DNA from: Ascidiella aspersa
Taxonomy: Eukaryota
Length of the DNA stretch: 64,000 nucleotides
Reading direction: 5' to 3'
Assembly: GCA_963924565.1 (NCBI GenBank)
Contig: OZ004607.1
Location: 27,714,001 to 27,778,000, forward strand
Of the stretch, positions 1 to 64,000 are shown piece by piece. The translations under genes were made by a program, and so were the position numbers. The stretch's first letter is position 1; each line of letters opens with the position of its first letter. Below the pieces are notes generated by a model that was not told the DNA's origin, searched no databases, and saw only the letters and a list, made by a program, of their open reading frames with translations.

Positions 1-398
1 ATAGTTGTAATGGATAGCGCGTATTTAAGTCTAAAATACTTGCGTTTATTCCTATTGGTACTCCAAATAACCTATTTTCCAAAATTACAAAAAGGATCGC
101 GGCACACTTAACAATCATTTTAGGCACACAGTTTGGAAATCACTGGTAGCGGCAATTTAAAATCATTAAGCCGTTTATAACATTTATACATAGGAAAGTT
201 GTAATTAGAAACACTCGGACCCCAATGGGTTAAAACATTCATGTAGTTACAAAATAAATGTCAGTTTAGTATTTCCCCAACAAAACGTTGTATCGATTCT
301 TGCCTTTATTCTTGTAAGCATGTAAACCTCGTCACTCGCGCGGTATTATCCGTATCAAACTTCAAAACTTTTTTGCAGCTTTGTCTGTTGTTATTTAG

Positions 399-3300
399 GT
401 GGCTCGTCGCTGAAAGAGAAGGAACTTTTGCGATCCCTCGAAATGCTGATCAGCAAACTGAACAGCGGGAAGGTAAACGGACGGCATGTACTTATTTACA
501 TCGTGGGTTATTCGGTGTTTGTGGCAAAAGTCATCTATACCTTTTGCTTTAATGACACATTTAATGGGATTTCCTTGAAATTTTGATTATTGGTTAATCA
601 TCTGCATTAAATATACGTCAATACTGTAAAACGTTCTAATCGTTACGACTTCTAAAATACACGTGATTTAACGGACAAATTAAATCTTTTGTTCTTTTTT
701 ATGCTGTTGAATATTAAATAAATAGGTATTAACCTTGGAACATCGTGTTTAGATCACGGTTTCCGACGAAGTAATTGAGGACGCCAAACGTAGATTGCAG
801 GGATTGGAAGGCAAGAGTTATGCAAGCGGAGCTGACGCGAATAAAAAGAAGGTTCGTGCACCATATGTCCAATTGGTAGTTTTTTCGCTCGCTAAACCTA
901 TAATGCAGTCCCTTTGTGAAAATTAAATTACTCTGTTTAATTGTACCAGAAATCAATTCCCTGTTGCTTCAGGTTTTGTATCAGATCGTTATAATAACTA
1001 TACCGCCAATGAAATTTTGATAGCTGCAAGGTCCAAACGACAAAATGTATCTTATAGTTGCTTTAAATAGACGGTTCTGTATGGCTGCTATTTTATTATA
1101 AGAAGTGACGAAGCAAATGTTCGGCAACGTTGGCAAGATTGCTAATTTAGAGTTTTTGCAACATTAAAACTTGGTTGATAAAAAAACTTCTATGACCGAC
1201 ACACAAAGGTAACATAAGGACAACGATATGCTTCCTGTGTGTGTCGGCTATAGTGCTTATGTCATGTTCAGTGCCGTAATGAAACTTTAATATTATTTTT
1301 ATTGCCACAAATTGAAAAAAAAACGACTTGTGGCCCGCTTTAGCAATATTTTCAGTTTTGGCGAACGATTCTTAAAGTTAAATGAGTTTTTGGTGTAAAG
1401 CACCTGAAAAATGCTACGCTGCCTCGCGTTCACATTCGCTGATATGTATTATATAACAAAAGCGCGTTCTTAGGACGGTTCGGCCATGGACGAGTGGAAG
1501 GCTCAGGGTCAGGAGGACCTGGTAAGGGCGCAGCAGAGCGACAAGATCGACCTCGACCGCGAGCTTTTGGCGGGAGAACGCGAGGCGATGAGTGGCCTGC
1601 TCATCTCCCATGACAACCAGCGGCAGAACGTCATCAAGGAGCTGAACGACAAGCTGGCCTTCCGCATGCAGGGAGACCTGTCCGACAAGGAGGTTAGGGG
1701 AGTGCACTAAAATCATGTTTATATTCGTTGAGTTGTCGAAACTCTATGTTTACCTAGCTGTCATGTGGTTCATGTGTTGCCACTTGTAAATTTGATCTTG
1801 GTGTGTCGTTTACTTTTTGTTTATACCCCAAGCAGAAAGGAGCTCTATCCAGTTTACTATAGTTTATTAGTAATTTATCTTAGTCGCTTACATGTATGTT
1901 TAATATTATATAAACTATTTATAACTTTGTTGTTTATGATTCATTCGAAAAACAGGTTGCATAAGTTACTGTGGTACAAGTTAACGTATTTAAACAGATA
2001 GGGACTTTTGTTTGTTTCTGATTACTGGATTAACAGTTATACATAAACTCATTTAACGAATTCTAAATATTTTTTGTGGGGATAAATATTTGTTTTGCTT
2101 TTCATTATATTATTAAGTTATGACCTAAAAGAATCGGGAATACCTGGTTTCCTATATTTAAGTTTTTACTATTCTTTGTTCCTCGGAAACCTGTCGCATA
2201 AAAGGCGGGAAAGTGTCAAGTTTGTAGTTTTCATGTTTGCTCAAACATAAGCAAAGTAAGAAAAAAGCTTGTGCTTTGTCTTCCCCATTGGCAAAATTTG
2301 TCAGTTCACCGATATAGCATACTCAAAAAAAGGGCAAAGTTTTAAAATATCGCCATAACCAAACGCGCTTCGCCCAGATGAACGCGCTCCTGGCCGAACA
2401 CGAGAAAGAGTTGGACAACGCGCTTGGGGCGTTCGGCCGCGAGCGACAGCGACAGATGAACGAGCTCAAGGAACAACTGGCCGCCAAGAGGCGCGAGAGA
2501 GCCGAGCAACTGAAACGCGAACACGGGAAACAGAGCAAGGACGCCGGTTTGCCTGGTGAGCGTCAAGCATACCCTTATTTTCCGCATTAGGTCTTGGGGT
2601 TAAGGGCATTTGCTATCGACGAGTTTCACCGAGTTTTCACTAAGCACAAACAGTTTTCTAACGTGTTCTTAGTGCCCAAAGATAAAAAAAAATGCGGAGT
2701 TGTCATTTATTTATTGTTTTCGTTGTACTCTGGCATTAATTTATTGTTTTCGTTGTATCTCAACGCGACAAGCTCTGTTTCGACTTGTTCGAATGGTTTA
2801 ATTAATTATCCATCGGTGTATTTGGTCTGCCTTAAACATAATCTGTATACTATATTTGTTTACAAATAAATAATCAACACCTATTCCGCAATAAGACATG
2901 TACACATTTAAGATACCTTTACCTTTCTAAGGGTTTTGAAAATCAATGATTTGTGTGGAAATGACAAAGTTAATGTGGAAAAAGAGAATAAATCTCCTCA
3001 CCTTTCCAGCTAAAAACGAAAATAAGTGCAATTTAAAGTATAACTTTTATAATTTTCTGTTTTAACCAAATTCAGTAATTTCTACATTCTCAAGAGAAAC
3101 ATATTTCGCCATAAAATAAGGCATCATCACTATCTAGAAATGAACAAAACAATGCCAACACCTAAACTGGTCGACAGCATTAAAAGCAAAAGGGAATGGT
3201 CGGAATTTTATAAACTAGACTTCTGTATAGCTTCCCGACATTACTGACCATTTTCGTTTCCAGTTGTCGACGAAGAGGATGATTCATCGTCCGATGAGAA

Positions 3301-6300
3301 CTTAGCAACGCTGGAGAAGCAACTGGAGGCGGCCATCTTGGAGGAGAGCGCTCTCGCATCCAAGGAGGAGTCGGATGCGCTGAGAGCAAACGATGAAGGA
3401 GTGAAACTCTCCAAGACCTTTGATGACGAATTGGTGGGGGGATTGAATATTTGTTTTATCTTGATTTCCACTGTTTTTGTCTCTTGTCTACTACGGGCGT
3501 TTTCAGTACAATTATGCAGTGCTGGGGTTCTGTGTCTTTACCACTTTGTATGAGAGGTTTGTTACAAATAAGTATTCTACGGTTGTATTATTATGTACAT
3601 TGTGTGCGTATTGCGATCTGACCTTCTAAAATCGAACTTGCCAACATTAACCTCACACGCCCAATTGATCACATTTCAATGAACATGTAAAATGCCTTTG
3701 CTTTGAAATCGAAGCGATCATGTTTTCCCAAAGTATCCAGTTTTGCTATTTGATTTAACAGTGGTCAGTTGGTCACCCCCTTACAACGAACAGTGTGTAC
3801 TACATGAGACCGATTTTACATCTTACATTGTTAAAAGCTTTCTCTGTTTGAAAAGAAAACGTTTTATTGACTCCTCAGAATATGGCCTGTACTATTGATT
3901 ATTCTAACAAACATTTGTTGTTTCAGAACGCGATGGTGACGAGCGGACTCATCACCGACGACGTCCGCGAGCAGATGAAGAAGCAGATCATGGAGCAAGA
4001 ACAAGCGCTCCAAGACAGGATGGAAAGGAGTAGGGAGATGCAGGTTAGGAAGAAAGCGTGTGATCAGCTACCTGATTTGTATATCTGATGTAATGTAATT
4101 CGAAAAGGCTTATGTCTGTATTATGGCGGATTTGGGCTGCAACGGTATTTTTAAACTAAAAAGCCATCTATCATAGTAATTGATTTAGATTCCTTCAAAT
4201 ATCTTAACCTGAGCAAAATGTCACCACCAAGCGCTTTTTTCGCAATGAAAAAGCGGTCAAATTGAAAGCGTTATAGTACGGATGTTGTAAAAGACGCGTT
4301 ACAAAGATATAACTTTTGTTCAGCTACCACCGACCGTGTTAAGAACTCGTTCATTTTTAAGTAAAATTACTTCGCTATTTCTCAGAATGCCTAATATTTG
4401 CGTTTAATACTGACCAATGACGTTTTGCGCGCAGATCAAGGCGCTTCGCGACCGAATGGCTGAACGCAAGAAGAAGAGAATGAAAAAGCTGGAGAAAAAG
4501 CACGATGAAGAAAGGGCGCAAGTTGTAAGTGGCACTAGGATAGCGTTCAGGAATCGCGAAATTATTGGTCGTGGTCGTCACACTATGTGGGCAAAAAATA
4601 TGGCACAAACTTTGTTGTCTTAAAGAGTGGAAAATTCTGTCGAACTGTTTTAGTTCTACAGAAAATATATTCACCTACATACACCAATTGGTATTCCTGG
4701 AAAGTGTATAAATTGAAATGTCACCACATAGGTTCTCTATAGTTAGTAGAAGTACTGGCCCAAAATATAATTCGGAATCTTACTGAGTATGTTATTCACA
4801 CCTTGGTCGTATTGACATACTCTGATTTCGGCCATTCCTCATTGATACTTCCAGCAACAACGTTACAGCAACATGCCGTTGTTAGTTTACCTTTGAAATA
4901 GATTAGTTTCGTATGGTACGCACTGACCCATACATCGCATTCTGCTGTTTTGTCCCTTTTTTTCTATTTTTATTTGTTTAATCCTTTATCTTCACTTGTT
5001 TTTTACACTGATGATGGCACGAGTTATTGCTGAAACGTCTGTAAACTGCGAAATGTCGATTTTATCGAATATAATGGCCTTAATATTTTTATTGAAATTA
5101 CTAAAAACCCGTGTATTGTGTTCCAAAGTTAGTTCGTATAGTTATTAAAAAAACAACGTAACATGCTTTCAACACTCATAAAACAACGTAATCATGCTTA
5201 CATCACTCAGCAAAACAACGTAAACATGCTTACATCACTCAGGACGAAGTAACGCCTGAAATGCAGCTGCGGCAATCGTCGGAGCGTGACGCGCTGTCGG
5301 CCGAGCTTGACGCCGAGGAGATGGCAATGGAGCGGAACGTGATCGAAGCCGTCCAATCAGAGCACGAGGAAGCGCTCAAGGAACTCCACCACGAGGTTAT
5401 CAACGAGGTGAGTGGATAGATGTTAGTTGGGTAAAGTCAATCTAATGGATTTAGGCTATTTCGATTTGATTATGTTATTTCATATTTGCAACTGGACAGC
5501 CGAAGATAATTAAGCGAGAATAACCTTTTTGTTGTTTACACCTGAAAAAACAGTGATGAGTAATGGACACAAAGTTGTTTTTTAACCTTTCGGACTTAGA
5601 ATATAAAAGTTAACAAGGTATGGCAACCTATTATCTTATTTTAGTTTGATGGCTTTTTCTTGAATTATTTTGTTTAATTTTTTATTGTTGCAAAACGACG
5701 CTTGTGCGGATGTCAAATTTGTGCCATACTTTTTGCCGGGTACTTCGACGGATAATAAAATATAGTGCCAACTTTTTTCTACCTGCAGATGGGCGAAAAG
5801 CACGGAGTTGATCCAGTGGCACAACAGGAGTTACTCGAACGCTACCGACGCGAAGCTGATAACTTCGACGAAGTGAACAGGCTCAGGAGGGACAAGCAAG
5901 CCCAGGACTTCAAGGTTTGACTTGCTAAATTACTAATAACCGATGTTAAATTCGTCACACGGGCATAATGAACTATTACTCCATGCACTAGGGTTGTTGA
6001 TTTCCCATTTTTGTATACCTTCTCACAATTCTGTGTGATCGTCATCTTGTTTTGATTTTGGCAACCGAAATTTGATTTGACTTTATTTATTTACAGCTTT
6101 AATATACATTATTTTAAACTGCCTTTAAAACATTTAGCTGTTGTTTATGGCAGCCTAGAAAACTTACTAAACATCCTAAAAACAAATTTTATTTAATAAA
6201 AAATCCAAGCCCTAAAAAATGACAAAGTATGACAAACACCTTTACATAGCCTAATTCGTGGTTAAAACGTTGGCAGTTTAATAAAACTTTGCCGAAAGAA

Positions 6301-9300
6301 CAATTGTCCAATTGATAGCTTAACTCGTTTAAATCCACCCCATGTTCCTGTTTTGTATTATGTTATTATGTGTAATACGCGAAAAAAAAGTACAAGCACA
6401 GCTTAAACGGCATCCTTCTCATTACTTTCTCTCCTCAGGCAAAACTTGCGGCCAAGCGAGCGAGGAGAGCCGCCGATGTGCAGAAGAGCAATGAAGATCG
6501 GATGAAGGGAGCTAAACGTGATGAGGAGCAAAAACGCCTGGAGGAGCTCGCCAAGCTTCAGGCGGAGGAGGAGGCCAAGAGGAAGCACGATGAGCAGTTC
6601 GGGGGACTTGACATCCCGGAAGTGCAAGTGGCCGATAACTTGGAAGTACAGGTGGGATTTTGTAAAGTTGAATTGGCGAATTCCTTTTTTTCGAGTGTTG
6701 TACATTTGCTACGCCTTCTGTATTTCCTAAGACCTAAGTCCTCAAACGATGTGCAAAATTACAACTATTTGTTCGAATTTATTCAGAAGCTATAACTGTA
6801 AACTGCAGTGAACTGTAGTTATTTGCGTGTAAATAAACCTATGGATGTGTCGCAGGAGTAATAAAGAAATGATCTTGTATTCAATTTAGACATTTTATAC
6901 TTTCTCGGTACACTAGAGTTATTGCGTCTCGCTGTTTATAAGTGATGCTGCATCATTATACTTCCTAAAAGTGATATTTTAATTAGACATTTACTGTTTT
7001 TTAAACTCCTCACGGCTTGTGCGTATTAGGCCAACCGACCAAGATACCCTTATTTACAGTATTATGAAATTCGTATGCGCTATCCGATATGTAGTATCAG
7101 TAATATAATACCCGTAACATAACATCCGTGATAATACATTCGCAATATGACATCCGTACATAACAATTCCATCTGTAATATAACAATTACATCTATAACT
7201 TGACATCCGTACAACTACCTTAGTGAAATGACATCAGTAATGTAACATCTCTAATACGACGTCCGTTATGCGGCTTACGTAATCTAATATCCAATTATAT
7301 CTATAAATAAATGACGTATTTCAACATTATATTACGTAAGTCATATTACGGAAATTTATTTACAATATAATATCTTTTACACCAGTTCTTCTTAACCTTT
7401 TTTCGCGGTGACCAAAATACTAATTGTTAGTATAATCACTAAACCATTGGCGACTCAACTTTTGTTCACGGAAGGTTCGTAAGCTAACATAACATAAACA
7501 CGACAAAAGTATAACTTAACAAGTTACAGTTTAATTGTTAAAGTCAAAATCTTTGCATTGGTTACGCAAAATTCTCAAGTTTGTGATAAATCTCACTAGC
7601 CCTGTGAAGTATAATGCTGTCGGCGGCCCACCTAAATCAAACGCCGACCCAATTTCTGGTCGCACCCATGTGTAGATAATCACTGTCTAACGCAACATAC
7701 ATAAACTGACACGTGTAATTTAACATCCATAACAGGCTCTTGTGCGCGAACAATCGCGGCTCCTGAACGAGACTGATCAGCAGCAGGCCTCCGAAGTCGA
7801 GAAGTTGGCCTCGGATCTCGAAAAGAAGGAAAAGGTTGAGGAAGAGGCGCTGGAGCGGAGGCTTGCAGAGGAGTCGGAGAAGGCGCTCCGAGAGACCAAG
7901 GCTAAGCAGGAGGCGGAGGCGAGAGCCAGGACCGACCTCTCGGACGAGCAAGTTCAGCAGGTGAGGAGCACAACTCGTCTTCCCTTCTTCCAGATAGTGA
8001 TAGACCTGGAACCTATGGATTTCAAACCTCCTCCGATACATCTAAAAGATAAAAATAGTATTTGTTTATTTTTAGGACCGGTGGATTTTGCCAACACGTT
8101 ATACAAGAACAACTTTAGTGAACTTAAACTACTAGTTGCACAGTTTAGAATTTCGCCAAAATTTAGTTTTGGATTGTATTCGACAATATTTAAACTGTAC
8201 TTCATCTTCTATAAGCAAAAAATGCTGCGGGCTAGATTAATTGACCCGGCAGTCCGTAGTTTGGTGACCCCTTACCTTGAGACGTACACATTTTTTGTAC
8301 TTTGTGCAAATTTGTTAACTGTTAACAGGTGATCTTAATTCGGGTTTTCAAACTTTAAGTTTGATTGTTATTTAAAAAAAAACACCAACACCAACAACCC
8401 CAACGTCGTATTTCGCAGCTTCTAGCCGCCCATCAGCAGGAACTTGACGAGATGGAGCTGGCGCTGGGCAAGCAACAAAACCGACAGCGAGCTGCTCTCC
8501 GCGAGAAACTGGCCGCTCGACGCACAAGAAAGACGGCCGCTCTCAGGAGCCGACAGGAGCTGGAGAAGGAACGGGAGCAGGTCGAGCAGCGGAAGGAGAT
8601 GGCGCAAGTGCAAGCCAAGACCGTGAGTGCTGATGGGTTTGCTTTCTTGCTGGAAGTTAAAGGGTTTGACGTAGTTTGGGTTTTTTTACCGCAGACGATT
8701 TGTTTTTCAAGTGTTTTGGGCAAAATGACTTGAACTTGACTTTGAGTTGATTTAAGTTATTTAAACCAATGACTTAGTTGATTTGACTTAAGTCTTTTGA
8801 ACAAAGACGTGGGTTAAAAACAAGTGTTTTCATTACGTATTTTTTTATGAAATTGGAATATTTATATTAAGTTTTCTACGTAAGACCCTTTGCTTGCTAC
8901 ATGTTGTGCTTTGTGCTATTTTTACTACAATTATTGCCTATAATCGGAAGAGTTCGACAGTTTATCGTTTAATCTCTTTGACAAAATCTTGACTTGGAAT
9001 TGACCTTCTCTAATTATGACTTGACTGGGACTTGACTTGCTATTCATTTAAAAAGACTTGACCTTGACTTTTTACACAAAACTTGACTAAGATCTAAGTC
9101 ATTTCAAAATGACTTGTTTACAACACTGCTACACATAAAATACCGTAAACTCTGTGAGACCGCATACCACGCAACTCCATGGCAAATTATATGGTAATAT
9201 ATGGTACCCGAGAGTGTCGAGCTAATGTTACGTCACAAAAAAAACAATTTTTTAATGTGTGTGGCAATTTAAAAAAAAGTTGTCGTCATTATACTGTTAT

Positions 9301-12300
9301 ATGGTAAATAAAAATGGCCAATATTGGCAGAGTCATATCAAGGCAATAAGCGTACATAAACATTCGGTAGAACAAGCGTGTGTGCTATGTTTTATAGTTG
9401 GACACAAAATTTTGATGCGCTTCACATTAAATTGTCGAGAGGTCACATTTGACAGTGATGTAAATGGCTGTTTTATGTCTGGCCAAAGCAAGTGCGATTT
9501 ATTTTACGAAAATTCCAGCACCGTGTTCTTAAATGATAGTAGGGTTAGTTATTTAAAAAAAACATATAAATGTATTTCGAAAACGGATTTGTCACAGATG
9601 AAAGAGGCGGAGCGGGATGCCATTTTGGAAGGCATCGAAAAGAACGGTTCGACTGCCAGCGAAAAAATCATTCAGAAGGTTTTGGAAAAACGTCAAGCAC
9701 AGGTGAATGACATTTACTTTGGAATATTAGAAACACACACTATACGCTTTGACAAGCAATACACGGCAATAGGCGTTATAAGTCACTATGGTTTACGTTG
9801 TTTTATTTTTTTACCAGGAATTGAAAGACCTGGAGAAGGAATTTGAACTGAAGAAACGTCTCCTTATCGAAGAAGCTCTGAAGGCGATTAAGGATCACTA
9901 CCAAGCCGAGCGCGACGCCATGGTACATACCAACAGATGTTATCCTTGTAAAGAATATTGAAACAACAAATCTAACTTTTTTTGCAATGATAATTTTTTG
10001 ATCGTATTCGCGATAAAGCAAGCAACATATTACAAATATCTTACAGTCATTTTGCATATAACGTTTGACATAGACCCTACTGTAAGTCTAAATTCTCTAA
10101 CTGTTGTTTTTTGTTGTTTAGCTTCAAAGACACGAGGCCGAGCTCCAGCGCTTGGAAGACGAGGGACTTTCCCCGGAGGAACTTGCCAAACGCAAAGCCG
10201 AACTCGCCGAACAACACAAGCGCCAACTTAGGTCGGTCCTTGTTTGGGCTTTCTTATATGAATATATAGGTGTTCAAAGCAAACACGCAATACACGATGT
10301 CTAAGGGTTCAGACCAGTGCTTCGCAATCTTTTGGCCTCGGCGAACCCTTTTTTGTCCCTTAAAGTGGCCACAAATTCCCAAAAAATTGGTATCTTAAAA
10401 TTTGGCTGATTATATGCCTTTCAACGGAACCTGATAAAACTTTCACGGACCCTCCTAAAGACGCATTGCGGACCCTAGGTTTGGAAACGCTGGTTTCGAC
10501 CTTGATCACCAACCTTTCATGAATGTTGCCCCACTTTCATGGGCTAACAGGGGATGTCCCTTGTGTCATAGTAAAAACAACAAGTTTGAGTCTAACTGGA
10601 TTATAGTTAAAATAATATATGCTTGTTGACCTAGCAACCACATTACTTTCTCCCTGGGGAGTGAGGGCCTCGGTAGAGCAACTGGTTTAGACCAATGTTC
10701 TTCAACCTTTTTCTGTTGTACATGTTTTCAACAATTTAGTAAAACAAAGTAGTAAAAAGATTGTTTCGCAGAAAGATATCATAAATAGTTGCTGGACACA
10801 TGATTAGATTAGTATTATACTGCAACAACAATAGAGTATGAAAAAGTACGAAAAAACGACAAAATTACGAAAAAACGTATTCACGCTGGCTTTTTAGTGG
10901 TTTCGTTTAACTATTCTAACATAATGCGGCATAAGGTTTTGCAATGGCCTTCCTTTCCACACCTTAAAGTAAACTTCAACCAATTAAAATCCTATGCCGA
11001 CAAGCAGTCCTATACGTAAGTTTGCCAGACAAAAAATGTCACGAAATTGGAAGAAGTTGAGTGTTTTGTTCAGTATAAAATACTCCTAATCGTTCGCTTT
11101 ATGTTAAAAAAGCTTTTCTACAGTGTTTTTTATCTGCAGTTCTCTGGACAAGAAACACAAGAAAGCGTGCAAGGAGATCGAGCTTGCAACCACCGCTGAG
11201 TGGAAGCTGGAATTCTCGCAAGCGAAACTCGGTCTTAAGGAGAAGCACTACCAAGTGAGACTCCGTAACTAAAGTTTACCAATGCCCTAATAAAAAAATA
11301 TTCTGTTCAAAAAAGTAACTAAATGTTTACGCGAATGTACCGCCTCGACCTTGCAGGATAATGATGACAAGGCTTCAAATAAAAAAATATATTTCTTGTT
11401 TAAATCTTATAAAATGACTGGCTTTGGTGTCATGCCAGATCTTTCTGAAGAACTTTTTGCTGTTTTATAATACAGTTGATATTTTATGTTACAAAAATTT
11501 ACCTGCTAACCACTTTCAACCTATTCTTTCTTCTCAGGAATTCGCCGAAGCCTTGCGAGAGCTTGCACCTAGCGCCACCCAGCAGAAATCTGCTGCCGAG
11601 GCCGACAAGTCAGTTAAACGACTCGAGGCGGTCAAAGAGCAACTGGAACAGGTGAAGCAAAAAATACGCTCAATTTTTACACATTCGTAATTTCATGAGC
11701 GCTTTGTTTCTTAGGCAAGGTTTTCATGTAGAGTTACTAAGCATCTCACAGTTCAAAGGGCTACGAAAAATAAGGTTGAGGTTAGACATGTAAATGTAGC
11801 GATTCAGTAAAGTAAAATTAGGCAGTTTCTTTTGGACGCTGCACAGTGTGAAACATGTCAAATGTAAAATAAACCTGGATACAGGATAGAAAATAAAAGC
11901 ATTTAGAAACTTACTTTTCCTAGAAATGTTTGCGCATCACATGAGTTGTTTTTCTTTTTTTATCGTTGTCGGTAATTATATTTCGATTGGTTGTTGTTTT
12001 AATATTTAGAATTCGTTCGGAACGCGTGACCACGGATGGTTTGGTTTTATCAGTGTCCTAATATTTTCACGAGTTATATGAAATCCACAAATACTACCCA
12101 GATATTTAATTGACAAGCACTAAAACGATATTTTTAATATGGAATTGACAAGTAATGACGTTTTCGCTGTGTGTTGTTCGAAATCAAAATTAAGTTAACT
12201 GTTAAATCAAAGAACGATTGACGTTAACCTTTTGTTTCTATGTTGATCTATTTTTAATCAAATATGAAATGGTACTGCATTTTTTATATTTTTTAATTTT

Positions 12301-15300
12301 TTATATATTTAAACAAGTGTTGAAACTGGGAAAATACTCTTTTACCATGTAACACCCCGCTATAATCGAAACAAGAGCCAGCAATCAATTTCCAATTAAA
12401 AACAAATTATCCTGAAATCGCAACTTCGCTACAAAGCTGGTTTTGCTTAAAGTACTCGAAAGCTGGTTTTGCTTAAAGTACTTGCATATGCGTTTCTTGT
12501 TTGTGACATCGATTAATCAATTTCTTCCTCCAGGAACGGGATGCCACCGAAAAGAAGTTCGCCCAGGAGCGGCTTGATCTCGAGGAGGAGGAGAGACGTA
12601 GGATCGCGGAGGCGCTGGGAGAGTTCGAGAAGCAGCTGGAGGAAGAGACGGAGCTGGAGAAAATGAAGGGAGAGAAGACTCTCGCAACTCTGGCGAAGAG
12701 AAAGGGCAAACTGCTCAAGGTGGGTCAAAGAGGACATTTTTTTTTAATCTGACTTGAAAGCTACACTTGGATAAGTTTGCCAGTTGGTTAAGGGCAGTGG
12801 TTCCCAAACTTTTTGTTCTTGCGACCCCTTTTACGTTTTTAATAACTTGCGCGACTCCCCAATTATAGTGTATGATACACAACCCAAAATCAATAAAACC
12901 ACATTTTTAAATTGACAAAATGCAATTGGGAAAAAATCTACACGGATTGTATCAAATTTGGCTAAAATATACGCATTTAAGTAGCCTATGTACAACAAGC
13001 TAAAGTTACGGGTAACGCGTCGCTTCATTTTTATTAGACATTGTTTGACTGAAGCTACGCTTGATTCATTACTTAAAGTTGAATGGTGACGTCATAAACA
13101 CGACTGGTTCACCGCAGCAAACGCCACATAAACACAAATGTTAGACTGGCGGTTGCTTTCTCCTTCTATACTGCTAAACTTTTAGTTCATATTGCCCATT
13201 TCTTTTATCAAAATACTACACGGCGACCCACCAGACAACCCCTTGCGACCCCCTTGGAGGTCACGAGGCCCAGGTTTGTAACCACTGGTTTAGGAGTATA
13301 CTCTTTATATCAGGGGTTCTTAAACTAGGAGGTGGTGTAAGCGTTTCCAAGGGAGGCGCGAAAAACTCTCCGATATCATTTATATAATATTAAGGTTTGC
13401 TAAAACGAATATTACCTTCTATTTCTTTTTAACTAATTTTTGGTTGTAACTAACATACGTTATTATATTCCAAGGACCAGAATACTTGCTATACACTGTA
13501 GTGTACAGTGTTGTACGGAAAAATTATACTAGTTCATTCCTCAAACAAATTTTTGCCAATTTACAATGTACATAACCTAAAAGTTTTTAAAGTATTAAAA
13601 ACACTGCTTTACATTCTCTTTTGAATTTTAAAACTTTGAACCTCTGTGCTAAACAACAATTCAATATCATAGGAGAAACGGCAGAACATGAAAGAGGAAC
13701 TGGAACGCGCTGCAGCTGCCGGAGCAAGCGAAGAGGAACAGAAGAGAATCCTGGATCAGGTTCGTCCTCTCTTAAGTATCAAAATAGCAGGACGGTGTCA
13801 AAATTGTAGTTCTAAGTATAATAACAAAGCCAGAGAAACATTTATGATTGAGTTTCGGCCACGTTGCCATTGTTAAGAATAACTGTGAGATTGCAAAAGC
13901 GCATCTTGATGTAAGTGCTTTATGATCTATTAAATTGTGTAATCATTCTATTACTTTGGGTCAAACGGTCAAAGGTCACTGGACACATGGTGCTTTGACA
14001 TTGTAGTTGTCCCTACGGCAGTTGGTGTTACTACCTTGTCGCGGCAGGAGCTCATATTGTGAGTTACTTGTAAGTGTTTGGCGATGATGTTTAACTTACA
14101 CTGATGCTGTTTATTCACTTGTCTTTTACACTGATGATGGCATAAGTTATGGCGTAAACGTCTGTAAATTGCGAAATGTCGATTTTATTGAATATTGTGG
14201 CTTTGATATTTTTATTGAGATGCTGTTTATGTTTCAAAAACACTGTTTTATATTCATTCCAATTAAGATATGAATCCACTTGTGTAAGCTTTTGTGTTAT
14301 TAATAAATTCCTTTACACTGATAAAGACTTCAATATCGGATCGGATCCATTAGTTTTCAGCCATCGCTCTTTTTTCTCCAGCACGAGAAGGACGTCGAGA
14401 ACCTGACGAACAAGATGGACCAGGAGCGCATCCGGATGCAGAGCAAGCTCCAGGAGAGGATGAAGAAGATGCGCAAAGAAAAGATCGCGGTTGGTGTTAA
14501 TCAGAAAATGTCTGCAAACGTATAACTATGGACGAGGAAAGATTGTGTTTATGTCTTAGATATGCGACTATTTTTGGACCATCTATATTTTGGAAAATTT
14601 ATTCGAATTAAAAAACTGACGATGCCTATTTACAAGGCGAAATGTATATTTCTTATAGGAAAATATATATTTATTTTTTTTAGTTTGAAAAAATGATTTC
14701 ATGTTTTATATCTGTTTTTATAAACAGTCTTACGATCATCTAATACGAAAACAATCTTTTTTTTACATTTTTTTGTCTGCGGGAGATTCCTTACTTCCTA
14801 AAGTGTTTTAGCTAATATCTTGAAAAATTATGATATTCTAATAACACGTTTATGATTGGGGCATTTATTATTGCTATAGATTACGTATGTAAAAGTATGT
14901 CAATGATTTTAGGCGAAGAAGCAAGAATTAAAGGACGAAGGTGATGCCAACAAAAAGGATTTCGAAAATAAACAGAAATCCGAAATGCAAAAGGTTCAAG
15001 AAAAACAGGTGCGTTTTTTGCCGAAAAAATACCTGTCTTAGAATAAAACTAATGATATCTTTAGCTGCATACCATAAAATACAAAACAAACTCTTCATAA
15101 ATTTGTTACGGTATCAAAAAGCATTTTACTATGTTAACAAAACAGCCTTGTTTTCTGCTCAAGTGGAAGTGGATCTTATAGCTACCACTTTAGGTTAATA
15201 CTCTTTAGCGTAACGTATCTAATTGTCATCTTTATCGTAAGTGTTAAAAGTTAATCCTATTGTCAGATCCAAGAGATCCAGGAAGCAGCGGAGGTGATGG

Positions 15301-18300
15301 ACGGCGAGGCAAAAAGAGTGCAGGATCAGGCGATACCCCATCTTCCTCAGAAGCAACCGGAAGACTTGCTTCAACGCGGTAATGCTATGATACATGACAG
15401 CGACTAAAATTTACGGCCCCGAGTCTGTCAGTTGGTTAAAATACTTTGGCTATTAGACTATAAAATAAACTTTTAATGCACAACTAACTGTTAAGTAAAT
15501 GGCCAAACTAAATGGTAAAACGCTATATATATTCACACACAAATGCAAAAACGGTTTTTATTTTAATGGTGAAAATAACGGCCCAAATAGGCGTTAAAAG
15601 CGACATGCTTTATTTTCAAACGTTTCGGCAAATTCTCATGCCATCATCAGTGATGTTTGCCGAAAAGTTTGAATAAGAATTTGCCGAAACGTTTGAGAAT
15701 AAAGCATGTCGCTTTTAACGTCTATTTGGGCCGTTATTTTCACCATTAAACTTATGAACAGATCCGTATTAAGTGTTCCAAGGTTTTTATTTCATTACAT
15801 ATTTACGTTTAGTTTGTTAAGGTTTACTGCAGAAAAATTTTACTTTCCTTCCTCTTCACATAATAATTTGTTTGAATCAAAACGCTTTTTTTATTAGACC
15901 TAATATTTCTTTTCTAATTAACCTCCGTCTTTAGACGCACTTCAAGAAACTACTTATCCTGCTGTTACATTCGACCCCAACGTTCAGATGGTTCCATACG
16001 CCGGACCCACAGTTCCATCAATGAGGTAAGTGAGCTCAGTGGTCGTATACTTTTCGTTGCCGAGAATTAAAATAAAAAATGACAAATTTTATTTGCTTTA
16101 AGTAAATTTCAACAGTGTCTTTAGATCCTCCAAAAAATGCTACAGTAAAAATGCTTAGTTGTTAATAATAATTAATAATGAAGGTAACTAAAGATGATAC
16201 AAGTTCGCATCGAAACGTCTTAATTAAAATGATTTCGATTTGCTCAACCTTTTTGACTTTGCAATTCATTATCAAGCAATAATAAAGATGCATTCAGATA
16301 ATGTTAAGGATAGATGAAGATGCTGTTTTTATTTTTTTATTTACTACAACGTTTTATTTTTGACAACATCATGCCTATTTAATAGCTAGTGTGTCGGACG
16401 TAGGTTTTGAACTTGTTCACTAAATCTATTCCGAAATCATTAGGCTATTTATTGTTGTTTGGTTCAATTCAGCGAGGACGATGTCCACAAAATGCTCGTG
16501 TCCTCTCCTCTCTTCCATACACTCCAAGAGATCAGGGAGGTCCTCGTGGACGAGAAACAAGCCGGAGGAGGATCGACATCCGTCTTCACCGGTCCAGGTA
16601 AGTCGTGAACTTTTGGTGACGTTGCAAAGACGAAAAACTGTTCGTGATCCTAATAGTCGTGAACTTTAAGTGACGTTGCAAAGACGAAAAACTGTTCATG
16701 ATCCTAATATACGTTCAGTAGAAAAAGAGTGGCCCATATAAATGATAAAATATTTATTATTTTAATTGCATACGTTTCGGCAAGTGCTTATGCCATCTTC
16801 AGTTGCCGAAACGTATGCAAATAAAAGAATGAATCTTTTATGATTTATTTGGGCCACTCTTTTTCTACTGAAGATTATGAACAGATCCGTGTTTAGTGTT
16901 CCTAATATACGTCGCTAGGATTTTTGTAATACGCAAGGTTGTTGTTTACTTACTCAGATATTGATAATTGCTTGGTGGCCGGATCGCAAAAACAACAAAA
17001 GACAAACAAAATGCATGAATGTATGATGTACACCTGAAAACAACAACAAAATTTGATTGCCGATTAAATCAAATAAAACCAATTAAATGTTTAGTACCAT
17101 AAAATGTACTTTGGCTGTACAGTAGATAATAAGTATATGCATCAAACAAGTATATGTGTAAATTGTTTAAAGAAAAAAACGTTTTGTCATCCAATAGCCT
17201 CGTTTAAGTTTTTCTGGTCGATGCGCGACACTTGTAATAAAGTTTTTTTAAAGCAACCAGTGGTTTTCAAATATAATCTTTTATCGAATGAATCAAGCTT
17301 GTAATTATGTGTTTTTGTAAAAACCAGTGGTTTCCAAGCCTTACCTTTCTTATAATTAGTTTTTATTATGGAAACCAGTTTCTTCCAAGTCTTACCTTAA
17401 TTCGAATGAAACAAACTTGGAATTAAGTTTAATATATAGAAACCCGTGGCTTCCCACTCTTACTTTAATTCGAATGAATCAAACTTATAATTAAGTTTTA
17501 TTTATAGTAACCATTGGTTTCCAAGTCTTACATTAATTCGAATGAACCAAGCTTGTAATTAAGTTTACGCGCCCTTTGCCTTGCAGACGTGAACAGCACT
17601 GACGGCGACCTGATTCCGACTCCTTTGGCCGAGCTGAGCGTACGAGAGCTGGTCGCCTACAAGTTCGGCACCTTCATCTTGACCCTGCTGCGCAGCAGGC
17701 GACCCTCACACCCCCCTGTCAGTCTCCTGGTGGCCGAGCGGGTGCCCGGGCGTCCCGACCTCAAAACCAACGCGTTCAGGGGCTCATTCTGGTACGCGGC
17801 CTTATTGTTTTTACGATGCATGTAATGATATCCTTTACCATAACTGAGTTGCAAAACTTTGTTTCACATTACGTCCACATTAATGTTTACTTCGTGAGTA
17901 TAAATCGGCTTTAAGCAACAAGATTGAAGCTTTAAACTCGTAACATGTCTTGAGAAACTTAAAAAAAAACTGTATGGGAACCCTATAGTTCAGTTACTCT
18001 CGACTTAGAACGAGCCGTTATAAGTATTAGGCCCTGTGGGCTCTTTTTATCAAATTACAGGAGTTGTAATTGTTTAAAAACAAGCAGTTTCCATAAGTTA
18101 TAGCAAGTACTTGTTAGTAGTAATTAGCATTAAAAGTTTGTCGCTATTATAGCCCAGTATAACCATGTGCGAACGCTGGTAAATGTTGCTTTCATTCATT
18201 AGTTTTTTTTACAAAAATGGCATCAGTTCGGTAAAAAGTAATGTTTTATCAAAATAACCAGTGCTTTTGTCTAAATCAACGTTTATATTCTTTGTGCAGT

Positions 18301-20859
18301 TCGTAATTGGTGGGTAATCCCTCAAAACACAACACTTGTGCCAAAACGTTTCGAACGCCTTTAACCTTTATATATCGTGCTTCAGATTGCCGATTTTTTT
18401 CTTTTTTCAGTTTCGACGAAGGCAACGGCATCCTGTACGTCAAGCGCGAGCGCCTTCACACCGATTCGGTCGGGCGACTCTCCCTGCTGCTCGTCCACAC
18501 GATGGCGCACATCGCGTGCGGCGACCTGGAGGCGGACTCGTCGGCCAAGTTCGTGGAGGAATTCTACCAGTGCCTGGCCGCGCTCAGTGACGATCTATTC
18601 TTTGCACGCTACAAGGGCGACGCGGGAGAGTTTGGCAAAGGTGGGTGATGGTCGCCTGAGCTGTTTGCGCTTGAACACTCTCGACCGTGTTTGATTTCCG
18701 GAGTACCTTAGTCGTTGATTTGGGTGCTTTCGTTTCACAGATTTTTTTAGCGGGGCTTTTAAATATGAGTGGAAGCCCTGGTATTTTTTTAGGGTGTCGA
18801 TCGATTTTCAGAAGGTTTACTGAAATAGCTGTTTCTCTATTTGTTTTACTGACAAGTTGGCATTCATTTTTCTCGTTTTATTTCACGGACAGCGTCAATT
18901 CTCGTTTTTTTATTTCCAAGTCATAACACAAAACGTGACCACTGAATCTTGAGGACATGGGATACACGTAATAACAATTAGCAAAAACTCGCCTAGGCAG
19001 AGAAACGACGTTTCTTTTAGTTACACGTTGGTTCTGCTAACCGTCGTATTTGACCGTTTGTCGCCAGTTCAAAATTGGTTTCGTTAACAGAACATTAGAC
19101 TGTTTAAAACGACATAAAAGAAGCAAAGGAAATTTATTAGGGGTGCCTTGTATGTTAGGTTAAAACAAAAAGGGAAAACAAAACAATTATTGCAACAATG
19201 TTTTACCGCAGGCGACAAGCAGCCTTCCAAGCCCGAGCTGACCAAAGACGTGCTGGACGTCAAACTGCCCGACCGCGAAACCGGCGACGAGGGTCGGTCA
19301 TTCCACAAGAGGGCGGTAGACGAGCGACTTGCCAAGTACGCTCAAACTGCGGTTAGCTCCACCGTGCGGCAAGAAATAGGAAACATTGAGTCGAAAGTCA
19401 CGAAGGTATCCGATTTATGTCAAATTGAGCTTAGTTTTACGCTAAAAAACTATATAATATTTTAGATTGAAGTGGAATTTTAAAACCTAAAATCTTTACA
19501 AATCTGAGTGGCTCTTTTGACTGAGATCTATCTAAAGCGTTTAAAAATATCTATTAGCTTGTTTCAATTCCCACTAGTGTTGTATTGTCGCCTTCATTGT
19601 ATCTCAATAAATCTCTATCGCTTTGAATAACTTTTACATAAATTGTAAAATCTACAAAGTAAAACAATAAAATATTTTTAAATATTAGGCAAAGGGAGAT
19701 GGAACATTGGATGAAATAGACAAGAAACTGGCTACGTTAGCTCCTGCCACTCCTTCAACATCACAATCAATCAGGTGACAGTGATACAGATTGAAATAAC
19801 GCCATAACTAGCATTTCTTTTTCTAATTACTAGGGGTTAATATTGGGCAACACAAATGTCGATTTTAAAGTAAACCAATTTTGACCATCAGTTGTAAAAT
19901 GCCTTCCAAAAGTGACAACTGAGCTAAACAAATAAGGTGTGATATGCCATGTATTGCACGTGGCATGGCTAGCGTGATAGTTTCCCAATCAGCGTGATGG
20001 TTTCCCAATCTTTTGAAGTGACAGTTAGTTTTGTCAGTGAACAGAATCAGTTATGCAAAAATATATTAATACGGTTGCATACATTTTTTGAAAACAAGTC
20101 GTTTTAATAGTTAGACCTACAATAAAAGCAACTCTAAATTTCCTATATATCTCAGGCGACCCGACACGAGAAGCTCTATCTACCCTGAAAGTGGCGACGC
20201 CGACGCACTAAACACCGAGTTCGTGACCTTGTCCCGCGAGGCGGGTGACCTTCACACTCGACTGAGCTCACGTGACGGAGACGAGGTGACGGTGCGCAAT
20301 CGACTGAACAACGTTCAGATCCGACTGTCCGAAGTACAGCGACGGTAAGTTTGATTCTTCTCGGGTAAAATCTGTATGATATCTGAGATTTACAAATGGC
20401 GAAAGGTTTTAAAAATCTTAAAAGTGATTGTTGTTTCTCTAGTTGACAGTTATTTCCTTACACAAAACTTTCTCTTAAAGCTTGATTTTATAAACGATTT
20501 TTTGAGGTCGTATAAGTCACACGCGTAAATTAGTAGGGTAAGGCGACAAACACATTTTTTCTGAATCTAACTGCGTTGTGTTGCAAACATTGTTATGTCA
20601 ATTTACGTTATTTTTTCAAGTCGCACTATTAGCATAATTTTCTAATTTTGACGGCTGAAACAATAGCAAGTGATTTAGGTATAGGTTAAAGTATTTTTAT
20701 GTTGTACATTCGCAAAAAAACTAGAAATCTGAGTGTTGTAACAATGTACCTCAATTCGACCAAACTAAGTAAACTAACATAGTATAATAATTTTGTTTAC
20801 CAAAGAAATTAACCACAATACACGATTTTTGCAATTGCAGGCTACGGACACCACAGTAA
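399..20859 (+). CDS. 3' part (30 exons, ~1385 codons, 5'-truncated by the window edge) of an uncharacterised giant coiled-coil protein with a C-terminal globular domain
   Basis: GT-AG exons joining in one open frame: 399-472, 753-851, 1474-1692, 2378-2555, 3264-3433, 3927-4043, 4435-4524, 5243-5407, 5789-5914, 6439-6651, 7736-7960, 8419-8622, 9598-9702, 9818-9922, 10122-10231, 11140-11254, 11538-11651, 12534-12719, 13673-13759, 14382-14489, 14913-15008, 15267-15378, 15935-16025, 16473-16597, 17587-17791, 18411-18640, 19212-19405, 19689-19774, 20156-20344, 20841-20859 (TAA; this last mini-exon is the least certain). Translation is E/K/R/Q/L-rich and helical, followed by a globular segment (..NAFRGSFCFDEGNGILYVKRERL..LLLVHTMAHIACGD..). 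Confidence 0.9.
4918..5124 (+). mobile_element. Penelope-like element remnant (pLTR fragment), copy 1
   Basis: Pyrimidine tract, then the hammerhead, then ~60 bp shared with 14160-14220, then tail ccgtgtattgtgttcc similar to the tails of copies 3 and 4. Approximate flanking duplication ttagtttcgtatggt / ttagttcgtatagt. Left boundary uncertain. Confidence 0.6.
5002..5045 (+). ncRNA. Minimal type I hammerhead ribozyme motif (Penelope-like element type)
   Basis: tttaca-CTGATGA-t-ggca-cgagttat-tgct-GAAA-cg-TC-tgtaaa: 6-bp stem I (tttaca/tgtaaa), intact core boxes, 4-bp stem II and a tiny palindromic stem III (ACGT). Predicted cleavage after C5039. Confidence 0.8.
5151..5242 (+). repeat. Three tandem copies of a ~31-bp unit that contains the splice acceptor
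   Basis: aaaacaacgtaa(n)catgcttacatcactcag-like unit x3, ending at the AG of exon 5243. Confidence 0.85.
7080..7300. repeat. Degenerate minisatellite (acatccgtaa-like core)
   Basis: Recurring acatccgt / acatct / acatcagt variants about every 15-20 bp. Confidence 0.6.
8709..9128. mobile_element. Longer member of the same GACTT-rich hAT MITE family
   Basis: Many tgact(t) motifs. Right end taagtcatttcaaaatgacttgtttacaacactg is nearly identical to 35861-35894. Left end uncertain. Confidence 0.6.
10315..10492. mobile_element. hAT-type MITE
   Basis: Termini cagtgcttcgcaatc / gtttggaaacgctg; 8-bp flanks gttcagac / gtttcgac (6 of 8 match). Confidence 0.6.
10501..10684. mobile_element. Degenerate hAT-type MITE abutting the previous element
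   Basis: Begins cttgatcaccaacc, ends ggtagagcaactg; flanks gtttcgac / gtttagac (7 of 8 match). Confidence 0.45.
12795..13287. mobile_element. hAT (Charlie-like) MITE
   Basis: TIRs cagtggttcccaaac / gtttgtaaccactg, subterminal gcgaccc motifs, 8-bp flanks gttaaggg / gtttagga. Confidence 0.7.
14114..14220 (+). mobile_element. Penelope-like remnant copy 2 with degenerate hammerhead
   Basis: Aligns by eye with 4991-5097. CTGATGA at 14131-14137 and stem I are retained, but the GAAA box is mutated to TAAA. Confidence 0.7.
15562..15779. mobile_element. Penelope-like foldback insertion copy 3 (75-bp inverted arms; hammerhead motif on the - strand at ~15616-15653)
   Basis: Arms 15562-15636 and 15676-15750 are near-perfect inverted repeats. 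Minus strand reads tca-CTGATGA-t-ggca-tgagaatt-tgcc-GAAA-cg-TT-tga. Tail ttatgaacagatccgtattaagtgttcc. Flanking direct repeat ggtttttattt at 15553-15563 and 15782-15792. Confidence 0.75.
16602..16708. repeat. ~54-bp tandem duplication next to Penelope-like copy 4
   Basis: gtcgtgaacttt..gtgacgttgcaaagacgaaaaactgttc.tgatcctaata present twice. Confidence 0.85.
16714..16902. mobile_element. Penelope-like foldback insertion copy 4 (~70-bp inverted arms; hammerhead core on the - strand at ~16768-16806)
   Basis: Arms 16714-16783 and 16803-16872. Minus strand reads CTGAAGA-t-ggca-taagcact-tgcc-GAAA-cg-TA-tgc. Tail ttatgaacagatccgtgtttagtgttcc. Perfect 13-bp direct repeat tcctaatatacgt at 16702-16714 and 16900-16912. 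Confidence 0.75.
17255..17566. repeat. Minisatellite of 5 units, ~68 bp each (one internally deleted)
   Basis: Unit aaccagtggtttccaagtcttac.ttaattcgaatgaa.caa.ctt.taattaagttt; ends ~20 bp before the acceptor of exon 17587. Confidence 0.85.
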
Positions 20860-21975
20860 ACGTACGTCGAAACAAGCAGTCTGAATTAAATTCACAAAAT
20901 GTTTTTCTGTGCAATCTTAAACAATAATTTTGCAGTTGTATGTTGTTTAAAACAGCCATGCTAAATCATACCAGCAGTATGAACGGAAATGTTTCCTGCT
21001 TACTTTTATCTGGTGCTGGATTATATTTAATTAGTTATAGATGTTGTCAAAAGCTTGTTAAAAAAAGGTGTGCACTACATTTTGATAATAATTATTGTAC
21101 ATAGGCCAAAGTAATCCGTAGCACTTAAATTATTATGTTTTTCTTTCACTAACGTCTTCTTTATGTTTTGTACTGTGCACATTTCAAAGCTTCACCCGAT
21201 AGAATGGCCAACACATATAAAGCCTATTTTTATACACTTTTTGTAATAATTTTTCATCGTTGATCACTGTTACATTTCTACACACTGTTACTCGTGATAT
21301 GTGTTTAGAGCCTTTTTTGTAGTGTTGTTCACGCACACTCCAGTTAGATAAATTAAAGTAGTTTAATATATTAAACTTTTGTTTGTCTTGTAGCAAGTAA
21401 AGCCTTATAAACACTTACTTGTCGACCAAGTTCTTTAGGTAAGATAAATTCAAACCGATGATAGAAGACAGCATTTCAAACATAGAGTAATAGCACATCT
21501 TTGATGGGATTTTTGTGGCTTTTTGCGTTTCCGACAAAATCAGTTCGTTAACAAGTAAGATTTGCCTTGGCGACTTTTCGAGACTTTACTAAAACCGAAC
21601 ATCTGACAAAATCATTCAGAAAACAAATTTTAAATATACCTGGTGGGATTGTTAAACATAAAAAATGTTTTTACACTGAATATAATGTTTTCACTTGTTT
21701 GGATAACTAGATAACCAAATAAAGTTATTTTAAGCCATTTAGAATGAATTGTCAGTTTTAGTTTTGTGTTCTAATGTCAAATTTAAATTCAATCGCCATT
21801 AAAAATGTGTCAAAGAAATGTTGCTTAACACATAACAGACGAAACAAACTGAAAATATTAACGTAGATCACCTATGACGACATAATATATTCTCGCCTCA
21901 GCAAATACGCGGGTAAAGAGCAATTACAAACCAGCAAAAATTTTGCAAAATAACAGATATTTGCTGAAGAGAGAT

Positions 21976-22954
21976 ATGCAAAGCGAGGAAAGGCTGCGAA
22001 ATTTGCAGTCACAGATGCAAAAGATGCAGAGTGAGATTATTTATTCAATGAAGTACAGCGACGAACTATACGACTACAGGTAGTGTTGCTGTAGCCCGGA
22101 TTCTGGAGTGACTTGCCATAACGAGAAAGAACAATTATATGTTGGGCCAGTGATTCTCAACCTTATAGATTTTCGGCACCCCGACTGGAATTTTCGTGGA
22201 GTATTTTACTGAAATGTCACTATAAATCGAACTGGAACAACACAATCAACTTAAAACATGAAGGAAAATGTCATTTGATATAGTGGTCTATAATAATCGT
22301 ACACCAGTAGTTGTATCAAAAAGCTTAGTAATTGAGCAAAAATCAGTTTCTTAATACCTCAATAGCTCGACACTCTTGAGCATTAGAAATGGTACACCAG
22401 GGCGAACACCACTGTGTTAGGCTGTAGTGTTATAAACGTTGCAGTCGTAATGCAAGCAATGTTATTTCCCATTCAAATAACTATGCTTTATAAGAAAAGT
22501 TCACACGACTGTTTTACTAAAAAAGTTGTGTTACTCAAAAAGTTTTTTTTACGGCTCAAGTGGGTGGTTTATACTATAGACATGTCTTCTTGCCACCGGC
22601 CTTGGCACAAATGATTCCCGACAAACACCTAATGACAGAAAGTGAGTGGAGAAACTTGGGTGTTCAACAATCCATTGGCTGGAAACACTACATGATACAC
22701 AGTCCAGGTACATCACACAACGTTTACAAAATATATATTTATTTGTATAGTTAAAGCAATAAAAGCTACAAAATCAAGTTGAAATAAAGAGACTATTAAA
22801 AAGAAAAATTAGACAAAAAGAATATTTAAAACGACATACTTTAAAAATGTGTTATGGACCATTCATAAAGTTTTAATATAACCTTAATTTCTGTATTTTT
22901 GTAGAACCGCATATACTGCTTTTTCGAAGACGCAATAACCGAATGGAATTATAA
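21976..22954 (+). CDS. CKS1: Cyclin-dependent kinase regulatory subunit (Cks1/Cks2/Suc1 family), 93 aa from the first ATG
   Basis: Exons 21976-22079, 22580-22707, 22905-22954. Translation [55 protein letters not shown] is the Cks signature. Start codon ambiguous (21976, 22014-22016 region or 22024). Confidence 0.95.
22148..22414. mobile_element. hAT-type MITE in CKS intron 1
   Basis: Termini cagtgattctcaacc / ggcgaacaccactg; TSD tgttgggc / tgttaggc (7 of 8 match). Confidence 0.6.
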
Positions 22955-22968
22955 CAGAACAAATTGCT

Positions 22969-23005
22969 TTTATTAGTGTATGCATTTATGGAATCATGGA
23001 ATAAA
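22969..23005. terminator. Opposed poly(A) signals of PIH1D2 (-, 22969-22974) and CKS (+, 23000-23005)
   Basis: AATAAA on each strand within the 75 bp between the two stop codons. Confidence 0.55.
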
Positions 23006-23029
23006 CAATAAGAAATTCCTGAGACAATT

Positions 23030-25192
23030 CTATAACAGTGGAACTCTTATTATCAATTGTTTAGATTTCTTGCTAAACTTGGCTTTACAGAAATCATCAT
23101 TTACTAGTTTGTTGAATGGCAGTTTCAGATAGTATTTCTCTGGGACAGTCAGTTCAAGCTCATTCTGAAAGTATATTTAAAAATCAAAAAAACTTTAAAA
23201 TAAAGGTAAAAAATTATAAAATAGTACCAACAACCCTGCCAAAAAAGCATATTTGTCATTTTTCAAAAAAAATATTTTCAACAACAAATTGCCTAAAAAC
23301 ATACCTGCGATAAAACTAAATCACATTCGGCCACACAACTTGCTGTTGGAAGGTTTATTGTAACCACAATCTGTTTTTCCTCAGTATCATCTTCAAACAT
23401 AGAGTACTCTGGTATTGGTAATGATTCAACTGCCACCAAAAAAAACTTGTATTAATAAGCAATGATTGGTTTTCAGCATACCGTACAATCAATATTTTAG
23501 AATTTTGTTCATAGTAATAACTAAAACCTCTTTTATTTGCCAAAATTGATTTGTAAATAATAACTTTTGACTACAACAGTGAAGTTGTAGTGGTCCACTG
23601 GTCAGTGATGTATTTTTTGTCCGAAATATACTATATCATTTAAATTTGAGTTGCAAAACTGTTGCAACAAAAATTGGGGAACACTGATCTATGTAAATGT
23701 AGCACATCAAATAAACCTGCAGCTATAAATTTTTATTTTTCTCATAAGATATTTCAACCTGTTTTCCATACATTCCCAAAATTTATGTGTTAAATACAAC
23801 AATATTTAAAATTAAAGAATACCCTTGGCTTACCTATTTCTTCTATAAGTTTGTTTTTTGGAACCTCTGATTTCACCTGTGTAGCCTTTTTGATAAGATC
23901 TGGCATTTCTTTATCGGCAGGCAAATTTTCTTCGTCAATGTTTAAATTTTTAGGCAAACTTTCAGGGGAAGATAAAATGTCACCAATGTTTTTTTCGGTC
24001 ATTTTCATTAGATCAGGGTCATTCATATCTTTCATTGGATTTTTTACAAACAAGGCAATTGGATTAGCAGGTAAATCTCCTTTGTAAAGATCTTTGCAAA
24101 TTTCATATTTTTTATTCAGGTTTACCTGTGAGAAAGTTGGATACCATTTCACACTACAATACATACAAATCAGCTAATAAACTTCAAAAGAAGCGAAGTA
24201 GAATATAAACATTATTAGACTAACAAAATATACCTAATTAGAAGAATGTTTTGCTTTACATACTGTATATTTAATGCACAGTGTTTTTGCATAAGAAAAA
24301 TACATTTAATACAATATACCTTGCATTGCTTGCTTGCGAGTTCAATTATTAAGTTAATTAGTTCATTCTTGTCGAGAAAGTTGCTTAAAATTTCATCCAA
24401 TACCCTTTTATTTGCTGCTACAGGTATGGTTATAAAACTTCCACCATCTGATACAAAAAATGCTTTAAGGTAGTACATAAAGCAGAAATTCTGGAGCATT
24501 ATTACTGATTTAGAACTCTCTAATAAAAATCAAGCCACAATAGGTATTAGGACTAACAATGACCTTTTTTTGATACATGTCTTTTGAGAAAACCACACAT
24601 TAACTTTAGAGGCTCTTCGTCATTTTCAGGATAAGGGATCCTTAGCCATGAGCAAACATTCACATAAACATCTGGACTGCCGTTATTCTGGAGTTATAAG
24701 CAAATACAAAATTATGTTTATTACCATTTAACAATATCGTATAAATTATTTTGTTAGTTTAACACAGCGTACCTTTAAACAACTTTGCAGTAAAAGTGAG
24801 ATACTTGTTGTGCAAAAGTTAGTGGGGTTATTGTTTTCCTAATTACACTACTGTACTTAAAAATATCCAATCATTTATTTTGGATCTGGTGTGACCAGTA
24901 TTTTACTGGAACAAATGACCAAACTTGACAATAAAAATTCAAAATTAAATTCGCCACCACTTTTTCTTGCTATTTTTACCTTGAATGGACATTATATAAC
25001 TTTACATACAAAAGTTTACTGTACCTGCTGGCATTTAAAACATAATTCTGGGCTTGGTGGTTTCATGTAAATTTCTCTTTCCTTCATTTGCTCATCGATA
25101 AACTTTTTGTAACCTTCTGGGTCATTTGCAGATAGATCTTCCAATCGGTCCCATATGTATTTCGCTTGATCTTGCAAATCTTTTCCGCTCAT
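23030..25192 (-). CDS. PIH1D2: PIH1 domain-containing protein 2 (R2TP-like co-chaperone, axonemal dynein preassembly), 323 aa
   Basis: Exons 25192-25025, 24687-24564, 24447-24320, 24125-23834, 23429-23305, 23164-23030, all phases consistent. N-terminus IWDRLEDLSANDPEGYKKFIDEQMKE..PSPELC..VYVNVCSWLRIP and a C-terminal CS-like part (INLPTASCVAECDLVLSQNELELTVPEKYYLKL..AKFSKKSKQLIIRVPL) match my recollection of vertebrate PIH1D2. Confidence 0.9.
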
Positions 25193-25697
25193 GTTGAACG
25201 AAACGAGAAAAAATTATCAAAATCTTCAATAAATCAACCGCTACATTTACTAAACAAGCTTACTCAGGTTGGGGAATACCCAAAATAAAACTAATAAGTG
25301 CATTTTATAAATCCAGAAGTATATAAAAATGATGTGATACATTATGATATATAAGGTTACAATTGGGTTTATACAATGAACAATTTATATATTAAATAAA
25401 TCAACTAATATTTTCTTCGTTAATAATTTTTACATTATTTTGCCGTAGATTTATTTGCTAAGGTTTTGTAACTTTCAAATTTGTAAATTTCTACTTGTAT
25501 TGTTAATTGATTTAATTTAGTAAATAACTTGGCCAGCAATGTAAGTAAGACTGCAGCCTTTAAATTGGATAGTTACCTAAGCTTGATAATTAGAAATATT
25601 TTAATATATACCTAAACACAACGAAACAATTGTTTAAATCAGGCACATTTCAGGAAAAATAGTTTAAATTTCGCAAGTTAAACCAAAATAAACTACA
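25193..25697. promoter_or_regulatory. Probable shared (bidirectional) promoter region of PIH1D2 and TMEM17
   Basis: Only 505 bp separate the two divergent ATGs. Confidence 0.55.
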
Positions 25698-27066
25698 ATG
25701 TCGAGCAAGCCTTCAAACCAATCTAGCTTCACCCCACAAGTTCGACAAGTACTTACCAACTTATCAAGTAAAATTTTCTCACAACAGCAAACGTACAATC
25801 ACATGGAAGAGACGTTACCTGGTAAGTTTTCATTTTTGTTTTACTGTTATTTCATGCATTAAAAAATTGTAAATACACATTTTTTGGATGTGTTGTTATG
25901 AAAGAACTTGTTAGATTTTTATTTTTCCATATTTTAACACTTTCCTATCATTTTTTACTTTTATTGTGGCTAATTGTTTGGAAAGACAACCTTTAGAGTA
26001 AAATTATTTGCAAAATTGTCTAATTGAGAATAATAAGCTGCCAGTTTGTTGTTTTCAGTAAAAATCAACAGATACTTTCAGTAAAAATCACTGCAAGTCC
26101 TCAATAGACTAACCGAATTAGTCCATCAATTAACGGTTGTCATGCAAGCAAGGATAGGCTAGAAAAGCAGCTTATTTGTGAGACAAACTCATTGCCCTAG
26201 GCCATTCTTCTACCAACTGAGCTACACAAGCTCAAAGGGGAGCAGTGACGAAACAACTTTGACACCTTTTATTGATACTATAATTTACATACCAATTTGT
26301 AAAATTGTTTTTAAATACCTTTTAAAATTTAGGAAATGAAGTTGTGACAAGTTTGCCCCTACAGATGGCAATGCACTTCAACGTTTTCTTTTTTCCGTTT
26401 TGGTTGACATCTGAAGCATTGATGCTTAACTTAAAATATCAATACCTTGATGACACCTACAAAGTGTTGTTGATTGCTGTGCTTCTAATATTTTCCGTTA
26501 TTGAAATCATCCGACTTTATCTTGGCTATGTTGGAAATCTCCAAGAAAAAGTAAGTTCTATGGTTTATCCTATGACTTGGTCTGCACTTTTAAAACCAGG
26601 CCACATTTTAACTAATGCATTAATATTTAGGGTGCATAGGGTACAAAAAAACAATTATTTTTCAAAATAGGAGGCTTCCCAAAGTGTTTGCTTAAAGCCT
26701 ATAGTTTGTTTAACATATGTATCATGTGTTCCATTAGGTTTCACCGAATTTTATTTTTAGGTTCCGGAAATTGCTGGGTTTTTGTTGTTTACAATTCTTC
26801 CTCAGTTTCCGCTGCTTTTATTTTTGCTTTTAAATGATTCCATGATCATCATGCCACTTGAAAGAGCTGTATGCATTGTGCTTCTTCTACTCTATTTGGT
26901 CGAGATGGTTTCTGCCTATTTTACTGTTAGAGCTATGGTTCACCAGCAAACAACCAAAATGCACTTGCAGCAGTTTGTTGACCTTGAACAAATACCAGGA
27001 CAGGGCACATATGATGTTTATGGTGACCTAGACATGTCTGTCCGGCGAAAAACTGCCAGAGCTTGA
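25698..27066 (+). CDS. TMEM17: Transmembrane protein 17 (ciliary transition zone, MKS module), 215 aa
   Basis: Exons 25698-25821, 26333-26550, 26761-27066. Motifs SLPLQMAMHFNVFFFPFW and IEIIRLYLGYVGNLQEKVPEIAGF, with four hydrophobic segments. Confidence 0.93.
26101..26232 (-). mobile_element. tRNA-derived SINE-like repeat, copy 1 (TMEM17 intron 1)
   Basis: Minus strand tagctcagttggtaga (A box / D arm) and a decayed B box; homologous to 27330-27462. Confidence 0.55.
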
Positions 27067-27329
27067 AAATGCATTTGTTTTACTAAATGGTAATTTGGGA
27101 TTTACAGCTTGGCATTGTCATCACTTTTAAATGCTTAAAATGAGGAAGACACTTTGTTTTCTGTTTTTTCTAGGTTAAGCATTTTATTTTCATATATTTT
27201 ATACACTGTTTGTACTAGTTTTATTTTCGTTATTTTAATAGATCATATGACGTTTATAAATAAACAAAACTATTTTCTATTTTAATGGTTCAAAAAAACA
27301 AGGATAACAGCAAGGTACAACTTAAGCTT

Positions 27330-27462
27330 TCAATAGACAAACAGAATTCGATGATCAATTAAGGATTTGCACCCAAGCAAGGCTAGGCTTGAAAAGCAGC
27401 CTGCTGTGTGGTTTGAACTCACGACCTTGGCCATATAGGCTGCTCTACCAAGTAAGCTAAAC
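27330..27462 (-). mobile_element. tRNA-derived SINE-like repeat, copy 2
   Basis: Minus strand tagcttacttggtagagc (A box) .. ggtcgtgagttcaaacc (B box / T arm), followed by a non-tRNA body shared with copy 1 (+ strand agcaaggctaggcttgaaaagcagc, tcaatagac). Confidence 0.6.
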
Positions 27463-28136
27463 TTCCAGTTTATAGGTTGTTATCGGTAATTAAAATGCAA
27501 CTTTAAAACGGCTGGATTACAAATCTTTGTTATATACTTAAGTATGTGTATCTTTTATTGAGTTGATGGAATAAAGCAGTTCCCTCAACGCGATATTGTC
27601 TGAACTAACAACAACAGGATGCATCGCAATGGAGGGATGGCCCAGGGGTTGCCACAAAGTATTTCAAAGAACTTGTTTTGCCAAAAGTGTTAACTGGCAC
27701 GGCGGCATGTTGAGTTGGACACCCCTGGTATAGCATATGTTTGAGTTAGATTTCATTTTAAAATGTGTTTCAACATGTTTTCGCTTTAAAGTTAAGGTAT
27801 TTGTCAATTTAAACAAGATTTTATTTCTTTCTAGGCGCGAAATATGTTACGCCATTGCCATTTCTTTTATTTTAACTCGATTGAGGTTACTGTTTTATGA
27901 TTGATTTTCCAACAACATATTTTAAAGTTGTTTTGATGCATCCCAATCAAGTATGTTAAATCCATCCTCGGATTTCTTGTAACTATGTGGTACGTTATAA
28001 AACACTGGGCTATAGTAACAATTCGCCTGTAGTGACACATGGTTCAAAGTCCCGTGCCTAAAAATATATAATGGCGTCGTGTATACGAACACTTTTGTTA
28101 AAGTGACACCAGGTTTCTGTTCTGTAGACTCTAAAA

Positions 28137-28521
28137 CAGTGGTCGGCAAACTTTTTTGTCGCGGCCCAAAGTACTCCTTTCAGAGCTATTACAGGCCTAC
28201 TACGTAAAAAAGTACGAAAACAGTGGCGGATTCAAGAGATTTGATTTTAAGGTGAAATATTAGATGGCGCCTTGATGCCCAAAACACTGCCATGGCATAA
28301 AACGAAGAACATAAAAAATTTCGTTTGCATAAAGTGAAAGTTGGCAAAAAATATAGCTTGACAGGCACTCTGAGGGTCACATTGGCACGGCTTTTACAAG
28401 CTGACAGTATCTAATGTACTGCTATCACACGGCCCACAACTACATGATAACACTAAGCTATTCAAAAGTAACTCGCGACCCACTAAAAACGGCTCTACGG
28501 CCCACAGTTTACCGATCACTG
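28137..28521. mobile_element. hAT-type MITE
   Basis: TIRs cagtggtcggcaaact / agtttaccgatcactg; TSD ctctaaaa / ccctaaaa; internal cggccc motifs. Confidence 0.75.
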
Positions 28522-29697
28522 CCCTAAAACAAGGTTACTCGAAAGTTTGTGATGCAATAATGTATAATTATAAATGCAAGAAAGAATGATAGAAAGGACT
28601 GTAGCCATATTTAAATTTGTTTAGCCATTCATGTTTACAATTGTTTAAGATGTTGAACGGCTGTACGTAGGGCGTTATCGTTAATAAAAAAGCGGCTTTA
28701 GAGAGCCAGAAGCTAGATCACTGTTAAAGGTGAATCAAAACTGGACGGAGTCAGTTTATTTGATTTGTGACGTGAACAAGCGCAGGAACCGATATGGCCG
28801 CACACTGTATATTATTAGGAGCAGAGCAGACGCGGATCCAGGAATCTTGTTTGGGGGTGGGGCAGTATTATTTTCAGATGTGACGTCACAAAGTTACACC
28901 TTAATGTGACGACTGAAAAATGTAACCTTAAGAAGGTCGCATAGTTCGTTTATTCGTTAAAGTTTTAGGCTACAGATTTGAATCAAATAAGTTATCTTAT
29001 AGAAATATATCAAATCGCGCAAAACGCAAAAAAACCTTTATATCTTTTAAGTTCCTAAAACTTTCATTTTCGAGAGTGCGATGAGACGCTCGCCTCGAAA
29101 ATAGGGTTGGACATAGTAAAACCGTAGTGGAAAAAATTGTTTGCATTAACGTAATTAAAATAGCCCCCCCCCCCCCCACTAAAAAAAACAGTTTGGGTGA
29201 GCCATGGTCACGTTCCCCCACACCGACGTTTTTGGAAATAGATCTGTGTTTATACCGTTTAAAGTCCACCCGTTTATAAATATTTTTGTTGCGCCACTGT
29301 TTCTTTGGCTGTCTGAATTAACCGTTTGGCGGGTCCACCTGTAGAGCGCAGTAGAGGGCAATATCAAACGATTTTGCTTGGATTCTCGAAAATATTTCTG
29401 GTTGGACCGGAATAAAAACGTTTAAAACCTAACCCACAAAATGACAAATTTTCTTATTGCATAAATTATATATTAAAGTTTAAAGCTCATGTTTTAACTT
29501 TTGCATGAGCATTTAAAAGCATTAGTTAACAAATTAGGTACCTCGAATCTTTTTATGCGAAACAGTTTTGGCTGTTGATTTCGAGTAGGCTAATAGTTTT
29601 AAAACCCGTGAGTTATTTTACGGCCCTTGTTCGTTTTTTTTTTCTTTTTAGTTAAGCAACGGTAAGTACTAAATTCATTTTAACCTAATATATAGGC

Positions 29698-30482
29698 CGG
29701 TCATGTGCAAATGGCGGATCGCGATCCGGTTCCGGATCTTTTCAACGTTTTGCGCTTGAAAAAATAAAATACTTACTTTTTGACTATTTTAACTATACGT
29801 AAGTGCGAAAAATTTTCTACGTCCAACTTGTTTACGTTTTGATGCTGTCTTTTGAACTAGATCAGCGCTTCAACGGAAAACGTATTCAAAAATATTGGTC
29901 ATATATTTTTTAACATTTTTTATTTTCGGCAATGTAATAAAAACTTCAAGAAATTCAAAAGAAATGCTGGTATACCTAAAAAAATCGCGCTCGCTTCGCT
30001 CGCCACGTGCCCCCGACTTACAAAGGTTCAATTTTACACAAACAAACGCCTTTTTTCGCGCTTTGTGCCAACGCTTTACTGCCTCCTTAAATGTAATTAA
30101 ACGCGCTTTTAGTGAAAAAAGAGATCCGAGGTCCGCCTGATTAAAAGTTGTTCTAACAATTTAATAACAGAATTCTCAGTTAACATTTTGTGCGGCCCAC
30201 AAAGACCTTTCGGAGTTCTCCCGCGACTAGAAAAAGGTTGCCGACCCCTGGTGTAAACCAACTCATCATTTTTCTCACTGAAACATTCTTGGTGCTGCAG
30301 CACAATTCACTTTTGACTTTTAAAAGTTATCAATATGTTGTAGGGTACATTTACATAAATAAAGCACCATAAAAATTAAAGCGTGACCAATATGTTTAGG
30401 CCTACTATTCGTATTTGGTGGATCATCATGTTGTCAGGTTTGAATGTGGTGGATCATGGTAGAAATCATTTGAACACCCCTG
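29698..30482. mobile_element. hAT-type non-autonomous element with a nested terminus
   Basis: Perfect 8-bp TSD atataggc (29690-29697, 30483-30490); degenerate TIRs cggtcatgtgcaaatg / catttgaacacccctg; a second right terminus aggttgccgacccctg ends at 30250. Confidence 0.6.
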
Positions 30483-33400
30483 ATATAGGCTATTTAAAAC
30501 CTAATATACTGTAAATCATCTCGTGTTTCAAATCCATGTGTAGCGGATCCAAAACGCAACCAGTAGGCCTAACAAATATTTTCGTTTTTCTGTTTATTGC
30601 TATCAAACGTTAAATGTCACAGAAAGTTGCAATAAATCGAAAGGTTCGCTTACTAAAACGTTTTGGAATTTTGTGAACACCTCATTTTTTTACCGTATAA
30701 AGAATATCGGATAAAGGATGATTTTAAAAAGAGCCAAAGTGACATAGGCGGGGCAACATATAGTACAATCTTTCGTGTGAATTCGGGGCGTTCGGTACAT
30801 GCTCGCGAAAACAGGCTACTGCTTCAATCATCAAGCCGGCGATTTCGGTCAGCAAACAATCATCGTCGGTGTCCTTTTGACGCGGGAAACCCCCCGACAG
30901 CCGATGTCCAGCATCCAAGAAGAAAAGAAAGCAGCTCTCGGCACAACCAAACCGCAATTTGTCTTGACGCGATATGAACTCGCCAGGATGGCAGCGGACA
31001 AACAGGCGGGGACTTCAAGCGTGCTGCTGTGAAGGGCGTTTGGCGGATTCTTCGAACTGGCAACGCCAAACGCGAAGCAGCGAAAAAGCGGCAGCAGCAT
31101 GTTTGTTCGCAGCAAAGCCACGATAATGGGGTTTGCTTAGACTGGGCGCCGCCTCGCCAGCATCGCTGCTCGTTGCACCGCCGGGGTTCGGACGCACGTC
31201 GGGTCCAATAAGCGGCCGCGTGCCTCTGTTTAGCCTTTTCTATCTGAGCGATGGCATCGCCGTTGATATTTCGCCCGACACAACTATCGGATATATCGAC
31301 GGAAATTGCCCGCTGACTCACTGAAGCGGAGCCCGGTCAGAGGCTGCACTGGCGACTCCCTGGGATAAACAAATGGCCTCCAGTCGGCTTTAAGTGGCCT
31401 AAAAACACAAGAATCAAGAAATATTTTTGACTAAATACGTTGGGAAATGTACCCCGGTGCTTTTCTTCGGGTAAACTTCCTCGAAATTTTGCTGAATATT
31501 CCACATAGAGTTCTTGTTGGGTTAACAAAATAATAATTTTTGGCATTTATTTGGATTGGTGATAATTGGAAACGATTGGTGGATTAGTGTTCTGATTGAC
31601 CTTTGGAAATGTCTAACGGGAACTTGCGTTGTATACCAGGAAAGTTGTTTTGCTAAGCCGGTGGCCATAATGGCCCAAAGCATGGACAATTTCGGGTGAC
31701 ACTTAAAGAAAATGGTGTGAACTTTGCTTCAACATTCCACAAACGACCGCGAGACTCACGTATTTGTTTTTTTTACTAAATAAAAACGGGTTTATTTTCA
31801 ATACCCATTTAAGGTGTGGAGCCCTTTGACTATTGAGGCAACGTAAGCCAGTACATGATTGTATGATTGGTGTTTAACTCAGAATATTTTTAAAAGTGAA
31901 TTTCAATAAGACTGGTACACTAATTTGCGGTGTACCTCTTCTGGCGACTTAATTTCCTTGTCTAACTCCTAATTAAAGGGCAATTACAATAATTTGTACA
32001 AACTGTCGAAACTTGATAGTCAATATAACTGAACTGTAATAGTAATTGACATTTGATTTCACAAAGCTATATTCAAAGGTAATTTTAGGGTGCTTTGCTT
32101 TACCTAGAGACCAAACCAGTTCTCCTAACCGGTCGCCGTCAAATTAATGTATTATAACAAAAGCCTAGAGAAAGATCACGAACTGCGCCTACAGTATAAC
32201 CACGACCATTTTCTTTGGAACAACTATCATTTTTCAATATTTTTTTCAAAGAAAAAACAGTCGAAAAACGGGTGTCGCAAACGTTATGGACATATTGAAC
32301 ATCGAAAAATAAGAAAAAATATCGATAGTAAGAAGAAGAAACAACGCGAATAAACGATTTGTTAAAAAGAAAGAAAAAAAACATCAAAAGACGCGAACGG
32401 GACAAAACAACAGGCCGATAAATCGCTCGCTAAGCACGACAGAATTAGCCTCCACTGACTTGGCGATGTCAGTGGATTGTTTGCCGTCTGTGCCTTGCAT
32501 AATAGCTGAGGTATATTTGCACAAACACCGGGTAAAAGGCAAATAAAAGCGCTATTACGTCGGCGGACTTTTGGGGAGAATCGTGGCAGCTCAAATAGGA
32601 GGAAGATAATTTGTTTCGCAAGTGCCGGCCAAATGCGACAAAGCAAAGCACTTGTGGCGCCAAATTCGGTTTAACCTGCCATTGTCGTCATGGGGGTAAT
32701 GTATGCGAGATTACGAAATGCTCCAGCAAGGTCGCGCACGATTTATGTAACTGACAGCGCTTTTGATTATGCATATAGAAATATAGTCGAATGAGACATC
32801 CCTTTAGCAAATATCTACGTTTAAACACAACGAGGTTAAACCGGGATTAAACTTAGTTTCAAGAATTGTATTTGTATCATCATCGCAGAATCGTCCTATA
32901 AAGTAACAGTTTTGAACGTTTGAACAACCACCACATAACGACAACAACAAGCGGGAAAACCAAGACGAAAACAAGTTAACGTTTTTCCTGTTTCCGCCCG
33001 CATAACGAGGTAACCCGCGGCCGACATCAACACACCAATAATAATGTGTACGCGCGCTTGCCAGGCAAACCAGCCAAGCGCGCGTGGCCGACCGCGCTGA
33101 AAACCCTAGTTGCTTTTCGGTCGTGCGCAATCTACACGTGCCGAGCGGCGGAGTATCGGGCGGACAAACAATGGCCGAGCATCGCCGCTGGCGCTTGCCG
33201 GGAGATGGGGGAGGAGATGGCGACCTCGCGGCGCCACAAGCCTGCTTTATCGCCGCCTCGCCAACTTATCGAGATATACGCAAGCAAGCGAGCGCCTTAC
33301 ACGACTGCTATATCGAGGAAATGCTGAAACCGCGCATGCGAATTTGGAGGCAGCCGGTGGCGTTGATGTGGGCAAGGGTGCGGTGAGGTATTCTTCCTGT

Positions 33401-34356
33401 TTGTTTGTTGGGCGCGAGGCAGTCGCGGATGGACGCCGCGTCGTAAGCCGATAAATACCCTTAACTGCCGAGCAATTTGTTACGATCGACTCTTCTTGGC
33501 GCTTTGAGTGCCCAAATGAGAAACTCGCCTTTAAATCAGACATCTTAAAATGTTACAAGCGTTCCATGTTTGTTTAAAATTTTTCGGTTTTGTATCTCGG
33601 CTGAAAGGTTACAGCGTACAAACGTTTCTTGCGGCGCAACGGGTACAACTTGAAGAAATAAAACACGCAAGGGCAAAGGCGGTGTGCCAACAACGGGCAA
33701 TTAGGTCTCTTCAGATAGAGCGAAAGATAGCGAGCGCAGCGTCTCTGCCACAAGTACCCAACGCTGTCGGTGTGTTCTAAGCGACACATTGAAAGTAATC
33801 TCGCGCGCAAGAGATAATGTGACAACAAACAAAACGATAAGATGCGGAGGGCGTTAAGGAACAAAACAAAACAAAAAACTGGCGGTAGCACATAGTGATG
33901 ATCGGGTCACTTAAAAAATTTCCATTTAAACTTGAGTGGTTAAGCAGCCGTGGCATGTTGGACACAAACGATAATATCATACGAGAATTATTTACACAGC
34001 GACAAAATCGGAGGATTGTGGACTTTGCTGGAAATAAAACGTAGTCTGGAAGGAAACAAAATTTGGTTTGCTTTTATGGTTTTGCTTCTCTTGTCAAGAG
34101 AAGAACCCATCCAAGTCGCTTATCATTAGGCCGCAGAAAATCAAAAATACAGGGAGTCGAATTTGAAAAAAAAATGCCGGTCACTTTGGCCCAACTTGGC
34201 GATCGAATTCATGGGAAGCCGGGCGAAGTGAGGGTCTGGGGTTTGGAGGAGATCATACACCTGTACACCGTATTGCAAGTGAAAAACAAAAAAACGAAAA
34301 AAATAATACGAAAAAATGAATAGAAAAAACGCGAGCGCCGGACTCGACACGAGCGG

Positions 34357-37300
34357 CTATGAAGGCGCCGACACTTGAGTCCTCGATATCGCCAGTGTCC
34401 GGCGGTAAGCTGGCGACGGGAGCGACAAAGTTGAGGTACGCAGGAGAAGAAGCGAGTGGAGGTTGGCCAGCGCGAGGCCCAACACTACGCACAGCGCCAA
34501 CAGGGGTCCAGTCGGTCCCGACAGGCGGGCCGCCGCCGCCCCAGACGGCCCCGGATTAGAGGCGATCGGGTTACGACCACATCCCGACGCCGCGTCGGGT
34601 TCCACCGGTTCCCAGAGCTTGACGACCTCGAGTGAAACCCCGGGTGCGTCGCCGCGCAGAGCGTGCATACGCCGCACGTCTTCTAGAGCGGCGCGCGCCG
34701 CCAGTGTGAAGTTCACGTCGCCCGTCGTCACCAGGTCAAAGACGCACGAGTCAAAGTAGAAGTTGAACGAACCGGGCGCCGCGGCCGCATCGCTCTGCGC
34801 GTTTTTGGCGCACGGCTTATCACTTACAGCTCGCCTTGAGCGCGTACGTCGCTTTCTCTTGCGCCGCTTACCGCCGCCACCGCGCCTCGTTCTCCGTGAA
34901 AGTGTTGGTTGCGAGGCGGTGCGCGTCTTCCTCTGGTTGCTGGATGAAGGTACGAGGGAGGAGAAGGCCAGCGACGAGGAAGCCTGGATCTTGTTGGCGT
35001 CGTCGCCGAACGAGCTGGCGTGCGATGAGGAACCTGAGACGCGCTCGGGTGGAAGTTGGACCCCAGTTACTGCCAGTATGATCTCCTTGCACTTGCCCCT
35101 TGCCTCGACCTCGGTGAACTTGCGAATCCCGGGCGGCGAGTTCTTTCTGAGCGGATTGTCAGGTTTCAAGGCGGGGCTTCCATCGACGCTCTTGTTGATG
35201 TTTTTAAGGAGGGTGGACGGCGACATGGCCTGGGCGTCGGGACAGCCCTGGTCGCAGAGCTGGTGCTGGGACTCGACCCCGGCCACGAACTCGCGCGGCG
35301 TGCGGATGGCGAAGGTGAGGGAGGTGTCCACGCGCCGGATGACCACCGTGGTGCCGATGAAGCCCGCGCTGATCTCGACGCGGTTGCGGGCGTGAGACTC
35401 CTCTAATATAGAGACGCTGCCCGTCTTCGTCGACCCGTCGGTGAAGGCCTTGGGCAGGTTTTTGCTCGAGGCCGAGTACAACTTGCGCCCGGCGCACATT
35501 CCCGCCTCCTTGAAAAGGACCGTGATCTGCGGGGGAGAGAAAATGTCGTGAATATGACGAAAAACGTTATTAAAGCTAAAAGCGTAACTATATCGAAGCG
35601 CGTACATTGGTGAGGATATTTTAACGTTTGAAATCATTGTTTAAAATGCATAAAAAATACACAAATTGTACTTGCTGTTTGCCCTTCAACACAGTCCAGT
35701 TCAAAATTGTCCATTGAAATATATAGGAGTGTTAAATTATAGATAAGTCCAACGTTAGAATTTACTTAAGACATCACAATCGCAAGCAACTGTGTTGTAA
35801 TGACTAAAGTCATTGACTCGAGTGCACTGAATTTTGTTTTCAAATGACTTGACTGCGACTTAAGTCATTTCGAAATGACTTGTTTACAACACTGGCAAGC
35901 AAGTCAAAAACAAACCGGGTTAAGGAATTTCCGAATAGTAAATATAAAAAATAGGGCCTAATCAGAGTGCGACAAAGGCCAAAATTAAATGCGCCAAAAA
36001 AAACGCGCAATCAGACGCGGAAATCCTAATCCAATCGGTCGGGATCGCGCGGGCGCTGGTGCTCGGCAAATCAAACTCACTTCACGCTCGGAAGGGTGAG
36101 AAAATGCGACGCGAAAACACACAAGCGAGCCGGGTGCGAACCAACGGTGGCCTTTGTCAGAGGGCCGGAATCGTGTCGAGGGCCCTTTGCTGCGCTCGAG
36201 TGCAATGCTTTGGGCGGACAGGCGGCGAAAACAACGCGGCTGGGGAACTGTCAGGAGCGCAGTCGACAGCGGCTTTGTTTTTGTTTCGCGGGGCGCGATG
36301 ATTAATGGCGTGCGGCATCACGGTTTACTTGCACGACCGCCATAAGATAACTGTATATTTCGTCAAAAGGAAGTCACACCTTGGCTGTTCGGCCGGCACC
36401 TGGTTGAAAAAACTCACAGGAAATCGATTTCAGATCGTTTCACTCATAGCGGGAAATTTAAGCGAATTGGCGTATTTAACAAATGAGAGGAGGTTTGCTA
36501 TCAACGGTCGTTGATCCTTTTTGCTTGGTTAAGCGTATACGCCACCGCTTCCGTCTGCCACAACAGCTGCCCACATGATTCCAAAAATGGGCAATGAGTT
36601 TTTTTCAGCGCGAATGCCTTGGATTCGCGACTTGTCTAATAACACGCCCCATCCCTTGTCACCCAGGAGTAGCCTCTGCAGTTTAGAGAAGGCGAGCTTG
36701 TTGATTTGCTCGGCTGCGGTCTCTGGCCTAATGTTGTTGGGCCGACAACGTTCATCTGGTTTAAATCAACGCTCTAAAAGGACGCGGAAACCGGTCGGTG
36801 CGAATCCGGCAAAGACGCCATTCAGCGTTAGCCGGGCATCCAGCCGATTTAACAAGCAGGCCCAGCATGCCACTGTGTGTATGTGTTGTGTATGTGAGCG
36901 TCGCTAGCGCGGGTGAGTGTGTTGTTGTGGAGGCATTTTTGGAAATATACGCCGATGAAAGCTGTTTAAGTATGGTACACGACAAAAGCGAGCGAAATTG
37001 CGAGGCGATGAAGAGTTAATGCGGGAGCGCCTCACGGCAGACCTTTTTAGCGGAAATCGCCGCGACCGGGAGTCTTGGTCGATCGCCAAAGTCGGTTACT
37101 TATTATCATGCGCGACTTTTACGACGCGCTTGACATTGTTCCAGTCGCGCGGCACATCACGACCTTGCCGCCTGGCGCTGCCCGCATACGAGCGAGCGTG
37201 TTTTCATAGAAGACGGGAGGGAATTTTTCCCGAGTTCCGGCGCGTCTGTCGAGCGGTTTAGTTTAACTTTGCAGCCGCGGTAAAGGCAAAACACCAGGAC

Positions 37301-40300
37301 GCCGCCGGAACCAGCGCTTGGCTAAATGACGTAACCAGATAGTCGCGCAAAATAATACATCAGTCACTGAGCGCGCGGCCACTTTCAGGCCGCTTAACGT
37401 CACACGCCCAACGCGCCACCGAAGACAGATAAATTGCCTTTTGGGGCCATTTTTCACGGCGGCCCGCAATTACGCCGCAACGGGCGTAAAGAGAAGGGTG
37501 ATTGAAACCCTAATGTAGAAAAAAAGGGCGCGATTTTGCTTTTTCTCATTTCGCTGCGGCCCAAGTAGCTGTAAACGATGATGAATTCGCTGAGCGGATC
37601 GGGTTTGAGCGCACCCAGAGGGCCGCTGAGGGTCGTCTGTGCAAAGGCGGCCCGGTTCGCTTTATTTTGCTCGCACGAATGACGTCACGAGTGCTCTTGA
37701 GCGTCACTCGTGTCGGTCGAGGGTGTGAAGTGGCGATCGGCGAGGTGCAAAGTTTCGCGATGCGGCCGCGTCTGTTGTTCACCGCCACTGCGCCGCGAGT
37801 TGCTTAGCGATCGGGTTCGTTTTGCTCTTTAAGCTTCTGGAACATTCTAATGCCGTTCGCCAATCAACTGAACCTTATGCAGCTCTAAACGCACGCACCG
37901 TCCTTACGTCGCATCTGTTGCAGTTTTGCGGCGAAGATCACGTGTACGGGATTATAGGGTCGGAAGAATTTGAAGTGGGCCGTTTCCAGGATGCGGCGTC
38001 CAAACACAGTTGGCCCTCGACGCCCCCGAATGGGATTAAATCGACTCGAGTTCACACTTGCGCCACTCCAAAGGCAGCAGCAGCGCTTGCATAATAACAC
38101 TTTGACGAGCGCGCAATCACTTCAGAAACAAAACATCATACGCGGATTAGGGCTAATCGCAAAAGCAAACGCGCGATATTTAGAAAACGCTTGACAGCTA
38201 GGCGGCTCCGATAAATGGTTCGCCCAAGGAAGCCAGTAATCCCGACTGACTTGGAGTTGAACGGCAATTCGATACGTACAGGATTACCTTCAACGGCGCA
38301 CTGGGATGGTAGCAACAGTAAATGGTATTTGTCGCATCCAAGTTCGTTTCAAAGATAAATATAAACAACTTGATAAACAATTTTGAGGTGACATTAAAAA
38401 TGCAAAAATGCTCAATGATCTTCACAGACCGGATGCGATTGATTTTCGGTAAATATTCTGTCGCGAATCTGCGTTTTCCGGCCAGAGGTTGAATGACAGG
38501 TCGTTGCCATTGCAATTTAAAGGAGGCCGCAAGTACTCAAGAAGTTCCGCCAATTGGCACGTACAGTCGTATCTGGGGCCAGCGGCGTTTCCAAGGACAG
38601 GCGAGGCGTGCACTTAGCGCGGCCAGAAGGCGATGTTTTTCGAAAAGCCTGCGACACCTGCAATTTCCCCCGACTACGAAATCACAAGCTTCAAGAATGT
38701 CGCCCTTCGCGACCCTCGCCGCTAAAGAGAGAGAAAGAGCGAAGGCATGGAGGGGAAACGACACGAGAAAGCAAAGTCGTGTACTCTTTGAAGGAATAAG
38801 GGCGCGGTCCCAACAAATGGACGTGTGTTTTGGACGATTATTCGGCAATTCTGTTTTGCCCAAGGTCATGCACCCAAACAACCTTTTATTGAAAAAGAAG
38901 TTCTGGGTGGGCAATCCTTTATAAAGTGCGAAATAGTCAATGTCAGGAATACATTTATTTAAACCGCCTTTCATGAATTAACTTCCACTATACAAATTGA
39001 AGACTATTACGCTACACAGACTGAGCCATGCTTTAAACGCAACAAGGCAATGTATAGAGACAATGCGCTATAAATGTGTGATTTGTGCGTGTGCGGAATG
39101 CGCCACTCCTACATATCTTTTCAATTGTCACAGCACGGAACAACATCTCCTATCGTCGCTGTTTCACGTCCAAAGTAACCCGAGATCGCCCGCCGGCGTC
39201 TGAGCCCTTTTGTTAGGTCAGACTGGGCATTGGATGTTGCGTGTCTGCGCCAAACAATGGTCCAGGAATGGAAGCACCTGTTTCCCACTTTGATCGTCCG
39301 CCGACACGCCCAAGGTGCATAAATATTTTCGCGAGCTGACGTACGATACCCAGGGACGTGCCCGATGGCCGGGGTTTAACGAAATAAGCGCATGAGTTTC
39401 TTCGCATTTGTCCAGGGGTTGACTTACACCGATGTCAACATGAATCTTAAAACTGAACCTAATCCTAACCGAAGCTTAAACAAATAAAGGGCATTCTAAT
39501 GGCTCCGTCAAACGCGAAGCACGGTTCACAGAATAAATCAAACAACTTGTACGCTGTATTGTTTTCCTGTGGCTGTAACACGGCCTAAACTCGCTGTCAA
39601 TTCAATTAAAACGACAAGGATTCGAGAGATTCAAGGAGCTTGACAGGTTGGATGAGGTTTTAACGAGTTTCGCGACAAAGCATGCGGGCTCGAATGTCCC
39701 GAACAGCTAAGAACGCGGCAACTTAACAGGCGACACGGGAGAGCTAGAATCGCCAGGGTTCATTACAACTTTCAGTAGGTGCATCTGGCGTGTAGTTGCG
39801 AGCCAGAAATACCAGGCGTCCCTATATAGCCAGCACGATCGCCTACGACAAGCGGACCACATTTAAACAGGCGACTGAAGCAAATAGATACAACAGGAAG
39901 AAAAAGTGCGCCCAAAACTGCGCGTTTTCGGGTTCACGAGCGGCGGCTAAGTAGCGTGAGAGCAAGCCGCTTTACATGGCAGTCGAGTTACGCAAGAGCT
40001 GGCTCGTGAGAGGCCGGCCGGAAGAAGCGATGGGGCTGTCATTTTGGCAGCAACCCCACAGCTTTTCGGCGGGTTAATTTGATGGCGCGACGTCGCAAAC
40101 AAGAAATTCAACACCTGTCGGCCTAAAACCCGGCACAGGGCGCGCCCGGTCTCTGTCCAAGGGGCCCAGTTGACTGACAAGTGGGGTTAATGGGGTTTTG
40201 CGGGGGTTACGGCTCAAAGTAGGGCGGGAAGAAAGCGAACTAGTCCACCTTTGACATGTAGTGAAAAGTAACGATGCACAATCTAAGCGAGTCGATTTAA

Positions 40301-43300
40301 TTAAAGGAAACCACTTCTACTTGATATTTAGAAAACGAGAACAATTAACCGCGAAAAGGCGTTTAACCGTGATTAGACGGCGAAGAACGAATATATCTTT
40401 AAATGAGTGTCTGGTCGGGCAATTTTCGGGCCGGACGATTCCGGGTATCTTTAGCTGAAATCGTGTCGAACGAACACAAATCCGGTAATAATTGCCGCTT
40501 TTGATCAGCGCCGTGCTTACGTGAGCATATCGGTCGTCATAATTGCGGACGACCCGCAAGCGTGACTTCGCAAATTCCGCGCTTCCTACAACCGCCAATT
40601 AGGCTAATTGCGCCAAATAAGACGCGCGTAAAGCAAGCCCGCGGTAAAGTCCCGTGCTCCGATCGACAAATAGCCAATGATCGGCCGAAAAGTGCTCCAT
40701 CGCGAACGTAAGAACTTTGCCAACCACCGGGCCCTCGAGAAAGTGTTACAAGTAGCTGTGCGGTGCTGTTATGAACGGGCGTGTCTCAAGTAAGCCTGCT
40801 GTGGCTTTGATGTGAAGCTCATATAAGCGCCGGCGCACATAAAAATCGACTCTTGAGAATCGTTCAGCATAGGCGAGTCGTCGACACAAACACCTTGTGC
40901 GTGGTAAAGCTTGGCGCACAGAGCGAAAACACGTTGACCGTGGGTGTAACTACTTGAGATATGCTGGAATGCCGAGTATTCCAAACGCCCGACAAGAATT
41001 CGAAACCTCAAGTTGGCAATTTTGTTTTAAAGAGCAAAACCAACCGCAAGTTAAGATACGCTAAAAGGCAGGTTTTATAAACTGGCACCCTGCACAAACA
41101 TGATCAAGCCGATAAAAGTGTACAGTAATACCGAATGTATTTGCTGCGAAAACCCGTTATTTCAAACGCAGTGAGGTCACTTCTCAACAAGGCCGATCGC
41201 AGAAGCGACGTACATCTCTTCTCATCTCTGCGCGTTGGGAATTAACTCGAATCCCTCAATACAAACAAGTCGGCGTGATGTAGCGAGAAGCGCACGCAAA
41301 GGGAGTTCGACTTGAAGACCCGCTGACCCCTCGGCGTGTCGAAAACCAAGCCGCGTTCAAAGCCCACCTCTGTACGATCTTTAACCCTCTAAAGACGCAA
41401 GTAGCCGAAGGACGTATGGCAAAACAAAACAAGCAGGCGCCCATCAATGCACCAACATGCGAAAAACGCAAAACGCGGCAAAACGCGGCAAATAGCCTTG
41501 GTAAGCGGCAAATAGCCTTGGTAAGCGGCAAATCTATAAATCAGCGATGAATAATCCGATGTTTTTCTTCCAACAGCGTTCGCAAGTCGTGAATCAGCCC
41601 CAAAGTGTCGACGGCTGGTGGTCGGTGTTCCGGCCGGTTGCTTTGCCAGGTGATGTGGGTGGTCCAGGGGCGGAAGGCTTGGGCGCGCGCACGCAGCTTG
41701 CTAAATACGACCTGACAGGCCTGACCCGGCGGGCTTCGATTTCAAAACCGAACCGAAACTCGCTCGCAACAGCAGCGAAGGCCTTTTAGTCGAGAGGTTT
41801 GGACGCGAGCAAACAACGCGGAAGTAAGCCCCCCCTCCCTCCCCCACCGCGGGTCGGGTCTGTTTTGTTTCGCCACGCAAAGGTGAAAACACGCCGCATA
41901 ATTGGGTTTCAGAAAAAGTCAACGTATACCTAACTAACGGCCGGGAGGAAACTGGAATGTTGTTTTTTGAGTGTTTGTGTTTTTCTATTTGATCGGCAGG
42001 AAAACAAGCGTAATTTGCGCGGCGCAGCGAAAAAACGCCCCTGGCACCGTCCCCATTAAAGCGGGGGTCGAGAAAGGGACCGGCGCCATTAGGGCCGACC
42101 CCTAAGGCCGCTAATAGCTGTTTGTTCCTTCTGAGCAGGCGATAAAAATAGCAGACGCCATCGTCGGCCCTTATTAGCATAGGGTCGAGGGGTGGCGACG
42201 AATCCACAATCTACGAGGCCCTAGCCGCAGCAGCAGCGTGGTGTGGTATGATGGTGCTGCCCCGGCAGTTTACATTGCTCTAATATTTAACGACGCGCTC
42301 GCCCGGTTACGATCCGCTTGCCACCGTGTTTAACTTGGCCCGGGCTCCTTGCAAATAAACTCGAGCTTCGCTGCCGGATTTGGTTTGCCACCAATGCAAC
42401 CATTCGATGATAGGGCCACACACGAGTAAGGCTTTAGGTTAATGCGGGTCACAAAAACAAGTTAATTATGTCATATAGGGCGACGTGTTTCATTTTCTTA
42501 AGTTTAAATCGCAAGTTATAATGATAATGGTCAGTTTGGTGTAACTGCGAATACTTTACCCCGAAAAAATTTGTAATCGTTTCCCAAGGGCGTAGAGCCT
42601 TCAAAGAAGCTAAACAAGGTCGTTGCTTGGAGCAACACAATCATCGTCAACCCTTTTGCGTCGTAGGTTTACGACTTCGCAAATTTCGGGGACCTGTGCC
42701 TGAACAAAGCTTCGAGTGTACTTTGCACAAGTCGCGGCTGCTTTAGCGAAACGTTGAACTTTGCCAATCATGAAATATTTTCTGACACGCATTAAAATAA
42801 AGAGCGCTATACGATTATAAAACTTCACGCTGTTTGTTTGTTCAGGGACAGGTGCAACCCAATTTCCGCAGCCTTAATGGTTTAATATGAAAGGTTCAAA
42901 AAAGCTAATAAAATCGTATAATAGGCCATGTTGTTGTACAACCATTTTAAACAGCAACTCTACAAACACTCAAGAATATAGTCCGTAAGCAACACTATAT
43001 AATGAAGTAATGTGTGCTCGGTGTTTATGCAGTTATCGGCCAAAAATGTCAGAAATGTGAATCGCAGGCGAAATGCTTAAACTGCTTCGCCAATTAGCGA
43101 AAATCGTTTAACTACATCCCGGTGCCGGCCAGAACGTTGGGCCCGAGGTTGTAGTGGTTAATGCGCTTTAAACGCACCGCAACATCCCGATTCGCGGCAG
43201 GGCAAGTGGTTAGCCGCAGTCCCAAAATATTAATCAGCAGGCGCCGGCAAGAGAAATAGCCACGGAGTCGCGCTGCATATTTGACTTTGCGCGCGATCCT

Positions 43301-46300
43301 TTGTCTCTGCGCGGCGATCCGGCGATGGGAGACAAGAACGAGATCAAAGGGAGGAGGACAATGGACGTCCCACACCGCTCCGGCGCCTTTCATCAGCGGC
43401 GGATCCGGGAATTTTAGGAGGACGGAAAATCTTCGCGAGGTGACAAAAGGAAACCTCGCGAACAGATCTCTCTCGCGAGCGCGGGCGACAAACGGGGCGA
43501 TTGCCAAGAAGCGCGATTATGAATGGCGCGCGCGCTATCTGATGGGCCAGGTACACGCGCAAACACACAAAACGCGTACATACATATGATCTCTTTCTCT
43601 GCGCTGCGCGCTCTATATCTGGCGTTCCGCGCCTGGCCGCCCTGGCTAATGTTCAACCGGTCGGACCGCGGCCTTTTACGCTCCTGCGACGATCTGTCTA
43701 ACTCGCAAATATAGAATCGGAAACGGCTCTGTGCGATTGAAATCTTTCCCTTCTCTTCGACCGGAATAATTACGCTCGCAAATTGGCTAAACGAGGCCGT
43801 GTCTTGTTGTCGGCCGCTCGGCAATGCAAACGCTAGAATTTAAACCGAGCTTGGCGGGGAGCGGGTCGTAAGGATTTTACAACGCGATTTCAGCTCATAC
43901 GGTCGTCGCTGAACAAATAGTAAGAAGTAGTTTCATTTATCGCCAAATAAAAACCCACAGCATTTGCGTTGGCGACATACTACTGCTGAACGTTTAGTTT
44001 ATAACAGATATGTTTACGCATCTAGTTCAAAGGCAACAAAGAGAAGCCCAATAATACGACTCGACCATACAAAAACGAACTGGTGAGTAAGAGTTTTAAA
44101 AATAGCAAAAAAAAATATAAAAAGTTGCACAATACGAAAGAACAAATCGTCGAGACTAACCTTGGTGATGACGGTGGCCGAGAATCCCTCGCGGACCGGG
44201 ACGCTTGTCGCCATGACGACCATGTAGTCGTTGTTGATCAGCGGCCAGGTGCCATTAACCTTGCACGTGTAGAAGCGGTCGCCAAAGGTGCGCAGGTGCG
44301 GGTCGCCGAACATGCTGCAGTACACCATATCGGAGCGGCCCCGGTAAGTGCACGCGCTGCCCTCTATGACGTCATTGTTCTTGGCCGTGACGCGGACAGG
44401 CGTCGACGGCGCTGCTGTGCTAAGATTCCGCGCTGGCGTCGGGGTTCGACGGACAGGCGGCGATGTGGTGGCTACGTCGGCGGTGGACTTAATAGCCTTG
44501 TCCATGTTATAGCAGTCCTCCTCGAACTTTCGGTTGCTGTAGCCTTGCATGCCGTGGAACTGCAAGTCACCGCGACAACGCTTCTCCATGTTGGCCAGGC
44601 AGCGTACGTAGCGACGCAGCGCACGGCACCGCTGCAGGCTCACCGGGCCAAGGTTTTCCGGGCTCTCGTGCTTGGGAATTTTCAGGCGACGGTCGACGCG
44701 GTTGAAGCGGTCCACGCAGCGGAACAGGTCGCACGTTTTGTGCTTCTTGTGATGACGGGCAGAGGCTAAAAAATAGGGAAAAAAACGACTTTTATAACTA
44801 TAATTGGGTTTTATCTGGGCTTGTGTTTAGAGTTCTTGTATAAATTGTTATACTGATGAGATTAGCTAGTATCGGGTGACGGAAGGTCGGTTAATAACTT
44901 TCTTTACGAGAAGAGCGATTTTTTACAAATCCATTCTTTTTTATCTATCAATTTGGAACGTCCATTTTTGCAAATGCATCCTAAATTATGTACTTCGGTG
45001 CATATAGATTAACATAACATTTAGAATTGTAAAGTATGAAATCCTCAATGAAAATAATTTGACTCAACAAAGTTGTTGAACAAACAGAAATGTAAAATAC
45101 AATGGTTAACTAAGCATGTTTCTTAAAACCCTTATAGCGAGTTGAGCCAAAACGCGATGTAAATCCTATCGCCACAGTAATACTGGGAAGTTAATCTTTC
45201 AAGTCAGCCCGCGTTGGATCCATTGCAATGACATCGCGTCTGCGTCAGCTTAAAACATCCAAGCGCACTCTGGTAATCCGCTGGAAATAGATCCAGGCGG
45301 CCGTAAAACTGCGCGCAGTTGTGCCCGAATGAAAGAAAGCTGATCGGGCTTAAAATAGGACGGCCTTGCCAGCCTCCCTCGCTTACGCGAAATATCTCTC
45401 TTGCTCTGCAAAATCACTACACAGCCTAGAAGGTCTGGATCTGCGAGAGCGGTTGAGCCAGGGGGGAAGTGACGCTCGAAAGTAAACAAGAGCCGGCGAT
45501 AAACCTTATCCAAGCGCGTTTCGAGATCGCAAACGCCTTTTCAGGCCGCTCTCTAGGCCGGCGAAAAAAAGCCGAGCGCTGCCATATGCGGTAAACAGGC
45601 ATCGCATCAGCATCTTGCCTGGATCAACAGCGGTTACGTGCCGCTCGCCAGGGCAAAGGCACGTAGCGGGGAGATGACAGCGGACCGGCCGGGGCTCGAG
45701 AACGTGCGCGATCGCCGGTACTAGCGTTTGCTTGCCGCGCAGAGCAAACAGTCGACCCGTCATCCCGATTTCGCTTCGCGCCGGTCAGATCTCTGCGCAA
45801 ATAGGCCAGCGGTCACGCGTGCTTGTTGGCTTTGCTTTAAAGCTGGACAGTCGCTCGGTCGCGCCCATCCCTGTTTTCGACTCGGATTCGGTTTTTAAGC
45901 GCGCGTAAGCGAACCAGCGATCGAACGGGAGAAGCCGAATCATCGATTCAAGCGCGGCGGTTTTATCTAATTGAAAATCGCTCAACGCCTGTACCGGCGT
46001 GTCTGTCAACGCGCCGCGAAGGTGTCAGGCAAAGCAGAAACGCAGCAGACAAGGAGCGATCGCTTAAGTTTGCTGATGTGAAGCGAGAAAGCCTGCGTTG
46101 CGCATACCAATTTAAGGGGAACCTCATATAAGGCTTAACCGTGCTGCTAAATAGGCACAGGAAAGGATCGGGGCAACTATAACAGGCAACCATTCAAATC
46201 CAATCTCGCCAGGTCGCACAATGGTATAGAGCAGCAAATAAGCGTGTCCGGAAGGCTGTGGTGTCGAAGCCGACCCGCGCTACAGTGACAACCCTGAATC

Positions 46301-48170
46301 CGTGCGAGATATTGCCTTTCTTGTCAATTCGGCATGAAGAGCCGGGGCTGGGCGCTGACGCCTCGCGGCCTCGGCTTGTTGTTGAACGGAAATCAAGGCG
46401 AGTTTACGAAAAGACCCGATTTGCGCTCGCGATTCACATCGGTGAGTTTGCAAGAAAGCTTGAAGATGGATAAACAATCACGCAGCCTAATCCGACGCAA
46501 CTTCCTAAATAAATCCGCAACAGACATAACAGGTAACGCGGGGAGAGTTCAGAAATCTAAAAGAAACGCGGTAAACACAGACGGCATGCGGCCTAAAATA
46601 TCAACAACAGAGACTAAATTGGAATTTTATAACGCATCTCAAACGATATAGTATCAACGCTGCCTATAAGTTCAGCAGCAAAGTCTAAAGAAAAAAATGA
46701 TTTTAGAAGACACTCGATTAATACAGCACCGAAATCGCCAAAAAATCAGTAGAAGTCGCAGAATTCACCTTGTCGATCGCCTTGTCGGTAGGTGCTCGCA
46801 GACAAGGTTTTAGGGGGTGTAGGCGAACCGGCGAATACCTGACGAGCGGCCATGCGTCGGCGACGTGCGGCTATTGCGAGCTGTTGCTCGGCTTAATCCC
46901 CAAAACGGATCGTGAGCCTTTGGCCCCAAACTGTGCGGTTAATCAAGGTGCGAAAACACGCACACCCACAGATAGCCCGGTATACGCGGCAGGGGCTTTC
47001 TTGAAGCAAGACACCGGAACTAACTTGTTTTTGGCGGGTCGCTTTAGTGTGGGGTCGAAACCCATGAACCGAGTGTTTCGGGATGCGGACTATAAACCAA
47101 TAGAGGGCCTGTTGGACTTGGCGGTAAATAGTCGCCTGAGCGAGCATTTCACACCGAATTGCACCGCCGCAATGCTTGCGATTTAGTGAAGCGCGCATAA
47201 ACAGCAGCCTTGAGCGCGGTCCATTAATCCCCATCGCACTTGCAATCGGGGTTAGGTTCCTCCAGTTAATTACAGCGCCACTGGGGCCGGGGTTGGATGG
47301 TTTAAAAAACGTTGATGCGCCCCTGCGAGTGCAACCCCCCTCCCCCCGACTAATCCCGAAAGCAAACACGCGGACGGGAAACTGGAACCGTTGCTGTTCC
47401 CCGATCCGGGGCCGAATCATCGGTGGTGCCTTACTGAGCTCAGCACCCGCGAGCCTCGCCCGCCTGCGACTCACTTGCGCAAACAGCAGCCAGCAGGTGG
47501 TTAATGAAACCCAAAACGGCGCGCCACTTATCACCCTATGGGCCACTAACTGTCTTGGAAAGCGACGGGAAACATTTACCGTGCGTCACCACCGCGTGTC
47601 ATTAAAGCGAGGGCCGTACCATGGCGAGAAGTGACGAAGAAAAGCGCTCAAAAAACGCCCGTGTCTTTAAAATAAGGCACTCCGATAGTTTGGATGGAAA
47701 AGAAATAACGGTCTCGGTGGACGAAATATGCTTTAACCGCTTGCCATGTATATTAATATCTATCTACCTTTAACCTGCTGGGTATTCAACGAACACGTTA
47801 AACAGATATAGACACGTATAAAGAAAAGTAAAACTAGGAATTGCTTTCATGCCACTTATTAACCTAACGTAGAGTATGCATTTTTCTGGTATCAAGTCAG
47901 GCCAGTTTTTTATCAAGAGGTAGGACAACTCAATTAAAAGTTTAAGGCGCCAATATTTTATATCTACAACTGGGTCAAAGGGTCAGCCACGAACAACTAG
48001 CTTTTGTGTGTTAAAGTCTGGGCCAGAATTTCAAGCACGAAACAAATTGTGGCATTTAACATTAACCGCAAATACTCACCAAGTTGAACTGAGAGCAGCA
48101 GCGCGAGCAAAACAAGAAGGAGTTTTGAATGCGTCGACCTGAGCAAGTAGCGACCGCTACCCATCCCCAT
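34357..48170 (-). CDS. RGM: Repulsive guidance molecule (RGM/hemojuvelin family; BMP co-receptor and neogenin ligand), 621 aa from MGMG
   Basis: Exons 48170-48080, 44765-44161, 35526-34357, phases consistent. Signal peptide, CRGDLQFH (RGD), CSMFGDPHLRTF autocleavage motif, TCKVNGTWPLINN, QLCDQGCP, CVFDLVTTGDVNFTLAA and a C-terminal hydrophobic stretch. The true start may lie further upstream. Confidence 0.96.
35790..35894. mobile_element. 105-bp hAT MITE with (GACTT)n subterminal motifs in RGM intron 2
   Basis: TIRs ctgtgttgtaa / ttacaacactg; perfect TSD gcaagcaa (35782-35789, 35895-35902). Confidence 0.8.
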
Positions 48171-51100
48171 CCATTTAGACTGCCCTTGCTGACGGCACTT
48201 GTTGTGACGTAACAAAGCACTTTTGACGTCACTTAGAGCTGGGGGGTAAGTGGGGTGGAGCGGGGACGTTCTGCAAGAACAAGGAACAGTTGTTGTTGAA
48301 AACGATGTTTTTAGCATTTTTCACAGCATACAGTAAAATAGTTTAACTGAATATTTAAAAAAGGCGGTCCACACCTTCGCGCAACAAACAACAAGACCTG
48401 TTTGAAGAATGCGGCCGCGTCCAAAACTAGCATTAGCGCTGCTGTAACGTTTCAAAATAGCCCGACTAAAAGCGTTTCGATAAAGGCCGCGCAATTACCG
48501 TTGTTGTTTTAGCTAAAATACAAACTTCGCCTGCCTGAGTTTTCGCGCTAATCCCCCAGTTGAGCTGCGCAAAAGCAGTACACAGGGCAAGTGCCCTCGA
48601 GTTCGGTCACGGCCCAACGAATCTAGCGCAACACCGTCACGGCGTAATGTTGCGTTTGAAGGTCTTAACACGAACGCTGCGGTTAGGGCCCTGGATTCTA
48701 ATCAGGGTAGGGAGCAAGTCAAGTTTTTGTCGGCTTCCGGCGATGCCCGAGTCTTCGCTGATATCTTCATGTTGTGGTCGAAGCACGCTTGGCAGGGCGT
48801 ACGAATAACATAACTGCAGCTATCTGTCACAGTCAATCGCGCTGAACCGAAATTTAGACGCCTTACTTGTTAAGCGTCATAGAGAAACCAGGCGTTATGT
48901 TGTAATTTAGGGCAACACCTCGCCACATTCACAAAGAGCGACATGTGGCACCGTTTACCGTTCACAGTCGCTGTGTGCACAACGGTCGATTTTACGCGCT
49001 TGTAAGTGAAAAATAATTACATTAAGGATGCTATCGATCCAGTAGCGGGCTCTCGTGCTACAATCAGGATTGAATTTGTCGACCAATTGGTATAATTAGA
49101 GTCTGTGCAGCCTGGATTTCGCGTCAATATTTATCCCAGGGAACACGTCAACACATCCTCTCGGAGTATGAATCAATAACAAATATATTTCTCTTTTATC
49201 AAAAGGTAAAGCTCAACTGGTTTAAGTTGTACAGGCGCGTTTATTTTATTAAACAAATGACAAAGTGGGCTGCCAACAATAAAGCTGATACCGAAATGTT
49301 GCCAAGAAATATTTCACGGTAAAAGGGCGTTTAAAACAACTTTTTTGTAACCGCTAGGCCTCTGTCTTATCCCCTATTAAATTTTCCAGTGTATAGTTAA
49401 AGGTTTTTAATCGGAAATCAATTTCCAGTTCAAAAAGCGCTTTGACGTTCATGCGGAGACATTCTCATATAATTCGAGCGGTTTGCGATAGGTGCTGAAA
49501 GTTAACGAGCTGGCAGCTGGGGTTGTCCGTGGCTTTTTAATAGCAGCGCCCTAGTTCCGTGTGTAACCCGACTACGGACAGCCTTTGTAGATCGCTTTTC
49601 TGCGCAGCACCCCGGGGCAACCTAATATCCTGGCGCGAGATGGGCGTTCTCACTTGCCCTGGTATCGGCCACCGATCGAGGGATATTAGGTGGCGGCGCT
49701 AATGTTGAGTGGTCGGTGGCCATCGATCAAGTGTAGCTCGATGCGGTGTAACGAATCTGCGCGACGGGCGAGGGAAATCGAACTTGAACGACGTGCAATT
49801 ATTTGTTACTGAACGACCTAGGCCGCAAGTTGATTTAGACACACATCGACTGAGCTAGTTTTGCCACGTTTCATCATCTGAATGCTGTGTCGGTTATATT
49901 TTGTGCTTAAATATTCGCAACAATCTCTAAGCGCTTTATACGATAAAATCGCCATTCGAGTTGGAGTTTTTTTGGGCTAATTTTGGCACACACACTCATA
50001 TAAAAAGCCAAAGCTTACGTCTAAAAGTCTACAAGTCAACATCATAATCCGTCGAGACTTTGTACACTAGGCACGAATCGTTCGAGTTTAACGAATTAAA
50101 GGTCCGTTTGCTCGTAATTAATGGCGGAAATCAGCGCGCCGAAGCCGCACCTTCGCAAACGGCTTTCTTTAGAAAAGGAGAAATTTTGCGGCGATCGGAC
50201 GCGAATCCGACAGCCCATTCATCACGCACGTGCGCTAAAGACGCGAACCGCGAGAGCGCACCTGGACCGATCCGCCGCAAACGAGCACCTTCACTCAGGC
50301 GCTGAATGAGCGAGCGAAAGGACGGCGATTAGCCAGGCAAAATGAAAGGCGGAATTCCCGCCCCATGAATAAAGAACGAGGCGTTTGATTGGCGCAAAAC
50401 GTCACCGCGGGTTTCCGTCGGCACATAACGCGGCTGTTTATCCAGTTGAGAACAGGGCGCGGGTTTCTGCTGAAAAGCGAACCGACAAAGGAAAGTCAAA
50501 CACACATCGGAACGCGCGGTGACCGCAGCAATAACACGCAAACAGCGAGCGACCGGAAAAAAGGCTAACCAGACATCTGTAGCAGCATGAGCGAGCAACC
50601 GTCGCCGTGTTTACACCAAACTGCGGCGAACTTTTACTGGGCCCGTTGATCGTCGGGTGCGGTTACGCAAGTCGCAAACGAGCCGAGACTTAAAAGAGCA
50701 CTACACAAAGTTACAAGCCTAAATAGGTGCTGCCATGCATTCTGCCCTTGTCGTGACAAACCATGATAAATTACAGTCGACGACGGCTAGGCTTACACAA
50801 CAGCTCGGCGGTAAGACTTGAACGGAAAATACCTGAGCCAGCCTCTACCCTTTCTAACCGCGCCAGGTGCGTTTCAAGAACCGTTGCCAATTTTTCAGCA
50901 GCGGCAAAGCCATTACAGTCGTGGCCCGTCGTCCTCGCGATGCAAAAAACGCGAGAATAATCGCCTTCTCGCTGCCGGCTATCCAATTTTTTCACGCCTG
51001 GCGACTCGGAGGTCGTGCCCATAACACCTGCGCCGCGTCAAACTTTATTGCGACAGCAGCGCGCCAGCTTTATTTATACTGGGCCCGGTTAGATGGATGG

Positions 51101-53926
51101 CCGCCAACTGGCGCTGGCATCTAAACGCCCGCCAGGCGCGAACGGCGAGAACGAATTAAAAGGCGACGAAAGCCGACGTAGCGGTCGAAAGTTCGCGTTT
51201 TAATCCTTGAAATGTTAACCAGGTGTTCTTGTGCGGGCTGAAATAGGAACCATGTCCGCGCCTGGAAATTTCACACCAGGGCAAATGGCTTCCTTAGTCT
51301 TACAAAAACGAGACTCTATCCTACTTCGCGCAATTGAAATGTAAAGGCACCACTAGCATTTACTTTACCCTAAAACCTGAATTTAACGTTTGTTTCAACA
51401 CAAGAACGCATATTAGCTTCTTTCGTAAAGGTTGCTGGAATGGTGTTACCCTCCCATTGTCCGAACCCCAAAAGCGTTGAATACTGAGGAGATGCGCCTG
51501 CGGTACCAGCGCTGGAGGTGGAAGCAAATGCGCCGCGCTCAGATCGTGAATGTTGCGGCGCAGAATTACGGCCAATTCTGTGTTGAATGTCAACACGCGA
51601 GGGCGGTGACATCAAAACGCGCCTGTCCTGTTGACGCAGCTGGCGAGAGGGCGAAGTTTCAGTGGCGGGCGGCCAGAATTCGATCCGCAATATGGCTTAT
51701 TTCGGCGATTATCTCGCGCAGGAAAAACGAGAGGCACACCAGCAGAGCGCCTTGAAGAGGTTAGACGGTCGGATAGCGGAGCGTGAAATAAGCGGGTGGG
51801 ATCCGGGGAGAACGAAATTAGTAGGCGGCGAAAGGCGAGTGCATTGTCGTCGGGGACAGTTAATGGAAGATGACCTATCGCGAGCGTTAATAGAGCTGGA
51901 GATGCCGAGGTGTCAGAAAGCAACAGAGCGACCGAGATCTTATCGGCCGCGACGCGGAGCAAGCCAAAACGCGCCCAGGGGCCTGGGCGAGTGCCACTTT
52001 TGGAAGGTCAAGTTGTCAATTTCGAAAAGTGCACGCGCCCCGGTTTTCAGCACCCTTTGCGCGACAAGCAGGAAATAAATTGTCACCCGAAAACATTTAA
52101 AAAATTAACAAGGGTCGCGAGAGGGTTCTCATCAATTTTACGTTCACCATTCATAGAAATTGTATTTATTTAGATATGTAGAAATTGTTATTTAACGTAA
52201 CAAATCTTTATGAGGCACACTTTAAATCAAAAATAAATCATACAACGTAATTTATTTTAGTTTATAACTAATTCTGATGACTGATAATAAATTAGGAGGC
52301 TCACTGGAAAAGCGTTAACAAGCGTATGTTGCGTAAAAAGGGAGCAAATCAATTTACCGAGTGACGATTGCGCGTTATTCCGGGAAGGTCGCTCCATCCC
52401 CACAGCGGCGGCCAACTTTAGCAGCTCGCCACACCGGTGACTGTTCTAAGCTGGCTGTGCCGGCCGCAACACATGTCAGCACACGGAGACAGCGTGTTCA
52501 GCAACACACACACAACACACTCGCATGAATTTAGCAATACATTGGAGCGATGTGTCGACAAGGGGCCGCCGCTACTGGATCCGTGTGAGCGTCGGAAACC
52601 ACGCGCGCTACACAGACGCGCTACTAACCACACGTAACCGGGCCCAAGGGACTCGCGGCAGCAAATTGACTTACGCCCGACATACAAGGGCGTTTCATCT
52701 TTTCTTCCGGGGACCCTGTTCGCTACTAACTGAAACCGCCGCGGCGCGACCTTCATGCCGTACAGCTGTACGAGATCTAATAATAATGAAGCTCGCCCAC
52801 GCGGCGGGAACAGGCCAGGGGAGTCCGCGCTATAGTTCGCGCTCGCTTTACAGACTTCAAACGGGGAGGCGCGGTTTAATTTAGAGGACAGGCGATACAT
52901 TCGTCGCATTACAGGAATTGAATTCTACTCGCGAAACGCTTTGATATTTTTGTTAATAAAAAACGCCGATCGAATCGAACTGAAGCGCGGTCGCGCGAAA
53001 AATCCGTATAACAACATAACTGAAAATGCCCGCTCGGTCACTGGATGGATGAGCAGCGTTACAACAAGGCAACAACACTTCTCGCGTTTCGCATTCCGGC
53101 GCAATACAACAAAGGGCGTCCGTTGTTTGGCGCATTTGCAGCTGCAAGAGCAAACAAGTCGATTCGCAACTGGACAGCTCGACACAGCAGAGGTGTCCGC
53201 TAATGCGCGCAAGCTTATTAATCTCAATTGCGCGCGGAAGGGAAACATGCTTGTTGTTGGGGCGCGGAGCCGGCGAGGGTTACAAACGAAGGTAACCGAA
53301 TACCCGTGGACCCGAGCTTCGGCAACGCAGCGACGGCCAAGGCACAGAGGACGGGCTTTTTGGCTCCCGGTGTGCGATACCCCTTGCAGGTGCGCGCCGC
53401 TCTCTGCTTATTGTGGCTGGAAATTCTGGCGGCGTCAAGTAATCGCGCTTTTGAGCTGTTATTGGGGGCAATAGCTGTTTACGGTCGAATTAGGTTGCGT
53501 TCGCGCCGCGATTTCCAATTGCCAATTTAGGTCAATTTTTATGGCGAAAATTTATTGGCCAGGTCATTTTAAAGCGACAATTTTACATAAAATCTGTTAT
53601 CGGCCTTTTTTGTTTTGGACAAAACATACCGAAACGCCCTATGTGAATCCGTGAATTAATACCCAAAACAACTTGTCCGAAGAAAAAAAAGTGTAACACA
53701 AGCGGGCAAGCGAATACCGTTTCGCGACCCCAAATCCCCCGCGCCCAACCCTAGTCCTTGCGTTTCGTGTCGCAAAATACTTGCCTTCCATTTCGGCGTG
53801 ACGGTGCGAGTGAAAAAGAGCAAGGGGGTAAGGTAAGGCGGACGGGCACTCCAGGTTGCATCGCCAGGCTTGTGCCAGTGACGACGGTCAAAGTCAAAAC
53901 AGCGCCGCATTCCGCGCCCCGACCAC

Positions 53927-53941
53927 CTTATATAGGCGCGC
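53927..53941 (-). promoter_or_regulatory. Candidate RGM core promoter: BREu plus TATA box
   Basis: Minus strand GCGCGCC-TATATAAG matches SSRCGCC directly followed by TATAWAWR, and points toward RGM. Confidence 0.45.
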
Positions 53942-56900
53942 GTGTCGCAAGCGATGCACTTTAAGGCGGCCAAACACTCGTAACTCATTTGTCACTTTTT
54001 AGTGTGTTGCTTTGTTGTTTTTTACATCACACCACGTGCTGTTAATCCCTTTTTGGGCCTTAAAAAGGCATTTCCCGTAAATAGAGGCGATATACGCATG
54101 GTCCGAGTGGCCCATATAATGAAATGGTGTTAAACTTCTTTAATGCTAAATAGCAATTTAATTCCGTTTAAAGTGAGCAAGTCAGCCATTTCGCGTAAAA
54201 TAAACACGACGCAGTTAGTAGCAGATCGAAAAGGACACAGAAATCCAATCCCGTTGTTTTGTATGGCGTTAATGAAAGGCCCTTATCGGCTCTGGTTACC
54301 ACCAGTTAAGTGATCATAGAAACCATCACAGACGAAATCAAACGTTTCTCCCGAGAAATGGCCAATCGTCGCGCAATCGAATTGAAACTAGTTTACTATC
54401 TAAAATAATTTGGACGACCGAGTGTTTTGCCATAAGTTGCTAAGTTAGTCTTTATAATAAAAAGCAATACGGGCGATAATTGCAGTTATTAACCTTTTCG
54501 TAAACACTTCGGTTGTTGGATAAGTCATTTGCTTAAACTTAAAAACAACAATACACGTTTGTTGCACCACAATCGCGCAGTCAGTCATTCACGTTCGGTT
54601 CTTATTCCGAGTCACAAATATGCCGTAGAGTCGCACTCCCGTACGTTCCAGCGAAAGAACCGCAGCTAAAAGCGCATAACATCATCCTGCATATCTGGCA
54701 GATCTAGCGCTCGATGACAACTGCCGGCAGCGCAGCAACGCGTTCGAGTTGGGCCCACATCAATTAGTCTCAAAATGGACGACCTGAGTAATCATGCAAG
54801 GCGACGCGCTACTGGCTGAGCCAACTTTAGCCTTTTAACACGTCTAGCAGCGCTTCGCAAAGTCTACGCCGAACGAGGTGACGGTAAATGAGGTAAAATA
54901 TTCATTTTATACATATGAGCGCACTACAGCTTTCCGTGTAAGAAATCCACTGCACTATAGCTGTATAGCTTATACTGCTATGATACCGCCCTTGATCGTC
55001 GCCATGTAAGCCGCGCGTTTTAGGATTTTCCAGGCTTACCGTTTATTGTTCGCGGTGTAAGTTTCGTGGGTCGACGCATTCCTTCTGACTTTCCTTGACG
55101 AAAACGTGGCTATTTGCCGGAGTGTTCTCTGGCGCGGAAAATGACGTGATTAAGTGGCCTGCTTCTCTTTGTGACCCCCGTTCGTCCCGCTTCTCGAATC
55201 TCCGTCACTCGCTGGCCTTCTTATTGTCAAGGTGTCTTTGAAGTCGGGGCCCGGTTGCACTCTTATATTGTGCACGGCAACAACGTGGGATCGAGGAGGG
55301 CAAACCAAGTGGCTTCAGCCGATGAGAGGCAACAGTAGCCTTGTGTTCACATGCAACAGTCAACGTCGCCTTTTTTACATTATATTACGATATTGTTTTC
55401 GCTGTTGACTGTTGAGAAGTCGAATAACACATGAACTGGTTAAAAGCTGAACTAAATTGAGTTGTCCTACACAAATACTAAGCTATACAATCACCTGCAA
55501 CTTATTTCTATTATGAATTTAACTGATTTGTGTTCAATGTCAGTCGCTACGAAACGTCGGCCGGATTTTGTTCACCATATTCCCGCAGAACAAAATTGGC
55601 TTTCGAGTTTTGTTAACTGTTAAGGCAGCCGTCTTTTGACATCACAGTGCATACTATATCTTGCAGCAAGGCTTCGGTTCTACCAAACAGCTACATCTGG
55701 CTTAAAATAACAACCAAGTCTGTGCGTTGCCTGGTTTTGACTGGAAAGGGAGGGCGAAAAAGCTGGCAACACGTTTCTCGCCTGCTGATCTGGGTCGTTA
55801 GTTACAGCTGCTGTACACAACCGCCGTTCAAATTTGAATTTACGGAACGTTAGGCGCTAATTATACGTACTTGCCTGACCGTACACAATTAAAGGAGCCC
55901 CACTGAATTTGACTAACTAAAATTTAATTTTACGATTTAAGACCTCAATGGTTGACTGACAACAACAGGACCGAATGTCACGTTAACGTCGTTCCTAACC
56001 GCGATTGAAATTTACCTGAACTGAATCTGGTATACAGCAGCAGTTATCTTAAATATATCACAGCTTGACTGAAAATTTTACTGCCTACCGGTAGCATTAT
56101 AACAAAAATGCCCCAAAACAACTTTAACCGGCGACTCCAAACAACTGAACATCCCGTCACCTGCAAAAACTTATCGTTTCTCGTCAGTACTTTTTCTCTT
56201 TTCTCTCGCGCGTCACAAAACGAGGGTCGCGTACGATTCTTTCGGCGCTGCTTTTCGCCAGCGCTCGTTTCTCTTTAAGACTGTGAGCGCTCGAGTCGAT
56301 AAAGCGAGAGAGAGAGAGCACGAGAAAGAAGCGGCCGCGCGTTTTTTTGCAGAGCAACGGCGGTAAAGAGCCCTCGACGGAATTGGGGCGCTTCGAGCGA
56401 GCGGGGCAAACACAATACCGTGGTGCACCTGAAGCGGTGCGGCCAGCGGGCGCTGGGCTCTTGTTTACTTTCGATACGTATGTATCTCTCACCATCTTGA
56501 GAGGGATTAGGTCCGCGAAACTGGTCGGCCAGTGCATCTTGTTTGAACAGGGCCTTTTTGCCCGGCCGGTCACTCTCCTTAATCGACGTTAACGACGGCC
56601 ATCAACATCATCGTCGCCATTATGCGCGTTGATGACCACTCCTTAATAATACCTTTGCTCTTCAATTGTGATTATCAACAAAGTTCGAGTCGAATTTTAC
56701 TTAAAGCGCACAAGTAAGGGTAAAATCAATTTGAAATCCCATATATTGCTCGGTTCAGCTGGATAAAAAGGGGAATTTATAAAAAAAGCCAATTTAATCA
56801 CCTCTAAGCAGGCAATATAAATGAGGGCAAGGGCAAAATAAACGCCGAACCCTGCCGACGAACAAAGACTCATTAGTAACCGGATCCCCAAACTTGTTTA

Positions 56901-59900
56901 AACTGCCAAGCCAAGGCGAGATTAAGATTAACGTCTTTTGGTTCGCTTGTGTAAACGTTCACCCGAGCAAAGACCCCAGTTGAAATTGGACCAAAACAAA
57001 GGGTGGCGTCTTAAATAAATTTGTTTACGCGCAATTTTCTCCTTCCTCATTTTGACACCACGTGTAAATCCTGCTGATCGTTTAGTCAGAAAATGGCGAG
57101 TAATTGAAAAGTGATAATTTTTTAAAGGGAACCCTGACAGAGTCGACTTAAAACTAAACACCGGTTTAAACAATAAATACTGACCAAGATGTGAGTGTTA
57201 TTTCGAATAATGCAGCAAGGTTGTTTATCTTTAAAAAACGGCCTTACCTTTACTCACTGACATTTTACTCTTAACTCATATAAATATATTTAATTAAAAC
57301 CAACACTCTTATTATTTGAAAAAGTAAACAACGAAGGCGGCCAGGTTTTTCACGCAAAGCCAAATGTTGACTTCCCCGTAAGTCAAACGTGAAGAACGGA
57401 CCGTAGCGAGGCCGCAAGCACACAAAACACACGCGGCATCTTCAGCCTGTTGACTTAACACCCTATAGCGCGGGCCCGGCTGTGCGACCCACCGGTACAA
57501 TAACAACCCGGACAGTCCCAATGACAACAAGCAATTGCCCCCTATCCCCGCTCCGCAAATCAAGCCGAACGTTTTTCATCGGACACAATTAGAAGGATTA
57601 CTTTCGGGGTCGCCGATTCATTCAAGGCGCTGCCGCCTAAACGAGGCGCACACATACGCTCAAAAGCCCGATCCTCTCTCCGGCCGTATACCCCGGTAAA
57701 GTCTGATTAAACCAATCCACTGCCAATATTTATTCACCTGGCCCGGCGCTGCTGGCTCAGTTCATCACGAAAAGGCGAATTCTGTTGAGCGACGATCGAT
57801 AAGGCTTAATGCGCCGCTTGTCGTTGCCGGGTTGTGTTGGGTTAGTTTTATTACGGATTGATCCAAATTACGTATCCGTTCTAGCTTTTCCGCCCAAAGC
57901 CCTTTTCAAGCGGCGATATTGGGATTTAAGGTTTACGTGTAAATCAGGCGTTTCGGAGATTTATCGTTTTAGCATTATTTGACAAAGGAAAATTTAACGT
58001 CCTTTTTATTGGTTGTCGATTAAGGCCGGCCATATATGACTTCCTGTATAAATTCGTTTATTTCGTCCTCAATCGACTGGTTAAGTACTTCCGGAATGAA
58101 ATTCTTAGACCGCAGCGTTCAACACAATTAGTAATTAAAATAGATTTGCCCTGAAAAATCTCATAGTTAAATATACACTATTAATACCAAGTTAGTAATC
58201 ATAACTTCCTTTTAGGATGATAAAGCACTACTTGTTTAACAGCAGCTTGACACAAATCATTAAGGTGTCGTTTTGCGTGCCAAGTCATTGAACTTTCCAT
58301 TCCAGGCGAATTATCACGACAAATTTTATCCCTGAGGCACTTTCACCGTAAAAATTCATCATGTTTGTTTTCCGACATGTTGAGAAACAGAGAGTCGCAG
58401 TGCAACAGCTGGATAGCCTTCCGTAACTCACTTGCCATAAACGCTAATGGACGATCTCAATGGTAAAATCGTTAATCCAATAAACGACAGTCTTTCAGAT
58501 CAAGGGATTCCGAGTTTGCCATAAAAAGCTTTTTCAAAAGGCGGTTTTACAGCTTATTTTAACAGTAAAACATTTATTAGCGTTGCTTCTACTTAAACTG
58601 TATGCAGACCTTTATCGGAAGATGTTCGCTACCAAACATTTACTCTCACCATTGGAAATGGAACCTAATGAACGCACGAATAAAAGGAACCACAAAATAA
58701 AATCCGGGAAACGTTATTCACTTTGTGTCACGCTGCTTTTATCTAGCTTCAATTAAAGCGTTTTAAACATGCGGTGTACGAATTCAAAGGTATTAGATGG
58801 AAATATTACACTTGTATATGAAAGTATGTTTAAAGATCAGTTAATTACCTGTTTGGTATCCTTGTTCCTTTTTCCATGTTTTCAATGGCGATGGATTGCA
58901 TCTTCAAAATAATCCACAGTGTCTCAGAGCAATGGCATTTTAGAGAAATTATTTCTATTTACGGAAAGGCGTATTATCTCCTGTAAAATCAATTGTAAAA
59001 TATCGGTTTGAAATATTCCTGTTTCCTGTAACTCCTAACGGAGACAGGTATATCGTTTAATATTCCACCTTTAGATGCACAAGCACAAACCGAATTAATT
59101 AGGCCAAACAGCATGAAATACAATACAAGGAACACATAGACGCTGGTTCCATAATTTTAATGAAACGAGCTACTGTCTTGGTTAGTCGCCTGGCTATCAA
59201 TTAGCACTGAAATGTTAAATCCGTTTGCGTAATTATTCGCGTGGCGAGCGCGCATAACGCACAAACCGACTGAAGCGGGTATCGATGGCCAGAATAGACA
59301 ATCTTCCGCACGGTCAGAAGAACTACTAGCTTCAACCAAGTATACGGCCGCTCACAGCTGGGAATAAATCGTTCAAGTCACGCGGCGCTTGGCGCAGGTG
59401 TTTCCAGCGTTGATCCTTTAATTAAAACTGGCGCCCCGGCCAGCCTGGACCGTGCGTCGCACCAGCAAGGCACGTATGGTTATTGTGATTCGCGTTTGCC
59501 CAACTCGCCTGGATCTGTTTGCCGGCACGCGCGCGAATTAATGCTGTCAGCCGTGCTACGTGCCTCGAGTGCGATTTTCTCAGTTATATATCTGCATGGC
59601 AGTTGATTTCGGCCCAGGTTTAATTGCGCGGCCGACAAAAATGCGACCGAACGTATAAAGTTAATTAAAGTTAACGGGTTCTAAGAACGTTTGCTGAGGC
59701 CTCTCCTGCAATTATTCTTTCTTTTTATTAGTAAAATTAATTTAATTTCTTTTGCAAGACGTCAGTACTAAGAAGCGGTAAACGTTATTTTTAAGTGGTT
59801 TCGGCTTACCTAAAAGAGAGAAACAAAACCATTGCAAGATGGCGGTTAAAATCGCAATTTAAATGTTTTATATACGAAACGTTATCTATCATTTTAACCA

Positions 59901-62900
59901 TGGATATGCTAATCGATATAGAAATAATACCAAATCATATTCAAAATAATATTGGCCATGGATATTTCCAGTCATACTGATAGATGTAAGGCATCTGTGT
60001 AATTGATTATTGTTAACCTTTTTAGGGGACCTGTGTAAATGTTTCTATTTAACATTTTTTTATTTTTCTTATATCTAACACGGCATTCCTCTAGGCCGTG
60101 ACGTCACGTGCGTGGGAATCAAGTTGAAGCGGGGCACTTGTGAATTTTATAAAGTGCTGGGTGTTAGGAAGCTCCTTTGTTGAGACAATGGACCGGGCGC
60201 TTTGCAAACAAGTGGCGGGACAAAGCTCGCAGCGGAAAACCGACCGGCCAACAAATTACGATCGGACGAGCGGACGAGCGGCAATAAAAGTGGCCAGTGA
60301 TTCGGGCGAATGTGTGAAAATTTCAAGTGCGCCCCTTACCCAAACAATTCATCCCCGACGCATTTGATTCCCAGCTGGGGAGACTTGCCCAGCTGGCGTG
60401 TTGATTACGACTGGTTGAACAATGGTGACTGATAAGTCTGGCTGTGATTGGCAAACGACGAACGGTCGCGCATTTTAACTGGGAAGGTTTTTTGTTACAA
60501 CAAGAAATAAATCGTCTTGGCACATATTGAAATTTTGCGCTAGTTGACTTCAGGAATTTAATTTTAAAAGATTTGAATGTTTGCGATGAACAGGTTATCA
60601 CCAGTGTGGTGCAATTGCCAAAGATGATGGTAATCAAAGGTTTAAACAGGGGATGACGCACGTTTTAAAATTGACGTCATAACAAATTGCGAAAGAACCA
60701 AATTTATTTCAATATGTAAGATGTGCCAATGGGAAAAGGATTCGCACGATGTTCATGTCACACGCTGTTATTGGAATGAAGTCTATTTCGCCATCATTCA
60801 ACGCAGTTGATTTTCTCCAAAGAAATCGCTGTGTAAGTAAACGTACATGATCACAACTAAGCTTAATCAAATGCCGCAGCTGTGTGTATCCGACGCGCGA
60901 GATCCTATCTCCCGACATTGCGGACGTAGAATTAATTGCAAAAGGGTGTAGTTTCTCCATCTGTTTAAACAGCTATGTGTAATATGTCGTGTAAAGGAAA
61001 TTCAGGCGAATACGATATGCGTCACGAATTCGGAAAATATAGGTCCACCAACTATCCGGAAAATGAATGTTTACACGTATTAGGACAAAATTGCCTATTC
61101 GAAATCAATTTTTTATATTTACAAAATATTCTTTTTTCAACAATTGAGGAAAAGAAGGTACCGATTTATCTTTTGTTGTAAAAACAAATAAAGTTTAATT
61201 TTTGTTTATGATAACAAAAATTGAAAAAAGCACTGCCCTGTATTGCTTCGGGCGGATCGCATATCAACATCAAATTAGTTTTATAGCAAATAATTTAACA
61301 TGTCTTCTAAAACCATATATTTTTACACAAAACTTAAGACAACTTAGACACATTAAATTACGTAGGGTTAATAACTGTTTTCATGTTAGTTGTGTATTCC
61401 TAATAAAAAATATCGGCATGAAACCACAAAACAAACTCAGTGTGCCACATGTGGTCCAGTTAATTGTGATAGACAAATCGACAATAACGAACAAAACTCA
61501 ACAGCAAAACAGAATTGCCTTTACAATATATCTACGCGATGGTCGGTTTTAATCACAATGCCATCAGCAGGTCTTATTTTTGCCAACTCTTTCTGTGGTA
61601 CGGCCCATCTTCCGCAACAAGACGAAATGAAATGCGACGATTGATGATACTTACTAACGACGATTTTCATGGAAAATCGACAAAACATGAAAACAATGCG
61701 CAGATGCGGCCCAGGAATGTTGTTGTTACAAGCCCTTTCATAAGATTGGCCAATACCAGCGATTCGGAAATGATTTAAATGTATTGTGCTTCCGTATTTT
61801 AAAGTATAAAAGAAATAGTGATAGAATCTACACATCACGTCTGTAAATTTTTTATCTTCTTGGTTTGCGAAAACGCGCTGGTCTAGAATTCTACCACACA
61901 CTCAAATAATTATCACATCAACGCGCATTAATTAGGGTAGGGTGCTGGTTAAACGTTTGGGTTCGGGTAGGTCAAGTATTATTAAATTTATTATCCCAGT
62001 TGCAATTTTAATTTTGACAAATGGTTTCGTTACTGTACCTAAAACAAGTGGTAGGATCTTAGATAAGTGCAGTTTTCGCTAATCAAGAAAAAACTTTACA
62101 ATGCGATGTTAAGTGGCCACAGCAAGACGATACACAAAACAGTGGGCGATATGTAACAGCAGCAAAAACTTGTGCACAGCGTCCAATTCTTGATAAGCTG
62201 TCAACCTGTTCACTAGAATAAGGCAGGAGAATCGTACTGAAATCCGATCGTTGTTTCCAATTTAAGGTATGATAAAACCGTAGGCGTGTAGGATAGTCAT
62301 TTAACGAGCGCTCGGACTAAGACGACCAGGCAAATATTTTGCCAGCTGTCGTGCACCCCGGACAAAAATCAAACGGCAAACTTCAACCCCACTCATAACC
62401 ACTGTGCTCACCACAATGGCGTCGACGCACAGAGGGGTGATTTTGTTATTTTGACTCGGACGATAATAGGGCAAAAGAAGATAATTTTGTGGCTACAGGT
62501 GCGCGGATCAGGCTTAATTTCGCGGCACGCCCGGGCCGGGTAATATTGTATTTCGCCGGATGGCCTGTTTATTGAACGCTTTCCTTGTGACGCGCGAGCA
62601 GTTGCAAATTGCTTGCAAATTGCAACAAGGCCCTTCGCGGTATTTGGATAGCTCGCGACACCTGCGCCGTAACTGCGAAGCTTATGCCTTAACAAAATAC
62701 CAGCGACTTATGCGGCACTTGATATTTTCTTTCGCACCTCGATTGGTCGGATCTGAACCTTCATTATAACGCCCACTAAAATATCGCACCAGCGTGCTTA
62801 CTTAAACTGTAATTTTAATCCTAAACTTCAATTTAGCTCCGCATTGCTAACAACTCTAACGTGGTCAAACCAATATCACTGTTTAATAAGAACTCGCCTG

Positions 62901-64000
62901 ATGACTGCAAACGAAACTGCTAAACTTAAAATAGCTTTATTTTCTATGGTTCATATTTAAAAAACGTTAAGACCCAGTTGCCTTCGTCTGTGCGCCAGCT
63001 TATTTCGCTGCTGAAGTAAAACATCGCTGAGGTGTTATGTTTGCAAAGCGACCGCCGCAAGTCCAATATAGTTTGCGTGTGAAGACCAGGAGGAAAAAAA
63101 CATCTACGCCAGACAATTGCGGCCATATCGGTATCGCACAGGGCCGACAGAGGGGCCGCAGCTTGCGACGTGAGTGCCTCTTGGCTTTACAGACCAGAAC
63201 AACGGCGGCAACACCTGTGCCCCGGGTCGCATCGCAAGCTTACAGAAAAGAATTAAAATTCTTCAATGCCAGGCAGCAGGGTGGAACAAGTAACAACGAC
63301 GCTAAAGGGTACAGCAAGCGCCGGGCGCTGGCGGGGTGCTTTTTATACTCGCCGGCTGTCGGACCGCTGGCGAGGCAAAGTACAGCTTGGCGATGGAAAA
63401 TACAACGTTTCGTCCTTTGTGCGCTGTCGAATTAATATGTCATCGCTGTTGGCGCTCCGAGTGAACGCCTTGAATGCTCTGCCGTGCGTAACTATAAGTC
63501 AATCGCAGACAGGTGCTCAGTCCGCGAGCGCCGGAAGTTTTAATTCGATTTCGCCTGGGTAGGCGTTTTGTCCTCGTTCCAAATAATTCCTGTAGAATTT
63601 GTTCCCAAAGAACTGTCGTGGATACGCCAAATCCGTCTCGAAACAAAAAAACATGTTTCTCATTGTGAACAAATAGATCGAGAATTCAACTCCTTGTCTT
63701 TACTACTAATAATAAAATGAATGACTATATCTCTACAAGTGGACAGGGCTCTGTTGAAACCTTAAAGTCCCAAATGTCCAGCTGTATTTTATTGCATTCC
63801 TGCTAAATCGTCGCAATTTGACATGCATTTTATCTCGGCTCTTTCTATCGCATTCGTTTCGTTGTGCCCTTATACCAATATAAATAAATTAAAAAAATAG
63901 GGTTAAAACAAAATTGTCTCCTAAAGCTACCTACATGCTCCTAGATCGGGTTTAAATTATTTGCTACAGATTCTGCGGCATAATAATATCAATCCTCGAT

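What the first reader, a model, noticed from the sequence alone, without database searches (positions are those of the whole stretch)
4918..16912. Four hammerhead-bearing Penelope-like mini-insertions within 12 kb, with stem I sequence differing between copies
Seen: four insertions (~5000, ~14130, ~15640, ~16790) share CTGA(T/A)GA-TGGCA-N8-TGC(C/T)-GAAA-CG-T(C/T/A), degenerate in copy 2. Three end in a common tail ..ccgt(g/a)t....gtgttcc. The sequence after the cleavage site differs by copy (tgtaaa, tgaaaa, tgcaa) and the 5' strand changes to match where retained (tttaca, tca, gca plus one extra base). No RT or GIY-YIG ORF is present in the window. Inference: several subfamilies of a probably unannotated non-autonomous PLE or retrozyme-like system mobilised in trans. 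This is my best candidate for an undescribed system here.
Basis: partly seen in the sequence, partly recalled or inferred. Interest (0 to 1): 0.8.

Follow-up and report, generated by a model that had tools for sequence, protein, structure and literature searches.

The report
Truncated Penelope-like retrotransposon ends with hammerheads
The four hammerhead-bearing mini-insertions are real, but they are ordinary broken-off ends of Penelope-like retrotransposons whose complete, enzyme-coding copies sit elsewhere in the same animal genome, a kind of element described since 2014.

Summary
Four minimal type-I hammerhead motifs lie at 5008, 14131, 15650(-) and 16802(-), against 0 expected by chance. 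The same motif occurs 1,124 times in the 308-Mb genome, against 0 for the control.

Each insertion has a 10-12-nt target-site duplication. Copies 3 and 4 are inverted dimers. A fifth, decayed fragment lies at 16185-16289.

These are Penelope-like element (PLE) ends, but not an undescribed non-autonomous system.
- Complete elements exist in this genome: an 848-aa ORF with RT and C-terminal GIY-YIG, flanked by hammerheads 2,773 bp apart.
- Families A (copies 1 and 2) and D (copy 4) are found joined to PLE ORF remnants.
- The "common tail" is the start of the PLE ORF: an ATG 9-13 nt after the cleavage site, then about 25 codons.
- It ends where PLE reverse transcription is known to begin.

All of the anatomy matches published PLE biology (PMC4209133, PMC8557442, PMC11167929). 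This covers 5' truncation, the inverted 5' arm, a ~30-nt tail at one end only, the extra base after A9, the palindromic ACGU and stem covariation.

Family B (copy 3; 404 copies) remains open as a possible short non-autonomous derivative. Other first-reader notes of this scan flag the same families elsewhere in this genome.

The parts
4903..4914 (.). Left target-site duplication of copy 1 (ttagtttcgtat). Its partner is at 5129-5139.
   Evidence: Read directly. One base is missing in the right copy.
4915..5128 (+). Copy 1, family A: a simple 5'-truncated PLE end. It consists of the 3'UTR (4915-5001), stem I 5' strand (5002-5007), hammerhead (5008-5039, cut after C5039), stem I 3' strand (5040-5045), ATG at 5053, about 25 codons of ORF start, and a tail ending gtgttcc(aaag).
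   Evidence: About 40 genomic loci match it from its first to its last base. In 7 loci the PLE ORF ends about 5 nt before the point where copy 1 begins.
5008..5039 (+). Hammerhead of copy 1: intact core, in the sense orientation of the host intron.
14115..14220 (+). Copy 2, family A: 106 bp. It starts 16 nt before the hammerhead and ends at the tail-less site (..ttattgag). The core is dead (G12 to U, and stem II 3' strand changed). The target-site duplication tgctgtttat lies at 14105-14114 and 14221-14230.
15564..15781 (.). Copy 3, family B: an inverted dimer inserted as one unit. The left arm on the minus strand (to about 15654) has the whole hammerhead at 15619-15650 but no tail. The centre carries a short duplication. 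The right arm on the plus strand (from about 15673) starts in loop II and has the full tail. The target-site duplication ggtttttattt lies at 15553-15563 and 15782-15792.
   Evidence: (more than 30 loci match it end to end), and 60 (hairpin of -124.5 kcal/mol, z -19.7).
16185..16289 (+). Fifth PLE fragment, family E (stem II GAUAC/GUAUC type). The CUGA of the core is deleted and stem II is mutated. The ATG is 9 nt after the former cut site.
   Evidence: It matches L041, where this hammerhead type follows a PLE ORF.
16715..16902 (.). Copy 4, family D: an inverted dimer. The left arm on the minus strand (16715-16802) holds the hammerhead at 16771-16802, has no stem I 5' strand of its own and no tail. 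The right arm on the plus strand (16803-16902) has the full tail. The target-site duplication (cc)taatatacgt lies at 16703-16714 and 16901-16912.

Best explanation
The insertions are dead-on-arrival terminal fragments of canonical endonuclease-bearing Penelope-like retrotransposons (PLEs). At least four families are represented. All lie in introns of a plus-strand coiled-coil gene of an animal.

**Shown here**
- The hammerhead sits in the pseudo-LTR, 4-13 nt upstream of the ORF's ATG in six of the seven lineages read (46 nt in the seventh).
- The element's genomic 3' end lies about 75 nt inside the ORF.
- Two alternative 3' ends lie about 30 nt apart; the stretch between them is the 'tail'.
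- Most copies are extremely 5'-truncated.
- About half carry an inverted second arm at the 5' side.
- The tail is never present on both arms.

**Taken from published biochemistry (PMC11167929)**
- The PLE enzyme starts reverse transcription at two internal sites in the start of its ORF.
- It nicks and extends both DNA strands.
- This explains the two ends and the inverted dimers.

**Inferred, not shown**
- The hammerheads, which can form helix III only as dimers (palindromic ACGU), trim multimeric PLE transcripts.
- In copies 3 and 4 the ribozyme would be locked in a long hairpin and idle.
- Copy 1 has an intact core in the sense strand of the host intron, but as a lone minimal motif it should cleave poorly.
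For: **Full-length partners**
- L033 has an 848-aa open frame with hammerheads 2,773 bp apart on both sides.
- RVT_1 scores 38 bits. GIY-YIG scores 25.1 bits against a cut-off of 22.6.
- The nearest Atlas clusters carry HTH_animal + RVT_1 + DUF8422 + GIY-YIG.
- 77 RT matches fall into several lineages.

**Links to the window's families**
- Family A tails follow the ORF C-terminus in L044, L045, L048, L060, L061, L064 and L067.
- A family D tail at C4:20600258 is downstream of RT remnants, and another at C8:17195104 is inverted upstream of RT remnants.
- Family B tails run on into PKYIGNH codons at 6 loci.

**The tail is the ORF start**
- The N-terminal peptides are conserved across families and are in frame with the ORF in L033.

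**Insertion anatomy**
- All four window copies have target-site duplications.
- The tail is on one end only: 9 sense, 8 inverted, 10 none, 0 both.
- An inverted arm is present in at least 14 of 27 unbiased copies.
- DNA depth rises from 88 at the ORF 5' end to 3,187 at the 3'UTR, then to 57,000-114,000 at hammerhead plus tail.

**Hammerhead structure**
- 79% of cells are paired, against 43% or less when the partners are slid.
- Pair 10-47 reads AU 30, GC 9, UA 8.

**Literature match**: PMC4209133, PMC8557442, PMC11167929.
Against: - No RT or endonuclease is in the window itself.
- No intact family A or family B ORF was seen. The A-linked ORFs carry stops.
- Family B copies are uniformly short in the unbiased sample: 0 of 6 reach more than 23 nt upstream.
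- Three of three inspected B copies lose homology to each other about 21 nt before the hammerhead. This looks like a defined 5' end rather than random truncation.
- RNA reads showed no ORF coverage and no ends at the cleavage site, so neither activity nor ribozyme cleavage is shown.
- The Rfam hammerhead models do not score these motifs.
Confidence: 0.85

Rival explanations
1. The copies belong to non-autonomous, pLTR-only PLE derivatives (mini-PLEs, dispersed relatives of animal retrozymes or of Schistosoma Sm-alpha-type elements). They have a defined 5' end and are copied in trans by a PLE enzyme that recognises the shared tail.
For: **Family B only**
- There are 404 copies, of which 218 carry the same 15-nt leader.
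- The three inspected copies lose homology to each other about 21 nt upstream of the hammerhead.
- None of 6 unbiased copies extends further.
- None of about 100 listed B positions lies next to a listed RT match.
- One same-strand pair lies 128 nt apart at C4:5245250/5245378.
- One locus has the ORF start cut to 16 codons, then a stop, then the leader and hammerhead.

**Other points**
- The family B tail resembles the C/D tail.
- The idea is published for vertebrates (bioRxiv 10.64898/2026.07.22.740005).
Against: - Families A, C, D and E are found joined to PLE ORFs.
- The 5' ends of A and C copies are scattered.
- B-type tails continue into ORF codons at 6 loci.
- Head-to-head B pairs have gaps of 44 to 156 nt between their leaders, so some B arms reach beyond the leader.
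- No tandem arrays are in the window.
- No small RNA or circular RNA evidence was found.
Confidence: 0.13
2. The hairpin copies 3 and 4 are host small-RNA genes (miRNA or siRNA precursors) rather than mere transposon debris.
For: - Copy 3 folds into a near-perfect hairpin of more than 85 bp: -124.5 kcal/mol, z -19.7.
- There are weak Rfam similarities to mir-722 (37.8 bits) and mir-9436 (37.4 bits).
Against: - Those scores are less than half of the gathering cut-offs (81 and 80 bits).
- The similarity is to the GAAACGUUU arms, that is, to the hammerhead itself.
- Dozens of equivalent hairpins are scattered in the genome with target-site duplications.
- No RNA evidence was found.
Confidence: 0.02

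Closest known systems
Minimal hammerheads of metazoan Penelope-like elements (Cervera and de la Pena 2014, PMC4209133)
   Same: - The core is CUGANGA...GAAA.
- There is an extra base between A9 and 10.1.
- The 10.1-11.1 pair is G-C.
- Positions 15.1-16.1 read the palindrome ACGU, so helix III forms only in a dimer.
- Each genome holds many consensus families full of compensatory changes.
- Single motifs come from truncated PLEs, and pairs lie on opposite strands 100-700 bp apart.
- A U3-A8 core variant is also present here, in lineage 2.
   Different: - These are species-specific families.
- The cleavage-site base is C, U or A according to family.
- The initiator ATG lies 4-13 nt after the cut site in six of seven lineages.
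Canonical EN+ PLE insertion architecture (Craig et al. 2021, PMC8557442; Frangieh et al. 2024, PMC11167929)
   Same: - A single ORF with RT and C-terminal GIY-YIG.
- Pseudo-LTRs arising from partial tandems.
- Heavy 5' truncation.
- An inverted 5'-truncated copy at the 5' end.
- A 30-40-bp tail at one end only.
- A 3' end that lies inside the start of the ORF.
   Different: - In the anole element the ORF starts at stem II, 26 nt before the cut site. Here it starts after the cut site.
- The clade assignment (Penelope/Poseidon, Neptune or Nematis) was not tested.
Metazoan non-LTR retrozymes (Cervera and de la Pena 2020, PMC7229834; Li, Clavereau and Pollet 2026, bioRxiv 10.64898/2026.07.22.740005)
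   Same: - Short, hammerhead-bearing, non-coding repeats.
- They co-exist with PLEs and are thought to derive from pLTRs.
   Different: - Retrozymes are tandem repeats of 170-400 nt with canonical type-I hammerheads, and they give abundant circular RNAs.
- The window copies are single or inverted, carry minimal hammerheads, lie in introns, and gave no RNA signal.

Membership tests
Penelope-like elements (EN+) | [quoted passage not shown] | tested here: met
   This is met in genomic partners, not in the window. L033 has an 848-aa ORF with RVT_1 at 38 bits and GIY-YIG at 25.1 bits against a cut-off of 22.6. L032 shows the same. The window has none.
Penelope-like elements (EN+) | Pseudo-LTRs arising from partial tandem copies, with the hammerhead inside them | tested here: met
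   In L033 and L037 hammerheads flank the ORF, 2,773 and 2,633 bp apart. L034 is a tandem array of period 2,671 bp.
Penelope-like elements (EN+) | Heavy 5' truncation, with a frequent inverted 5'-truncated copy at the 5' end | tested here: met
   DNA depth rises from 88 to 3,187 to about 10^5. Upstream extents are scattered. An inverted arm is present in at least 14 of 27 copies and in window copies 3 and 4.
Penelope-like elements (EN+) | [quoted passage not shown] | tested here: met
   The tail is 29-33 nt long. Of 27 copies, 9 have it on the sense arm, 8 on the inverted arm, 10 have none and 0 have both. Window copies 3 and 4 have it on the right arm only, and copy 2 has none.
Penelope-like elements (EN+) | Target-site duplications of about 10-15 bp | tested here: met
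   Duplications of 10-12 nt flank all four window copies (read).
PLE-type minimal hammerhead | Conserved core, an extra base after A9, a G10.1-C11.1 pair and a palindromic 15.2-16.2 | tested here: met
   In the alignment of 53 distinct copies the core columns are invariant: C3 U4 G5 A6, G8 A9, the U after A9, and GAAA followed by CGU. Copies 1, 3 and 4 are intact. Copy 2 and the fragment at 16185 are not.
PLE-type minimal hammerhead | Compensatory changes in helices I and II | tested here: met
   In one search, 35 cells changed on both sides against 10.6 in shuffles, and the covariation score is 0.228 against 0.09 or less when slid. Further families in the loci have ACC/GGU, AUC/GAU, CC/GG and AACC/GGUU stems. 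The changes are few events shared by related copies.
PLE-type minimal hammerhead | Self-cleavage | tested here: inconclusive
   RNA run X5 gave only 74 reads, none beginning or ending at the cut site. Only about 6% of the run was read. The literature reports low activity in vitro.
Rfam hammerhead families | A match to a curated covariance model | tested here: not met
   There was no hammerhead hit at gathering score or at E up to 10. This is expected, because helix III is absent in the monomer.
Metazoan non-LTR retrozymes | Head-to-tail tandem repeats of 170-400 nt, each with a canonical type-I hammerhead | tested here: not met
   The window copies are single or inverted. Only one same-strand pair (128 nt apart) was seen among the listed genomic places. 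The hammerheads are minimal, not canonical.
Metazoan non-LTR retrozymes | [quoted passage not shown] | tested here: inconclusive
   No such reads appeared in the one RNA run laid. Short RNAs are easily lost in such libraries.

The most novel reading that the evidence does not exclude
Family B (window copy 3; at least 404 copies) is not random truncation debris. It is a discrete element of about 145 nt: a 21-nt leader, the hammerhead, and the first roughly 25 codons with the tail.

Two origins are possible:
- It is a pLTR-only non-autonomous PLE derivative, a dispersed invertebrate counterpart of retrozymes.
- It is the product of reverse transcription starting at the 5'-proximal initiation site of a PLE mRNA. 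In that case the 5' ends of the mini-copies would map the pLTR promoter's start site.

A side reading: the cut site lies 4-13 nt before the ATG in six lineages. This hints that the ribozyme sets the 5' end of the translated RNA, as HDV-like ribozymes do in some LINEs.
Probability: 0.3. Interest if true: 0.45.

Novelty: new member of a known kind. Interest (0 to 1): 0.22.

Why it matters
- It shows that the hammerhead motifs scattered through this animal's introns are the normal by-product of Penelope-like element activity, not a new mobile system.
- It provides a clean natural set of at least 10 co-varying minimal hammerhead families, including the U3-A8 core variant, in one genome.
- It provides genomic support, from a second and distant host, for the two-site internal initiation and two-strand priming model. 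That model was derived in vitro from one lizard element.
- For annotation, these families should be masked as PLE ends. Otherwise the hairpins risk being called miRNA precursors.

Tried and rejected
- **Rfam.** Scans at gathering score and at E up to 10 gave no hammerhead family, only weak miRNA look-alikes on the hairpins.
- **RNA evidence.** One RNA run (X5) was laid on a full-length element. It gave 74 reads, almost all from pLTR pieces embedded in other transcripts, with no ORF coverage and no ends at the cut site. It therefore says nothing for or against expression or cleavage.
- **Partner of family B.**
  - No listed RT match lies near a listed B copy.
  - B tails do continue into ORF codons at 6 loci.
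  - Only one locus has the exact ORF-start-to-leader junction.
  - The question stays unresolved.
- **Fetching limit.** I did not try to read flanks by other means.
- **Thermodynamic signal.** The copy 1 hammerhead folds no better than shuffles (z -0.1), as expected for a minimal motif.
- **Rejected readings.** A chance motif is ruled out: 0 of 100 shuffles matched and there were 0 control matches. A tandem retrozyme array is ruled out for the window.
- **Not attempted.** The organism was not identified. An RGM homologue in the window shows only that it is an animal. Dfam and Repbase comparison is not available here. No consensus of any coding part was built.
Full report
**1.

No shuffle of the window gave any match.

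In the window's own assembly (308.6 Mb, 75 contigs; window = C1:27,714,001-27,778,000) the motif occurs 1,124 times. The reversed control pattern occurs 0 times.

Rfam does not recognise the motif at gathering score or at E up to 10. The only weak hits are miRNA models on the hairpin copies.

The window comes from an animal, since it also holds an RGM homologue. The insertions lie in AT-rich introns of a plus-strand gene with GC-rich coiled-coil exons.

**2. Anatomy of the copies**

All have target-site duplications, read directly.
- **Copy 1 (4915-5128, +).** A 3'UTR, hammerhead and tail, flanked by ttagtt(t)cgtat.
- **Copy 2 (14115-14220, +).** It starts 16 nt before the hammerhead, ends about 30 nt short of the others (no tail), has G12 changed to U, and is flanked by tgctgtttat.
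- **Copies 3 (15564-15781) and 4 (16715-16902).** Both are inverted dimers. The left arm on the minus strand holds the complete hammerhead but no tail. The right arm on the plus strand begins inside the hammerhead and carries the full tail. The whole unit is flanked by ggtttttattt or (cc)taatatacgt.
- **Copy 3 as RNA.** It would form a hairpin of -124.5 kcal/mol (z -19.7), which buries the ribozyme.
- **A fifth fragment (16185-16289, +).** It belongs to another family and has lost CUGA.

**3. Full-length partners exist**

The first 30 genomic hits fall into families. One search shows that family C copies share up to 945 nt upstream of the hammerhead.

That upstream sequence encodes a reverse transcriptase and a GIY-YIG endonuclease.
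- In L033 an 848-aa open frame is flanked by identical hammerheads 2,773 bp apart.
- RVT_1 scores 38 bits and GIY-YIG 25.1 bits, above its cut-off.
- The nearest clusters of a protein atlas have the PLE architecture HTH_animal + RVT_1 + DUF8422 + GIY-YIG.
- A search with the RT finds 77 matches in several lineages, at about 97%, 75-93%, 44-56% and 32-34% identity. One of them is a tandem array.

The window's families link to ORFs as follows.
- **Family A (copies 1 and 2).** It follows the ORF C-terminus in at least seven loci.
- **Family D (copy 4).** It lies beside RT remnants at C4:20.60 Mb and C8:17.19 Mb.
- **Family E (the fifth fragment).** It follows an ORF in L041.

**4. What the 'common tail' is**

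- In six of the seven lineages read, an ATG lies 4-13 nt after the cleavage site. In the seventh, lineage 3, it lies 46 nt after.
- That ATG opens a conserved N-terminal peptide, M-(S/N)-L-L-S-x-I-W-A-x-(I/L)-F-L-L-K.
- In families A to D the peptide goes on to end in (S/P)-V-(Y/F)-(S/C)-V-P, and in L033 it runs in frame into the RT ORF.
- The tail is therefore the first ~25 codons of the PLE protein.
- The genomic 3' end of the element (gtgttcc, often followed by aaag) lies inside the ORF.
- A second, tail-less 3' end lies 29-33 nt upstream; copy 2 and many other loci use it.

**5. This is textbook PLE behaviour**

- Craig et al. (PMC8557442) describe heavy 5' truncation, an inverted 5'-truncated copy at the 5' end, and a 30-40-bp tail at one end only.
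- Frangieh et al. (PMC11167929) show in vitro that a PLE enzyme starts reverse transcription at two adjacent internal sites in the start of the ORF. The tail is the stretch between them. The enzyme also cleaves and extends both DNA strands.

My counts from an unbiased sample of 27 copies agree.
- The tail is on the sense arm in 9, on the inverted arm in 8, on neither in 10, and on both in 0.
- An inverted arm is present in at least 14.
- DNA word depth over a full element rises from 88 at the ORF start to 3,187 at the 3'UTR, then jumps to 57,000-114,000 over hammerhead plus tail.

The complete hairpin units of copies 3 and 4 match more than 30 other loci each, end to end, with variable centres. 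I read these as recurrent two-strand priming events, not as one amplified hairpin.

**6. The ribozyme**

- In 53 distinct copies the core is invariant, as are the U after A9 and the ACGU that can form helix III only between two molecules.
- With helices I and II as named, 79% of cells pair, against 43% or less when partners are slid. Thirty-five cells change on both sides, against 10.6 in shuffles.
- Other families met by chance in the loci have quite different but complementary stems. One lineage has the U3-A8 core variant.
- All of these traits are listed by Cervera and de la Pena for PLE hammerheads (PMC4209133). That paper also reports low activity in vitro and single motifs arising from truncated PLEs.
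- Cleavage in this animal is not shown. The one RNA run gave 74 reads and no ends at the cut site.

**7. What stays open: family B (copy 3)**

Points for a discrete short element:
- It has 404 copies, and 218 share the leader GTGGCCTTYATATCA.
- None of six unbiased copies extends more than 23 nt upstream.
- The three copies I could read lose homology to each other about 21 nt before the hammerhead.

Points against:
- B tails continue into ORF codons (PKYIGNH) at six loci.
- Head-to-head B pairs have 44-156 nt between their leaders.

B may be a short non-autonomous derivative, or it may be the product of initiation at the 5'-proximal site of a PLE mRNA.

**8. Verdict**

- The call 'Penelope-like, hammerhead-bearing, several subfamilies with co-varying stem I' is correct.
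- The call 'undescribed non-autonomous or retrozyme-like system' is not supported for families A and D (copies 1, 2 and 4). It remains open for family B (copy 3).
- The kind has been known since 2014, and the derivation of retrozymes from pLTRs is already proposed.
- Several other first-reader notes of this scan flag the same families in other windows of this genome.
- These are new members of a known kind, of low to moderate interest.

Noticed in passing
window 15595-15714: The Rfam models mir-722 and mir-9436 give their best sub-threshold matches (37-38 bits; cut-offs 80-81) on the arms of hairpin copy 3. The matched region is the GAAACGUUU of the hammerhead and its complement. Those miRNA families may themselves derive from PLE inverted repeats.
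   Followed up: no
window 16601-16712: A roughly 56-bp stretch that begins at the 5' splice site of the preceding exon is duplicated in tandem. It lies immediately before the target-site duplication of copy 4.
   Followed up: no
L034 (C9:23484500-23494499), L035, L036: A second PLE lineage (816-843-aa ORFs without stops, tandem period 2,671 bp) carries a hammerhead with the U3-A8 core covariant (UUGAAAA...GAAAC) instead of C3-G8. Its ATG is 4 nt after the cut site.
   Followed up: partly
G000 C1:37575519-37726131: Family B copies recur on the same strand about every 20 kb, eight times. This suggests a segmentally duplicated array that carried one insertion along.
   Followed up: no
G000 C4:5245238-5245412: Two family B hammerheads with leaders lie on the same strand 128 nt apart. 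This is the only retrozyme-like head-to-tail pair seen in the listed places.
   Followed up: no
window 34357-35637 and 44014-44715 (-): Exons of a repulsive guidance molecule (RGM) homologue: RGM_C E 2.7e-43, RGM_N E 2.8e-07. This shows that the genome is an animal's.
   Followed up: partly
G000 C2:326654-1031205: Eight identical family A hammerheads, all on the minus strand, lie within the first megabase of contig 2. This may be a subterminal cluster.
   Followed up: no
L008:1966-2025, L015:818-877, L039:4382-4441: Three further minimal hammerhead families turned up by chance in fetched flanks. Their cores are 36 nt long, their stem I pairs are ACC/GGU, AUC/GAU and CC/GG, and their stem II sequences are unrelated.
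   Followed up: partly
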